Virus record (IMG/VR): IMGVR_UViG_3300017747_000841
Location: 1 to 50,059 of that record
Length of the DNA stretch: 50,059 nt
Strand: one strand, 5' to 3'
From: a virus
Taxonomy: Duplodnaviria; Caudoviricetes
The notes under the pieces were generated by a model that worked only from the letters and a program-made list of their open reading frames with translations, was not told the origin of the DNA and searched no databases. The first letter of the stretch is position 1, and the number at the start of each line of letters is the position of its first letter. The position numbers and the translations under genes are program-made. Below, one piece after another: positions 1 to 50,059 of this stretch.

Positions 1-83
<83 letters not shown>

Positions 84-156
84 TCTTATATTTCAAGCAC
101 TTACAAATCTCCCTTTTTCCGCACCGCAGCATTTTTCCCCAACTTGGTGCAATTTC

Positions 157-199
157 TGTTCTAAGGGGGGGGTTTAGAACAAGCCATTTTTTAGAACAA
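157..199. repeat. TTAGAACA direct and inverted repeats in the non-coding end region
   Basis: TGTTCTAA 157-164 is inverted to TTAGAACA 174-181; second TTAGAACAA at 191-199. Confidence 0.6.
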
Positions 200-295
200 A
201 CTCTTTATCTAGACTTCTTCTAGCTCAAGATCACTAACTAAGAAACATACCCCTACCCCTGCCCTACCCCCATCTTTTTCACCTAAAGCGCCCCT

Positions 296-318
296 TATAT
301 GTCAAGTAATGGTATAAT
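296..318 (+). promoter_or_regulatory. Putative early promoter P1 (extended -10 TGnTATAAT with upstream TATATGTCAA box)
   Basis: TGGTATAAT at 310-318, upstream of the first gene; 20/23 identical to 2975-2997. Confidence 0.75.
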
Positions 319-382
319 AGAAATATGTAGAGCGTTTTGCCTACATGAACATCTCAACTTAACTGTCTTGAGGAGCAAGAAC

Positions 383-652
383 ATGAGATCGCACATCACC
401 AAGCGCATCAACAAGCCCGCCAACCCCGCCGCCCCCACGGTGCTCAAAACCAACACCTATCTGGTCGTCGAATTCGACCTAGTGGACGAGGCCAATTGGG
501 AAGATCGTGCACGAGAGGAAGGTTTGATTCTTTCCCTTGAAGAAGCTGGCCTTGAGGAATCGCAGGATGGCGATTCGTTCGACTGCGGCGGTGCATACGG
601 ACATGCCGATTGGTTCTACGACAACGACGACAGCGCATTCAGCCCCATTTAA
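383..652 (+). CDS. First early protein with a strongly acidic C-terminal two-thirds
   Basis: GAGGAG RBS before ATG 383 (track start 299 lies inside the promoter); 19 D/E versus 2 R in the last 60 aa. Confidence 0.75.
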   Translation: MRSHITKRINKPANPAAPTVLKTNTYLVVEFDLVDEANWEDRAREEGLILSLEEAGLEESQDGDSFDCGGAYGHADWFYDNDDSAFSPI

Positions 653-704
653 TCGCTGCCCATCAACCCCACCCATCCACTATCAAACCCATGACGGAGA
701 AATC

Positions 705-926
705 ATGATCGACTCATTTCCCAAAACACCTAACCCCGTACCCACACCCAAGACCGCTTACGTCCTGACGGAGTGCGGTCGCCCGCTCGCTGTATACACA
801 AATCCCGATCTTGCGGAACAAGACATGAATATCTGCAATGAAGCTCAAATCAGAGAGCATGGCGGGTACACCGACTCGCCCTATACCTACGAGATCATGG
901 TGTGCGGGTTCGTGGAGGTTCGGTAA
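705..926 (+). CDS. Hypothetical early protein
   Basis: GGAGA RBS before ATG 705; stop overlaps the next start (TAATG). Confidence 0.7.
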   Translation: MIDSFPKTPNPVPTPKTAYVLTECGRPLAVYTNPDLAEQDMNICNEAQIREHGGYTDSPYTYEIMVCGFVEVR

Positions 927-1171
927 TGACTAAGCCTATGACTCTTGAGATCGAAGACTGTAAGGACTGCGGCGAGGAGGTTGGCTCCTCGCTGTTTCCT
1001 GCCCGACGCGCTGCGCTGGGCTACTCGCTGTGCCTCATCTGTGGGGAACTGGCTTCTAAGGCAGAGCGGCGGTCGTGGTGTGTGGCTCCCATGCACAAGA
1101 GCAACTACATGCTTATGACAAACCGTGCCGACCTGCTCGGTATAAACAACAAAGGAGGGCTAGTGAAATGA
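926..1171 (+). CDS. C4 zinc-finger protein, DksA/TraR-like
   Basis: CKDCGEE...RRAALG...CLICG resembles the TraR/DksA zinc finger; GGAGG RBS. Confidence 0.6.
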   Translation: MTKPMTLEIEDCKDCGEEVGSSLFPARRAALGYSLCLICGELASKAERRSWCVAPMHKSNYMLMTNRADLLGINNKGGLVK

Positions 1172-1341
1172 AGCAACGATACGAGGTACACGCAAGGCTG
1201 GTGCAAGTGTTCGAGGTGGAGGCTGAATCCTTCGAGGAAGCGTTAGAGCTTGCCGAGAAAATGGGCACACCGTCGTATACGGTCAACGATGGGTTTGACT
1301 ACGTGCGCAACAACGACACCAACCAAGATTTAGTTCTTTAA
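1168..1341 (+). CDS. Small hypothetical protein with VEAESxEEA motif
   Basis: GGAGG RBS; ATGA overlap; motif common in small phage early proteins. Confidence 0.7.
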   Translation: MKQRYEVHARLVQVFEVEAESFEEALELAEKMGTPSYTVNDGFDYVRNNDTNQDLVL

Positions 1342-1619
1342 TGGAGAGTGAAATGACTATTAAGAAACCAACCAGAGAAGAGTGGATGAAGTGGTTGCTT
1401 GAGACCCCGGTGATCCCTGAGAACATCCCCGAGTACGGCACAGGCGATGCCATAAGACTCTTTGATCCCAAGACGGACAGGACCGAATTCAAGCCGCCGC
1501 TGTTGGCAAGGGTGACTATGGAGGACTACTGGGGAGAGCGTTGCCCCGACTTCGACTCTGACTGCCCTGCTTGCAGGGCATGGAAGCACTATGACGAAAC
1601 CAAAGAGGTGATGGAATGA
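1341..1619 (+). CDS. Hypothetical protein with C-terminal Cys cluster (start may be 1353)
   Basis: Coupled ORF; CPDFDSDCPAC. Confidence 0.7.
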   Translation: MESEMTIKKPTREEWMKWLLETPVIPENIPEYGTGDAIRLFDPKTDRTEFKPPLLARVTMEDYWGERCPDFDSDCPACRAWKHYDETKEVME

Positions 1620-1825
1620 TGTTTGTGCATCACTACACAGGGGAGTGGACACGCCCTAACTCTTGGTCAACGGCACGACGCTACCCGTCGGATGCCTATG
1701 TCCGTGAGTACCAAAGTCTTGAAGCTATAGACGACAAGTTCGTGCGCCAGACATTCGAGTGGATGCTGGCCGGTGGCGAGGTCGTGACCCAATGCGGGTC
1801 TAACGTGTTTCAGATTCGTAACTAA
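1616..1825 (+). CDS. Hypothetical protein
   Basis: ATGA overlap; GAGGTG upstream. Confidence 0.65.
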   Translation: MMFVHHYTGEWTRPNSWSTARRYPSDAYVREYQSLEAIDDKFVRQTFEWMLAGGEVVTQCGSNVFQIRN

Positions 1826-1838
1826 GTGAGGTGAAGAA

Positions 1839-2015
1839 ATGAACAAATACTCAGCGCACATCACGCTGCGTCAAGAAGAAAAAGAAATCGTGCTGTATTT
1901 CAGCAACCTGTCTAAGAAGGATGCAGAAGCTATCCATCGTGCAATGGACGATCACTACTCACACATCACGAGCAGCGCAGAGGTGCTCAACTACGGTTGG
2001 AAGGAACAAAAATGA
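1839..2015 (+). CDS. Hypothetical 58-aa protein (not in ORF track)
   Basis: GAGGTG RBS; MNKYSAHITL...GWKEQK; fills the gap and overlaps the next start (ATGA). Confidence 0.65.
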   Translation: MNKYSAHITLRQEEKEIVLYFSNLSKKDAEAIHRAMDDHYSHITSSAEVLNYGWKEQK

Positions 2016-2191
2016 ATCAGATGAAAGGTCTTGAGGTCTGGGTGTTGGTCGTCTATCACGATCACGAACCCTGTGAGGTGTACGGTAGCTTCATGAATGA
2101 GAAAGATGCTATCGCATGGGCTGAGCGTCAGTGCAAGGGAGCTGACGCTTGGGAGGCAAAGATGGTTCTTGACGTAGAGGACGAAGAATGA
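2012..2191 (+). CDS. Hypothetical acidic protein
   Basis: AAGGA RBS before ATG 2012; coupled on both sides. Confidence 0.65.
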   Translation: MNQMKGLEVWVLVVYHDHEPCEVYGSFMNEKDAIAWAERQCKGADAWEAKMVLDVEDEE

Positions 2192-2388
2192 AACGGCCTG
2201 ACAATATCCACGACGCGCTGCGTCACCTGCAAAACCTGACCTTGTGCATCGCCCGAGACACGGAGAACTACCTCGACAACCCCGGCGACTTCAGCCCGGA
2301 CTACTTCGAGGGCGTGAAAGACGCTGCGCTGGATGCCCATCTGCTTGTGACATGGGTCAGAGATAACCTCAAGGAGCTTCACAAATGA
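2188..2388 (+). CDS. Hypothetical protein
   Basis: GAGG RBS; ATGA overlap. Confidence 0.65.
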   Translation: MKRPDNIHDALRHLQNLTLCIARDTENYLDNPGDFSPDYFEGVKDAALDAHLLVTWVRDNLKELHK

Positions 2389-2486
2389 ACCCGCTAACAA
2401 CAGACATCGTGCTGCTCACGGGCTTGAATGTGATCGTGTGGTCGATTAACTTATGGATCGTCCTGTACAACTTGGGGGTGGTGTGA
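2385..2486 (+). CDS. 33-aa hydrophobic, probable single-pass membrane peptide (not in ORF track)
   Basis: AAGGAG RBS; MNPLTTDIVLLTGLNVIVWSINLWIVLYNLGVV; coupled on both sides. Confidence 0.55.
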   Translation: MNPLTTDIVLLTGLNVIVWSINLWIVLYNLGVV

Positions 2487-2677
2487 TGAAGGCTACGCTT
2501 CACAAGTCTTGCCATTGCCGTATGTGCAACATGGGCAGGACCGCCGATAAACGCAACGCTAATGAAAGGAAATTCAGACGCTCAGCAAAGCGTAGGATCT
2601 TAGACTTCCTGCGGCACAACGACTTCAGGAATCACGACGTATTTCTGTACCCCATCTCTAGCCCGTACACCGACTGA
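2486..2677 (+). CDS. Basic hypothetical protein with CHCRMC motif
   Basis: TGATG coupling; Arg/Lys rich. Confidence 0.6.
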   Translation: MKATLHKSCHCRMCNMGRTADKRNANERKFRRSAKRRILDFLRHNDFRNHDVFLYPISSPYTD

Positions 2678-2688
2678 AAGGAACCACT

Positions 2689-2925
2689 ATGAAATCCGAA
2701 ATCCGAGGCGAGGACACGCCCGATGCAATTAAGTTCTTGCACCACGAGATCATGATTTTGCTGTCCGACTACGAACCTCAGATTGTTCTGAGTGTTCTCT
2801 ACACGATCATCGCAAAGCTGACCGTGGTTCTGGAGATCAGCAAAGAGGACTACATGAAGGCACTAGGTTCAGCCTATGACGCTTTCGTGCTGCTCGCAGC
2901 AGATTCAGAAGGGGGCGTCCAGTAG
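2689..2925 (+). CDS. Hypothetical protein
   Basis: AAGGA RBS; full ORF. Confidence 0.7.
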   Translation: MKSEIRGEDTPDAIKFLHHEIMILLSDYEPQIVLSVLYTIIAKLTVVLEISKEDYMKALGSAYDAFVLLAADSEGGVQ

Positions 2926-2974
2926 GAAAAACCCTAACTAAAAAAGTCTCAAGAAAGTTTGATAAACCCATCTC

Positions 2975-2997
2975 TATATGTCAAATCATGGTATACT
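2975..2997 (+). promoter_or_regulatory. Putative promoter P2 (TATATGTCAA box plus TGGTATACT extended -10)
   Basis: Second copy of the P1 motif, in the AT-rich gap before the 3073 operon. Confidence 0.7.
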
Positions 2998-3072
2998 TAT
3001 AGAGTGGTAGAGCAAATTTTTCTAGTCGTTCAGTTCAACAACAGTCTTGACCCTGAAGAAAGGAACTCAGTC

Positions 3073-4020
3073 ATGGATATGTCGATCAACACCGCAGTCG
3101 AACTCAAGAAACCCGAGCACCTGATCTCGCTTGCCTCCTCTGGCTTTTGCGTGTCTATCTCCATGTCGTTGTGGGGTGCAACCAAGCAAAGCGCAGAGCT
3201 GTCCGCTGATGTCACCGAGCGTATCGGTGCGGATAAGAATGCAGCTAAGGTCACGCGCAACCTGCTCGCGGATCATCCCAAGCACAAAGCGCTGTCGAAC
3301 TACCGTCAGACGGTAAATAACTGGCTTAAGCGTCGGACGTATACCTTCAACGATGCGCTGCGCTATGTGGCTACCGTGGATGTATCTAGGTTCAAGCAGG
3401 AGTTCGCTGAACACGAAGCGATGTTCACTAAGCTGGCTGAGGAGTTCTATGACGCATACCCGTCGATTGTTAGTGATATGGCGTTCAAGCAAGGCACGGC
3501 GTTCAACCGTGCGGATTACCCGGACGTGGACTACATCAGGGCTAAGACCAAGATCAAGCTCTACACATACGACGTGCCGCAGAACGACTTTAGGAATCTT
3601 CTCGCACAAGAACTCGCTGATGATCTTCATAAGACATACAGCAACCAACTCAACGATATCGTAAACAACATAATGAGTGAGCAAGCAGAGCGATTCATCA
3701 CGGTGATGGAGAGCATCAGTCATTGTTGCGGGTACGACGAGGTTGAGACGACGACCAAGGATGGCGAGAAGGTCATCAAGACTAAGAAGCGCAAGATCTT
3801 CGACAGCACTATCGAGCGTGCACAGGAGTTCTGTAGGACGTTTGAGAAGTTCAATCTCACCAACAACAAGGAGCTTGAAGAAGCACGACGCCGACTATCT
3901 CAGACTCTTGCCAGTGTAGACGCAGAATCATTGCGTGATAGCGAGGCTGTACGGCACAGCGTCAAGAGCGACATCGACGACATTCTGTCTTTGTTCGCAC
4001 CCATCAACGTCAACATCTAA
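3073..4020 (+). CDS. DUF3150-like alpha-helical protein
   Basis: AAGGA RBS before ATG 3073; size, helical character and position next to AAA+/vWA genes match DUF3150-type proteins as recalled. Confidence 0.6.
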   Translation: MDMSINTAVELKKPEHLISLASSGFCVSISMSLWGATKQSAELSADVTERIGADKNAAKVTRNLLADHPKHKALSNYRQTVNNWLKRRTYTFNDALRYVATVDVSRFKQEFAEHEAMFTKLAEEFYDAYPSIVSDMAFKQGTAFNRADYPDVDYIRAKTKIKLYTYDVPQNDFRNLLAQELADDLHKTYSNQLNDIVNNIMSEQAERFITVMESISHCCGYDEVETTTKDGEKVIKTKKRKIFDSTIERAQEFCRTFEKFNLTNNKELEEARRRLSQTLASVDAESLRDSEAVRHSVKSDIDDILSLFAPINVNI

Positions 4021-4045
4021 ACCACTCACTAACTGGAGAAGCAAC

Positions 4046-5179
4046 ATGTCCAAGACAACGACCCTGAACTTCGAGAAAACCATGAGCATCTCGGAGCTGC
4101 GTACCTTCATCCCCGCTGTGGGCGCTGACCTGACCGTTATGGTCAAGAGCGAACCCGGTTGCGGTAAGACTTCCCTCCTCGGCATGATCGCTGAGGACAT
4201 GGGTGATAAGTGGCGTAACGCACGGGACACGACGCACTACCCGGACGACAAGTACGACTACATCTATGTGGACTGCCCTGTGAAAGATATGCAGGACATC
4301 GGCATGACGATCCCGAACCACACGACTCAGAGCCTTGAGTATTACGTGTCGTCTCTGTTGAAACTCACCGGACCAAGCGCAAACCGACCCAAGTTCATCC
4401 TGCTCGACGAGGTGATGAAAGCTCCCAAGCTCTTGCAGATTATCTTTACCCGACTGATGCTCGAACACATGGCGGGTGACAAGCCGCTGCCTGATGGGTC
4501 AATCATCATGGCGACGAGCAACAACGAGAGCGACGGTGTGGGTGACAACATGCTCGCCCATCTGGGTAATCGCGTGTGTATTGTGAGAATGCAGAAACCA
4601 ACTGCGATGGAGTGGCTTACTAATTACGCAAACCCCAACGGCATCTCGCGTACCGTCCGTGCGTTCGTCGCTATGTATCCCAAGTGCATGGCATCGTATC
4701 TCGACAAGGATCAGGAAGATAACCCGTACATCTTCAAGCCCAATGGTCCCAAGTCTTTCTGCTCTCCGCGCTCGCTCGCTAAGTGCGACGTGATTGTGAA
4801 GAAGCGAGATGTGTTGACGGACAACGCGCTACACGCTGGTCTCGCTGGTACTATCGGCGCGGCTGCGGCAGGGGACATGGCTGCGTTCTTGGCTGTTGAG
4901 CGGTCTGTCGTGCCGACTGACAAGATCGTGAAAGACCCTGACGGTACGCCCGTACCGAAGGAGATCGCAGCTCAGCTCATGGTTCTCTTTCAGGCTGTGG
5001 ATGTATTGGACACGCACGATGACCTCAACAAGTTTATGATCTTCGTCAACAAGATCCCTAGCCAAGAGATTCAGTCTATCTTCTTCACTATGTGTATGCG
5101 TAGCCCCCGGATGGTGAAGCTTGCTGCTCGCAACGAGCAGATCAAGAAATGGGCGCTCGACAATCACGTCATGTTCTAA
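4046..5179 (+). CDS. MoxR-like AAA+ ATPase
   Basis: Walker A EPGCGKT, Walker B ILLDE, ATSN sensor, NR arginine finger, SPRS; GGAG RBS before ATG 4046. Confidence 0.9.
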   Translation: MSKTTTLNFEKTMSISELRTFIPAVGADLTVMVKSEPGCGKTSLLGMIAEDMGDKWRNARDTTHYPDDKYDYIYVDCPVKDMQDIGMTIPNHTTQSLEYYVSSLLKLTGPSANRPKFILLDEVMKAPKLLQIIFTRLMLEHMAGDKPLPDGSIIMATSNNESDGVGDNMLAHLGNRVCIVRMQKPTAMEWLTNYANPNGISRTVRAFVAMYPKCMASYLDKDQEDNPYIFKPNGPKSFCSPRSLAKCDVIVKKRDVLTDNALHAGLAGTIGAAAAGDMAAFLAVERSVVPTDKIVKDPDGTPVPKEIAAQLMVLFQAVDVLDTHDDLNKFMIFVNKIPSQEIQSIFFTMCMRSPRMVKLAARNEQIKKWALDNHVMF

Positions 5180-5212
5180 GCAACTCTCTAACCAACTGCA
5201 AGGAGAAGCAAC

Positions 5213-6526
5213 ATGTCTAACGACATGAGCAAGGAAGCTATTGCCCTGAAGAAAGCGCACCTCGCGCTGATGCGTCACCCCAAGACCGCGCTGTACTCTG
5301 GTGTGATCTTGATGGGTAAGAGCGAAGTGGTCAACGCGCCGTTCACAGCGTATACGGATGGCGTCAATAAGAAATACTCAGCTTCCTTCCTGAAGGATCT
5401 CACCGATCCTGAGCGGCGGGCGCTGGTCCTGCACGAGAACCTGCACGTCGCGCTGAAGCACCTCACGCATGGTAAATCAATGTTCTTGGAGGACAAGAAG
5501 CTTGCCAACGTAGCGGCTGACTTCGTGGTGAACGACATCATCATGAACATCACCGATACAGTCTCTAGTAGTTCGAGGGAGCCGCTGCTCACGCTGCCCA
5601 AGGGTGGCGTGTATGACGCGAAGTTTAGTAACTGGTCTATGCGTCAGGTCTACGATTACTTGCGTAAGAAGCAGAAGGAACGTGAGAAGCAGAAGCCGCA
5701 GGAGGGCAAGCCTTGCGATGACGGTGAGTCAGGGTCAGGTGGCGACCAAGAGCAGGAGCAGGGAGGGAAGCCCTCTGATAAATATCTCGATGGTGATACC
5801 GACTTCAGGGGTAGCGCAGGGGAGGGTGACGAGCACGACTTTGAGAAGTTGGTCGAGGGTCTATCCCAAGAAGAAGCTAAGGAACTCAGCGAGTCTATTG
5901 ACAGAGCGCTGCGCGAAGGTGGCATCCTTGCAGGTAGGCTAGGCGCAAACGTACCTCGGCAGATCCAAGACCTGCTCACTCCCAAGATCAACTGGCGTGA
6001 CGAGCTGCGTGACTTCGTGACATCAAGTATCAAAGGCAAGGACGAGTACACGTGGCGCAAGTTGAACCGTCGCAGTCTCGCTAATGACTTCATCACTCCA
6101 TCCGTGGAGAACGAGACAATCGGTCGGATCATCGTGGCTATCGACACCTCGGGTTCTATTGGATCAGATCAGATCACGGAGTTCGCTACCGAGCTGTCGT
6201 CCATCTGCGAGACCTGCGAGCCCGATGAAGTGGTGGTGCTGTGGTGGGATACCCAAGTGCATGGCAAGCAGGTGATCGACGCAGGTAAGTATGGCGCTCT
6301 GCGAGAGATCTTGAAGCCGATGGGTGGCGGCGGTACTCGGGTCGGGTGTGTCAGCGAATACATCAATGAGCAACAGCTCAGCGCAGACTGCGTAATGGTT
6401 TTCACCGATGGTTATGTCGAGGGCGATCCGGTATGGTCGATCAGTAGTCCGACGCTGTGGTTGGTCACTCAATCAAATTACTTCGAGCCGCCGGTCGGTA
6501 AGAAAGTTAAATTCAGTCAAGAGTAA
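5213..6526 (+). CDS. Zincin metallopeptidase-vWA protein (DUF2201-type)
   Basis: AYTDG and HENLH (HExxH) in the N-terminus, acidic linker, vWA MIDAS DTSGS...GGGT...FTDG. Confidence 0.9.
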   Translation: MSNDMSKEAIALKKAHLALMRHPKTALYSGVILMGKSEVVNAPFTAYTDGVNKKYSASFLKDLTDPERRALVLHENLHVALKHLTHGKSMFLEDKKLANVAADFVVNDIIMNITDTVSSSSREPLLTLPKGGVYDAKFSNWSMRQVYDYLRKKQKEREKQKPQEGKPCDDGESGSGGDQEQEQGGKPSDKYLDGDTDFRGSAGEGDEHDFEKLVEGLSQEEAKELSESIDRALREGGILAGRLGANVPRQIQDLLTPKINWRDELRDFVTSSIKGKDEYTWRKLNRRSLANDFITPSVENETIGRIIVAIDTSGSIGSDQITEFATELSSICETCEPDEVVVLWWDTQVHGKQVIDAGKYGALREILKPMGGGGTRVGCVSEYINEQQLSADCVMVFTDGYVEGDPVWSISSPTLWLVTQSNYFEPPVGKKVKFSQE

Positions 6527-6544
6527 GTCGTGAGGAGCAGATCA

Positions 6545-7612
6545 ATGTACTGGATCAGGAGAGCAAACGTGGAATCGAATGAACCATTCGTCTTGTCGTA
6601 CGAGAACATGGTGTATTTCTCGCGTGTTAGGCGTCCCATCGCTAACACCTTCAACCGCTACTACCTCATCCCCAACGGTGCGGGAGGCTATCTGCGAGAT
6701 AGATTTTTCACAAGGGAGGAGGACGGAAGCTTCAAGATCTTCGTGGGTTATAGATGGGATGAAGAGCAGATCCCTGAAGATATGTACATCAAGATGCTGC
6801 GAAAAGGTAAGGTGACTGTCGGTACGCGAAATATCGTAGAAGTAGACAAGACGCGAAACAACATTCACTTCATTTCACGCAAGCGGTTGTATCACGCAGC
6901 GACCGTGCGACCTGACAATTCAATCGAGTTTCTGAGGGGGCAGCACGAGTGGCACAACTTCACATGCAACAGCTTCAACCATGTGCTTCGTGGTGGGTCA
7001 TTCGCGCATAGGAAACGTCGGGGTGGGTTTGTATGGCACACGAGGAACTACTCTGTCCCGGTGTTCGATGGACTCAAGCTTGATCTAGATACGCTTCTTC
7101 CCACAGAAGAATGCAAGTCAAAGTACGAGGTGGTCGCTCGTGAGTTATCCAGAAAGAAGTTGAACGAGATGATGCCCAAGTACAAGACCATGTTGAACTT
7201 CGGCGCATCCATGTTCAGCAGCATGACCGATGAGTCTTTCTATGCGCTAATCAAAGACGTACTAACTGACTGCGGAGTTGACTTCGCTGCTCACGACAGG
7301 AGCTACTCATGGTACAAAGAAACCACTATGAACGAGATCGACGCTCTTGTAGATCAAGGGTTAGATATGGAAGCCTTTGCGATGTATTTATATCGCTCGA
7401 CCTACGAAGTGCGACGGGTCATTCAGAACCAGCACATATACAAGAGCTTTGATGTACCAAGTCTCACGAGCATGGCAATCAGCCGATTCAAGAGAGATAT
7501 CAAGAGTCACAGGTTCACCGATATAACCAATGCTACCGCCTACGAGTTAGGTGAGCGGCATCCCGATTCAATGTTAGTTGGAATTCAACCCAAGGAGAAG
7601 CAGCATGTCTAA
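6545..7612 (+). CDS. Hypothetical protein
   Basis: Long ORF; GAGGAG RBS before ATG 6545. Confidence 0.8.
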   Translation: MYWIRRANVESNEPFVLSYENMVYFSRVRRPIANTFNRYYLIPNGAGGYLRDRFFTREEDGSFKIFVGYRWDEEQIPEDMYIKMLRKGKVTVGTRNIVEVDKTRNNIHFISRKRLYHAATVRPDNSIEFLRGQHEWHNFTCNSFNHVLRGGSFAHRKRRGGFVWHTRNYSVPVFDGLKLDLDTLLPTEECKSKYEVVARELSRKKLNEMMPKYKTMLNFGASMFSSMTDESFYALIKDVLTDCGVDFAAHDRSYSWYKETTMNEIDALVDQGLDMEAFAMYLYRSTYEVRRVIQNQHIYKSFDVPSLTSMAISRFKRDIKSHRFTDITNATAYELGERHPDSMLVGIQPKEKQHV

Positions 7613-8549
7613 TTACTTACTCGGTCGTCGCCTCACCGAAGAGGCAGAGCGTAGCCTCTTGAGTAACCCCGCCATGCCATTGATGCGTGAGCTTAACTTC
7701 AAGTTCGGCCTGAAGATATGGCGGCTTTCATCTAGTCGAAATATCATCCACATGGCGCACCCCAGCGGCATGGCTGTGTGCAATATATGGCATGACGGAG
7801 AGAAGTTCCACTACTACTCGCCGTTCTTTAAGAAGTCTAGAGGCTCTGACCAGACGGACAAGTCAACGCTCTCAGGCAAGACCGTGGGGTTGGTAACTGG
7901 CCTCATTAAGAAATACAACGCTCTTGCTACTGAAGAACTATTGACAGCACATCACATGAATGCGCTGGCTTCGAGCAGACGCATGGTGGACAACTCTGTC
8001 AAGTATCAAGGCAAGCAGGTCAGGGACAAGGACTATGACGTGGTTCATGCGCTGCTCGAACGAGCAGTAGGGGAAAACCCCAATGGACCGCGCTACGATC
8101 TTGATGTACAAGAATGCAAGCGACTGTTGGAAGAGTTCGATGCTACTGACGTAGCCCGTAAGCTACAGAAAGAACGCACGGATGAGATCTACAAGTCTCC
8201 TCTGTGGGCTATCGGTGTCTATCACGGTTCTAGTAGAGCGATTGTCGGGAAGATCTTGCCTAAACCAACCGAAGTTAATTTCAATCACTTCGAGGTGCTT
8301 CAGCCCTTTCAATTAGTCTTTAATCTAGATGAGCTGATGGAGAAGTTCCCTGAGCTTACGCCTACCATCTTGATGACCAAGGTCAAGAGCGAGCAAGAGA
8401 ACAGAGGAAGTGAACGTATGTGTGGCTTCTTTAATTTCGGAGACCACTACGACGAGACCATCCCGTATGTGACCTACTACTTCCGAATGGACGACTTCAA
8501 TTGCTGTTGGTACTTCACCCCTGCTGCTAAGGAACCCACGAATGAGTAA
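7605..8549 (+). CDS. Hypothetical protein
   Basis: AAGGAG RBS before ATG 7605; long ORF. Confidence 0.8.
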   Translation: MSNYLLGRRLTEEAERSLLSNPAMPLMRELNFKFGLKIWRLSSSRNIIHMAHPSGMAVCNIWHDGEKFHYYSPFFKKSRGSDQTDKSTLSGKTVGLVTGLIKKYNALATEELLTAHHMNALASSRRMVDNSVKYQGKQVRDKDYDVVHALLERAVGENPNGPRYDLDVQECKRLLEEFDATDVARKLQKERTDEIYKSPLWAIGVYHGSSRAIVGKILPKPTEVNFNHFEVLQPFQLVFNLDELMEKFPELTPTILMTKVKSEQENRGSERMCGFFNFGDHYDETIPYVTYYFRMDDFNCCWYFTPAAKEPTNE

Positions 8550-9108
8550 TAACTCCGGCGACTACATAACGGAGATGGCTCTGTCAGCCGCTCTTAAGAA
8601 TATGGCGAGAGAAATCAGAGGGAACACAAACAACGAAGAAGATCCACATCTCTTTGCGCACATGACGCGAACGTCAGGGCAGTTGACGCCAATCTCACAT
8701 CCAACGCTTGAGGGCATGTATCGAGTAGTGATGATGCGGCAACCGTTCCCGACCATGAAGTATGTGATGTTCGTAGGCGATGGGTTTGTGAGAGTCTTTA
8801 ACGACGAGACGCTACCGGATGACTTGCGATTCAAGATGATGGCAATCGACACCTACGCTGAAGGACATAACAGGAATGCCCCGCCTGACTTCATTCACAC
8901 CGTACCGCCGCCGCTCAACGAGGTCTACAAGAACTCACTAGGCGAGGCGATGGATGACATCGGGTGGCGCTCTCACGAGTACTACTGCTTCGTGATGTCT
9001 TATGAAGAACTGCTGGCCTATCGCGGAGGTGATAACGGTACGCCCATCGCGGAGTACAAATTTGTCACAGCACACAACAAGGAAGCTAGAACCAGAAGCC
9101 GACTATGA
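8542..9108 (+). CDS. Hypothetical protein
   Basis: AAGGA RBS; coupled ORF. Confidence 0.8.
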   Translation: MSNNSGDYITEMALSAALKNMAREIRGNTNNEEDPHLFAHMTRTSGQLTPISHPTLEGMYRVVMMRQPFPTMKYVMFVGDGFVRVFNDETLPDDLRFKMMAIDTYAEGHNRNAPPDFIHTVPPPLNEVYKNSLGEAMDDIGWRSHEYYCFVMSYEELLAYRGGDNGTPIAEYKFVTAHNKEARTRSRL

Positions 9109-9392
9109 GTACACCAGAAAACAAAGTCAAAGAGAAGGTGAGGAAGATCCTCAATGAGTTTAGCGCGTACTACGTCATGCCTGTGACGGGCGGGTACGGT
9201 AACTCCGGTGCGCCTGACTTCATTGTTTGTCATAACGGAAGGTTTTACGGCATCGAGTGCAAAGCCGGAAAGGGAGTAGCCACAGCACTACAACACATGA
9301 ACCTTCGCCGCATCGTTGAGTGTGGCGGCATCGCAATGATTATCAACGAGAACAACATCGAAGAAGTAAGACGACACATGGAGAAACCATGA
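9105..9392 (+). CDS. VRR-NUC family nuclease (putative Holliday-junction resolvase)
   Basis: PENKVK...GAPDF...GIECKAGKG...LQ pattern. Confidence 0.85.
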   Translation: MSTPENKVKEKVRKILNEFSAYYVMPVTGGYGNSGAPDFIVCHNGRFYGIECKAGKGVATALQHMNLRRIVECGGIAMIINENNIEEVRRHMEKP

Positions 9393-9577
9393 AAGACAGA
9401 GAAGGAGAGATCATGGTGGGCGACCCACCGTACCCATTCGTGTGGACTTCACACGGAGATGCACAGAAGGTCTGGCGGCGCTACGGCTGGAGACCGCCTA
9501 CTGAGTATCGAGATGACTACATGTTCAAACACAACCGCGACATTGCTCAAACCACCACGGAGAATCTAAATGGATAA
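9389..9577 (+). CDS. Hypothetical protein
   Basis: GGAGA RBS before ATG 9389; ATGA overlap. Confidence 0.6.
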   Translation: MKDREGEIMVGDPPYPFVWTSHGDAQKVWRRYGWRPPTEYRDDYMFKHNRDIAQTTTENLNG

Positions 9578-10181
9578 CGTAACCATCACCATCGACCCCG
9601 CAAAACCGATCAGGTCTTTGTCGTACAAAACGATCTACAAGATCAAGAAGCTTATTAAGATCATCAAGGACAAGCCGGATGTCACCAACAACGAGCTGAT
9701 GAAGATCTTTAAGCTTAAGCATTCGTCGATATGGCGTTTGCGTCAGCTAGCTGTTGAGTATAGGTATGCGACGCGGGAAGAGATCTATCCGACCAAGTTC
9801 CATGTTGAGACACCCAAGGTGGTAGAGCCTGTCATTGATATCTCTGAGTGGCTTAAAGGTTTGCCGGATGAAGAGGTTAAGCCTGTGCTTCAGACTCAGA
9901 CCACGACGACTGAACTTGATACGCTGCTCGACACGAGGCACAGCACCTACGGTACTTTCATGGGTCAGGCCGCGCTCTCTCAAGCTATCAAGAAAGTCAT
10001 CAACGAGCGTCTTAAGGGTAAAGACCACAAGTTCGAGCCAGATCAACTGGAAGCTCTGTCCATGATCGCGCACAAGATCGCAAGGGTGGTGAACGGTGAT
10101 CCCGACTACGTTGATTCGTGGCGTGACATTGCGGGCTATGCGCAGCTTGTCGCTGATCGTCTGGAAGGTCGAGTACGTTAA
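9570..10181 (+). CDS. HTH plus DUF6378-like domain protein
   Basis: C-terminal RxxxYG...KIAR...GDPDYVDSWRDIAGYAQL; N-terminal HTH-like segment. Confidence 0.7.
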   Translation: MDNVTITIDPAKPIRSLSYKTIYKIKKLIKIIKDKPDVTNNELMKIFKLKHSSIWRLRQLAVEYRYATREEIYPTKFHVETPKVVEPVIDISEWLKGLPDEEVKPVLQTQTTTTELDTLLDTRHSTYGTFMGQAALSQAIKKVINERLKGKDHKFEPDQLEALSMIAHKIARVVNGDPDYVDSWRDIAGYAQLVADRLEGRVR

Positions 10182-10564
10182 TGACTGATGACGACAACGC
10201 GCAGAACAAAGCGTGTAGGTCTTTATTGGCTACGGTGGTATTACTCGCCGTAGCCGATTCATGTATCAGACCGCCAAAGCCGGTCAAGGGTGAGCGCCCG
10301 AAGATTCCGATGGCGACTGAGGCATTTACTGCTATGCGTTTTTTGTTTGATGAGACTTTGCCGGGACTGAACGAGTATGCGACATGGCTGGACATGGAGC
10401 CTAGCCATTTTCGTATGAAGCTATTGGAGACGATGAGAAGTGAATCACCGAGCATCATCAATGGCTACGACCCGTCAGACCGACGAGCCTTCCGTTACAA
10501 CTACGGAGTTTGGTATCGCCTGAAGAACCAATACGACGTACAGCAAGAGGAGGAAGAAGAATGA
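10181..10564 (+). CDS. Hypothetical protein
   Basis: TAATG coupling; full ORF. Confidence 0.75.
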   Translation: MTDDDNAQNKACRSLLATVVLLAVADSCIRPPKPVKGERPKIPMATEAFTAMRFLFDETLPGLNEYATWLDMEPSHFRMKLLETMRSESPSIINGYDPSDRRAFRYNYGVWYRLKNQYDVQQEEEEE

Positions 10565-10758
10565 GTTTGCCTTATGACGTAGCGCGATGTCACGGCCTCA
10601 AGTGGGGCAATGAGAAAACCGGGAAGCCCATGCCTCCCTGTGAAAAGTGCCAGCGCAGACTACAGATTGCGATTGATCCACCCACTATTGATCGAGTTGT
10701 CTACACATGGCCCCCTCAGTTTGAGAACGGCGTCTGCCAGATCCGGATAGGAGTGTGA
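10561..10758 (+). CDS. Small Cys-containing hypothetical protein
   Basis: GAGGAGG RBS before ATG 10561; DVARC...CEKCQR...C. Confidence 0.65.
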   Translation: MSLPYDVARCHGLKWGNEKTGKPMPPCEKCQRRLQIAIDPPTIDRVVYTWPPQFENGVCQIRIGV

Positions 10759-10759
10759 G

Positions 10760-10987
10760 ATGAGCGCACTGAAACCCGTAGACATTCCAAACCAATACAA
10801 AGAATCCGCACAAGAAGCGCTGCAAGATGTGATGGACGAGAACCCAGACACGGTGATCATTCTGTCGTTCTGGAAAGATCGCGGTCAGTTCAAGATCAAA
10901 ACGTCGATGGTGTCTGATCGGCTGATGTTGATTGGTGCGATAGAGGAAGCCAAGGCGAAGGTCATTTCGGATGGGTACGCGCCATGA
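10760..10987 (+). CDS. Hypothetical protein
   Basis: AGGAG RBS. Confidence 0.7.
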   Translation: MSALKPVDIPNQYKESAQEALQDVMDENPDTVIILSFWKDRGQFKIKTSMVSDRLMLIGAIEEAKAKVISDGYAP

Positions 10988-11058
10988 GTGGGTTCGAGGA
11001 AGGATATGAAGAAGGCGGCAGTGCCTACACTCAGCTCCGTGATTTGGGGTAATACCTG

Positions 11059-11487
11059 ATGCTATGCCCTAAGTGCCAAGGTGAAACACGCAGCAAGAAC
11101 AAAGGCTGTGTGAGACACCGGACATGCCGCGCATGCGGCCATGAGTTTACGACCATCGAAGTAATCAAAGAACCAGAAATGAATACGAAACAGAAGCTTG
11201 AGAAGTTCATGCAGTCCCGCAAGAAAACCGTTGACACCGCGACCTTAGCCGCATACTTCATGGTCAACGTCACCACAATCAATCATGCAATGGGAGAGCT
11301 AGAGCGTGAAGGAAAAATCACAAGGACGAAAGCCAAGAACGGGAAAAACATCTGGCAATGGAACTACGATGTGGCCCTTCCCAAGCCACCCGCTCCAGTA
11401 CGACCCCGTATTGAACCCGCCCCCCGTATCGGACCGCCAACCAAAGCAACGCAAAGCTACCCCCACATTCGCGGCTATGATGACTGA
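11059..11487 (+). CDS. NrdR-like Zn-ribbon fused to a winged-HTH domain
   Basis: CPKC...RTCRACGHEFTTIE, then TATLAAYFMVNVTTINHAMGELEREGKI. Confidence 0.65.
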   Translation: MLCPKCQGETRSKNKGCVRHRTCRACGHEFTTIEVIKEPEMNTKQKLEKFMQSRKKTVDTATLAAYFMVNVTTINHAMGELEREGKITRTKAKNGKNIWQWNYDVALPKPPAPVRPRIEPAPRIGPPTKATQSYPHIRGYDD

Positions 11488-11509
11488 GGTAGGGGAGGCT
11501 ACGTTATGA
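11369..11509 (+). CDS. Possible overlapping 46-aa protein (MWPFP...EATL)
   Basis: Alternative frame; its stop overlaps the polymerase start (ATGA). Confidence 0.4.
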   Translation: MWPFPSHPLQYDPVLNPPPVSDRQPKQRKATPTFAAMMTEVGEATL

Positions 11510-13392
11510 ATATCATCACACTAGACTTCGAGACTTACTACGATGGAAAAATCGGTCTCGGATTTAAGACTCAGACAACAGAGGAATACATCCGTGACTC
11601 ACGCTTTGAGGTGGTCGGTGTAGGTGTAAAGGTCGGTGCCGGAGAGAGCGTGTGGGTAACAGAGAACATTAAAGAATATCTAATAGATCTACCTTGGGAT
11701 AGGTCGATGCTTCTCTGTCACAACACGCTGTTCGATGGCGCTATTCTGTCGTGGATATACGGGGTCAACCCATCATTCATGCTCGATACGCTGGGCATGG
11801 CCCGCGCTCTTCATGGTGTAGACGCAGGAGGGTCACTCGCTGCGCTGGCTGACCGTTATAGGATCGGAGAGAAGGGTGATGAGGTTATTCGTGCAGAGGG
11901 TAAACGCCAACAAGATTTCACTCCACAAGAGCTAGAAGCTTATGGACGGTATTGCCGGAACGACGTTGAGCTAACCTACACGCTGTTTCATATCTTGGCT
12001 AAAAGATTCCCAGCAGATGAGTTCGCACTCATCGACATGACGTTGCGGATGTACACGCAGCCGGTACTCGAAATAGATGACGCAATGCTCAACGCTCGAC
12101 TGGAAGAGCTTGGCCAAGAAAAGAAACTTCTGTTGTCTGGTCTGATGGGTGCTATGTCCTGCAACTCTGAGGAAGAGGTAAGGAAAAAGCTCGCTAGTAA
12201 TAAGCAGTTCGCAGCGGTGCTGGAGGAGCACGGGGTTGACCCTCCGTTAAAGGTAAGCGCTACGACGGGTAAGCCTACGTTTGCACTAGCCAAGACTGAC
12301 GAGGGGTTCATCGCTCTGCAAGAGCACCCGAACCCGGTCATACAACAACTGTGCGCTGTCCGTCTTGGTACTAAGTCTACGATTGAGGAGTCTCGCATAC
12401 AGAGATTCATCGACATGGGCGCTAGGAACAGGGGCAAGATCCCTGTGCCGCTGAAGTACTACGGGGCGCACACGGGCAGGTGGGCGGGGATGGACAAGGT
12501 GAACTTCCAGAACTTGCCGAGCCGTGACAAGAAGAAGAAAACGCTGAAGAACGCCATCGTCGCGCCAGAGGGCTACAGCATCATCAACGCTGACTCATCG
12601 CAGATCGAGGCGCGGGTGCTCGCGTGGCTGGCAGGGCAAGAAGATGTCGTGTCGCAGTTCAGCAGGGGCGAGGATGTGTATTCGATCTTTGCGTCAAAGG
12701 TCTACAGGCGCACGATCACTAAAGATGATCCGGTCGAGCGGTTCGTCGGTAAGACTTGCGTTCTCGGTCTTGGCTATGGGACTGGAGCATTAAAGCTAAG
12801 GCACACGCTGGCTACCACCCCACCAAAGGTTATGTTCACGGACGATCAGGCAAAGAGTCTTGTGGATCTATACCGGCATGTCAACCACAACATCACCTAT
12901 CTGTGGAAGATGGCAGATCGGCTCATCAAGGACTTGATAGGCTGGGACCCAGAGAGCGAAGCCTACTACTTTGGGGAGCATCGCTGTGTGCTGATAGACC
13001 GGCAGAGCATCCGTCTGCCTAATGGGCTCTACATCAGATATCCCAATCTCGAATCTAACAACACGAACGGCTACAGATATAAATCCCGCAAAGGATCAGT
13101 CGATATCTGGGGTGGCATGGTGGTGGAGAATGTGGTGCAAGCCCTAGCTAAGATCATCGTGGGTGAGCAGATGCTTCGCATACAGATGCGCTACCCCGTA
13201 GCCATGACCGTGCATGATGCGGCTGTACTGGTTGTGCGAGACGAAGAGCTAGAGGAGGCCAAGGCTTACGTCGCGGAGTGTATGTCTACACCACCTGACT
13301 GGGCGCAAATGAAAGACGGAGGTGGCGTGTGGATGCGGCTACCGATCACCTGTGAGGTGAAGTCGGCTAAGCGCTATGGTGAGTGCGGATAA
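11506..13392 (+). CDS. polA: DNA polymerase family A with 3'-5' exonuclease domain
   Basis: Exo I DFETY, HNxxFD, HTGR, NFQNLP, motif A DSSQIEAR, motif B RFVGKTCVLGLGYG, motif C TVHD. Confidence 0.95.
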   Translation: MNIITLDFETYYDGKIGLGFKTQTTEEYIRDSRFEVVGVGVKVGAGESVWVTENIKEYLIDLPWDRSMLLCHNTLFDGAILSWIYGVNPSFMLDTLGMARALHGVDAGGSLAALADRYRIGEKGDEVIRAEGKRQQDFTPQELEAYGRYCRNDVELTYTLFHILAKRFPADEFALIDMTLRMYTQPVLEIDDAMLNARLEELGQEKKLLLSGLMGAMSCNSEEEVRKKLASNKQFAAVLEEHGVDPPLKVSATTGKPTFALAKTDEGFIALQEHPNPVIQQLCAVRLGTKSTIEESRIQRFIDMGARNRGKIPVPLKYYGAHTGRWAGMDKVNFQNLPSRDKKKKTLKNAIVAPEGYSIINADSSQIEARVLAWLAGQEDVVSQFSRGEDVYSIFASKVYRRTITKDDPVERFVGKTCVLGLGYGTGALKLRHTLATTPPKVMFTDDQAKSLVDLYRHVNHNITYLWKMADRLIKDLIGWDPESEAYYFGEHRCVLIDRQSIRLPNGLYIRYPNLESNNTNGYRYKSRKGSVDIWGGMVVENVVQALAKIIVGEQMLRIQMRYPVAMTVHDAAVLVVRDEELEEAKAYVAECMSTPPDWAQMKDGGGVWMRLPITCEVKSAKRYGECG

Positions 13393-13430
13393 AGGGTGCT
13401 ACCATAGGTAAACCATAACGAGGCTTATCT

Positions 13431-14093
13431 ATGTACACATGGTCTTACTCCGCGCTGAAAGATTACGTCAACTGTCCACGTCAATATAGTGAGGTCAAGG
13501 TACTCAAGAACTTCACCAAGTCGATGACGCAGCAGATCCTCTATGGCCAAGAGGTTCATAAAGCGTTAGAAGATTATGTCCGTGAGGGTAAACCCTTACT
13601 AGAGAACTACAAACAGTACAAAGAGATTCTTGATTGTTTGATGGAGATTCCCGGTGTCCGCTATCCCGAGCACGAGATGGCGCTGACTGTAGACAAGACG
13701 CCCTGCGGGTTCCATGATAAGAATCGCTGGGTACGGGGGATTGCTGATCTGTTGATAATTGATGAAGAGGATAAGCTGGCGTACATCGTGGACTACAAGA
13801 CCGGGAGCAACCGTTACCCAGACACTAAGCAGTTGAAGCTGATGGCTCTGATGACGTTTGCGCACTTCCCGAACGTAGACACCGTGAAGGCTGGCCTTCT
13901 CTTTATTGTTAAGAATAGCTTCGTAGATGAGATCTACAAACGAGAAGAGATTCCTAAGCTGTGGGCTGCATTCGAGCCTGACCTCATGCGTCTGGAAGAG
14001 TCGTACAAAAACGATGTATGGAACCCAAAATCAACGCCGCTGTGTGGCTGGTGCCCCGTCAATACCTGTGAATACCATAGAGGAAACCGATGA
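13431..14093 (+). CDS. Cas4/RecB-like PD-(D/E)XK exonuclease
   Basis: SYS..CP, G..VH, GIAD, DYKTG, QLxL and C-terminal CGWCPxxxC (four-Cys Fe-S pattern). Confidence 0.88.
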   Translation: MYTWSYSALKDYVNCPRQYSEVKVLKNFTKSMTQQILYGQEVHKALEDYVREGKPLLENYKQYKEILDCLMEIPGVRYPEHEMALTVDKTPCGFHDKNRWVRGIADLLIIDEEDKLAYIVDYKTGSNRYPDTKQLKLMALMTFAHFPNVDTVKAGLLFIVKNSFVDEIYKREEIPKLWAAFEPDLMRLEESYKNDVWNPKSTPLCGWCPVNTCEYHRGNR

Positions 14094-14314
14094 AGGACGA
14101 TGCTTTGATTGATTACTCCAACCCCATCCTGAACATCCAGAGCAGGGTGCGAAAAACTAATGACGCGCTGCTTGCTAAGCGCTATGATGAGGCACTTGAC
14201 ACCCTACTCAACATCGTGGCAGATACCCGTGCAGCGTACATAGCTGTCCGGTATCTAAAGGAACAGGAACATGCCCTACGTCAACAAGCCCCGTCCATAC
14301 AAGAAAGAGTATAA
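14090..14314 (+). CDS. Hypothetical helical protein
   Basis: GAGGA RBS; ATGA overlap. Confidence 0.65.
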   Translation: MKDDALIDYSNPILNIQSRVRKTNDALLAKRYDEALDTLLNIVADTRAAYIAVRYLKEQEHALRQQAPSIQERV

Positions 14315-14525
14315 GCAGCAGGTCGCTCGCGGTGAGCATGAGAACCGCATGGAACGGCAACGCGCTAGGCGTACTCTGGATGAGAAAGGTGTTGATCGAG
14401 AGGGCAAAGACATCGCGCATGTCAAAGCGCTCAGCAAGGGTGGCTCTAACAAAGATGGCTACAAGTTGCAGTCACCTAGTAAGAATCGGTCGTTCCCTCG
14501 GAAGTCTGATGGTTCGATGAAGTAA
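14271..14525 (+). CDS. Small basic HNH-like endonuclease
   Basis: KDIAHVKALSKGGSN...NRS resembles the minimal HNH motif DxxHxxPLSKGG...N. Confidence 0.7.
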   Translation: MPYVNKPRPYKKEYKQQVARGEHENRMERQRARRTLDEKGVDREGKDIAHVKALSKGGSNKDGYKLQSPSKNRSFPRKSDGSMK

Positions 14526-14531
14526 GTCAAA

Positions 14532-14675
14532 AGGCAGTCTACTGTTAGGCGTGAGTGAGTAGGCTGTTTAGTCTGTTGCAGGGGGGTTCGTTCATTTCCT
14601 CCCACCTAACCACGTCAGCTAGAAAGCACTTTACTTCTCCGGTGCGGTTCTAGCCGACTAGCCCCCGTAAGGGGC
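14532..14675 (+). ncRNA. Candidate structured RNA (four hairpins plus pseudoknot pairings)
   Basis: Stems 14532-43/14558-69, 14581-86/14598-603, 14614-30/14641-58 and a GTAA-loop hairpin 14661-75; loop-to-linker complementarity. Confidence 0.6.
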
Positions 14676-14705
14676 GTCGTTTTCATTCAGTACATTGAGG
14701 GCAAC

Positions 14706-16268
14706 ATGCAGATAGTCGATAACGTCGCACTAAAATTTGTCGTCTCTAAAGACGATAGCAAATACATACAGCGCCACATTGAACGTTGTGAAGTTCTGCG
14801 TGAGAACGACAGACACGCTGAGCTGCTTGTCTATTGGGGGTTAAGAGAAGCACAGCTCCTATCTAGAGTCCTTGGTGATGTAGTTCCCTCACCGATGGAA
14901 CGAGACTATGACTGGCCGGGGATGTACACCCCCTTCAAGCATCAGCGCACCACCGCATCGTTCTTGACCATGAGGGATCGTGGGTTCTGCTTCAACGAGG
15001 CAGGGACAGGCAAGACTTCTTCTGTGGTCTGGGCTGCTGACTATCTGATGAAACAAGGGCTGGTCAAGCGTGTCTTGGTCATCTGCCCGCTCTCGATCAT
15101 GCACACCGCATGGCGCTCTGATGTGTTCAATACAGCGATGCACAGAACTGTCGCTGTGGCGCATGGCGCTACAGAGAAGCGCAAGAAAATTATCAACGGA
15201 ACCTACGAGTTCGTCATCATCAACTATGACGGGGTGGGAACGGTAGAGGACGAGATCGCAAAGGTAGGGTTTGACCTAATTGTCGTCGATGAAGCAAACG
15301 CATATAAAACACCTTCGACGAAGCGATGGAAAACCTTGAACCGTATTCTTAAACCGTCAACGCGCTTATGGATGCTGACCGGCACACCTGCCTCTCAGTC
15401 TCCAGTCGATGCTTATGGGCTGGCTAAGCTGGTGTCGCCAAACAACGTGCCCAAGTACCAGACAACGTGGAGGGATTCAGTCATGTACCAAGTGTCTAGA
15501 TTTAAGTACCTACCCAAACCTAACGCAAAGAAGATAGTGCATGACGCGCTACAACCCGCGATTAGGTTTGAGAAACGTCAATGCCTTGATCTGCCTGACA
15601 TCGTGCATCAGACAAGGGAGATACCGCTGTCACCGCAAGTTGCTCGCTACTACAAGCAAATCAAAGAACAGATGCTAGTCGAGGCGGCTGGGGAGACGAT
15701 CACCGCAGCCAACGCCGCAGTCGTGCTCAGTAAGTTGCTCCAGATTTCAGGGGGCGCAGTCTATACCGACAAGAAGGAAGTCTTAGAGTTCGATGCCACG
15801 CCACGTTTCAACGCGCTGTATGAAGTCATTGAAGAGACAGAGAACAAAGTAATCATCTTCGTCCCCTACACGCACACCATCCAGTTAGTAAGTAGTTTCC
15901 TATCCAGTAAAGGAGTCACAAATGAAGTAATCAACGGCGAAGTATCAGCAGGTAAGCGGGCTGACATCATCAACCGCTTTCAGTCCCAAGAGAACCCCCG
16001 AGTCCTAGTGATTCAACCACAAGCTGCATCACATGGTGTGACGTTGACCGCTGCCGATACGGTGGTGTTCTGGTCCCCCGTGATGAGTGTAGAAACGTAT
16101 CTACAATGTATAGCCCGCATCGACCGTGTTGGTCAGAAGAACAACATGCTGGTCGTACATCTGCAAGGTTCGGAAGTGGAGCGAAAGCTCTACAAGATGC
16201 TCCAGACCAAGGTTGATCTCCATGCAGGACTAGTCGATCTGTACAAACAGGAGATGGGAATTGAGTGA
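14706..16268 (+). CDS. SNF2-family (SF2) helicase
   Basis: GTGKT, DEA, LTGTP, HGVTLT, QCIARIDRVGQ motifs. Confidence 0.93.
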   Translation: MQIVDNVALKFVVSKDDSKYIQRHIERCEVLRENDRHAELLVYWGLREAQLLSRVLGDVVPSPMERDYDWPGMYTPFKHQRTTASFLTMRDRGFCFNEAGTGKTSSVVWAADYLMKQGLVKRVLVICPLSIMHTAWRSDVFNTAMHRTVAVAHGATEKRKKIINGTYEFVIINYDGVGTVEDEIAKVGFDLIVVDEANAYKTPSTKRWKTLNRILKPSTRLWMLTGTPASQSPVDAYGLAKLVSPNNVPKYQTTWRDSVMYQVSRFKYLPKPNAKKIVHDALQPAIRFEKRQCLDLPDIVHQTREIPLSPQVARYYKQIKEQMLVEAAGETITAANAAVVLSKLLQISGGAVYTDKKEVLEFDATPRFNALYEVIEETENKVIIFVPYTHTIQLVSSFLSSKGVTNEVINGEVSAGKRADIINRFQSQENPRVLVIQPQAASHGVTLTAADTVVFWSPVMSVETYLQCIARIDRVGQKNNMLVVHLQGSEVERKLYKMLQTKVDLHAGLVDLYKQEMGIE

Positions 16269-16668
16269 TTTCACCCTAGAAGATATGGTCAAGTCTTACT
16301 TGACAATCAGGGCCGAACGTGAAAGACTGGCCCACGATTTCGAGGCGGCTGATGAGGCGCTGAAGCAGGATCAAGAAGTCCTGAAGCAAGCCATGCTAGG
16401 CGTCTGCAACGAGACGAATGCCTCCAGCATCAAGACAGGGCAAGGCACGGTAATCAGGAAGTTGAACGAGCGGTACTTCTGCAACGATTGGGATCCGTTT
16501 CGTACTTTTCTGGTTAATAACGATGCTATTGATCTGCTTGAGCGTCGTATCCACCAAGGTAACTTTAAGCAGTACATGGCCGACCGGCTTGAGAAAGATG
16601 GTCTGCCGCCCGGAGTAAACGTCATGCGTGAGTTTGACGTAGTTGTTCGTAAGCCCACATCAAAGTAA
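16261..16668 (+). CDS. Conserved phage replication-module coiled-coil protein
   Basis: N-terminal coiled coil, SIKTGQGT, DW...LLERRI, LPPG; TTG start with GGAG RBS. Confidence 0.7.
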   Translation: MSDFTLEDMVKSYLTIRAERERLAHDFEAADEALKQDQEVLKQAMLGVCNETNASSIKTGQGTVIRKLNERYFCNDWDPFRTFLVNNDAIDLLERRIHQGNFKQYMADRLEKDGLPPGVNVMREFDVVVRKPTSK

Positions 16669-16679
16669 AGAGGAAAACC

Positions 16680-17549
16680 ATGAGTAACGATCTAGTCACC
16701 CTGCTGTCGCAAGACCCCACGCTGGCGCAAACCGGCCTCGATGAAGATACCCTTGCCGTCTCCGGTGGTAGGGGTGGTACAAAGCGCATCTCTATCAAGG
16801 GTAGCGTGTTCCGTAAGTATGCAGGTGGTAAGGAAGTCGGCAAGATCGAAGATCGGTCGATGAACATCATCTTCGTAAAGATGGCGCACAAACCTTCACG
16901 CATGTTCTATGACAAGGGCTATAAAGAAGGCGAGCGGGTCAGTCCTGCTTGTTGGTCTAGTAACTCTGAAGTGCCTGATGCTGAGGTCAAGAACCCGGCG
17001 GCGCTCACCTGCGCCACCTGCCCTAACAGCGTGAAAGGCTCTAGCGATAACGGTACGTCTACCCGCTGCAAGTTGTCGTGGCGTACTGCTGTCGTTCTGC
17101 CGAACGATCCCTCTGGGGATGTGATGCAGTTGGTTCTTCCCGCTACGTCGAGCTTCGGCAAAGAGGACAACGGCAAGTTCCCGTTCCGTCCGTACATCCA
17201 GCATCTCGCATCACACAACGTCAGCGCAGGTCGTGTCATCACTAAGATGTCTTTTGATACGAACGCCCCCACGCCGAAGGTTGTGTTCAGCGTCCATGCA
17301 CGTACGCCGGATGAGGATCTCGCAGTTATCGCTCGTCAGTCGAAGAGCCCCGCAGCAGAAGCCGCCATCAAGATGAACGTGTATCAGGCAGATGCTCAGG
17401 AGACTGAGAAGATCGAGCCGATTGCTGAGGATGTGATCGAGGACGTTCCGCAACCGACTAAGCGCGAAGCATCACCATCGTTCAGCGCTTCCGATAACAA
17501 GGAAGTGGACATGAGCAACGTGATGAAGAAGTGGGCGCGTAAGTCGTAA
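16680..17549 (+). CDS. Putative ssDNA-binding/annealing protein with Zn-binding Cys
   Basis: RISIKG, PACWS...CATCP...C, acidic flexible C-terminus; position in the replication module; function inferred. Confidence 0.55.
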   Translation: MSNDLVTLLSQDPTLAQTGLDEDTLAVSGGRGGTKRISIKGSVFRKYAGGKEVGKIEDRSMNIIFVKMAHKPSRMFYDKGYKEGERVSPACWSSNSEVPDAEVKNPAALTCATCPNSVKGSSDNGTSTRCKLSWRTAVVLPNDPSGDVMQLVLPATSSFGKEDNGKFPFRPYIQHLASHNVSAGRVITKMSFDTNAPTPKVVFSVHARTPDEDLAVIARQSKSPAAEAAIKMNVYQADAQETEKIEPIAEDVIEDVPQPTKREASPSFSASDNKEVDMSNVMKKWARKS

Positions 17550-17551
17550 TG

Positions 17552-17584
17552 GTCAGGGTGGGGCCAGTGTTGGCCCCGCCCGAC
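17552..17584 (+). other. GC-rich intergenic hairpin without U-tract
   Basis: GGGTGGGGCCA-GTGT-TGGCCCCGCCC, extendable with GTC/GAC. Confidence 0.6.
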
Positions 17585-17599
17585 ACAGAGGAGAAAAAT

Positions 17600-17917
17600 G
17601 TGTCACGTCCCTACAGTGTCCAATTCATATCAGAGCTTAAGAAGTGCGACCCAGACATCCCCGGCATCGCTCTCGGCATGGCTTGCGTTAACGCAAACCT
17701 TCCTGCAAAGTATGTGGCTCTCGCCCTTGGCGTGTCGCGCATGACCGTATTCAGTTGGTTTCGTGGCAAGCCTATCCGCATCAAGAACCTGCACAAAGTA
17801 GAAGTCTTTACCGATCTGGTAGAGAGCGACACCGCGAAAGGCATTCTTCCTGCAAAGACAAAGGCCGCTGCGAAAGCCTATCTGGAGGAGATGGTAAACC
17901 GACCTCTTGAGGCTTGA
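17600..17917 (+). CDS. Cro/XRE-like HTH DNA-binding protein
   Basis: VALALGVSRMTVFSWFRG; GAGGAG RBS before GTG 17600. Confidence 0.8.
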   Translation: MSRPYSVQFISELKKCDPDIPGIALGMACVNANLPAKYVALALGVSRMTVFSWFRGKPIRIKNLHKVEVFTDLVESDTAKGILPAKTKAAAKAYLEEMVNRPLEA

Positions 17918-17928
17918 TCCCCATCAAC

Positions 17929-17952
17929 AAGGCGAGGCAACTCGCCTTTTTT
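17929..17952 (+). terminator. Intrinsic terminator
   Basis: AAGGCGAG-GCAA-CTCGCCTT followed by a T run. Confidence 0.75.
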
Positions 17953-17965
17953 GACCTTTACACCA

Positions 17966-20845
17966 ATGGTAAAACAATTCTATGAGAAAGCCCTGCCGAA
18001 GAGTGGTGTGTACTGTGTTGCTGAGCTTGATAGGAGCAAGCCTAGTGACAAGCAACTGCGCCATCACTTTGCGGATAGCCTAGATGAAGTAATCACAATC
18101 ACGGAGAAGTTGAAGGCAACAGGTAAGTTAGATGTGTATGTAGCTATGGGCACGTTCTCTGGCTACTCACGAAGCGCTAAGTCATGTGTCTACCATAAGT
18201 CGTTCTTTGTCGATCTCGATGTTGGGGAAGATAAAGTCAAGACGAACACAGGCTATGCAACCAAGCAAGAAGCACTCGAAGCGCTTAATAAGTTCATCGC
18301 TGATGCTGATCTGCCGCCGCCGTACAAGGTGGATTCTGGTGTAGGCATTCATGCGTACTGGATCTTTGACGAGGAAATCCCCGCAGATCAGTTCTTGCCG
18401 TATGCGGTGCTGTTCAAGAAGCTGTGCCTTGAGCATCTGAAGTCTGATCCAGTTGCTACTCCTGCTGACCTCGCGCGAATCATGCGCTGGGTAGGTTCGA
18501 CAAACTACAAGCCAACTCCACCGGCTGCTGTGACGGTGCTTGATGACACGCTGATCGAGTATTCGTTCGACGCATTCAAAGAGTTTTTGGGTGAACCGGA
18601 AGAAGAACCCAAGGCTGTCCTCGCTGCTGTATCGAAGGGGCTCGATGAAGATACCAAGGCGATCCTCAAGCTGGACAACTTCAAGCGCACGTTCCAGCAC
18701 CTAGCAGAGAAGAGTTTGACCACAGACGAGGGCTGCGCTCAGATCAAGCACATCCTCACTAACTCAGCTACCTTGGCCGAACCTCTGTGGTGGGCTGGTC
18801 TGTCTATAGCGAAGTTCTGTGATGACGGTCCAGAAGCAATTCATCTAATGTCTGAGGATTACCCAAACTATAGCTATGAAGATACAGAACAGAAGGCAAG
18901 TCGCATTTCTGCTCCAAAGACCTGTAATTGGTTCATCAACAATAACCCCAGCGAGTGCGACAAGTGCCCGCATCGAGGAACCGTCACCACCCCCATCGTC
19001 CTTGCCAGAGAACTTAAAACCTCAGCGCAATTTACCGTCGCGTCAGATTCGTCGGACCCAATTCGGCAAGACACGAATCCCGAAGAGATTTTTACTCTCC
19101 CAGACTTCATGACGAATTTTCGCCGTGGCGAAAGAGGAGGCATCTACTACATACCACCACCGACGACTACCAAGAATGGGCAGAAGAGACAAGACCCACC
19201 CATCCTGCTGATTCCGTATGACATGTACGCGATCCGCAGAATCTACAGCAAGCATGATGGTGAGTGCTTGGTTCTACGCATCGTGTTGCCCAAAGACCCG
19301 CTACGCGAAGTTCTCATGCCGATGAAAACGGTGTACTCGGTAGAGATGTTCAAGGGCTTCATGTCATCAAACGGCGTATTCGTCGCCACACACCACGTAC
19401 CGTATCTCATGGAATACATCATCAAGTGGGGGCAATACCTCCAATCAAAGAACAAGGCAGAAAACATGCGCATGCAGATGGGCTGGACCGCTGATCCCCA
19501 CGATACCGAAGAGTGGGATAAGAAAAGTTTTGTCATTGGCAACATCGAGATAAGTCCGAGTGGGGAAGAGATAGAAACGCCGTCGTCACCTTTCGTGCGG
19601 GGTATCGCTAAACTCATGCACAAAGCAGGTACGTATGAGGCGTGGCGTGAAAGCGCTAACTTCTTAAACACTCCGGGGTTCGAGCTACACGCGATGGCTA
19701 TGCTGTGTGGGTTTGCGTCCCCATTGATGTCGTATACGTCAACTTCAGGCATCAGCATTTGCCTTCATGGACTCTCTGGTAGTGCCAAGACCGGCGCGAT
19801 GTACGCAGGGCTAAGCGCATTCGGACACCCCAAAGACCTGAGCGTGATGGAAAGCACAGAGAACGGTCTGACAGGTCGCTACCTTGGTCTGCATAACTTG
19901 ATGTTCGGCCTTGATGAGATATCGAACAAAGACCCGAAGCTACTGTCGCAGTTGATTCACAAAGTCTCTCACGGAAAGACAAAGATCAGGATGCAGGCGT
20001 CTGTCAATGCTGAACGTGAGCACGAGATGTCGGCGTCACTCATCTGCTTGATGACTACTAATCAATCAGCGATCAGCAAGCTGGAGTCGTTCAAGGTCAA
20101 CCCTGACGGTGAGGCCGCGCGGCTCATAGAGTTTATGGTGACTGAGCATGACCTGCTGAAGAATGTAGAGGGCGCTAAGTTAGGTATGCGTGTGTTCGAC
20201 GCCTTCAACTACAACTACGGTCACGCTGGGCCGATGTTCATCAAAGAAGTGCTCAAGCTTGGCGACCCCGCCATGCGTAAGCTGATAGAGAAGTGGTACA
20301 CGAAGATCCTGAAAGATTTCGGCGGTGGCGCACCCTACCGTTATCACCATAACTACATGTCCGTGCTCGGCGCAGCGGGAGAACTCGCAGCAGAGAAAAA
20401 CATCATCACGCTAGACATTGATCGTGTGTATCACGAAGTCACAGCGCACCTAATCATGATTAGAGATAAGGTAGTGAAGATCAACCGATCTGACTACTCC
20501 GCGTTGCTCGGTGACTACGTTAATAAACACATCAACAACTTCCTTGTCATCAAGAACGGTGCGGTCACGATGGAGCCACGAGGTTCTATCATCGGAAGAA
20601 TCGTAAGTGACGAAGGCACGATGCAGATCTCTAAGACGGAGTTGAAGAAGTACCTCAACGAGCTTGGCGTCAGCGGTCGTGAGTTTGAGTTCGAGATGAA
20701 GGCAAGAGGATTGCTGATCGACGATAAGAAGGGGAGGCTGACTACAGGTTGGAAGTCAGCGATCCAAGTAGACCCCGCTTATCTGTATTGGTTCAAGACC
20801 GAAGTACCTGACGAGCTTATTGATGGCACCGAATCAGATACTTGA
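17966..20845 (+). CDS. Primase-helicase (AEP/RepB-like primase, Cys-rich domain, DUF927-type helicase)
   Basis: FVDLD, SGVGIHAYW, CxxCPH cluster, Walker A GLSGSAKT, Walker B GLDE, TTN. Confidence 0.85.
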   Translation: MVKQFYEKALPKSGVYCVAELDRSKPSDKQLRHHFADSLDEVITITEKLKATGKLDVYVAMGTFSGYSRSAKSCVYHKSFFVDLDVGEDKVKTNTGYATKQEALEALNKFIADADLPPPYKVDSGVGIHAYWIFDEEIPADQFLPYAVLFKKLCLEHLKSDPVATPADLARIMRWVGSTNYKPTPPAAVTVLDDTLIEYSFDAFKEFLGEPEEEPKAVLAAVSKGLDEDTKAILKLDNFKRTFQHLAEKSLTTDEGCAQIKHILTNSATLAEPLWWAGLSIAKFCDDGPEAIHLMSEDYPNYSYEDTEQKASRISAPKTCNWFINNNPSECDKCPHRGTVTTPIVLARELKTSAQFTVASDSSDPIRQDTNPEEIFTLPDFMTNFRRGERGGIYYIPPPTTTKNGQKRQDPPILLIPYDMYAIRRIYSKHDGECLVLRIVLPKDPLREVLMPMKTVYSVEMFKGFMSSNGVFVATHHVPYLMEYIIKWGQYLQSKNKAENMRMQMGWTADPHDTEEWDKKSFVIGNIEISPSGEEIETPSSPFVRGIAKLMHKAGTYEAWRESANFLNTPGFELHAMAMLCGFASPLMSYTSTSGISICLHGLSGSAKTGAMYAGLSAFGHPKDLSVMESTENGLTGRYLGLHNLMFGLDEISNKDPKLLSQLIHKVSHGKTKIRMQASVNAEREHEMSASLICLMTTNQSAISKLESFKVNPDGEAARLIEFMVTEHDLLKNVEGAKLGMRVFDAFNYNYGHAGPMFIKEVLKLGDPAMRKLIEKWYTKILKDFGGGAPYRYHHNYMSVLGAAGELAAEKNIITLDIDRVYHEVTAHLIMIRDKVVKINRSDYSALLGDYVNKHINNFLVIKNGAVTMEPRGSIIGRIVSDEGTMQISKTELKKYLNELGVSGREFEFEMKARGLLIDDKKGRLTTGWKSAIQVDPAYLYWFKTEVPDELIDGTESDT

Positions 20846-21029
20846 ACCTGAGTGGGTTTTTCCTTTCCAATGGATGCAGATCGGGGATAGCTTCTTCGTC
20901 CCTACTCTGCGTCCTGCGGAAATGATCTACACGATTGACTCCGGCGCAAAACGCGCCGGTATCCGAGTCAAGTGTTACGTCACGCACAAGGACAAACACT
21001 TGGGCGTTCGCGTATGGAGAATCCGTTAG
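20823..21029 (+). CDS. Small conserved phage protein, putative DNA-binding
   Basis: PF..MxIGDSFFVP...GVRVWR motif; last gene of the + arm. Confidence 0.7.
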   Translation: MAPNQILEPEWVFPFQWMQIGDSFFVPTLRPAEMIYTIDSGAKRAGIRVKCYVTHKDKHLGVRVWRIR

Positions 21030-24000
21030 GGTTCTACGCCGTAGGCTTTGAACGTCTCGATCATCCGGCGCTTAATGATGTTCTGCTGGAGAGTCAGAGT
21101 GTCGAGCCACGCTTTACGATCACCTTGCGACAGCTCACTCATGCGGCGCACTTCGTTTGCTCGCTGCCGTAGCTGGTTGAGTTCCCCACCAACCTGTGAG
21201 TTGTACATCTGCACGATGGTCTCATCGAGCGGGTTCTCTGCACGGTAGCGAGCCGCGATCTCGGGCTTCATCTGCTGCGTGTCGAACATCTTGAGGATGC
21301 GCTCTTTCTCTTGAATCTTACGTTCGATAGCGGTGAACTCACGCGAGTCCACATTGGACCGCGCCCCGAAGAACGAACCCATGAGCGGTAGGTCAGTCTT
21401 GGGGTTGAATCCCTTCGCGCCGCTGCCCAACGCATAGATACCAGTTAGCCCCTCAGCTATACGGAACGGACCATCCATGTAGCTGTTAGCCAAGAAGTAC
21501 AGCGAGTTCGGGCTGATATCAAACTTACCGTTGCTCTTCTCTGCAAAGTATGCAGAGGCATCCTTATACATCTCGGGGATCTTGTCACCCGCCGTGTATG
21601 CGTCGCCCATCCTGCGGTTGCGGTCGTTGTAGATGTCCTGACCAAGACCGTTCTTGTTGAGCGCAAACTCTAGCAGAGGACGGACCGCGCTAGGTGCCAC
21701 AGAGTCAAGCACGAACTCAAGCGGCATTTCTTTGACCGGCATACGAGAGACAGGGATGGGGATGAACGAGTCCAGCGAGATCTGCGTAAAGATGTTCGCC
21801 ATCGCATCGCCAAGAGACTGCCCGGACCCCGCCACCACAGACATCATCTGGGCACCCGACGCTGCGAACGCACCCAGACCGAAGCCCCACGGCATCTGAA
21901 GAATCACAGGCTCCTGAATGCCCATCGCACGAGTGATACTCCTCGGGATGTGGAACCGCGCAAAGCGAGTCCATTGCTGCATGTTATCCGTAGCTACAGC
22001 ATTGCGCCCAAGCTCATCGTCGTCTGAAGTCATCAACGCCATCAAGTAAGCAACAGCGCCAAGCGCGGTCAGACCTGTCGCCATGATCCGAGCATTCTTC
22101 TGACGCTCTTTGAAGTTCTTGATAAACGTCTCTCTAGCCGCCGCATTACCCTTGATGGACTCAGGCAACGAATCAACAAGCGCGTCAATGTTGAAAGTAA
22201 ACGCAGGAGCAATTGCCTCAATTGCACGCACAGCGCCCGTTGCCGCAGGTCTGATAAACATATAGAGAGCGCCGAGACCACGACCAAGATCACCAACCTG
22301 CTCAAAGTTGGCGAGGTTCTTCACGTAGGCTGCTGCTTCCTGATTGACTTCGAGCATCTGCTCTGGTGTAGCGGTAGCTTCAGTAAGTCCACGCTTGGTC
22401 AAGGTGTTCTGCCTGACAACAGCAAACGCAGCCGAGCGGCTGGCGATCTCGAACATGTCGTTCCAGATGTCGAGGAACTGTTCGAGCTGCTCCTTCTTCT
22501 TCATGATGCCCGAGCGTCCGATCTCTTTGTGCAGACGCTGGAAGTTAGACTTCAGAGAGATGCCCTGAATGTAGGACACCATGCCGCCAGTCTCGATGTA
22601 ATCGAGCATGTCTCTAATATAAGAGTCTTTAGCGGCAAGCTGATTAAGTTGCGCTCTATCTTCTGCCTTACCCGTGCCGTAGAGCGTTGCTACGCGCATC
22701 GCCTTGTAGAGACCATTACCTGCAACTACACGAGTAGAAACTTCTCTGAGGAAGGCAGCAGCTTTAGCTGGCCCCATATCCGCACCGATGGTGAACGCAT
22801 TGGTCAGCGCATCGCGCACGAAGTTAAGAGGCGCAAACTGATAGTTGTACCGAGTATGGAGCTGACCCAATCCGCTAGTGATGTTGTTAGCGATATCAAC
22901 CAGAGGATTAGTGTCGTCGTATGTACGCCTGATAGCGTGCAGCATCACATCGTCATCAATGACAAGGACATCAATTGAACCATCAGGGTTGTGGTGCAAG
23001 AGGGTTTTCTCTGCCTTGGCTTTTTGTAGCTCTTCGTTATTTCGGTCAGTAAACGGAATGTGAGCTTTCACATAGCCTTTGATAAGGCCGGTGCCGTTGG
23101 GATTCTTTTCCGGGTCGTTCTTCAGCGAATTCTTAATCGCAAGCGATACATCAACAGATCCAGCACGCATGGCGCTGCGCACGGAATCAGCTACTAGCTG
23201 CAAAACCGGGTTGTTAGATACCGAGGCGCGGCCATACATCTTGAAGTCGATGTCTTGGTGCTCTTTACCGCGAATCCTCTCGTAGTCAAGCTTTTCTTCG
23301 ATGATCTCTTGGTATGAGTTCTTGGGAGCCTTACCCTTCTCTAGACCCTTCATCGGCACGTAGTGCTTCCAGTCATAGAAGTTGGCGTAGTTATTGACGG
23401 GCGGCGTCCAATGGTTACCTAGCTTATTAAGTTCTTTAGTAGCGTCCCTGATGTCACCCATGATCTTGAGCACATCGTCAATCTTTTCTTTCTGAGGATG
23501 CTTCTCGTAGTCCTCTCTATTCTTAGCCATAGCTTCAGGAGAGTTAGATGTGACTACGTAGGCTTCGCTATTTATGTCGGTGGAGAACTCAGCGACTTCC
23601 CCTTTTTTATTCTTACGCGGGTTACCTTCAGAGTCGAGACTAGCAACCGTATACCCACGCGAATCTACGTTCTTGGTCAGGTTACTTTCACTTGTGTCTA
23701 GGATAAGTCCCGTTTTGGGATCTTTAGCCGTGTTCTTAAAGACAATCCCATCAAGCTCATTGCGCAGCGCAAGCGCTTGCTGCTTGGTTAGGTTAGGCGT
23801 CCCTTCCAACAGTTTAATGATGTCGTTACGGCGATCAGCAGGGCTGATGCGCGTGCCGTTGATCTGAAGCGTTTGCTCTGTAGTAAGCGGCACCATCATC
23901 AGATACTTAATCATCCGGCGCTCAGGCTCGTGCAGACTCTCGCTGAGTATGTGCATAAACGTAAGCGTGTCGTCTGTATTCTTACCGGTTGCTTTGGCTA

Positions 24001-27000
24001 GATTAGCAATTGCTACGTCGAGCGCGTCGATGTGACGCTTTAGATCACGGTTGTATAGATCTCTAGACCTGCCTGAAGCCAGCACGATCTGGGTATAGAT
24101 GTTGTTAATCTTACCGCGCTCGGTGACGATAAGACCCGCAAGACGCATGGCGTTTTCCCATGCGTGTACAGCGTAACGGCTGTTCTGTACTTTAGTGGCG
24201 AGATACCTAAAGCCGGGACGGCTCCAGAAGTACTTCTTCACCCAGTTAGAAGAGCGCGGCTTTTCTCCGGGCTGGAGCTTATACAGATCCGCGCCTTCGC
24301 CTGTACCGTCAAGGGTTACACTAGTACCGGCACCGGGTGCCTTCTTAGTTTTTTGTTGGAATACAGAGGGTTTACCCATCGCGCCAGTCGCTTGCGGCGG
24401 CGAGAAGATCGTGTCGGTAACGGCAACCAACGCATCGAACATTGACTTGGGCGTGTCGATACCCAGCATGTTCAACAGAACACGCTTAAAACCTTCCCAT
24501 GCGTTAGTGAACTTCCACCGGAACGTAGACAGACCTTTCCGCAACGCAGGGTTAGTTAGACCCTCAACCATGAACTCTTTTACGTTGTTGTAAGCCGGAG
24601 TACCCGGCTTCACCAGACCAAGTTGCTTAGCGCGGTTGTGCAACGCTTTGAGTTCAGCAATAGCCGTGCGCTGGTCTTGAGTGAGCGTCTTGGGATCAGC
24701 ATTGAGTATAAGCTCAGTACCGGCGTGTACGCCCTCGTGCAGAACGGTCTCTTCGTTGAGCCCTTCTTTAGAATCAAGATAGATATACCGACCGTTAGGT
24801 GACGCACCACCAGCGACGGGGTTGCCGTCGTTATCCGTCAGACCATCCCGAATAACTGTCTGTGTGTTGCGCAACAGAGGGATAAGGCGCTGTGCCAGCA
24901 GTCGGTCGAATGCGGTCTTACTGTTCTCGGCTATATCAGATAGCGCAGCGCTAAGGTTATTGTCTTTTAGCTCGTTGACTGCGTTTTCAGTCAGCGGGAT
25001 CTCACCACCCTCGCGGGAAAGCTCGCCAATACTATCTTCGTCGTAGCCAGCTTCCTCAGCTTCTTTGATGTCTTTGAGAATAGCTTTAGGATTAAAAGCA
25101 GCCGCTTCTTTTGCCGCTATGTTCCCTTCAGCCTCGGCACGGGCGCGCTCTTTCTCATTTCGCTCCCTTAGATCTTTATCAACTTTGCTTACAAGAGCAA
25201 TATCAGCTTTTTCTTGTTTAGCTGGGGCATTAGCAATGTCGGCGGCTATTTTTTCTTGGTTAGCTTTTACGGCAGCGGCACGGGCCTCTTCTACCTCTTT
25301 CGCCTTAGCTTCTATGTCTGCTTGTTTCTGTTCATAGTCGATGATGGTTTCTAGTTTTTCTTTTACTTGAGTTCGGCCATCAATGGTAATGCTACCCAAC
25401 AAAGCTTTTGCGTTATCTAGATCAACTTTAGTATAAGGATCGCTTTCACTAATACGGGCACGATCAACCGTAAGTTTTTCAGGTTTGGTTTGTCTGAGCG
25501 CGGAAAGATCTGCGGGGGCGTAGTAATAGATTAGTGAAGCAATGTCGTTATAAACTTTAGACGACACTTCATCGGCCAGTTTAGTAGATGGCTTGCCAGA
25601 CTCCCACATCTCACGAGCATCAACAGACAGCATCGTATATGGGATATTGTCAGCCGTGTATTTATTCCACGCCAAAGCTGAGTTAGCTACATTACTAACA
25701 ATTAGCAGTTTCTGAAACGGTATAACTTCTTTTGGTAGAGTAATACCAAAATACTTAGCTACTGAGTTAACCTGCAATAGATTAACTTTCCTGCTTTTTG
25801 TCATGTCTACTAGAGACTTAGTAATAGTCTCTAACTTAGATTTTTCCTGTAGTTTTACCGGGCTTTCTTTTTCAGCTTCGCGCTTAGCTTTCTTAGCTTG
25901 ACCCTGCTTTGTTAGTTCTTCGTGTTTAGCTATGCGCTTCTTTCTGCTTTCCTCGGCAATTGCGGCGTCTTTAGCGGCTTTGGCCTCAAGCTGCTTTTTT
26001 TGCTCTTCTTGGCGACTTTCTTCCTGCTCTTTAGTCAGCACGACTTTTTTAGCAGGCGTTTTAGCTAAATCTGCGTAAGCTTTATCGTAAGCTTCTTTTC
26101 TTACTGCTTGTAGATTTTGCCTGAGGACGTTATTAAATACTTTGCCGTAAGCTGAGCTGTAGATAGCTTGAGCTGATTTATCGGTAAGTACTTTATTTTG
26201 AGCTTCTGCCTCAGCTTTTGCTTTGCTTACTTTTTCCTCAGCCGCCACACGAGCGGCTTTCATTGCCTCTTCTTCGGCTTTAGGCGTAGCTTCATCAACG
26301 GCTTTATCGGCAATTACATTTGCACGACTGGCGCGAGACTGCCCTACCGCCTCAGTTAATTTAATGGGCGCAGCAGGAGCGGCGGGGATATTTTCAGCAG
26401 CACTACGTTCACGCAGCACCACCGGCACATCTTTAATGCCAAGCTCTTGTGCTGCGACAAGTGTGTCGCCGCCTTCAAATACTTCCAGATTACCAGCGCT
26501 ATCTTGTGTTACAACGACAGGCTCAGTGATACCGTTTTCGCTTATACGTTGTTTTAGCGCAGCATACTTATCATCCTTGACCACCTTACTTCTACTAGGA
26601 AGTGTAAGAAGATCTTCCAGCGAAACAGATTCAGAAGTAGTAGGAGCGGTAGGAGCAGTAGGCGTGACCGTAGGAGCGGTCGCTTTGATTTCAGCTTTAG
26701 GAGCAGTAGGAGTGGTCGCGGCCTTAGCTAGTTCGCTAGGTTTTTTGTTAGGGAAAACAAACTCATCAGGCCCGTTATGACCTTGCGCAGCGTTTTTCCC
26801 TATTACTTCTGCCGGGAGATCAATGGAAACGACGTTTCCATACTTAGCGGCTTTATTTGGATCACTTGTCCACCATTGACCGTCTTGGTCGTTTTGCGCG
26901 TTTTCGCCACGATACAACGTAACCGTTGTACCGGGCTGTAAAGTTTGTAGGGTTGTATATGTAGGGGTAGTAGCAGGCGCAGCTTCAGGAATAGGAGCAG

Positions 27001-28492
27001 TTGGCTTCTTGGGTTTGAGCCGTGCTTTTATAGCCTCAAGACTTTCCTCTTCTTCGACGACGGACGCAGCAGGGGTTTCAGTAGCCGGAGTTTCAGTAGC
27101 AGGGGTTTCAGCAGCGGGAGGCATCGGCTCAAGGTTGAGCGGAGGCGCGGGTGTGCTTATCGGGATCTGAACTTCGGGTTCTGCGGGTGTCTCGGGCGTA
27201 GCGGGAGTTTGCGCCGCCTGTTGTTGCGCTTGCTGTGCAGCAATCGCTTGAGCGACTTGAGCATCCCTCTCGAACTTACTTCTCGCCCCACCGACCGTAG
27301 CAGCCGGAGCCACCATCGCATATGAACCAGCGGCGGCGTTGATGTATTCCCTTAAAGCTTCAGCATCAGCGAGATCAAGCTGTGCGCCGAATCTTTCGGC
27401 AACGGTCTGTACCAGCTCGACCGGAACTTCTTTCGTGCCAGTCTTAGCGATGTTTTTAACAATCTCAGCGACGATGCCATTTGTAATACTAAATTTAGCT
27501 TGAGGAGCAGCTTCAGCGAATTTCTTAGCCGCAGCGATTTCTTCAGGCGTAGATCCGGTAGGCTTAATAGCCTTCATCATGATCCGGTCGCCAAGGAACT
27601 CAGCAGCGGCATGGATAACGGCGGTGGGCAGCACACGAGCAACGGAAATATCTTCTACGTTCTCGCCTCTGCGCTCTGCTTCTTCCGCAGCGCGGCCTGT
27701 CACCTCACCAGCACCACGCACACCAGCCGTACTAGCAAGTGCAGCAATCTGTCCGTAATGCTTAGAACCTTCCTTTATATACCCACTACGCAGCGCGGCG
27801 TCTGCGCCTTCGGCTAGGATTTTCTTAGTCTCTGCCTGAATGAATGCTTCGCCAGCGGCTTCGCCACTTTCTTTGACGATCTTCTCCGCCGCTTCTTGAA
27901 TGCCTTTCTTAGCAAGACCTTTAGCGACGAAACCAGTTAGCGCCCCGCCCGCCGTACCGGGACCGGGAGCCGCAGCACTACCAGCCAGCGCACCAGCAAG
28001 CGCAGTAACAGCAGCCTCGCCAATATTGGCGACACCTTGACCCATCATGTACGGGAGCCAGTCAAAGACTACGCTACCGATACCCTTTTCCCACGCCTTA
28101 GTAACATCATCAGCTTCACGAACGGTAGTCTGAGTCTCAGCGGCTTTCATCCGCTCGATACCGCTCTGGATCATCCCCCGCCCAGTTTCCTCAGCGCCAA
28201 GATTCTGAAGAACACGTCCAGCCAGAACCCCAGCACCGCCGAGGGTCTGCTTTAGTTGCGGAAGATAATTAGTGATGCCCCGAACAAAATCGCTAGAGGT
28301 ATCGCTATCTGCAAGTACTCGCGGCCCGGTCTGAGGAGGCGTTACGGGAGCGGCGGGCTGAAACCCAATACGACTATAGAAGTCACTTTTGTTGATATCT
28401 GAGTAGTATTTATTGTGCAGTCTATCAGCCAACTCCTGATCTGACATATCGTCGTACTGAGGATAAGCCTCTCGGAATTCAGCGAGCTTCAT
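21026..28492 (-). CDS. Large polyvalent virion/ejection protein (ART-like, ParB-like, zincin, LPD38-like domains)
   Basis: 2488 aa; LYRG..WTS..E; ParB-like ISENGITEPVVV..EG..AAQELGIKDVPV; HEGVH..KEF; C-terminal QMPWGFG region. Confidence 0.8.
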   Translation of the reverse strand: MKLAEFREAYPQYDDMSDQELADRLHNKYYSDINKSDFYSRIGFQPAAPVTPPQTGPRVLADSDTSSDFVRGITNYLPQLKQTLGGAGVLAGRVLQNLGAEETGRGMIQSGIERMKAAETQTTVREADDVTKAWEKGIGSVVFDWLPYMMGQGVANIGEAAVTALAGALAGSAAAPGPGTAGGALTGFVAKGLAKKGIQEAAEKIVKESGEAAGEAFIQAETKKILAEGADAALRSGYIKEGSKHYGQIAALASTAGVRGAGEVTGRAAEEAERRGENVEDISVARVLPTAVIHAAAEFLGDRIMMKAIKPTGSTPEEIAAAKKFAEAAPQAKFSITNGIVAEIVKNIAKTGTKEVPVELVQTVAERFGAQLDLADAEALREYINAAAGSYAMVAPAATVGGARSKFERDAQVAQAIAAQQAQQQAAQTPATPETPAEPEVQIPISTPAPPLNLEPMPPAAETPATETPATETPAASVVEEEESLEAIKARLKPKKPTAPIPEAAPATTPTYTTLQTLQPGTTVTLYRGENAQNDQDGQWWTSDPNKAAKYGNVVSIDLPAEVIGKNAAQGHNGPDEFVFPNKKPSELAKAATTPTAPKAEIKATAPTVTPTAPTAPTTSESVSLEDLLTLPSRSKVVKDDKYAALKQRISENGITEPVVVTQDSAGNLEVFEGGDTLVAAQELGIKDVPVVLRERSAAENIPAAPAAPIKLTEAVGQSRASRANVIADKAVDEATPKAEEEAMKAARVAAEEKVSKAKAEAEAQNKVLTDKSAQAIYSSAYGKVFNNVLRQNLQAVRKEAYDKAYADLAKTPAKKVVLTKEQEESRQEEQKKQLEAKAAKDAAIAEESRKKRIAKHEELTKQGQAKKAKREAEKESPVKLQEKSKLETITKSLVDMTKSRKVNLLQVNSVAKYFGITLPKEVIPFQKLLIVSNVANSALAWNKYTADNIPYTMLSVDAREMWESGKPSTKLADEVSSKVYNDIASLIYYYAPADLSALRQTKPEKLTVDRARISESDPYTKVDLDNAKALLGSITIDGRTQVKEKLETIIDYEQKQADIEAKAKEVEEARAAAVKANQEKIAADIANAPAKQEKADIALVSKVDKDLRERNEKERARAEAEGNIAAKEAAAFNPKAILKDIKEAEEAGYDEDSIGELSREGGEIPLTENAVNELKDNNLSAALSDIAENSKTAFDRLLAQRLIPLLRNTQTVIRDGLTDNDGNPVAGGASPNGRYIYLDSKEGLNEETVLHEGVHAGTELILNADPKTLTQDQRTAIAELKALHNRAKQLGLVKPGTPAYNNVKEFMVEGLTNPALRKGLSTFRWKFTNAWEGFKRVLLNMLGIDTPKSMFDALVAVTDTIFSPPQATGAMGKPSVFQQKTKKAPGAGTSVTLDGTGEGADLYKLQPGEKPRSSNWVKKYFWSRPGFRYLATKVQNSRYAVHAWENAMRLAGLIVTERGKINNIYTQIVLASGRSRDLYNRDLKRHIDALDVAIANLAKATGKNTDDTLTFMHILSESLHEPERRMIKYLMMVPLTTEQTLQINGTRISPADRRNDIIKLLEGTPNLTKQQALALRNELDGIVFKNTAKDPKTGLILDTSESNLTKNVDSRGYTVASLDSEGNPRKNKKGEVAEFSTDINSEAYVVTSNSPEAMAKNREDYEKHPQKEKIDDVLKIMGDIRDATKELNKLGNHWTPPVNNYANFYDWKHYVPMKGLEKGKAPKNSYQEIIEEKLDYERIRGKEHQDIDFKMYGRASVSNNPVLQLVADSVRSAMRAGSVDVSLAIKNSLKNDPEKNPNGTGLIKGYVKAHIPFTDRNNEELQKAKAEKTLLHHNPDGSIDVLVIDDDVMLHAIRRTYDDTNPLVDIANNITSGLGQLHTRYNYQFAPLNFVRDALTNAFTIGADMGPAKAAAFLREVSTRVVAGNGLYKAMRVATLYGTGKAEDRAQLNQLAAKDSYIRDMLDYIETGGMVSYIQGISLKSNFQRLHKEIGRSGIMKKKEQLEQFLDIWNDMFEIASRSAAFAVVRQNTLTKRGLTEATATPEQMLEVNQEAAAYVKNLANFEQVGDLGRGLGALYMFIRPAATGAVRAIEAIAPAFTFNIDALVDSLPESIKGNAAARETFIKNFKERQKNARIMATGLTALGAVAYLMALMTSDDDELGRNAVATDNMQQWTRFARFHIPRSITRAMGIQEPVILQMPWGFGLGAFAASGAQMMSVVAGSGQSLGDAMANIFTQISLDSFIPIPVSRMPVKEMPLEFVLDSVAPSAVRPLLEFALNKNGLGQDIYNDRNRRMGDAYTAGDKIPEMYKDASAYFAEKSNGKFDISPNSLYFLANSYMDGPFRIAEGLTGIYALGSGAKGFNPKTDLPLMGSFFGARSNVDSREFTAIERKIQEKERILKMFDTQQMKPEIAARYRAENPLDETIVQMYNSQVGGELNQLRQRANEVRRMSELSQGDRKAWLDTLTLQQNIIKRRMIETFKAYGVEP

Positions 28493-28495
28493 TAT

Positions 28496-31036
28496 TTACT
28501 CCCGCATAACCAGCGGATCATTGGCTCTTGCTTCTTCAGGAGAAATACCAGCCGCTCTAGCTTCTGCCGCACGCAATCTAGCCCTATAAGGCTTGAGTTC
28601 ATTTTGTACTGCTTCTTCTAGCCTTTTAACTTCAGCAGCGCCCTGAGCTTTCAGGTCTTTCATTTGCGGAGTAGCGTCTGGACCAAGCGGCATAGCAGCA
28701 TATTCAGCCGCTTTAGTGTAATTTTTGTTTTGTCTCAAATTAGATTGTAGCGCGGCAGTCATACGCTCAAGGTCGCTACCCGCAGCACGAACATTAGCCT
28801 CAAGCTGAGACTGTCCCCGCGACCTTTCCATAGCCGCAGTTTGTTCTCTTGTAGCCGCAACGGTGGCAGCATTTCTAACATTAGCCCCTTCTTCAGCCAT
28901 CCGGCGCTCTTCAAACCGACCACGTTGCTGTAGACGCTCACGCTGATAACTACCGCTTTCCCGAGTAATGTCTTTGTTAAGAGTGTCAAGCCGCTTGAGC
29001 GCTTCCATCTTCTGCTCGTAAGCTTTCTCTCGCAGACCAAGCTCCTCGTTGCGGCTAGCCTGATCCAGCTCGTAGACAATCCTGTCGAGTTCTTTGTTGG
29101 CCTTCTTAACTGCGCGAGCGTCATCAATGAGACCGGGGATTGCATCCCTTACAGCACCTGTCATCGCCACGAGAGTTGAGCCGGGGCGCGTAGCCATGTC
29201 AGCAAAAGCAGCAGCCATACGGAGGTCACGTTCACGCCGTGCTTCATCCGCACTATTAGCCCGCTCAGACATGATCTTTGCACGGTACTCATCAGCAGCC
29301 GTGTTAGCGGGACGGCCTTTCTTGAGATCAGCGAGGCGTTGTTCTTCCGTTTTTTCAGCTTCGGTTTTAGCTGGCGCTAGGCCAGCTTTGAGATCTTGAA
29401 TGTACGCAGGCTCGTCTCCCTCGCCCTCAAACGGATTAGCTGCGGGCAAACCGGGAGCAGCAGTATCAGTCTTAGTGGGAGCTGAAGCGGAAGCGGGGGC
29501 AGTAGCCGGAGCGGGCTTGTTACCAGCGGGGGGTTTAGCGCCTTTATCCTTGTCAGGATTTTCCGGCAAGCCTCTAAGCGCCAGCTCTTCTCGCGGGTCA
29601 GCAACACCGGGAAACTGTTCACGCAAACGAATTACATCGTAGTTGGGCGTATAAGAGGAAGGCTCTCTTCCTAATCCAGCGGCAGCAGCACGTGGTATTG
29701 CCCCAGCAACATCTAATGCGGCAGCGCCAAGACGGTCAGCAACAGTAGGCGAATTAGAGGGAATAGCTCGTTTGCGCTCCCTGCCCTCACGCATTGCCCG
29801 CTCTCGGCTTTTCCTAGCTTTTTCAGCTTCCGCAGCTTCGTCAATTGGTTCGTCGGTGCCTTCACTAAACGCAATGATCCCACCACCAGCCATACCGGGA
29901 CCGCGCTCGCGCAGGATGCGCTGCGCCATGCGCTTAATAGAGTCGCTCTGTGATTCCTTCAGATAGCGCTGAAGAGCCTCGGTGTCCATCTGTTCGAGAT
30001 CGCTCTCGACTTCGCCACCAACGTCGTACTCTTTGATCTGACCGCCTTCTTTCTTATAGGCGTTGTACAGCATCGCACCCGTACCCGCAGCACCAATACC
30101 TTGGGTCAAGAGGTTCGGCATCGCGCTGTACTGTTGAGTATTGACCGCTTGCATCGGCAGACCACGGAGCATGTTAGACATGAAGCCCAACTGCATCAGC
30201 GGATACTGCTGTGCATTAGCAAAGTCCTGCATCGACTGGTTGATCTTCTGCTGCTCAAGCTGACGCTGTTGAGCGCCCATCGCTGACTGAGCGTTATAGA
30301 TCCCTTGCTCAGCGCCGAGCCTCTGCCCACCGATAGATGCAAGTTGACCCGCGCCTTGTAGACGCCGAGACATATCCTGATTGAACTGATTAGCGCCTTG
30401 CTCGTAAGCAGTCTGATACCCGCGAGCACGGATATCACCAAGGCCCATGTTCAGATTGCGTTCGCGCTCAGCCCGCATAAGAGCATCACGGCTACCACCA
30501 AATCCACCGCGCCCAACAGCTTCAGCTTGCTGCTGCATCCCCTGCATAGCAGAGGTACGCATTGCTTCACGGATCTGGGGAGCCATCGCCGCTTCAATGT
30601 ACGGCGACATGTATTGGTTAGCAGCACCAGTATTCCACCCGCCCATACTGCCAATAGTGCCCATCGTGGCGGCGTCATACTCACCGGGCATCTGTAGACC
30701 AGCGATACCGCGCTGAGCCTGTTGTTCAAGAGGGGAGAACCCAGCTACGGCTTTACCGGGATCGTAACCAGTCTGATTGCCTTGCTCGTCGTACGTGCCG
30801 CCATAAGCTTTGTACGGTTGAAAGCCGGTGATATCGAACCCGCCACCTTCAGTCGGAGTACCTTTGAACAACTGCTTCTGGGTGGCACCCATCATCGTCT
30901 CGACATACGGTCGAGCGTATTCAGGGATATTAGTTTGATAAGAAGTACTTTGCGAAGGGCCACCCCCGCCGCCACCAAAGTTATAGGTACGGAGACCGTC
31001 CTTTGAGTAGCCGCTAAACTTATTCTTCAGGATCAT
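28496..31036 (-). CDS. Internal virion / DNA ejection protein
   Basis: N-terminal poly-Gly, Q/A/G-rich helical region, GGFGGSR, coiled coils; position among ejection genes. Confidence 0.7.
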   Translation of the reverse strand: MILKNKFSGYSKDGLRTYNFGGGGGGPSQSTSYQTNIPEYARPYVETMMGATQKQLFKGTPTEGGGFDITGFQPYKAYGGTYDEQGNQTGYDPGKAVAGFSPLEQQAQRGIAGLQMPGEYDAATMGTIGSMGGWNTGAANQYMSPYIEAAMAPQIREAMRTSAMQGMQQQAEAVGRGGFGGSRDALMRAERERNLNMGLGDIRARGYQTAYEQGANQFNQDMSRRLQGAGQLASIGGQRLGAEQGIYNAQSAMGAQQRQLEQQKINQSMQDFANAQQYPLMQLGFMSNMLRGLPMQAVNTQQYSAMPNLLTQGIGAAGTGAMLYNAYKKEGGQIKEYDVGGEVESDLEQMDTEALQRYLKESQSDSIKRMAQRILRERGPGMAGGGIIAFSEGTDEPIDEAAEAEKARKSRERAMREGRERKRAIPSNSPTVADRLGAAALDVAGAIPRAAAAGLGREPSSYTPNYDVIRLREQFPGVADPREELALRGLPENPDKDKGAKPPAGNKPAPATAPASASAPTKTDTAAPGLPAANPFEGEGDEPAYIQDLKAGLAPAKTEAEKTEEQRLADLKKGRPANTAADEYRAKIMSERANSADEARRERDLRMAAAFADMATRPGSTLVAMTGAVRDAIPGLIDDARAVKKANKELDRIVYELDQASRNEELGLREKAYEQKMEALKRLDTLNKDITRESGSYQRERLQQRGRFEERRMAEEGANVRNAATVAATREQTAAMERSRGQSQLEANVRAAGSDLERMTAALQSNLRQNKNYTKAAEYAAMPLGPDATPQMKDLKAQGAAEVKRLEEAVQNELKPYRARLRAAEARAAGISPEEARANDPLVMRE

Positions 31037-31440
31037 AATTTAATCCTCATCACCTGATGGGTGTTTTCCATGCCCATTTTCTCGTACATCTGGACTAGTG
31101 TTCCATTGGCCCAACATTGCGCCTTAGTAGCGCCGTAGGCTCGCATCCACTTCTTAGCTTCATCGAACACATAGTCTCTGACGATACCTTTACCGCCCAT
31201 CAGATTTACATGAGCTACGCGCTCTCGTGGGTAATCAATAAACTCAACGGTGACCGCGCCGGTAATCCCTTCGTTTGGCTCTTCCCAAACTAATAAGAAA
31301 ACACGCCCAGTGCGTACCGAATATTCTACCTGTTCAATCGTAATTACTTCAGGGTCAAGATCAATCGCTTTCTGCAAAAGAGGCGCAGCAATCGGCCAGA
31401 TATCAGGAAGAAAACGAGGATCTACATGGTGTAAAGGCAT
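31033..31440 (-). CDS. GNAT-fold protein of the virion module
   Basis: LLVW..GAVTVEFIDYP..VNLMGG..AKKWMRAYGA..YEKMG; typical position between ejection genes. Confidence 0.55.
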   Translation of the reverse strand: MPLHHVDPRFLPDIWPIAAPLLQKAIDLDPEVITIEQVEYSVRTGRVFLLVWEEPNEGITGAVTVEFIDYPRERVAHVNLMGGKGIVRDYVFDEAKKWMRAYGATKAQCWANGTLVQMYEKMGMENTHQVMRIKL

Positions 31441-31442
31441 GG

Positions 31443-32870
31443 TTAGCGGGGGATGAACTTGTCGGGGTTGATCTGTTTACCCTGCTTCGGATTGCCGGTT
31501 CGAGCCTTACGCACTTTATCCATCATGTGATGCAACTTCTTAGCTCCGGCGTCAGTAGAACCGTTACCAAGATGAGATACCACATCGGCGGGGATCACGA
31601 ACTCACCGTCTGCCAACCTAGCGGGCTGTCTACCGTTAATAGTAGCAGGTATGTCATCTGACATGCCATCCCCCGGACCCTTCAGCAGCCTAGGATTCCC
31701 ACCAGCGGCGTAGCCTCCGAGATGTGAAGCGCCCATGATCCCGCCTTGCGCAGCTTCCTGAAACTGCGGGCCTTCATCTTTCTTAGCCCCAGCCGGTCCC
31801 AAAGACAAGGAACCCAACCCCATAATCTTAGGTTGAGCTGGAGATGTCACGTTAGCCCGCTTGTTGGTCTTAGCCATCCGTATTTGTGCAGCGCGGTATG
31901 CGTCTAAGTTGCGGGTGTCGGGATCGTTGTCAGAGTAAATACCAACACTACCTTCAGGAGCAGGAGCATGTGAAGGCGCACGGCGCATCATCCGTTCATA
32001 GGTGCTGAGAAGTGCAGAGGTACTACCGCCTTCTGCCATACCCTCAACGTCGGTAAAGAAAGTCTGCGGCGCGACAGCACGCGCACGGGGTTCTTGCAGA
32101 CCTAACGTGTAATCAGGCTGAGGGATAGCCGCTTGGGGGTAGGTCGTCGCCCCGCCTGTCTCATACGGGTTGCGCATGGGGTTAGGCTTGTTATATTCAG
32201 TAACGCCACCTTCAGCCATTCTTTGATAGCTCGGGGTATATTGGAAGCCTCGTGGGTCAGCATGACTGCCTTGGAAGTTAGGCGACAGGCGGTACTTATC
32301 TAGGATACCGGGCGTATATCCGGTAGGACCACGACCGCCACGACCACCCAGAGCATTAGCGGCAAGAATGCCGCCCGTCAACGCCCAACCGGGATTCTTC
32401 TTAGCCCACGCAGTAGCTTTATCAAAGAAAGAAGGTTCAGGAGCGGTCGCCCTATCTAATCCGATTTGTTCCGAAGCCAAACCTGTCGGGTCAGCCATAG
32501 TAGCAGCAGGAGAACCAATAGGTACAGGTTCACCAAACGCAGAATAAGAAGTAGGAGATAGATTAGCCTGTATACCTCTAGTAGCTATTTGAGTAGCAAC
32601 AGGCTCAGTACCTACAGCAGCGCCAATTCCACCAGCAGCAGGGCTACTTGCCATCTGTGCAGCAATATTTTGATAGCCGGGAATTGATTGCAGACCAGCT
32701 TGCATACCCGCGCCCATCGCGGCTTCAGCACCACTTAGACCGGCAGCGGCTTCTCCAGCCCCGGCAGCACCAGCAGCGGCTTCTCCAGCACCAGCGAGTT
32801 CAGCGGCACCAAGCGCTTCGGCCCCACCTACGGCGGCTTCGGCAAGAATAAGATCATCTAGTACAAACAT
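31443..32870 (-). CDS. Internal virion protein with C-terminal GPGDGxSDxIPA-LADGEFV domain
   Basis: Ala/Gly-rich N-terminus, hydrophobic segment, several xxGG motifs; GGGGA RBS before ATG 32870. Confidence 0.7.
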   Translation of the reverse strand: MFVLDDLILAEAAVGGAEALGAAELAGAGEAAAGAAGAGEAAAGLSGAEAAMGAGMQAGLQSIPGYQNIAAQMASSPAAGGIGAAVGTEPVATQIATRGIQANLSPTSYSAFGEPVPIGSPAATMADPTGLASEQIGLDRATAPEPSFFDKATAWAKKNPGWALTGGILAANALGGRGGRGPTGYTPGILDKYRLSPNFQGSHADPRGFQYTPSYQRMAEGGVTEYNKPNPMRNPYETGGATTYPQAAIPQPDYTLGLQEPRARAVAPQTFFTDVEGMAEGGSTSALLSTYERMMRRAPSHAPAPEGSVGIYSDNDPDTRNLDAYRAAQIRMAKTNKRANVTSPAQPKIMGLGSLSLGPAGAKKDEGPQFQEAAQGGIMGASHLGGYAAGGNPRLLKGPGDGMSDDIPATINGRQPARLADGEFVIPADVVSHLGNGSTDAGAKKLHHMMDKVRKARTGNPKQGKQINPDKFIPR

Positions 32871-32883
32871 ATTAGTTCCCCGA

Positions 32884-34278
32884 TTACCTGCTGATTTCTT
32901 CCCAGTCCATAGACGCATGGACTTGGTCATTATTTGCGGAGGCAGTGACAGCTAGCGTAAGCTCATATGGTGTTGGTACAAACGGGTTGCGTTCTAGCTG
33001 AAATGCAAACAAAGCTTCTTTCAAGATGTCGATCGAGGTCGATCCTTGGTTTGAACCTTGGAAGTAACCAGAAGCCAATACCCGCCCAGTACCCACAGCA
33101 AATGTACCGCTAAGATTGTACTCAACCGCAGAGTTAGTTCCGGCGCTTGTCCAAGTCCCACCTGTTGTGGTGCCAGACGCCACAACCTGCCACAGATAGT
33201 TAGCGTTGTTGGTGATGCCAAGCAAAGAGATAGCGGTCAAGATAATAATTGCATCTAGCTTAGTCGTCTTTAACCTTAGCGACACAACCGTATAAGTCGT
33301 ACCCGCCGTAGTCAACGTACGAGGAGAGGTAATGGTTGTACCGACAGAAAGCTGTGCGCCGTTTAAGGTATACCCGCCCTCAGAGATCACCGTTGAACAC
33401 ACTTGTTTCAGTGTGCTGGAGGACGCAGTTACGGTGGCGTTAGTAATTTCATACCGAAGCGGTAGTGACGCAGTAGTGATGTAAGTGCTGGTTATCTCAT
33501 TGGCGTGGTTGAAGTTGTGTGCAGGGATAAAAATACCGTCGATTACAAAGCCGGTACGCACCGTGCCAACACCAAGCCACTCTATGTCCATATAAAGGAT
33601 TTGAGCTTTGGTCAGGTCAAGCGTAATCCCAGACGGGCCAGTACCATTCAGGGGATCTTGGTTCCAGTCGGCTTGTGCCACCTTAGTCTCAGTCATAGCT
33701 CCGGTGACAAAGCTACGTTCTACCATATACACCGTAGTAGTAGCGCCAGATGTGACTTGCTCTAGATAAATACCGTTGTCCGGACCAAAGTACCCGACAC
33801 GCTGGCGTAACCCAGTTTTAGTCGCGGCCATGATAAAGGTGTTCATCACCAACAGGCTTTTACCCGGTTGATACGAAAACACTTTGGTCGTTTCACGAAT
33901 GACTTCATCGCCGCTGGCTGTGCCAATAGTTATATCAACCAGACCTTGCGACGTATTAAAAGTAACAGTGGAAGAACCGCCGGTAATTTTACTGGACCAC
34001 AGATTGTTATCGGCATAGCGATGCGAAGAGTCGAACAACGTAAAAGGATTGCTGACCCGCAACCTGTTGAATGCGTCTACGTTTGTACCACCAATTGAGA
34101 TCGGGATCGGGGATGTAGTCGCCAAAATCTGCCCCAGTAAGTTGTCTAGTTGGTTAAAGTACAGGCGCAGGATGTTGTTGAACTGGTCCTGATACCGTTG
34201 TTCGTACTCAACCGGTGCAGTTGGTAAGCGCGGCGCAACGGCATTCTGAAGCGTGTACGTCGTGAAGATCGAACTCAT
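32884..34278 (-). CDS. Tail-tip/needle-like structural protein with beta-rich C-terminal domain
   Basis: N-terminal LPxAPxEY..LRLYFNQLD coiled segment; DAFNRLRVS..YQPGKS beta domain; follows the nozzle gene. Confidence 0.55.
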   Translation of the reverse strand: MSSIFTTYTLQNAVAPRLPTAPVEYEQRYQDQFNNILRLYFNQLDNLLGQILATTSPIPISIGGTNVDAFNRLRVSNPFTLFDSSHRYADNNLWSSKITGGSSTVTFNTSQGLVDITIGTASGDEVIRETTKVFSYQPGKSLLVMNTFIMAATKTGLRQRVGYFGPDNGIYLEQVTSGATTTVYMVERSFVTGAMTETKVAQADWNQDPLNGTGPSGITLDLTKAQILYMDIEWLGVGTVRTGFVIDGIFIPAHNFNHANEITSTYITTASLPLRYEITNATVTASSSTLKQVCSTVISEGGYTLNGAQLSVGTTITSPRTLTTAGTTYTVVSLRLKTTKLDAIIILTAISLLGITNNANYLWQVVASGTTTGGTWTSAGTNSAVEYNLSGTFAVGTGRVLASGYFQGSNQGSTSIDILKEALFAFQLERNPFVPTPYELTLAVTASANNDQVHASMDWEEISR

Positions 34279-36299
34279 CTACGCCCATCCGGTCGAACAT
34301 CGAGGCGGTTAACACCGATCTGCCACTGAGACCCCAACCCGTCAGACGATACCTTAAACGCCATCTGCCTGCCACGTGCGCGTACATACACCTGCTGAGT
34401 GAACTGCTGGATCGTGTACTGAGTCTGGCTGGTGTAGTTCTGCGTACTCTGCACGCTAGGATTGTTGTTGGTCGTCGTGTAGTTAGCGCCGGGGTTGGCA
34501 CGGGGGAGCATGGTCATGTATGCGTAAGGCTGATTCGCATTGGACCCGTTGAAGGTTATATCAGGGATCAGACGCCATACAAACCCAAAGTTATGCCCTT
34601 CGCCAATGTCGAAGTCTGAGGACTGAATGTAAGCATTAATGGGCACGGGCGTATTTGTCTCACCATCGTTTATCCCATTCTCATGGTAGACCAGCACATT
34701 ACCACTAGTAGTCGCCATAGGATTAGTACGAAGAGGACTATCACACCACGCCGTACGCTCCATAGAACCGTAGTACCAGATGCGCTCAAGGTGGTTATAG
34801 ATAACGTAGCGGTCGATTACAGTTGATCCCGCCGAGCAGTAGAACCACCAGACCTCAGAGAATCCTTCGTTTGTACCCGCAAAGAACTGATCCGACTGGG
34901 TCATATTCATGTTGTTAAAGACGTAGCTTCTGACCGCAGAAGGTAAAGTTTCGACGCGCCCAGAGTACATGTAGAACTTGTCAACCCCCATCCAGTAGAC
35001 AATGTTGTTGACCGCCACAGCCGCATTCTGGCTGATGATGGAGATGTTGTCGGCAAGAAGCTGAGACCCCCAAACGTACGGCGGGCCAAGGTATTGCAGA
35101 GAGTAGATAGCCGCATCGGTCCAGACAATGATCTCCTGCCTAGACTGGAGCGCAGTGATGATCTGTGAGCCGTGGCTCAGGCGCAGGTCGCCCGCTTGGT
35201 TTGACGCAAGGTTTGGCCCCCACAGCAAAATGTTTTCTTGGTCAGACCAACGAATCTGCATAGGGTCTAGGTCGGTCGTCGCGTAGGTGCCGGTAGGATC
35301 GTTACAGCCAAACGCCAGTACAAAGCGCGATGTGTCAGACACCATGACGAAGTTACAGAGCGACGGGCAATAGGCGTCCGTCTGCCACCATGCTTCCGTG
35401 CCGCTAGTAGAAGCTTGAGTGTTGGTGTTGGTCGAAGAAAGGATCTGCGCACGGTCAAACGTACTAGGCGAAGCGTTTACCACCCAGTAGTACAGCGCCC
35501 CACCTCGGGGGTTGATGATTAGGTTCTCACCGTAGTTAGCCTGACTCCAAAGCCGAAGCTGCACGGTAATGCCAAGTCCATCAGGTGCAGGTGACCCCCA
35601 TCCCGTACTTGGATAACCAGTTGTAACCCCACCCCACCCACCAGCACCCCAGCCCGGAGCAATCGTACCAATATCAGAGCCGGTGTTGATTTGATACGCA
35701 CCGATTGTAGCCGCACCACCATTCCCAATATCAGAAGCGTTAGCAGTGACAGTAACATTGCTAGTATCCCGCGCTGTGATGGTGTAGGTACTGCTAGAAA
35801 GGACTGTTACTACGCGGTACTCTTGATTTAACACTGCCGCAGTAATGTTGCCGCCAAGGCTAACCGCCCCACTATAAGTAACAAAGTCCCCGGCTACAGC
35901 GCCGTGCGCGGTGTCAGTAACAGTAATGGTGGATGAACCGTTAGAAGCGGCAAAGGTAACCGCACCGGCTGCGGTAGTTTCTCGTAGGGGGGTAACGTCG
36001 TAAAAAATACCGCCAACACCGTTCTGAATATAAAACTTCAGGTTAGTGCCAAGCCCTGCGAGATTGAAAAAGGATAGCGTTACCCAGTTCCAGATGGAGC
36101 GGCACGTACCCCAGAATGAGCCGGTAGGCGGCTGTAGCGCAGAGTTAGTTGACCCCGTATCCCGAGTCCAGCCACCGATCTTCTCGGCATTGCCAGAACG
36201 AAAACGGATCTTATCGCCGTCAAACCAACCGCCTTCATTGGACAAGCTAGTCCCTTCGCGGTTGATACCGGGCCGGAATTTTAGCTCTTTGAGGGGCAT
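34275..36299 (-). CDS. Tail nozzle / DNA-stabilisation protein (P22 gp10 / tail tubular B-like)
   Basis: 674 aa, beta-propeller-like, IRWSDQEN, VYWMG..FYMYSG, EVWWFY; inserted Thr-rich beta domain. Confidence 0.7.
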   Translation of the reverse strand: MPLKELKFRPGINREGTSLSNEGGWFDGDKIRFRSGNAEKIGGWTRDTGSTNSALQPPTGSFWGTCRSIWNWVTLSFFNLAGLGTNLKFYIQNGVGGIFYDVTPLRETTAAGAVTFAASNGSSTITVTDTAHGAVAGDFVTYSGAVSLGGNITAAVLNQEYRVVTVLSSSTYTITARDTSNVTVTANASDIGNGGAATIGAYQINTGSDIGTIAPGWGAGGWGGVTTGYPSTGWGSPAPDGLGITVQLRLWSQANYGENLIINPRGGALYYWVVNASPSTFDRAQILSSTNTNTQASTSGTEAWWQTDAYCPSLCNFVMVSDTSRFVLAFGCNDPTGTYATTDLDPMQIRWSDQENILLWGPNLASNQAGDLRLSHGSQIITALQSRQEIIVWTDAAIYSLQYLGPPYVWGSQLLADNISIISQNAAVAVNNIVYWMGVDKFYMYSGRVETLPSAVRSYVFNNMNMTQSDQFFAGTNEGFSEVWWFYCSAGSTVIDRYVIYNHLERIWYYGSMERTAWCDSPLRTNPMATTSGNVLVYHENGINDGETNTPVPINAYIQSSDFDIGEGHNFGFVWRLIPDITFNGSNANQPYAYMTMLPRANPGANYTTTNNNPSVQSTQNYTSQTQYTIQQFTQQVYVRARGRQMAFKVSSDGLGSQWQIGVNRLDVRPDGRR

Positions 36300-36341
36300 G
36301 GTTTTCTCTTAGCAAATAAGTGCGGTAACGTGCCTACTAAA

Positions 36342-37916
36342 TTAAGAAATGCGAACCCAAAGACCGGCAAAATAATAGTAATTAAACCCGCCAGCCCCAT
36401 CATCCTGCTTCCAATTCCCCGGACGCCCCATGCACCGCCATGTGCCAGATAACGCGGTACCCCCCGCAGTCCATGAAGTCGTGTTATACGCGTATGCGTA
36501 AGCACTAAACTCACCGCCAGATAGACTAGAAGAATAACCTGCAACTGTTGGGTTGTATCGTAAATCAGATCCACTAACTGTGCTGCCAATACTAATCGGA
36601 AGCGTTGGAGAGCCTGTGGCAGTTGTATTGGCAACAGCATAATAAGCAGCGATTACACTACCAACCGAATCTACCGACGCTGGCGCAGAATTAAACCCCC
36701 CAGTAGCAGTTACCGACCCGGTAGCAGTTATCGATCCGGCAAACGTAGCGTTGCCGCTACTATCAATAGTTAATCGCCCGACTCCGCCTGTGGCGATATT
36801 CACAGACGACCCACCGACGGTGAGCATGGCGTACGCCGCTAGATTAGCAGTAGTTGCTTCAACGGTAGCGCCAGCACTAGCGCTTGAATAGCCCCTCATA
36901 CGAAGAGCGCTAGTATCTGCTACAACTACAAATCCGTTGTTGCCGTCAGAGTTATAAGTAACTAACTTTCCGTAAGTGCTCGGACTAGCTGTATTAACGC
37001 CGACATTACCAGCGTTATCAATACGCATCCGCTCAGTTACGCTGGAAGCTCCGTCTGCGGTAGTTGAAAAGGTAAGACGCCCCGGCATGTCACTAGCACC
37101 GGGGGTACCATCTACTACCGCACTAATTTCTGCGCCGGATCTGTATGCCGAACCGTCATAACCAAGGAACCTAACAGTCCCAAGCGTATCGCTGTTTGCT
37201 ACTATTGCTTCCGTTCCCGAACCGCCGTTATTAGCTTTATAAAAGTTAAAGAATGATCCGGCGGCGTTCGTGTAGATGTTACGAGCGCTTATTGAAGATA
37301 CCGAATTAACGGCATAGACATCGAACGTCCCAGAGTTAAACGCCGCCGTCCGCACCCCGTTTGAGGTGATATTCAGTTGCTCTGCACCTGCACTATAAAT
37401 ACCGGTGTTAGCGTCACCGATAAACGACAGGCTCGGCGCAGCGGCAGTGCCAAGGGAGAGGGAAAGCGTAGCGGGGCTTGCTTTGTAGAAGCTCTTCCCG
37501 TCGCTGAAGACATACGCTTTTTCACCCGCAGCAAGATCTACCCCTGTACCCGCAGGCGTTGTGTTCCCGGTCGAAGTCGAGTTGTAGATCGTTGCCGTAT
37601 AGGAAGTGTTGTTGTAGATCGCGTAGGTTTTGCTAATAGGGCTGGGGGTGAGCGTATTGTTGCCGGGAGCGTAGACCGCAAAGTTAGCAGCGGTCGTAGT
37701 AGTCAGGATGAGGATAGCCATCCGAGACTCATCGGTGGCGTAGTTAACTGCTGACAATGCTTGCGGTGAAGCTGTCACCGAGACGTTAGATACCCCCGCA
37801 ATAGAACCTTCTAGCAGCGTGCCAAGGTTGGTGTTGGTCGTGTCACCCCAGTTGCCGGGTTGGTCCCCGTCACCCATGAGTTCAAGACGGAGGATTGTGG
37901 ATGCGGTGCTTGTCAT
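36342..37916 (-). CDS. Tail fibre protein
   Basis: N-terminal WGDTTNTNL anchor, APSLSF.GD.NTGIY, ERMRIDNAGNVG repeats, C-terminal LSGTWRCMG tip. Confidence 0.8.
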   Translation of the reverse strand: MTSTASTILRLELMGDGDQPGNWGDTTNTNLGTLLEGSIAGVSNVSVTASPQALSAVNYATDESRMAILILTTTTAANFAVYAPGNNTLTPSPISKTYAIYNNTSYTATIYNSTSTGNTTPAGTGVDLAAGEKAYVFSDGKSFYKASPATLSLSLGTAAAPSLSFIGDANTGIYSAGAEQLNITSNGVRTAAFNSGTFDVYAVNSVSSISARNIYTNAAGSFFNFYKANNGGSGTEAIVANSDTLGTVRFLGYDGSAYRSGAEISAVVDGTPGASDMPGRLTFSTTADGASSVTERMRIDNAGNVGVNTASPSTYGKLVTYNSDGNNGFVVVADTSALRMRGYSSASAGATVEATTANLAAYAMLTVGGSSVNIATGGVGRLTIDSSGNATFAGSITATGSVTATGGFNSAPASVDSVGSVIAAYYAVANTTATGSPTLPISIGSTVSGSDLRYNPTVAGYSSSLSGGEFSAYAYAYNTTSWTAGGTALSGTWRCMGRPGNWKQDDGAGGFNYYYFAGLWVRIS

Positions 37917-37925
37917 GATGAATCC

Positions 37926-38222
37926 TTAGCTTCGGCTCAGCAGAGCAATAAGTGCCTGCTTTTGTTCTTCCGACAACCCTGCCAACACGGACATGGGGTC
38001 TACCTCAGTAGGAGGTTCAGCGGGAGGCGCAGGTTCAAGTACCCAGACCTGACGCCATATACCATCGTGATCTTGCTGCGGGGCTTGCTCAACGGCAATC
38101 ATACCCGGTTCTGACGGGATAGGGCTAGGCATAACTAGAGGGATGCCCGCTTCTAGAAGCGCTGATGTGTTTACGGTCTCAGGAATAGAACCGTCTGGCT
38201 GAAGAAGATATTGTTTCGGCAT
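37926..38222 (-). CDS. Small protein, possible tail-fibre chaperone
   Basis: Directly downstream of a fibre gene; WRQVW motif. Confidence 0.5.
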   Translation of the reverse strand: MPKQYLLQPDGSIPETVNTSALLEAGIPLVMPSPIPSEPGMIAVEQAPQQDHDGIWRQVWVLEPAPPAEPPTEVDPMSVLAGLSEEQKQALIALLSRS

Positions 38223-38230
38223 GATTTATC

Positions 38231-39571
38231 TCAGAAGAAAGTGACGATGCGCACGTAGCCTGCACCACCAGTACCACCAGCACCAGAGTTAAAAGCGCCC
38301 ATCGCAGCTCCACCCCCGCCACCGCCACCACCGGGAGCGCCGCCATTTCCTCCAGCGCCCGCCGCAGCAGAACCACACCCGCCACCGCCTCCGCCGCTAC
38401 CCCCAACGTAATAAGAAACTGCGGCAGAACCGGCAGTTCCAGCCGTACCGGCAGTTGTACCCCCTGCTGCGCCGCCACCTGAAAGGGTCACCGTAGAGTT
38501 AAGATAGTCCCCTCCTAATCCTCCGGGGCCACCCGCAGAAGCAGTGCTGGAACCACCAGCAACACCGCCTCCTCCTCCACCAGCGGCAGGTTTATACCCC
38601 CCACCACCTCCATTATTACCGGTTGATGTAGTAGATGCCCCGCCTAATCCACTATAAAATTGACTGGATGTATTAGCGTTTTCCGCAAAATAATTTGCAC
38701 CGTTTGCGGAAGTAGTTCCGCCTGTTGAATTACCCGCCCCGCCAGCACCGCCGCCTCTAGCAAGCATCCAAATGGTTGAAGTGCCAAACGTAGACGCTCC
38801 GCCTGCACCACCTATACCGCCGTCTGTTTCATCCACTGTGGCCGCAGCGCCCGACGTACCCCCCGCACCAACAACTACAGATTCAGTAGCACCAAGAGAC
38901 GAGGCCGGTATCCACAACTCCGACCGCCCTCCTATGCTTCCCCCGAAACCTCCAGAGGCACTATTTACCGTAGAAGCACTACGCCTACGACCTCCACCAC
39001 CGCCCCCGCCACCACCGAACATCAACACATAAACAAGTTTGGCCCCGGTGGGCTTGGTCCATGTGGAAGTGCCAGCGGATGTGAACTCTTGAATGTTGGC
39101 GTTAGCCGCAGCACCCAAGTTTGTAAGCGCGTTAGCAGCAGATGTAGCCCCCGTACCGCCGTTTGCTACTGCGACAGTGCCTGAGACATTTACCGCTGTA
39201 GTAGCCGTCGCAGCATTACCCGAAATACTGATGCCCCATGTACCCGTGGCAAAGTTGCCTTGGTTGTCTACAAAGCGGTCAGCGGGGGGCGCTACGACAA
39301 AAACATCTTTTGTACCGGTGGAGAAAACAACTAAAGAACCCGCATTGCTGGAAGCAAGAACTGTAGTACGAGCAAGCGTAGATGCAGTGTAGGTACCGAT
39401 ACCTACTTCCCACTCATTAGTGCCCTGCCCCGCAATACAGTAGTAGGTCGTATTCCCGCTACCAAGCACCGAGAACGCCTGATAGCCTGTCACAGCACCA
39501 GCCAACGCAACTGAGCCAGTACCCGTCGTAGCGGTTGTTTCTCTGACCCGATCTTTGATTACGAGCGCCAT
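38231..39571 (-). CDS. Tail fibre/adhesin: MALVxKDRV adaptor domain plus glycine-rich receptor-binding domain
   Basis: FTSAGTSTWTKP..GGGGGGG..GAGYVRI polyglycine domain; N-terminal ~100 aa paralogous to 44751-45092. Confidence 0.8.
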   Translation of the reverse strand: MALVIKDRVRETTATTGTGSVALAGAVTGYQAFSVLGSGNTTYYCIAGQGTNEWEVGIGTYTASTLARTTVLASSNAGSLVVFSTGTKDVFVVAPPADRFVDNQGNFATGTWGISISGNAATATTAVNVSGTVAVANGGTGATSAANALTNLGAAANANIQEFTSAGTSTWTKPTGAKLVYVLMFGGGGGGGGGRRRSASTVNSASGGFGGSIGGRSELWIPASSLGATESVVVGAGGTSGAAATVDETDGGIGGAGGASTFGTSTIWMLARGGGAGGAGNSTGGTTSANGANYFAENANTSSQFYSGLGGASTTSTGNNGGGGGYKPAAGGGGGGVAGGSSTASAGGPGGLGGDYLNSTVTLSGGGAAGGTTAGTAGTAGSAAVSYYVGGSGGGGGGCGSAAAGAGGNGGAPGGGGGGGGAAMGAFNSGAGGTGGAGYVRIVTFF

Positions 39572-39580
39572 GTTGGTCCT

Positions 39581-42313
39581 TTAGCCGTTTGGTACATCTT
39601 GCCACTGCCCATTTTCGGTATCGTCTATATTTTGCCAGTTCTGCCAAGTGTATGACAGGGCAACTGATCCAGCGGGGGGTACTTCCGACACGGCAACCCC
39701 AGACACACCAGCCAGACTCACAGAGCGGGTAACGGGCACATTAGTGGGTATGTCTGTCCATGTTGTGCTGGTACTGGTAGGTGTGTTGCTCCATGTACTA
39801 CCTTGTGCAGACGTATTGAAGTTAGTCCATACCGTACTTGTATTGGTGGCTACATTTTGCCAGTTTTGCCACGTATAAGACAGATCAATAGACCCCGCTA
39901 CAGGTACTTCAGACACCCCAACCCCAGATACTCCCGCCAAACTTACAGGGCGCGTAATAGGCACGTTAGTAGATATGTCTGACCATGTTGTGCCGGTAGT
40001 AGTGGGAATGTTGTTCCATGTACTACCCTGAGCTGCGGTATTGAAATTTGTCCATGTTGTACCGGTGTTAGTCGCTATGTTTTGCCAACTTGACCAGCTA
40101 TAAGACACAGTCACCATTCCGGCTGGAGGTACCTCGGAAACGGTAACGCCTGATACCCCCGCAAAACTAGTTGGTAACGCAACGGGTACACCGGTTTGAA
40201 CATCCACCCATGTAGCAGACTGATCGGTTGGGAAGGGGTTCCAGATCACCCCCTTAGAAATTAATGCGCTTTGCCCAACAAGCGTGTACACCCCGTAGTC
40301 AGGCTGAAGTACTCTCCCTTTAGCAATGCTAGCCGTCTGTCCACTGACGGTATAAGCACCGGTACTAGCCGCAACGTATTTGGATTTGAGCAGCGTGGCG
40401 GACTGCCCGAGAAGGTTGTAAGTGCCATAGCTGGGCTGAAGAACTCGCCCTTTGACAAAATCGGCTGACTGACCAGTGAGCGTATATGTGCCGTTACTGG
40501 CAGATATATATTTGGTTCTGAGCAGTGTTGCTGTCTGTCCGGTTATGACATACGACCCAGTGCTAGCAGTTATGTATTTGGTTTTCAGCAGTACTGCGGT
40601 CTGCCCAGTAACGGTGTACGTGCCGTAAGAAGCATTGAAAACGCGACCTTTAACAAAATCAGCAGACTGCCCAGTAACCGTATAGGTGCCGTAATTGGCG
40701 GATAAGTACTTAGACTTGAGTAGGATGGCAGACTGCCCAAGAACAACATAAGAACCGTAGTCAGCAGATACATATTTAGATTTAAGCAAAGTAGCGGTTT
40801 GCCCGCTAAGCGTGTAAGTGCCGTATGTAGGTTGAAGTACTCGCCCTTTGTCTAGGGCTGCTGACTGGCCTGTCAGGGTGTAAGTGCCGTTGCTAGCGGA
40901 TACGTACTTTGACTTGAGCAAAGTGGCAGACTGCCCACTAAGTACGTAAGAGCCATAATCAGCGGATACGTACTTAGATTTTAGAAGCGTGGCATTTTGG
41001 CCGGTAATCGCGTAAGATCCATATGCAAGATTTAGTATCTTTCCTTTAGTTATGGTTGCCGTTTGCCCAGTAACGGAATAATTTCCAGAAACAAGTTGTA
41101 GTACACGCCCTTTGCTCAGAATGGCTGACTGACCAGTAAGGGTATAAGTACCGTAGTCAGGCTGAAGAACTCGTCCCTTAACTATATCTATTGACTGCCC
41201 GGTAAGTGTGTAAGTACCGAAGTCAGAAGATATGTATTTTGATTTAAGGAGGGTTGCCGACTGCCCGTTTAATACATAGGAACCGTAATCCGCAGCAATA
41301 TAGTTAGTTTTTAATAAAGTAGCTGTCTGACCGCTGACCGTGTAGGTACCGTAGTCCGCAGCGATATACTTAGTTTTTAGTAGAGTAGCCGTCTGCCCCG
41401 TAAGTGTGTACGAGCCATACGAAGGCTGAAGAATTCTTCCTTTAGCCAGATCGGCTGATTGTCCTGTAACTGTGTAGCTGCCGTAATCAGGTTGAAGGAC
41501 GCGCCCTTTAGCTAAATTGGCGGTCTGACCGCTAACCGCGTAGGTGCCATAGTCAGGCGATAAGGCCCGGTCGCGGGTGAGCGCGACACTTTGCCCGCTG
41601 ACGGTGTACGTTCCATTGTTGGACGTCAGGACACGGTTGCGCGACACCGTAGCCGTCTGGCCTGTGATGCTGTAGCTGCCGTTGTTGGCGTTGATCAGCT
41701 TGCTACGTTGCAGCGTGACCGTCTGGCCTGTAACGGCATAGGTGCCGTTTAGCGCTGTGATTGCATAGGTAGCCGTAGGGCTAGTAGTGGTGGCGCTGCC
41801 AGAAAAGGGTGCAGACGAAAATCCCGAAAAACCAAATAACGAATAATTTGCAGAGGTTACATACGCTATCGTAGCGGCTTGACCGCTAACTGCGTAGGTG
41901 CCATAGTCAGGCGATAAGGCTCGATTGCGTAGCAATGTAGCGGTTTGACCGCTAATCGCGTAAGTACCGTAGTCAGGCTCTAAGACTTTGCTGCGTAGCA
42001 GCGTGGCTGTCTGACCGTTGACAGCGTAAATGCCATAGGCAGGCGATAAGGCCCGGTCGCGGTTGATTGTTACCGTGTTTCCGGTGACCGCGTAGGTGCC
42101 GTTATTGGCTGTCAGCGCCCGGTCGCGGGTCAGCGTAGCGGCTTGACCGCTAATCGCATAGGTGCCGTAGTCAGGCGATAAGGCCCGGTCACGGGTGAGC
42201 GTAGCGGCTTGACCGCTAACTGCGTAGGTGCCGCTATTGGCGGTTAGCGTTCGGTTAACTAAACCGCTGACGTCTGAAAATGGCGTCTGCGAAAAGCTAA
42301 CAAACCCAAACAT
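39581..42313 (-). CDS. Tandem-repeat tail-associated protein (29 x 22-aa repeats, Trp-periodic C-terminus)
   Basis: Repeat consensus [RK]xLxxxYG[TS]YxxxGQ[TS]AxLxK[GS]; 66-bp period visible in DNA. Confidence 0.85.
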   Translation of the reverse strand: MFGFVSFSQTPFSDVSGLVNRTLTANSGTYAVSGQAATLTRDRALSPDYGTYAISGQAATLTRDRALTANNGTYAVTGNTVTINRDRALSPAYGIYAVNGQTATLLRSKVLEPDYGTYAISGQTATLLRNRALSPDYGTYAVSGQAATIAYVTSANYSLFGFSGFSSAPFSGSATTTSPTATYAITALNGTYAVTGQTVTLQRSKLINANNGSYSITGQTATVSRNRVLTSNNGTYTVSGQSVALTRDRALSPDYGTYAVSGQTANLAKGRVLQPDYGSYTVTGQSADLAKGRILQPSYGSYTLTGQTATLLKTKYIAADYGTYTVSGQTATLLKTNYIAADYGSYVLNGQSATLLKSKYISSDFGTYTLTGQSIDIVKGRVLQPDYGTYTLTGQSAILSKGRVLQLVSGNYSVTGQTATITKGKILNLAYGSYAITGQNATLLKSKYVSADYGSYVLSGQSATLLKSKYVSASNGTYTLTGQSAALDKGRVLQPTYGTYTLSGQTATLLKSKYVSADYGSYVVLGQSAILLKSKYLSANYGTYTVTGQSADFVKGRVFNASYGTYTVTGQTAVLLKTKYITASTGSYVITGQTATLLRTKYISASNGTYTLTGQSADFVKGRVLQPSYGTYNLLGQSATLLKSKYVAASTGAYTVSGQTASIAKGRVLQPDYGVYTLVGQSALISKGVIWNPFPTDQSATWVDVQTGVPVALPTSFAGVSGVTVSEVPPAGMVTVSYSWSSWQNIATNTGTTWTNFNTAAQGSTWNNIPTTTGTTWSDISTNVPITRPVSLAGVSGVGVSEVPVAGSIDLSYTWQNWQNVATNTSTVWTNFNTSAQGSTWSNTPTSTSTTWTDIPTNVPVTRSVSLAGVSGVAVSEVPPAGSVALSYTWQNWQNIDDTENGQWQDVPNG
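40253..42250 (-). repeat. 66-bp coding tandem repeat array
   Basis: GTAGCGGCTTGACCGC at 42135 and 42201 (66 bp apart); 6 plus 23 units separated by a spacer. Confidence 0.9.
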
Positions 42314-42353
42314 TGCGCGTCCTCTTTAGCAGATTGTACAAGAGGACGCGCAA
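42313..42353 (-). promoter_or_regulatory. Perfect 14-bp hairpin sequestering the RBS and start of the repeat-protein gene
   Basis: TTGCGCGTCCTCTT 42313-42326 / AAGAGGACGCGCAA 42340-42353. Confidence 0.75.
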
Positions 42354-42356
42354 AAC

Positions 42357-42773
42357 TTACGTCGCTTGGAACACGCCGTTGGTGCCGTCCAGCGTCACAG
42401 TCACCGTCTCGCCCGCAGCAACCGCTTGGCTGGAACCGTAGTCCCAATACGCTACCGGGATGTTGTTAGTGCTGTTCCAGAGGATAGCGTACTGAAACGT
42501 GAAACCTGCCCCAGAAGCCGTCCAGACAGCAGGGCTAGTTAGTACCAGCTTGAACGTACCCGCAGTTTGTGTTGCAGAACTAACCGCAGCGGTGTTACCC
42601 CCCGCCGTATAACCCCCACCAGTAGGTAGATCAGTTGTACCAGCGGTGAACGTCGTATCCGCCACGTTGACGGTAGAGGCAAGAGCGATCTTCCAAGTAT
42701 CAGTACCGGAGTTGATCTGCTCAAACAGCGGCTCAATGGCAGCGGTATATTTTACATATGATGCAGTGGGCAT
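42357..42773 (-). CDS. Small beta-rich virion structural protein (fibre subunit candidate)
   Basis: WKIAL...GGYTAGG...YAILWN...AYWDYG; distant similarity to 45192-45599. Confidence 0.7.
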   Translation of the reverse strand: MPTASYVKYTAAIEPLFEQINSGTDTWKIALASTVNVADTTFTAGTTDLPTGGGYTAGGNTAAVSSATQTAGTFKLVLTSPAVWTASGAGFTFQYAILWNSTNNIPVAYWDYGSSQAVAAGETVTVTLDGTNGVFQAT

Positions 42774-42782
42774 GATAGATCC

Positions 42783-42977
42783 TTACAAAAAAGTGCCTGA
42801 TGATGATAAGACAATTTCTGGCTCAACAGAAACGGCTGTTTCAATCCATTGCCACCCTGCTTCGGCAAGAATTTCATCCGTTACCGCTTCCGATGTCCGT
42901 GTCGTATGATCTGGAAGTCTGACGCGCTTTGGGCGTTCTGCGCTGGTTTCGCCGCTAGTATGTACCCACATAATCAT
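42783..42977 (-). CDS. Small protein, possible fibre chaperone
   Basis: ATGA-coupled to the LamG gene; PxRxRLPD..TRT..LAEAGW. Confidence 0.55.
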   Translation of the reverse strand: MIMWVHTSGETSAERPKRVRLPDHTTRTSEAVTDEILAEAGWQWIETAVSVEPEIVLSSSGTFL

Positions 42978-44413
42978 GCCAGTTGGTAAACACCATAGAT
43001 GCTGTTAGTGATGTAGTTTGGAACTGTAGCCGTTACTGATAAAGGCGCGGATGGAGTAAAACTACTGCTGTAAATACCATATCCTTTTATTATCCGCAAA
43101 TTTGATATATATCCATTTAATGGATAACTAAACGATCCTGCACCAACTTGACCAACTCTAAGTGTTTGCGATCCCGTACCCCAATTTCCGCTAATAGATT
43201 GTCCTGTGCTAATAAGAGTTCCGTCGACAAAAAAATATATTGTGCTGCCAATTTTTGACGCCGCCAAATGATGCCAAGCAGTCTTAGAAATTGTTGTTGT
43301 AACGCTAGCCCCTACGCCTGTGGTAGCGTTATATACCGATAGGCCTGTTCCAGTTACAGATGAATCTCCACTTATGTAAAATCCACCATTATTAAGAATT
43401 TCGCATATAAGTGCTAACCGTCTATTTAATCCATCTAATGGCGAATCTGCGGAGATATATACGTATGCCTCCATTGTCCAATCGCCAGTTCCAAAATTAA
43501 AGTTCGCAGTTGCTGGCAATGAAATTGAATTTCCAGATCCAGCAAAATATATTGATGAACTCATTCCTGACGGATATTGCGCTGTGCTAATTGGCGCACT
43601 GCCGGTAACTGTTACAAGCAAACTAGATGATGTGCTATTAACTACACTATAATTGTCCATTAACAACAGCAATCGCGTGTTCGTAATTGCTGTTAATGGA
43701 CTTGTTGGTACTGTAAAATTTGAAGTGTATACAGCCGTTCCGTTCACAAACCTACAATTTGTAATATAGCCAGCAAAATTTTCAGTTGCGGATCTATTTG
43801 TACCAACACGCACTTCGGTCATTTGATTAAAATTTGTTGCGACTGTCCCTTGTCCGTCAGCGGTTCCGTTAATATATAGAGTTGTTTGATTTGTGCTTGT
43901 GCCACTTCTAACAACAGCAACATGCGTCCATGTTGTAGCAGAAATAGATCCTGTCGAATCTATGTTTGTAGTAGTGTCAGTAAATCGTAATTTATTAGTT
44001 GATGTTATTTGAAAAACAAAACCTGATGACACGCCGCCTTTTGCATATATTGTATGCGCGGCGCCAGCCGCGTTTCTATAAACCCAAGCTTCAATAGTAA
44101 AATTGCTTGTGCCGGGCTGTAAGTTTGCGTTGTTTGCGACACTTAAATAATCGCCAGTCCCATCAAAATATCCAGCGCCATTACTTACACCAGAAAACGG
44201 ATTAAACCCGGATTGAACCGTATCGCCGTTGCGTGTGACTGTAAATGCGTTTAAGCCGCTATCAATAAATGTCGTGTTATTGCTAACTGTTGTTTTACCA
44301 GCGCCAAAAAGCATTACACTTGATTCAACTGTAGTAGTTCCACGCTGGCGAGTGATGCTTGGCAGCGCCGCCTTTGTGATAAATCCTTGTCGAGCTAAAT
44401 GGATCAGGCTCAT
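42974..44413 (-). CDS. Receptor-binding protein with two LamG/concanavalin A-like domains
   Basis: Two copies of the YFDG..DYL / FTIEAW / WxHxA / GYIxNxR pattern; visibly AT-rich. Confidence 0.85.
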   Translation of the reverse strand: MSLIHLARQGFITKAALPSITRQRGTTTVESSVMLFGAGKTTVSNNTTFIDSGLNAFTVTRNGDTVQSGFNPFSGVSNGAGYFDGTGDYLSVANNANLQPGTSNFTIEAWVYRNAAGAAHTIYAKGGVSSGFVFQITSTNKLRFTDTTTNIDSTGSISATTWTHVAVVRSGTSTNQTTLYINGTADGQGTVATNFNQMTEVRVGTNRSATENFAGYITNCRFVNGTAVYTSNFTVPTSPLTAITNTRLLLLMDNYSVVNSTSSSLLVTVTGSAPISTAQYPSGMSSSIYFAGSGNSISLPATANFNFGTGDWTMEAYVYISADSPLDGLNRRLALICEILNNGGFYISGDSSVTGTGLSVYNATTGVGASVTTTISKTAWHHLAASKIGSTIYFFVDGTLISTGQSISGNWGTGSQTLRVGQVGAGSFSYPLNGYISNLRIIKGYGIYSSSFTPSAPLSVTATVPNYITNSIYGVYQLA

Positions 44414-44748
44414 GTGATATTTAACGCTGAAATGGTCACATTAAGGTAATTTGAAGCGCTGGCTTGTGCTCTTAATTTTTCCCCAGATTTAAGCACGATC
44501 TTATTAGCAACCACTTCTAACGAAGTGTCAGCTGGAACAGGAATTGTATATGCCAAATATGATTGAACCGTGTTTGAACTATCTGTTTTTACAATCGTTA
44601 CATCGGCTGATGCCGTACCGTTTACGTTAGCGCACAGCACTGATAGCACAACGGACACCGCGTCTGTTGATGTTGGAGCCTGATAGACGTCAGTTACGCT
44701 CGTCGTGCTTAATTGCACTTGAGCATTGTTAAATGTATTTGTTGCCAT
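44410..44748 (-). CDS. Small beta-sandwich tail-fibre adaptor
   Basis: YQAP..CANVNG..IPVPADTSL..KIVLKSGEKL; lies between the adaptor and LamG genes. Confidence 0.65.
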   Translation of the reverse strand: MATNTFNNAQVQLSTTSVTDVYQAPTSTDAVSVVLSVLCANVNGTASADVTIVKTDSSNTVQSYLAYTIPVPADTSLEVVANKIVLKSGEKLRAQASASNYLNVTISALNIT

Positions 44749-44750
44749 AA

Positions 44751-45092
44751 TTACCCCAAAGCAATTGCAAGCGCAGTTGCATCATCAAGCGTACATGCTA
44801 ATTCAGCAGGATAAGTCACAAATACATCTTTGCTACCCGCAGAAAAATTCACTAGCGATCCGCTATTGCTAGACTCCAGCACCGTGTCGCGGGATAACGT
44901 CGTGCCGGAACTGGTGTATGTCCCGATGCCAACTTCCCACTCTATACTGCCGACAATCGCGTAGTAGGTTGTGTTGCCGTTTCCGATGACCGAAAACGAT
45001 TGGTAGCCAGTTGACGCGCCAGCAAGCGTAATGGTGCCGGTGCCGGTTGTGGTTGTTGTTTCCTTGACCCGATCTTTAAGGACTAGCGCCAT
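44751..45092 (-). CDS. Stand-alone MALVLKDRV fibre adaptor domain
   Basis: Clear paralog of the N-terminus of 38231-39571; ends ALAIALG. Confidence 0.8.
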   Translation of the reverse strand: MALVLKDRVKETTTTTGTGTITLAGASTGYQSFSVIGNGNTTYYAIVGSIEWEVGIGTYTSSGTTLSRDTVLESSNSGSLVNFSAGSKDVFVTYPAELACTLDDATALAIALG

Positions 45093-45101
45093 GTCGCGGC
45101 C

Positions 45102-45182
45102 TTACGAAAGAAAGCGCAGTTTGTAGAGCGTGGACAAGTTCTCAATAGCTGGTTGGAACTTGTTATAGGATGCAGTGGGCAT
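45102..45182 (-). pseudogene. 26-aa chimeric gene remnant MPTASYNKFQPAIENLSTLYKLRFLS
   Basis: GAGGT RBS; first 16 aa match the start of 42357-42773; last 11 aa resemble a ferritin-like (DUF5856-type) C-terminus. Confidence 0.65.
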
Positions 45183-45191
45183 GATTACCTC

Positions 45192-45599
45192 TTAAGCTAG
45201 CCGAATTATGGCTGAAGTGCTGGTTGCAGTCGGAAACTGCACAGTGAAGGTATTACTGGAAGTCTTGTCGTTGCCGAAGTCAAGAACGCAGATTGCGCCA
45301 TTAGCCCCAGCCTGATAAATCAGCGCCCCACGCGCCGTCATTGCTACAGACCACGATGGATTGTCAAACGTAAGATAAGCTACGTTATTACTAATAGCAA
45401 CAGCGGGGTTAGCGAGGAGTTGAGCGCTATAAGACGGGGCTGTAACTTCTCCAACGGTCGTATACGCTGTAGTGCTTGCGTTAAGAGTAGCGTTGTTGGT
45501 GTAGAGGGCCATGTAGAACGCCCCGCTAGAAAAGTTGAACGCGCCGGTCATAAGACCAGTCTTGAACACATCACACGTAAAATTACCGGTGAAAGCCAT
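45192..45599 (-). CDS. Small beta-rich virion structural protein
   Basis: FK..L..G..NF..FYMALYT..ARGALIY..VLDFGxDKTS. Confidence 0.75.
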   Translation of the reverse strand: MAFTGNFTCDVFKTGLMTGAFNFSSGAFYMALYTNNATLNASTTAYTTVGEVTAPSYSAQLLANPAVAISNNVAYLTFDNPSWSVAMTARGALIYQAGANGAICVLDFGNDKTSSNTFTVQFPTATSTSAIIRLA

Positions 45600-46300
45600 C
45601 AGGTCACCGCCTGTCTGTATTGCCCAGACCTGTACGCATCCTGACGCTCCATACCATCGCCAAGACGTTTTGCCAGAGCCAGAGCTTCTTTATACTTCAT
45701 CTCGTACAACTGGACCATATCCGATTCACCCTTCATGAAGGTGTAGGCTTCAATCAATGATCCATAAAGCAGGACGGTATCGAAGTTATCCCCAAGCCAA
45801 GTCTGCCCACTAGAAGCAAGAGTGATTGAAGTGGGGTAGTAATAATAGTGAAGTTCAACCGTATAAGATGTATTCGGCTTAGGAGCCAGCATGAACGACA
45901 GTTCATTGGTGATGGTAGTAGTCACCACGGTGGGGCCGAACAGCGCGTAGTACTTGGGAAGCCCGGTAGAAGAAGGCGAAGGATACGCTTCCCGCAGGAA
46001 GTTCACATCCTTATTAAGCATGTAGCTGTAACTACCGTCAGTATTGACGACCGCAAACGAATACACAGACAGAAAATCATCCGGCGCAGATAGGTACGGC
46101 GTAGTTTGAGACACGACCCCTGTCTGACTTCTCCGCAACGAAGGAAACTGCACCGAGTTGTAAATGCGTTGCTCAGCCTGCTCAATGATCCGGTTGATCT
46201 GAGTAGTAGAGCTAACGGTAGACCCGTCAGCAAGCGTCACCAACGGAAACTGATTTTCCGTATAGGACTGGATCGCAGTTACAAGTTCGGAGTAGGTCAT
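45599..46300 (-). CDS. Head-tail adaptor / tail tubular A-like ring protein
   Basis: MTYSEL..AEQRI..PKYYA..LAPKP..LLYGSLIEA. Confidence 0.7.
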   Translation of the reverse strand: MTYSELVTAIQSYTENQFPLVTLADGSTVSSTTQINRIIEQAEQRIYNSVQFPSLRRSQTGVVSQTTPYLSAPDDFLSVYSFAVVNTDGSYSYMLNKDVNFLREAYPSPSSTGLPKYYALFGPTVVTTTITNELSFMLAPKPNTSYTVELHYYYYPTSITLASSGQTWLGDNFDTVLLYGSLIEAYTFMKGESDMVQLYEMKYKEALALAKRLGDGMERQDAYRSGQYRQAVT

Positions 46301-46563
46301 GCCATCGGACCACGCGCCATAGTGCCCTTGGTAGCGGCACCGGTACCACGGATTTTAATACCAGAAGTCTTGGTATCCGCATAACCATCACGATTGATGT
46401 TGCCAACGCTCATGTTGACAGATCTGGCCTGACTTCCTTTAGTCGGCACATACCCCGTGCTGCTGATGTCCGTACCAGAGCGACCTTTCATGTCGTGCGG
46501 GGGTGCGTATACCTCAGCCTGCCCCACTTCTTTGCCCATGACCTTCTTGCTGTACTTAGCCAT
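46297..46563 (-). CDS. Small basic late protein
   Basis: C-terminal RGTGAATKG motif; coupled on both sides. Confidence 0.75.
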   Translation of the reverse strand: MAKYSKKVMGKEVGQAEVYAPPHDMKGRSGTDISSTGYVPTKGSQARSVNMSVGNINRDGYADTKTSGIKIRGTGAATKGTMARGPMA

Positions 46564-46721
46564 TATTTGCTCCGCTGGTTCATCGCACGAGCGAGGTTAC
46601 GCCCATACTTACGCATGGCTTGACCCGTGACGCCGCCTTTCTTCATGCCCTTGGCGTGCATCCGCTTCTCGTGCGCCTTCACTTCCGTGTCAGCAATCTG
46701 CTTAACCTGCTTCTTATCCAT
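46563..46721 (-). CDS. 52-aa basic late protein (not in ORF track)
   Basis: MDKKQVKQ...MKKGGV...GRNLARAMNQRSK; GAGG RBS; TAATG coupling. Confidence 0.7.
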   Translation of the reverse strand: MDKKQVKQIADTEVKAHEKRMHAKGMKKGGVTGQAMRKYGRNLARAMNQRSK

Positions 46722-46731
46722 GATCTAGCCC

Positions 46732-47160
46732 TCAGGTCGTCACGACCGTTACTGTACCAAGTTGAATAGACATAGCCAAGTTATTTGGCGTCAGTCCCGC
46801 ATCGTTATCTCTCGACCCACCCACCGGGTTCCAGCCCCACTGAAACACCCTACTACCGCCTTCAGGTGTGCCAACCCCGTATATACCTGTATCGCCATTG
46901 ACGTTAGTCTGCAACCCACTTGTACCAGAAGCTAAGTAACTCACATCGGGCCTTGGATCACGCACAGCCTGCGGATCGTTAACCGGGTAGAGACCAAGAG
47001 ACAACTGCGGTTGATCTGGATCCCAGCAAGAGGGACAGACCTTCATGTTGACGATCTTAGTCTTGATGATGAGTTTCTTAAGCTCCTTCAGCTTGTACCG
47101 CTGGCCACAGCGGTCACACTCCGCAATCGCATACTTACCTGAGGCAAACTTAGACGGCAT
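46732..47160 (-). CDS. Zn-finger protein of the head-tail module
   Basis: CDRCG...VCPSCWDPDQPQ...PRPD. Confidence 0.75.
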   Translation of the reverse strand: MPSKFASGKYAIAECDRCGQRYKLKELKKLIIKTKIVNMKVCPSCWDPDQPQLSLGLYPVNDPQAVRDPRPDVSYLASGTSGLQTNVNGDTGIYGVGTPEGGSRVFQWGWNPVGGSRDNDAGLTPNNLAMSIQLGTVTVVTT

Positions 47161-47168
47161 ACGTCACC

Positions 47169-48092
47169 TCAATAAAACAACATCCGGGGCACGTACCGGT
47201 TAGATGCCTTCTCACGGTCCTCGGTAGAGGCGAATTCCCACTGCTGTTCGTAGTCTGCCTTCAACATAGCAACACGATCAGGGGCTATATCAGGACGCTT
47301 AGCTGACAAATAGTAGGCCAAACCCGCTACCAAACAGGGGATCAGACGGAAAGGAATGTCTTGGTCGGTAGTACCGTTACCCGCATCCTGCATCCGACGA
47401 AGCCGCCAATAGACGAAGGTGTACTGACTACCCGGAGCGTTAGGCGAGGGCCAGACGTTGATAGAAGGCAGATAGTTGATGGTGACGTACTGCGTTGCCG
47501 AAGCCGTGTGGCTTGTAGCGGTAGTCCCGTTCTGACCACGGAAGCAGTTGAGGAGCTGATTACCGGATACGTTCTGGTAGAGGATAGTCTCACTCTCAAT
47601 CGTGATGAAGCCAGTTGCCGGTAAACCACTCGTGCTGTTAAGCGTGATCGTGGTGTCGGTCGAGTTGATAGTCGTAGCTAGATAGTTGGTCGTCGTGTAT
47701 GACAGACCATTTTGACGGTTGATCCATACCTGAATCGGCCTACCCGTGGCGTTCTTGTTGGGGTAGGTGGAGTACGTAGACTCAGAAACGCGAGTGATGT
47801 TGATATCAATCTGCGTAGTGTCAGAGCCAGTACGGACTACGTGATCCAGCAGGTCAATCGTATTAGGGGGGATCGGGTATGTGATCTGTCCGGTGTTCAT
47901 GACGATCTGACCTTGCTCGATGGTCCAGAGGTTGATACCTCTGTTAGCCCACTCAATAGTCAGAAGGTTCAGCGAACGCCGAGCAGTGCGATACTCATAG
48001 CCCGTCCGCACCTCAATACCGGCACGTTCGTATGCCTCCTCAATCAGATCATTGAGGTCTAGCGTAAAACTAGTGGTACCGGAAGTGGACAT
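47169..48092 (-). CDS. Head-tail adaptor-like protein with inserted beta domain
   Basis: LIEEAYERAG..ARRSLN..WANRG..GRP..VWPSP..LVAGLAYYL; insertion with RGQNGTTATSH. Confidence 0.7.
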   Translation of the reverse strand: MSTSGTTSFTLDLNDLIEEAYERAGIEVRTGYEYRTARRSLNLLTIEWANRGINLWTIEQGQIVMNTGQITYPIPPNTIDLLDHVVRTGSDTTQIDINITRVSESTYSTYPNKNATGRPIQVWINRQNGLSYTTTNYLATTINSTDTTITLNSTSGLPATGFITIESETILYQNVSGNQLLNCFRGQNGTTATSHTASATQYVTINYLPSINVWPSPNAPGSQYTFVYWRLRRMQDAGNGTTDQDIPFRLIPCLVAGLAYYLSAKRPDIAPDRVAMLKADYEQQWEFASTEDREKASNRYVPRMLFY

Positions 48093-48094
48093 GG

Positions 48095-48313
48095 TTACTC
48101 AGCCGGTGCTTCTTCAGCGGGGGCTTCTACGACTTCTTCAGCCGGAGCTTCTTCGACAATTGCATCAACCGCTTCTGACATAGCAAGCGAATCTTCAAGC
48201 TTCATAATCAAAGCCGCCACTTCAGGCGAAACCTGATTAAAGGCCATGTGGTTGTGGGTGCAAGTCTTAAGAGCGTTAAGAACAACGCCTGCTTCTTCAA
48301 AACTAAGATTCAT
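48095..48313 (-). CDS. Small acidic protein
   Basis: Fills the gap on the late strand; EEAPAE repeats. Confidence 0.6.
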   Translation of the reverse strand: MNLSFEEAGVVLNALKTCTHNHMAFNQVSPEVAALIMKLEDSLAMSEAVDAIVEEAPAEEVVEAPAEEAPAE

Positions 48314-48318
48314 GGTGT

Positions 48319-48567
48319 CTACCTTTGTGCTGTTTTTGCGGACTGCTTAAACGCCTGCGCCGTAGGAGCGCCCGGAGCACCGGGCTTCCTCATCTTCTCA
48401 CCTGAACCCGCCGCGATACGTTTGCGCTTAGCATTGATATTGGCGTAAAGACCCACCTCACCACCTTCAGCGTACTGCGTGAAGTCGGTGTCATCTCGGC
48501 GCTTCTTACGTTTAGCACCGGGCATCTTAGACGGGTTAATGTCACCCATACCGCGACTGGCTCTCAC
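48319..48567 (-). CDS. Small basic late protein
   Basis: YAEGG then GLYANINAKRKRI..MRKPG..GAPT. Confidence 0.75.
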   Translation of the reverse strand: MRASRGMGDINPSKMPGAKRKKRRDDTDFTQYAEGGEVGLYANINAKRKRIAAGSGEKMRKPGAPGAPTAQAFKQSAKTAQR

Positions 48568-49775
48568 AGATACTTACCCCGCGTATGACCACGCTGAGCG
48601 ATACCATCACCGCGAGATGCGCCGACTTTACCGCCTTTTTTGTATCCAGCTTGATATGCGTCATCCGCGCCTTCACCAAAACGCGGCTTGTTAGATTTAG
48701 GTGAAGATCTAGAAAACATACGTTTAGCTTTCTCAGCTACTTTAGAGCCAGCTTCTTCCGCGCGTTCTCTCAATGATTTAGGCAAATTACTACCAAACTG
48801 CCGTGCTTCTTCGCGCATCGCCTTACTTTTAACAGCGGCTTCATCTCTAGCTTTACGAGCAGCTTCAGCTTGAGTCCTACGCTGAGTAATAGCCTCTCTA
48901 GCAGCGCCACGAACGTCCTGAGCAATATCACGCGCGCGATTAGCCGCTGGAGCTGAAGCTCCCCATTGCTGGGCCTCACTGGCAAGACCTTTGCGAACCG
49001 CCGCCTGCCTACCGACAGCTTCGGCTGCTTTCTGCGCTCCCTTAGCCACTACACCTGCACCACGAACAGCGGGAATAACAGAAGCGACAGCACCGACTCT
49101 CTCAACGGCTTTTTCAGCTTCAGGGGACATACCACCACGATCTGCGTTTGCCGCAGAACGAGCTAGCCTAGCGGCCTTAGCTTCAGGTGAGTATTGACCC
49201 TTGTATGCGGCATCCTTAGCGCGGTCAATACGAGCAGTATTGTTAGCTTCAGACCTAGCCCGCTCAATACGAGTAGTATTGTCAGCTTCAGACCTAGCCC
49301 GCTCAATACGACGCACATTCTCATCGTCAGCTTCTGACTGCCGTGCGGTGCGAGACTCCGCGTCTGAATCCGTAAACTTACCGGGCTTAACAGGAGCGGA
49401 TCTTTGCGACGGCGACTCCCGGTCATTGCTAGTGCTAGAAGCAGGAGCAACGGCTTTAGGGCGTGAAGCAGACTGGTCACGCAAATCACGCATTACTTCA
49501 TCAGTGGTACTAGTCAGCTTCTGACTCTGAACATTCCTATTCAGCGCTTCTCCGCTCGCTCCACCTGAAGTACCGCTAAGCGAAACTCTCTTAGGAGCAA
49601 TAGCGGGAGCGGGGGCAGACCTAGCCCTATCAGATGCTTCAGCCTCTGCTTGTTGAGTATCGTGTACAGAACGCTGATAAGCGGCTTGCTCTTCTGGCTT
49701 ATCTGCCAGCTCAGCAAACCTTCTTGCTCGCTCTCTTACGTCGCCGCCTACATCAAACCGCTTTGCTTTTTTCAT
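48564..49775 (-). CDS. Ala/Arg-rich low-complexity late protein
   Basis: FDVGG near the N-terminus, YKKGG and RGDGIAQRG at the C-terminus; AAGGA RBS. Confidence 0.75.
   Translation of the reverse strand: MKKAKRFDVGGDVRERARRFAELADKPEEQAAYQRSVHDTQQAEAEASDRARSAPAPAIAPKRVSLSGTSGGASGEALNRNVQSQKLTSTTDEVMRDLRDQSASRPKAVAPASSTSNDRESPSQRSAPVKPGKFTDSDAESRTARQSEADDENVRRIERARSEADNTTRIERARSEANNTARIDRAKDAAYKGQYSPEAKAARLARSAANADRGGMSPEAEKAVERVGAVASVIPAVRGAGVVAKGAQKAAEAVGRQAAVRKGLASEAQQWGASAPAANRARDIAQDVRGAAREAITQRRTQAEAARKARDEAAVKSKAMREEARQFGSNLPKSLRERAEEAGSKVAEKAKRMFSRSSPKSNKPRFGEGADDAYQAGYKKGGKVGASRGDGIAQRGHTRGKYL
49225..49311 (-). repeat. 39-bp coding tandem repeat (RIERARSEAxNTx)
   Basis: TCAATACG at 49225, 49264 and 49303. 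Confidence 0.85.
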
Positions 49776-49785
49776 GATGCTGTCC

Positions 49786-50058
49786 TTAGCACATGCCGCC
49801 GCGCTTCATCTTAATCTGGGTAGCCTTAGTCTTGCCTTTCTTAGCAATACCATCAGCCGCGCGGACGAAACCGCCGCTAGCGTACTTAGCCACGCCACCT
49901 TTTTTCATAGCACCCATTTCGGCTGCTTCATGCTTAATCATCGACTTAGGAGCGCCCTTCTTTTTCATGAACGCGACTTCCTTGCCGACCATTGCTTTCG
50001 ACTCTTTCATGTCACCACCTTGAGCAAATTTGCGGCCTTTGTCGGCCTTGATGAAGTC
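49786..50058 (-). CDS. Lys-rich late protein, 5' end probably outside the window
   Basis: Frame stays open upstream of ATG 50010 (DFIKADKGRKFAQGGDMKESK); four xxGG motifs. Confidence 0.75.
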   Translation of the reverse strand, partial: DFIKADKGRKFAQGGDMKESKAMVGKEVAFMKKKGAPKSMIKHEAAEMGAMKKGGVAKYASGGFVRAADGIAKKGKTKATQIKMKRGGMC

Positions 50059-50059
50059 C

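Follow-up and report, generated by a model that had tools for sequence, protein, structure and literature searches.

A pseudoknotted, probably cis-acting RNA ahead of a phage helicase gene that appears to be a divergent full-length form of Proteo-phage-1

Proteo-phage-1 (RF03044), which we take to be an orphan RNA family of unknown function originating from a 2017 motif survey, is typed 'Gene; sRNA' in Rfam. RNAs of the HEARO/OMEGA systems are obligately linked to an IscB-type nuclease. RNA-only antiterminators (put of HK022, EAR of Bacillus and RARE of E. coli) provide a precedent for folded nascent RNA altering read-through within an operon, as far as the accessible text of PMC8632103 describes them, and in T4 the gp32 protein loads on a pseudoknot behind which, before the SSB gene, come more than 40 nt of UUAAA repeats without structure (accessible text of PMC535899). 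Supplementary Table 3 of PMC10690425 further contains ten candidates located upstream of SNF2 genes (DNAVirus_1070, 1244, 1473, 1549, 1587, 1790, 3769, 4067, 755, and 8695) that come from the same data source (IMG/VR) and precede the same kind of gene as the RNA considered here; on a comparison by description only, these ten may overlap it.

The stretch of DNA analysed here (hereafter the window, 50,059 nucleotides) looks like a phage genome, and a structured RNA lies within the gap of 180 nt (14526-14705) that separates an 84-aa ORF from an SNF2 helicase gene. The surrounding replication module encodes DNA polymerase A, a PD-(D/E)XK exonuclease and a DUF927 protein and, as the initial annotation had noticed, this is its sole large gap (confirmed between 11059 and 20845). 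The helicase gene is the first behind the RNA and starts 30 nt after the last hairpin (P4). Three separate observations on the window are a depletion of sigma-70-like promoter matches in 1-13000 (2 vs 10.4 ± 3.5 in shuffles), an ATPase-like ORF followed by a DUF2201 metallopeptidase/vWA protein (3935-6526), and a 2488-aa ORF on the minus strand (21026-28492) with an Ala/Pro/Glu-rich middle, probably a virion protein. The features of the locus are as follows.

14271..14525, + strand: gene of a small HNH-type protein (84 aa), the upstream neighbour; its stop codon lies 6 nt before P1
14532..14685, + strand: whole structured RNA (P1, pseudoknot, P2, P3, linker, P4, U-rich tail), from model R1 and covariation
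14532..14569, + strand: P1 (14532-43/14558-69), top pair U14545-G14557, G14544 bulged
14547..14556, + strand: P1 loop core, with A14547, the pseudoknot 5' strand (14548-53) and R-G-U (14554-56)
14581..14603, + strand: P2, an optional and variable hairpin as seen in relatives
14608..14617, + strand: conserved AAC (14608-10), pseudoknot 3' strand (14611-16) and A14617
14618..14654, + strand: P3, with an outer helix (14618-24/14648-54), an internal loop and an inner helix (14626-30/14641-45)
14631-40, + strand: P3 loop, pyrimidine-rich and anti-Shine-Dalgarno-like, by enrichment of anti-SD tetramers
14655..14660, + strand: linker CGWCUR, single-stranded and conserved; part of the search pattern, yet found in protein-retrieved loci too
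14661..14675, + strand: P4, terminal hairpin with a CGNNA loop, swapped for other hairpins or absent in some relatives
14676..14685, + strand: U-rich tail; P4 plus tail scores as terminator-like, with enrichment across the family
14697..14701, + strand: GAGGG, likely Shine-Dalgarno site of the helicase gene, able to form 5 pairs (2 of them G-U) with 14635-39
14706..16268, + strand: SNF2-family helicase gene (PF00176, E 4e-23; also PF00271)

Folding energy alone was weak evidence for this RNA, the stretch being mildly unusual (z = -1.99 for 14525-14690; z = -1.55 for 14532-14675, with 17 of 300 shuffles equally good; z = -0.95 for the minus strand), and it is therefore on the covariation of its relatives that we accept the fold as real. 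A scan with the HNH protein recovered 80 loci, many with a conserved motif in the same gap, and a scan with the 3' pattern recovered 120 viral loci out of ca. 420 estimated; together with the window, these gave 82 distinct motifs under a parser that demanded five pseudoknot pairs. Fifty-five representatives were aligned by sequence alone, i.e., the 60 clusters at 75% identity minus 5 that carried long inserts or a shifted register. The 20 proposed pairs are formed in 95.5% of 1100 cells of this alignment, compared to 75.4 ± 0.8% when shuffled and 32-44% in slid controls, and two-sided changes amount to 224 vs 60.1 in shuffled data, counted as sequences and not as independent events. Eleven of the top 14 column pairs by corrected mutual information are proposed pairs, and the other three are located at the P3 inner helix or its internal loop. 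The homologous regions bear out in part the pairing that had been read from the window's letters. As the parser had itself selected for pairing, the analysis was repeated blind to it: 112 distinct 3' modules were collected, 81 with sequence anchors and 65 with unique ones, and in these 65 loci the six pseudoknot positions pair 64, 65, 64, 64, 60, and 53 times, vs 64, 44, 45, 48, 44, and 43 with shuffled partners. A pseudoknot pattern whose R/Y positions were left free retrieved 189 distinct loci, in which the fourth pair is A-U in 89, G-C in 83, G-U in 7 and A-C in 10. A looser scan for pseudoknot variants was discarded, its 120 matches (105 distinct, none with P4) being essentially chance.

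The preference for the plus strand, suggested earlier by G-U pairs in P1, is upheld by the relatives: G-U cells number 86 and A-C cells 1, where the parser permitted G-U for the five pseudoknot pairs and 20 of the G-U cells fall in the unselected P3, and the longest downstream frame lies on the same strand in 68 and on the opposite strand in 10 of 88 motifs (68 of 78 decidable). Given the excess of G-U over A-C and this co-orientation, we consider the element probably a plus-strand RNA. Among sequencing runs, none of RNA was listed for 13400-16300, which counts neither for nor against transcription. A single-stranded DNA structure serving replication or recombination would suit its frequent position beside helicase, primase, SSB and Erf genes, and comparative methods cannot reliably separate ssDNA from RNA (accessible text of PMC5737381). 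However, the co-orientation with transcription in 68 of 78 cases, the U-tract behind the last hairpin and the occurrence in late operons and tRNA leaders argue against DNA, an idea that we find scarcely credible. Sequence comparison points instead to a real, strand-specific, pseudoknotted element, probably RNA and probably cis-acting.

Model R1 has one match only in the window (14538-14678, 86.3 bits, the window being part of its training set), and the relatives correct several details of the fold as initially drawn. All 12 pairs described for P1 are present, three of them G-U; its length differs among relatives and its top pair (U14545-G14557) is formed in 55 of 55 aligned rows. Equally invariant in all 55 rows are the A, G and GU of its loop, letters that also served as parser anchors. 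The initial annotation had both halves of this loop pairing, in swapped order, with one downstream segment, as a double or switchable pseudoknot. Both pairings can form in the window, but only one of them lasts: the CGTG pairing (14550-53/14611-14) is real, as the middle of a 6-bp helix (14548-53/14611-16), whereas the GTTAGG half (14544-49/14605-10) is not conserved, being paired in 43.2% of cells vs 41.3% shuffled, with 4 two-sided changes vs 4.6. What remains is a single H-type pseudoknot, 14548-14553 with 14611-14616, which G14555-C14610 and U14556-A14609, both invariant, may lengthen. P2 (14581-86/14598-603) has all six of its proposed pairs in the window but is optional and variable in the relatives, some of which have a linker of 0-4 nt in its place.

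The hairpin with an internal loop described as P3 is likewise real (its outer helix shows two-sided changes in 6 of 6 pairs and is 97% paired), but it extends over 14618-14654 and not to the outer pairs 14614-16/14656-58, two of which hold in merely 36 and 30 of 55 rows; 14614-16 is part of the pseudoknot 3' strand and in the family follows the P1 loop. An alternative register, joining the P3 5' strand to the linker, was also rejected (middle pairs in 48, 37, 45, and 31 of 55 rows, columns absent from the top covarying pairs). The hairpin P4 exists at 14661-75, with a conserved CGNNA loop above a C-G or A-C pair and not the plain GTAA tetraloop first reported. Its closing pair is G-C or A-U in 82 of 82 parsed full motifs, and its inner pair, at positions that the pattern left free, is C-G or A-C in 119 of 120 viral matches, the same two positions being mixed in the mostly chance matches from cell genomes. 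A 2-bp mini-pseudoknot could further join the CG dinucleotide of the linker (14655-14656) to that of the P4 loop (14666-14667), both unchanged in all 55 rows.

About ten invariant bases, unpaired or weakly paired, cluster at the helix junction, where they could form the active site of a self-cleaving ribozyme or the pocket of a ligand-binding aptamer. The placement between genes and before tRNA arrays would suit processing, and one locus (L220) lies 290 nt from a type II hammerhead. On the other hand, the motif matches no ribozyme or riboswitch family, either in the window or across 40 scanned loci, and the downstream genes have no common metabolic theme. HDV-like ribozymes have a P3/L3/P1.1 core and pistol has a long-range P2, and this fold has neither. 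Overall, we regard catalysis or ligand binding as highly unlikely.

The Rfam scan proposed at the outset returned no match in the window to a known family model at the gathering cut-off (and none to RF03044 at E up to 10), and sub-threshold chance matches alone at the locus and in 20 relatives. The RF03044 cut-off of 42 bits is exceeded by none of five subgroup contigs, and 20 further loci gave two RF03044 matches below it (L220 at 41.4 bits, the other at 26 bits). The 3' half of the RF03044 consensus nevertheless shows the same P1, the A-G(N5) loop strand, RGUG and AAC-N6-AG, and the window has an RF03044-type P1 hairpin with an A-G(N5)...RGUG loop, then AAC-N6-AG. The RF03044 model ends where P3 starts, the window RNA running ca. 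60 nt beyond, and the pseudoknot is missing from the structure line that Rfam prints. Its 5' hairpin (model ca. 7-34) is not in the window, where the end of the HNH coding region stands instead, and many loci with an Rfam-like pseudoknot sequence are likewise without it. Searches of 121 and 120 genomes (one genome unscored) gave nine places above the RF03044 cut-off. Model R2, trained on 27 sequences that all belong to the window's subgroup, matches four of these nine at full length (E 4e-9 to 4e-6) together with all 11 other loci of the Rfam-like subgroup given to it; the remaining five above the cut-off and the P22 and HK97 stretches are unmatched by R2. In addition, R1 alignments of three RF03044 loci continue into P3, the CGWCU linker and the CGNNA hairpin.

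The suggestion of a wholly novel RNA is thus withdrawn: judging by the R2 matches and the shared 3' half, the window RNA appears to be a divergent full-length form of RF03044, from which it differs in the missing 5' hairpin, another pseudoknot sequence, the inserted P2 and the extension of ca. 60 nt. Since it lacks two features, an above-cut-off score and the 5' hairpin, we file it as an RF03044 variant and not as a formal member. The family occurs in phages and prophages, as membership of RF03044 entails. In the literature within reach (most subscription papers were not), we found neither the name Proteo-phage-1, which is absent from the accessible main text of PMC5737381, nor a description of this RNA.

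Our 3' pattern is estimated to occur in ca. 420 viral stretches, and one Rfam-like pseudoknot sequence in ca. 1300 (66 of 114 distinct matches with P1 and P3). In 596 Gb of cell genomes the 3' pattern gave ca. 140 matches vs ca. 139 by chance (our own estimate), 13 of 120 being full motifs. Among laboratory phages, P22, HK022 and HK97 hold likely members, as judged from a model match and sequence similarity: the P22 stretch (40195-40313, just after the rha stop) scores 17.8 bits with R1 (E 1e-4) and does not match R2, and near-identical stretches are found in HK022, HK97 and BTP1. A BLAST search of 5426 complete E. coli genomes with a 181-nt P22 stretch gave matches in 1121, of which 685 cover 80% or more of its length. 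R1 has no match in lambda or D3 and one at E 0.18 only in F116; BLAST against cultured phages gave a single 22-nt match for the window motif and none for that of L165, and Rollin, RHph_TM3_14A, Effie and Xp15 (four checked among the closest helicase matches) gave no match. RNAs of the window type precede helicase genes, DNA polymerase genes and tRNA arrays, and those of the Rfam-like subgroup precede MazG, capsid, holin (lysis) and tRNA genes; the arrays behind the RNA in L087, L091, L107 and L152 are untranslated. In the Salinisphaera genome of L220, the hammerhead ribozyme (1512-1588, type II, 73.4 bits) lies downstream of a full motif.

The 84-aa protein upstream has no Pfam match and no PDB sequence relative. 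All 80 relatives share its H50, N60 and N72, and one cluster among its Atlas feature neighbours (at 0.97) has HNH on 20% of its members, which makes the HNH label reasonable. The RNA had been proposed as a partner of this protein, with a loose resemblance to HEARO/omega RNA, in which case it might serve as a guide. Among the 80 protein-retrieved loci, R1 detects the motif with its pseudoknot in 36, adjacent to the HNH gene in 34 of them, and just P4 in 2; when the RNA is used for retrieval, 89 of 125 subgroup loci show this adjacency. However, 44 of the 80 HNH loci are without the fold, and among four HNH-bearing genomes at least 90% complete (from 35 whole contigs searched, mostly picked for lacking the motif at the junction) three have no motif anywhere and the fourth has a copy 4.4 kb away. 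The RNA also occurs without HNH, after exonuclease, polymerase, helicase, Erf and rha genes, and no variable guide segment is seen at either of its ends. In a quick tree of 55 helicases the motif is the trait of one clade (28 of 31 rows vs 0 of 24 elsewhere), so that the adjacency reflects shared descent. In L080 a gene is inserted after HNH, with the RNA still ca. 30 nt before the helicase; the inserted segment (2812-3874) also carries a promoter-like site. The likeness to HEARO/omega RNAs is limited to an HNH-type gene nearby: here there is no Rfam match, the 84-aa protein has no RuvC domain and the linkage is one of descent. We therefore drop the partnership, to which we give next to no credence; on these comparisons the motif seems to be inherited with the junction, the HNH gene being its neighbour and not its partner.

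The 3' end varies among the 114 subgroup loci whose P1 and P3 are good: the CGNNA module closes 79 of them, a GGAAAGAC hairpin 14 and a G-run hairpin 4, and the remaining 17 have some other ending or none. Conversely, copies of the 3' module that lack the pseudoknot are found ahead of capsid genes, behind SSB genes and in the cultured phages f20-Xaj and S-N03. As the terminal hairpins are exchangeable and the 3' module also stands alone, we define the core as P1, pseudoknot and P3. Several loci illustrate this variation. The hairpin-CGWCUR-CGNNA module without pseudoknot (L098, L104, L144, L093, L130, L196, L459 from f20-Xaj and L461 from S-N03) lies before capsid genes, after SSB genes or behind a strong promoter and may be an element of its own. 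The GGAAAGAC-core hairpin replaces P4 in many loci, among them L053, L501, L513, L615, L705 and L846 (20290-20310) and is also present in P22; no Rfam family was reported for it in the scanned loci. L001 (2566-2592) and L002 have the linker and P4 alone between HNH and helicase, the pseudoknot and most of P3 apparently having been lost, and in L605 (1425-1623) R1 weakly matches twice in a row, perhaps owing to duplication of the motif. In Ralstonia phage RpY1 (L457:2500-2570, MN996301), the pseudoknot and P3 lie inside an unannotated open frame that starts ca. 110 nt upstream behind a promoter-like site, and ribosomes may run through the fold. Finally, phi297 (L456:2500-2540) and vB_Pae_CF63a (L460:2500-2540), both temperate phages of Pseudomonas, have the pseudoknot module with no clear P3 near repressor or replication genes, with compensatory differences between the two copies.

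The P3 interior is enriched in anti-SD tetramers (107 of 132 vs 56.5 shuffled; 54 of 66 vs 35 in the Rfam-like subgroup), even where no gene follows. This would fit a stand-alone small RNA of ca. 145 nt acting in trans, perhaps through its pyrimidine-rich loop on ribosome-binding sites; it would likely be cut behind the upstream stop codon, or have its own promoter, and be ended at the terminal hairpin. In 26 of 43 clusters no more than 12 nt separate P1 from the upstream stop, 6 of 50 clusters have a sigma-70-like promoter immediately before the RNA vs 0 of 103 control windows, and the U-tract enriched behind P4, the single copy in the window, the unrelated neighbours and the 'Gene; sRNA' type of RF03044 agree with such an RNA. 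Against it, the BTP1 copy lies between rha and pid, yet STnc6000-6070 are placed elsewhere in a supplementary figure of PMC7067206, and the lysogen transcriptome supplement of that paper, in its accessible part, lists no small RNA at the copy site; moreover, the RNAs of L610, L664, L690 and L810 lack a terminal hairpin and continue directly into the ribosome-binding site. An antisense pid transcript has been mapped next to the P22 copy in PMC8835761, whose accessible text does not mention this fold. We consider a trans-acting RNA unlikely.

The same P3 loop could act closer to home, on the downstream Shine-Dalgarno, or a phage protein could bind the pseudoknot, either limiting helicase synthesis, i.e., the control of helicase translation that had initially been suggested. 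In 28 of 43 clusters the distance from P4 to the next start codon is 14-33 nt, and an own-vs-swapped test of Shine-Dalgarno pairing, set beforehand and run on new loci, gave a median p of 0.03 (20 clusters) and 0.01 (51 clusters), with a coding-region control at p 0.86 and matches of 7-8 bp in L734, L772 and L802. This is one of four tests, however, the other three versions being negative (p 0.09; 0.53, 0.73, and 0.19; and 0.43, the last on the Rfam-like subgroup with noisy start calls), and the positive effect amounts to about half a base pair among clusters that are related to one another. A translational operator is also inapplicable before tRNA arrays. The window RNA resembles the T4/RB69 gene 32 operator (PMC535899, accessible text) in that both place a compact pseudoknot ahead of a ribosome-binding site within an operon for phage replication; unlike that operator, it has no unstructured UUAAA tract of more than 40 nt but two further helices between pseudoknot and start, with 30 nt left, the next gene is not SSB, and the RNA also precedes tRNAs. 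We hold translational control to be distinctly unlikely. A recoding pseudoknot (readthrough or frameshift) was rejected, the gap modulo 3 being 6/8/9 and none of 23 loci having a helicase frame that stays open upstream across the RNA.

The single reading that we prefer, while rating it somewhat short of probable, is that the RNA acts in cis on the growing transcript and sets polymerase read-through into the helicase and later replication genes. At least five U within 8 nt after P4 are found in 15 of 43 clusters vs 5.9 in shuffled tails (0 of 2000 shuffles reach this), i.e., about a third of the lineages carry a terminator-like 3' end. Given that a gene start lies within 45 nt of P4 in 30 of the 43 P4-bearing clusters, these would need polymerase to read through, and the RNA is also found ahead of untranslated tRNA arrays, a placement for which translational control offers no explanation. 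It is this terminator-like end in read-through operons, coupled with the place before untranslated RNAs, that makes transcriptional control in cis the best single reading, and the downstream genes being unrelated to one another also counts in its favour, as does L080, where the RNA kept its place before the helicase despite the inserted gene. In such a mechanism the RNA would be transcribed, P4 and the U-tract would work as a weak terminator or pause, and the pseudoknot-P3 core would modulate read-through, as an attenuator or a put/EAR-like antiterminator; a ribosome halted at the upstream stop codon could influence the folding of P1.

Several findings speak against read-through control. By the same U-tract test 28 of 43 clusters have none, 35 of 114 subgroup loci have another terminal hairpin or no hairpin, three of the four near-complete HNH-bearing genomes have no such RNA altogether, and a transcription mechanism leaves the anti-SD-like P3 loop unexplained. 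Clusters 9, 18, 22 and 41 have the RNA at the end of a series of genes, with at most a new promoter close behind, and thus suit a released RNA better. No strong internal terminator that would need suppression was found in 14676-20845, and the short distances to flanking genes may merely reflect genome compaction. A bolder version, which we think rather unlikely, would make the pseudoknot-P3 core a protein-independent antiterminator that binds host RNA polymerase, serving operons for replication, late functions and tRNAs in phages that range from lambdoid coliphages to uncultured freshwater viruses; if true, it would be the most widespread RNA-only antiterminator known. In the window and 40 loci Rfam gave no match to a catalogued put/EAR-type antiterminator family, and put, a double hairpin of ca. 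65 nt (accessible text of PMC8632103), is unlike the window RNA.

These comparisons would provide a complete architecture for an orphan phage RNA, which Rfam models in truncated form and with an entire subgroup left out, and in which a modular core is combined with exchangeable terminal hairpins. Owing to the likely members in HK022, HK97 and P22, its function is directly testable in laboratory phages. If the RNA does control read-through, it would represent an unrecognised layer of regulation in the long-studied late and replication operons of phages.
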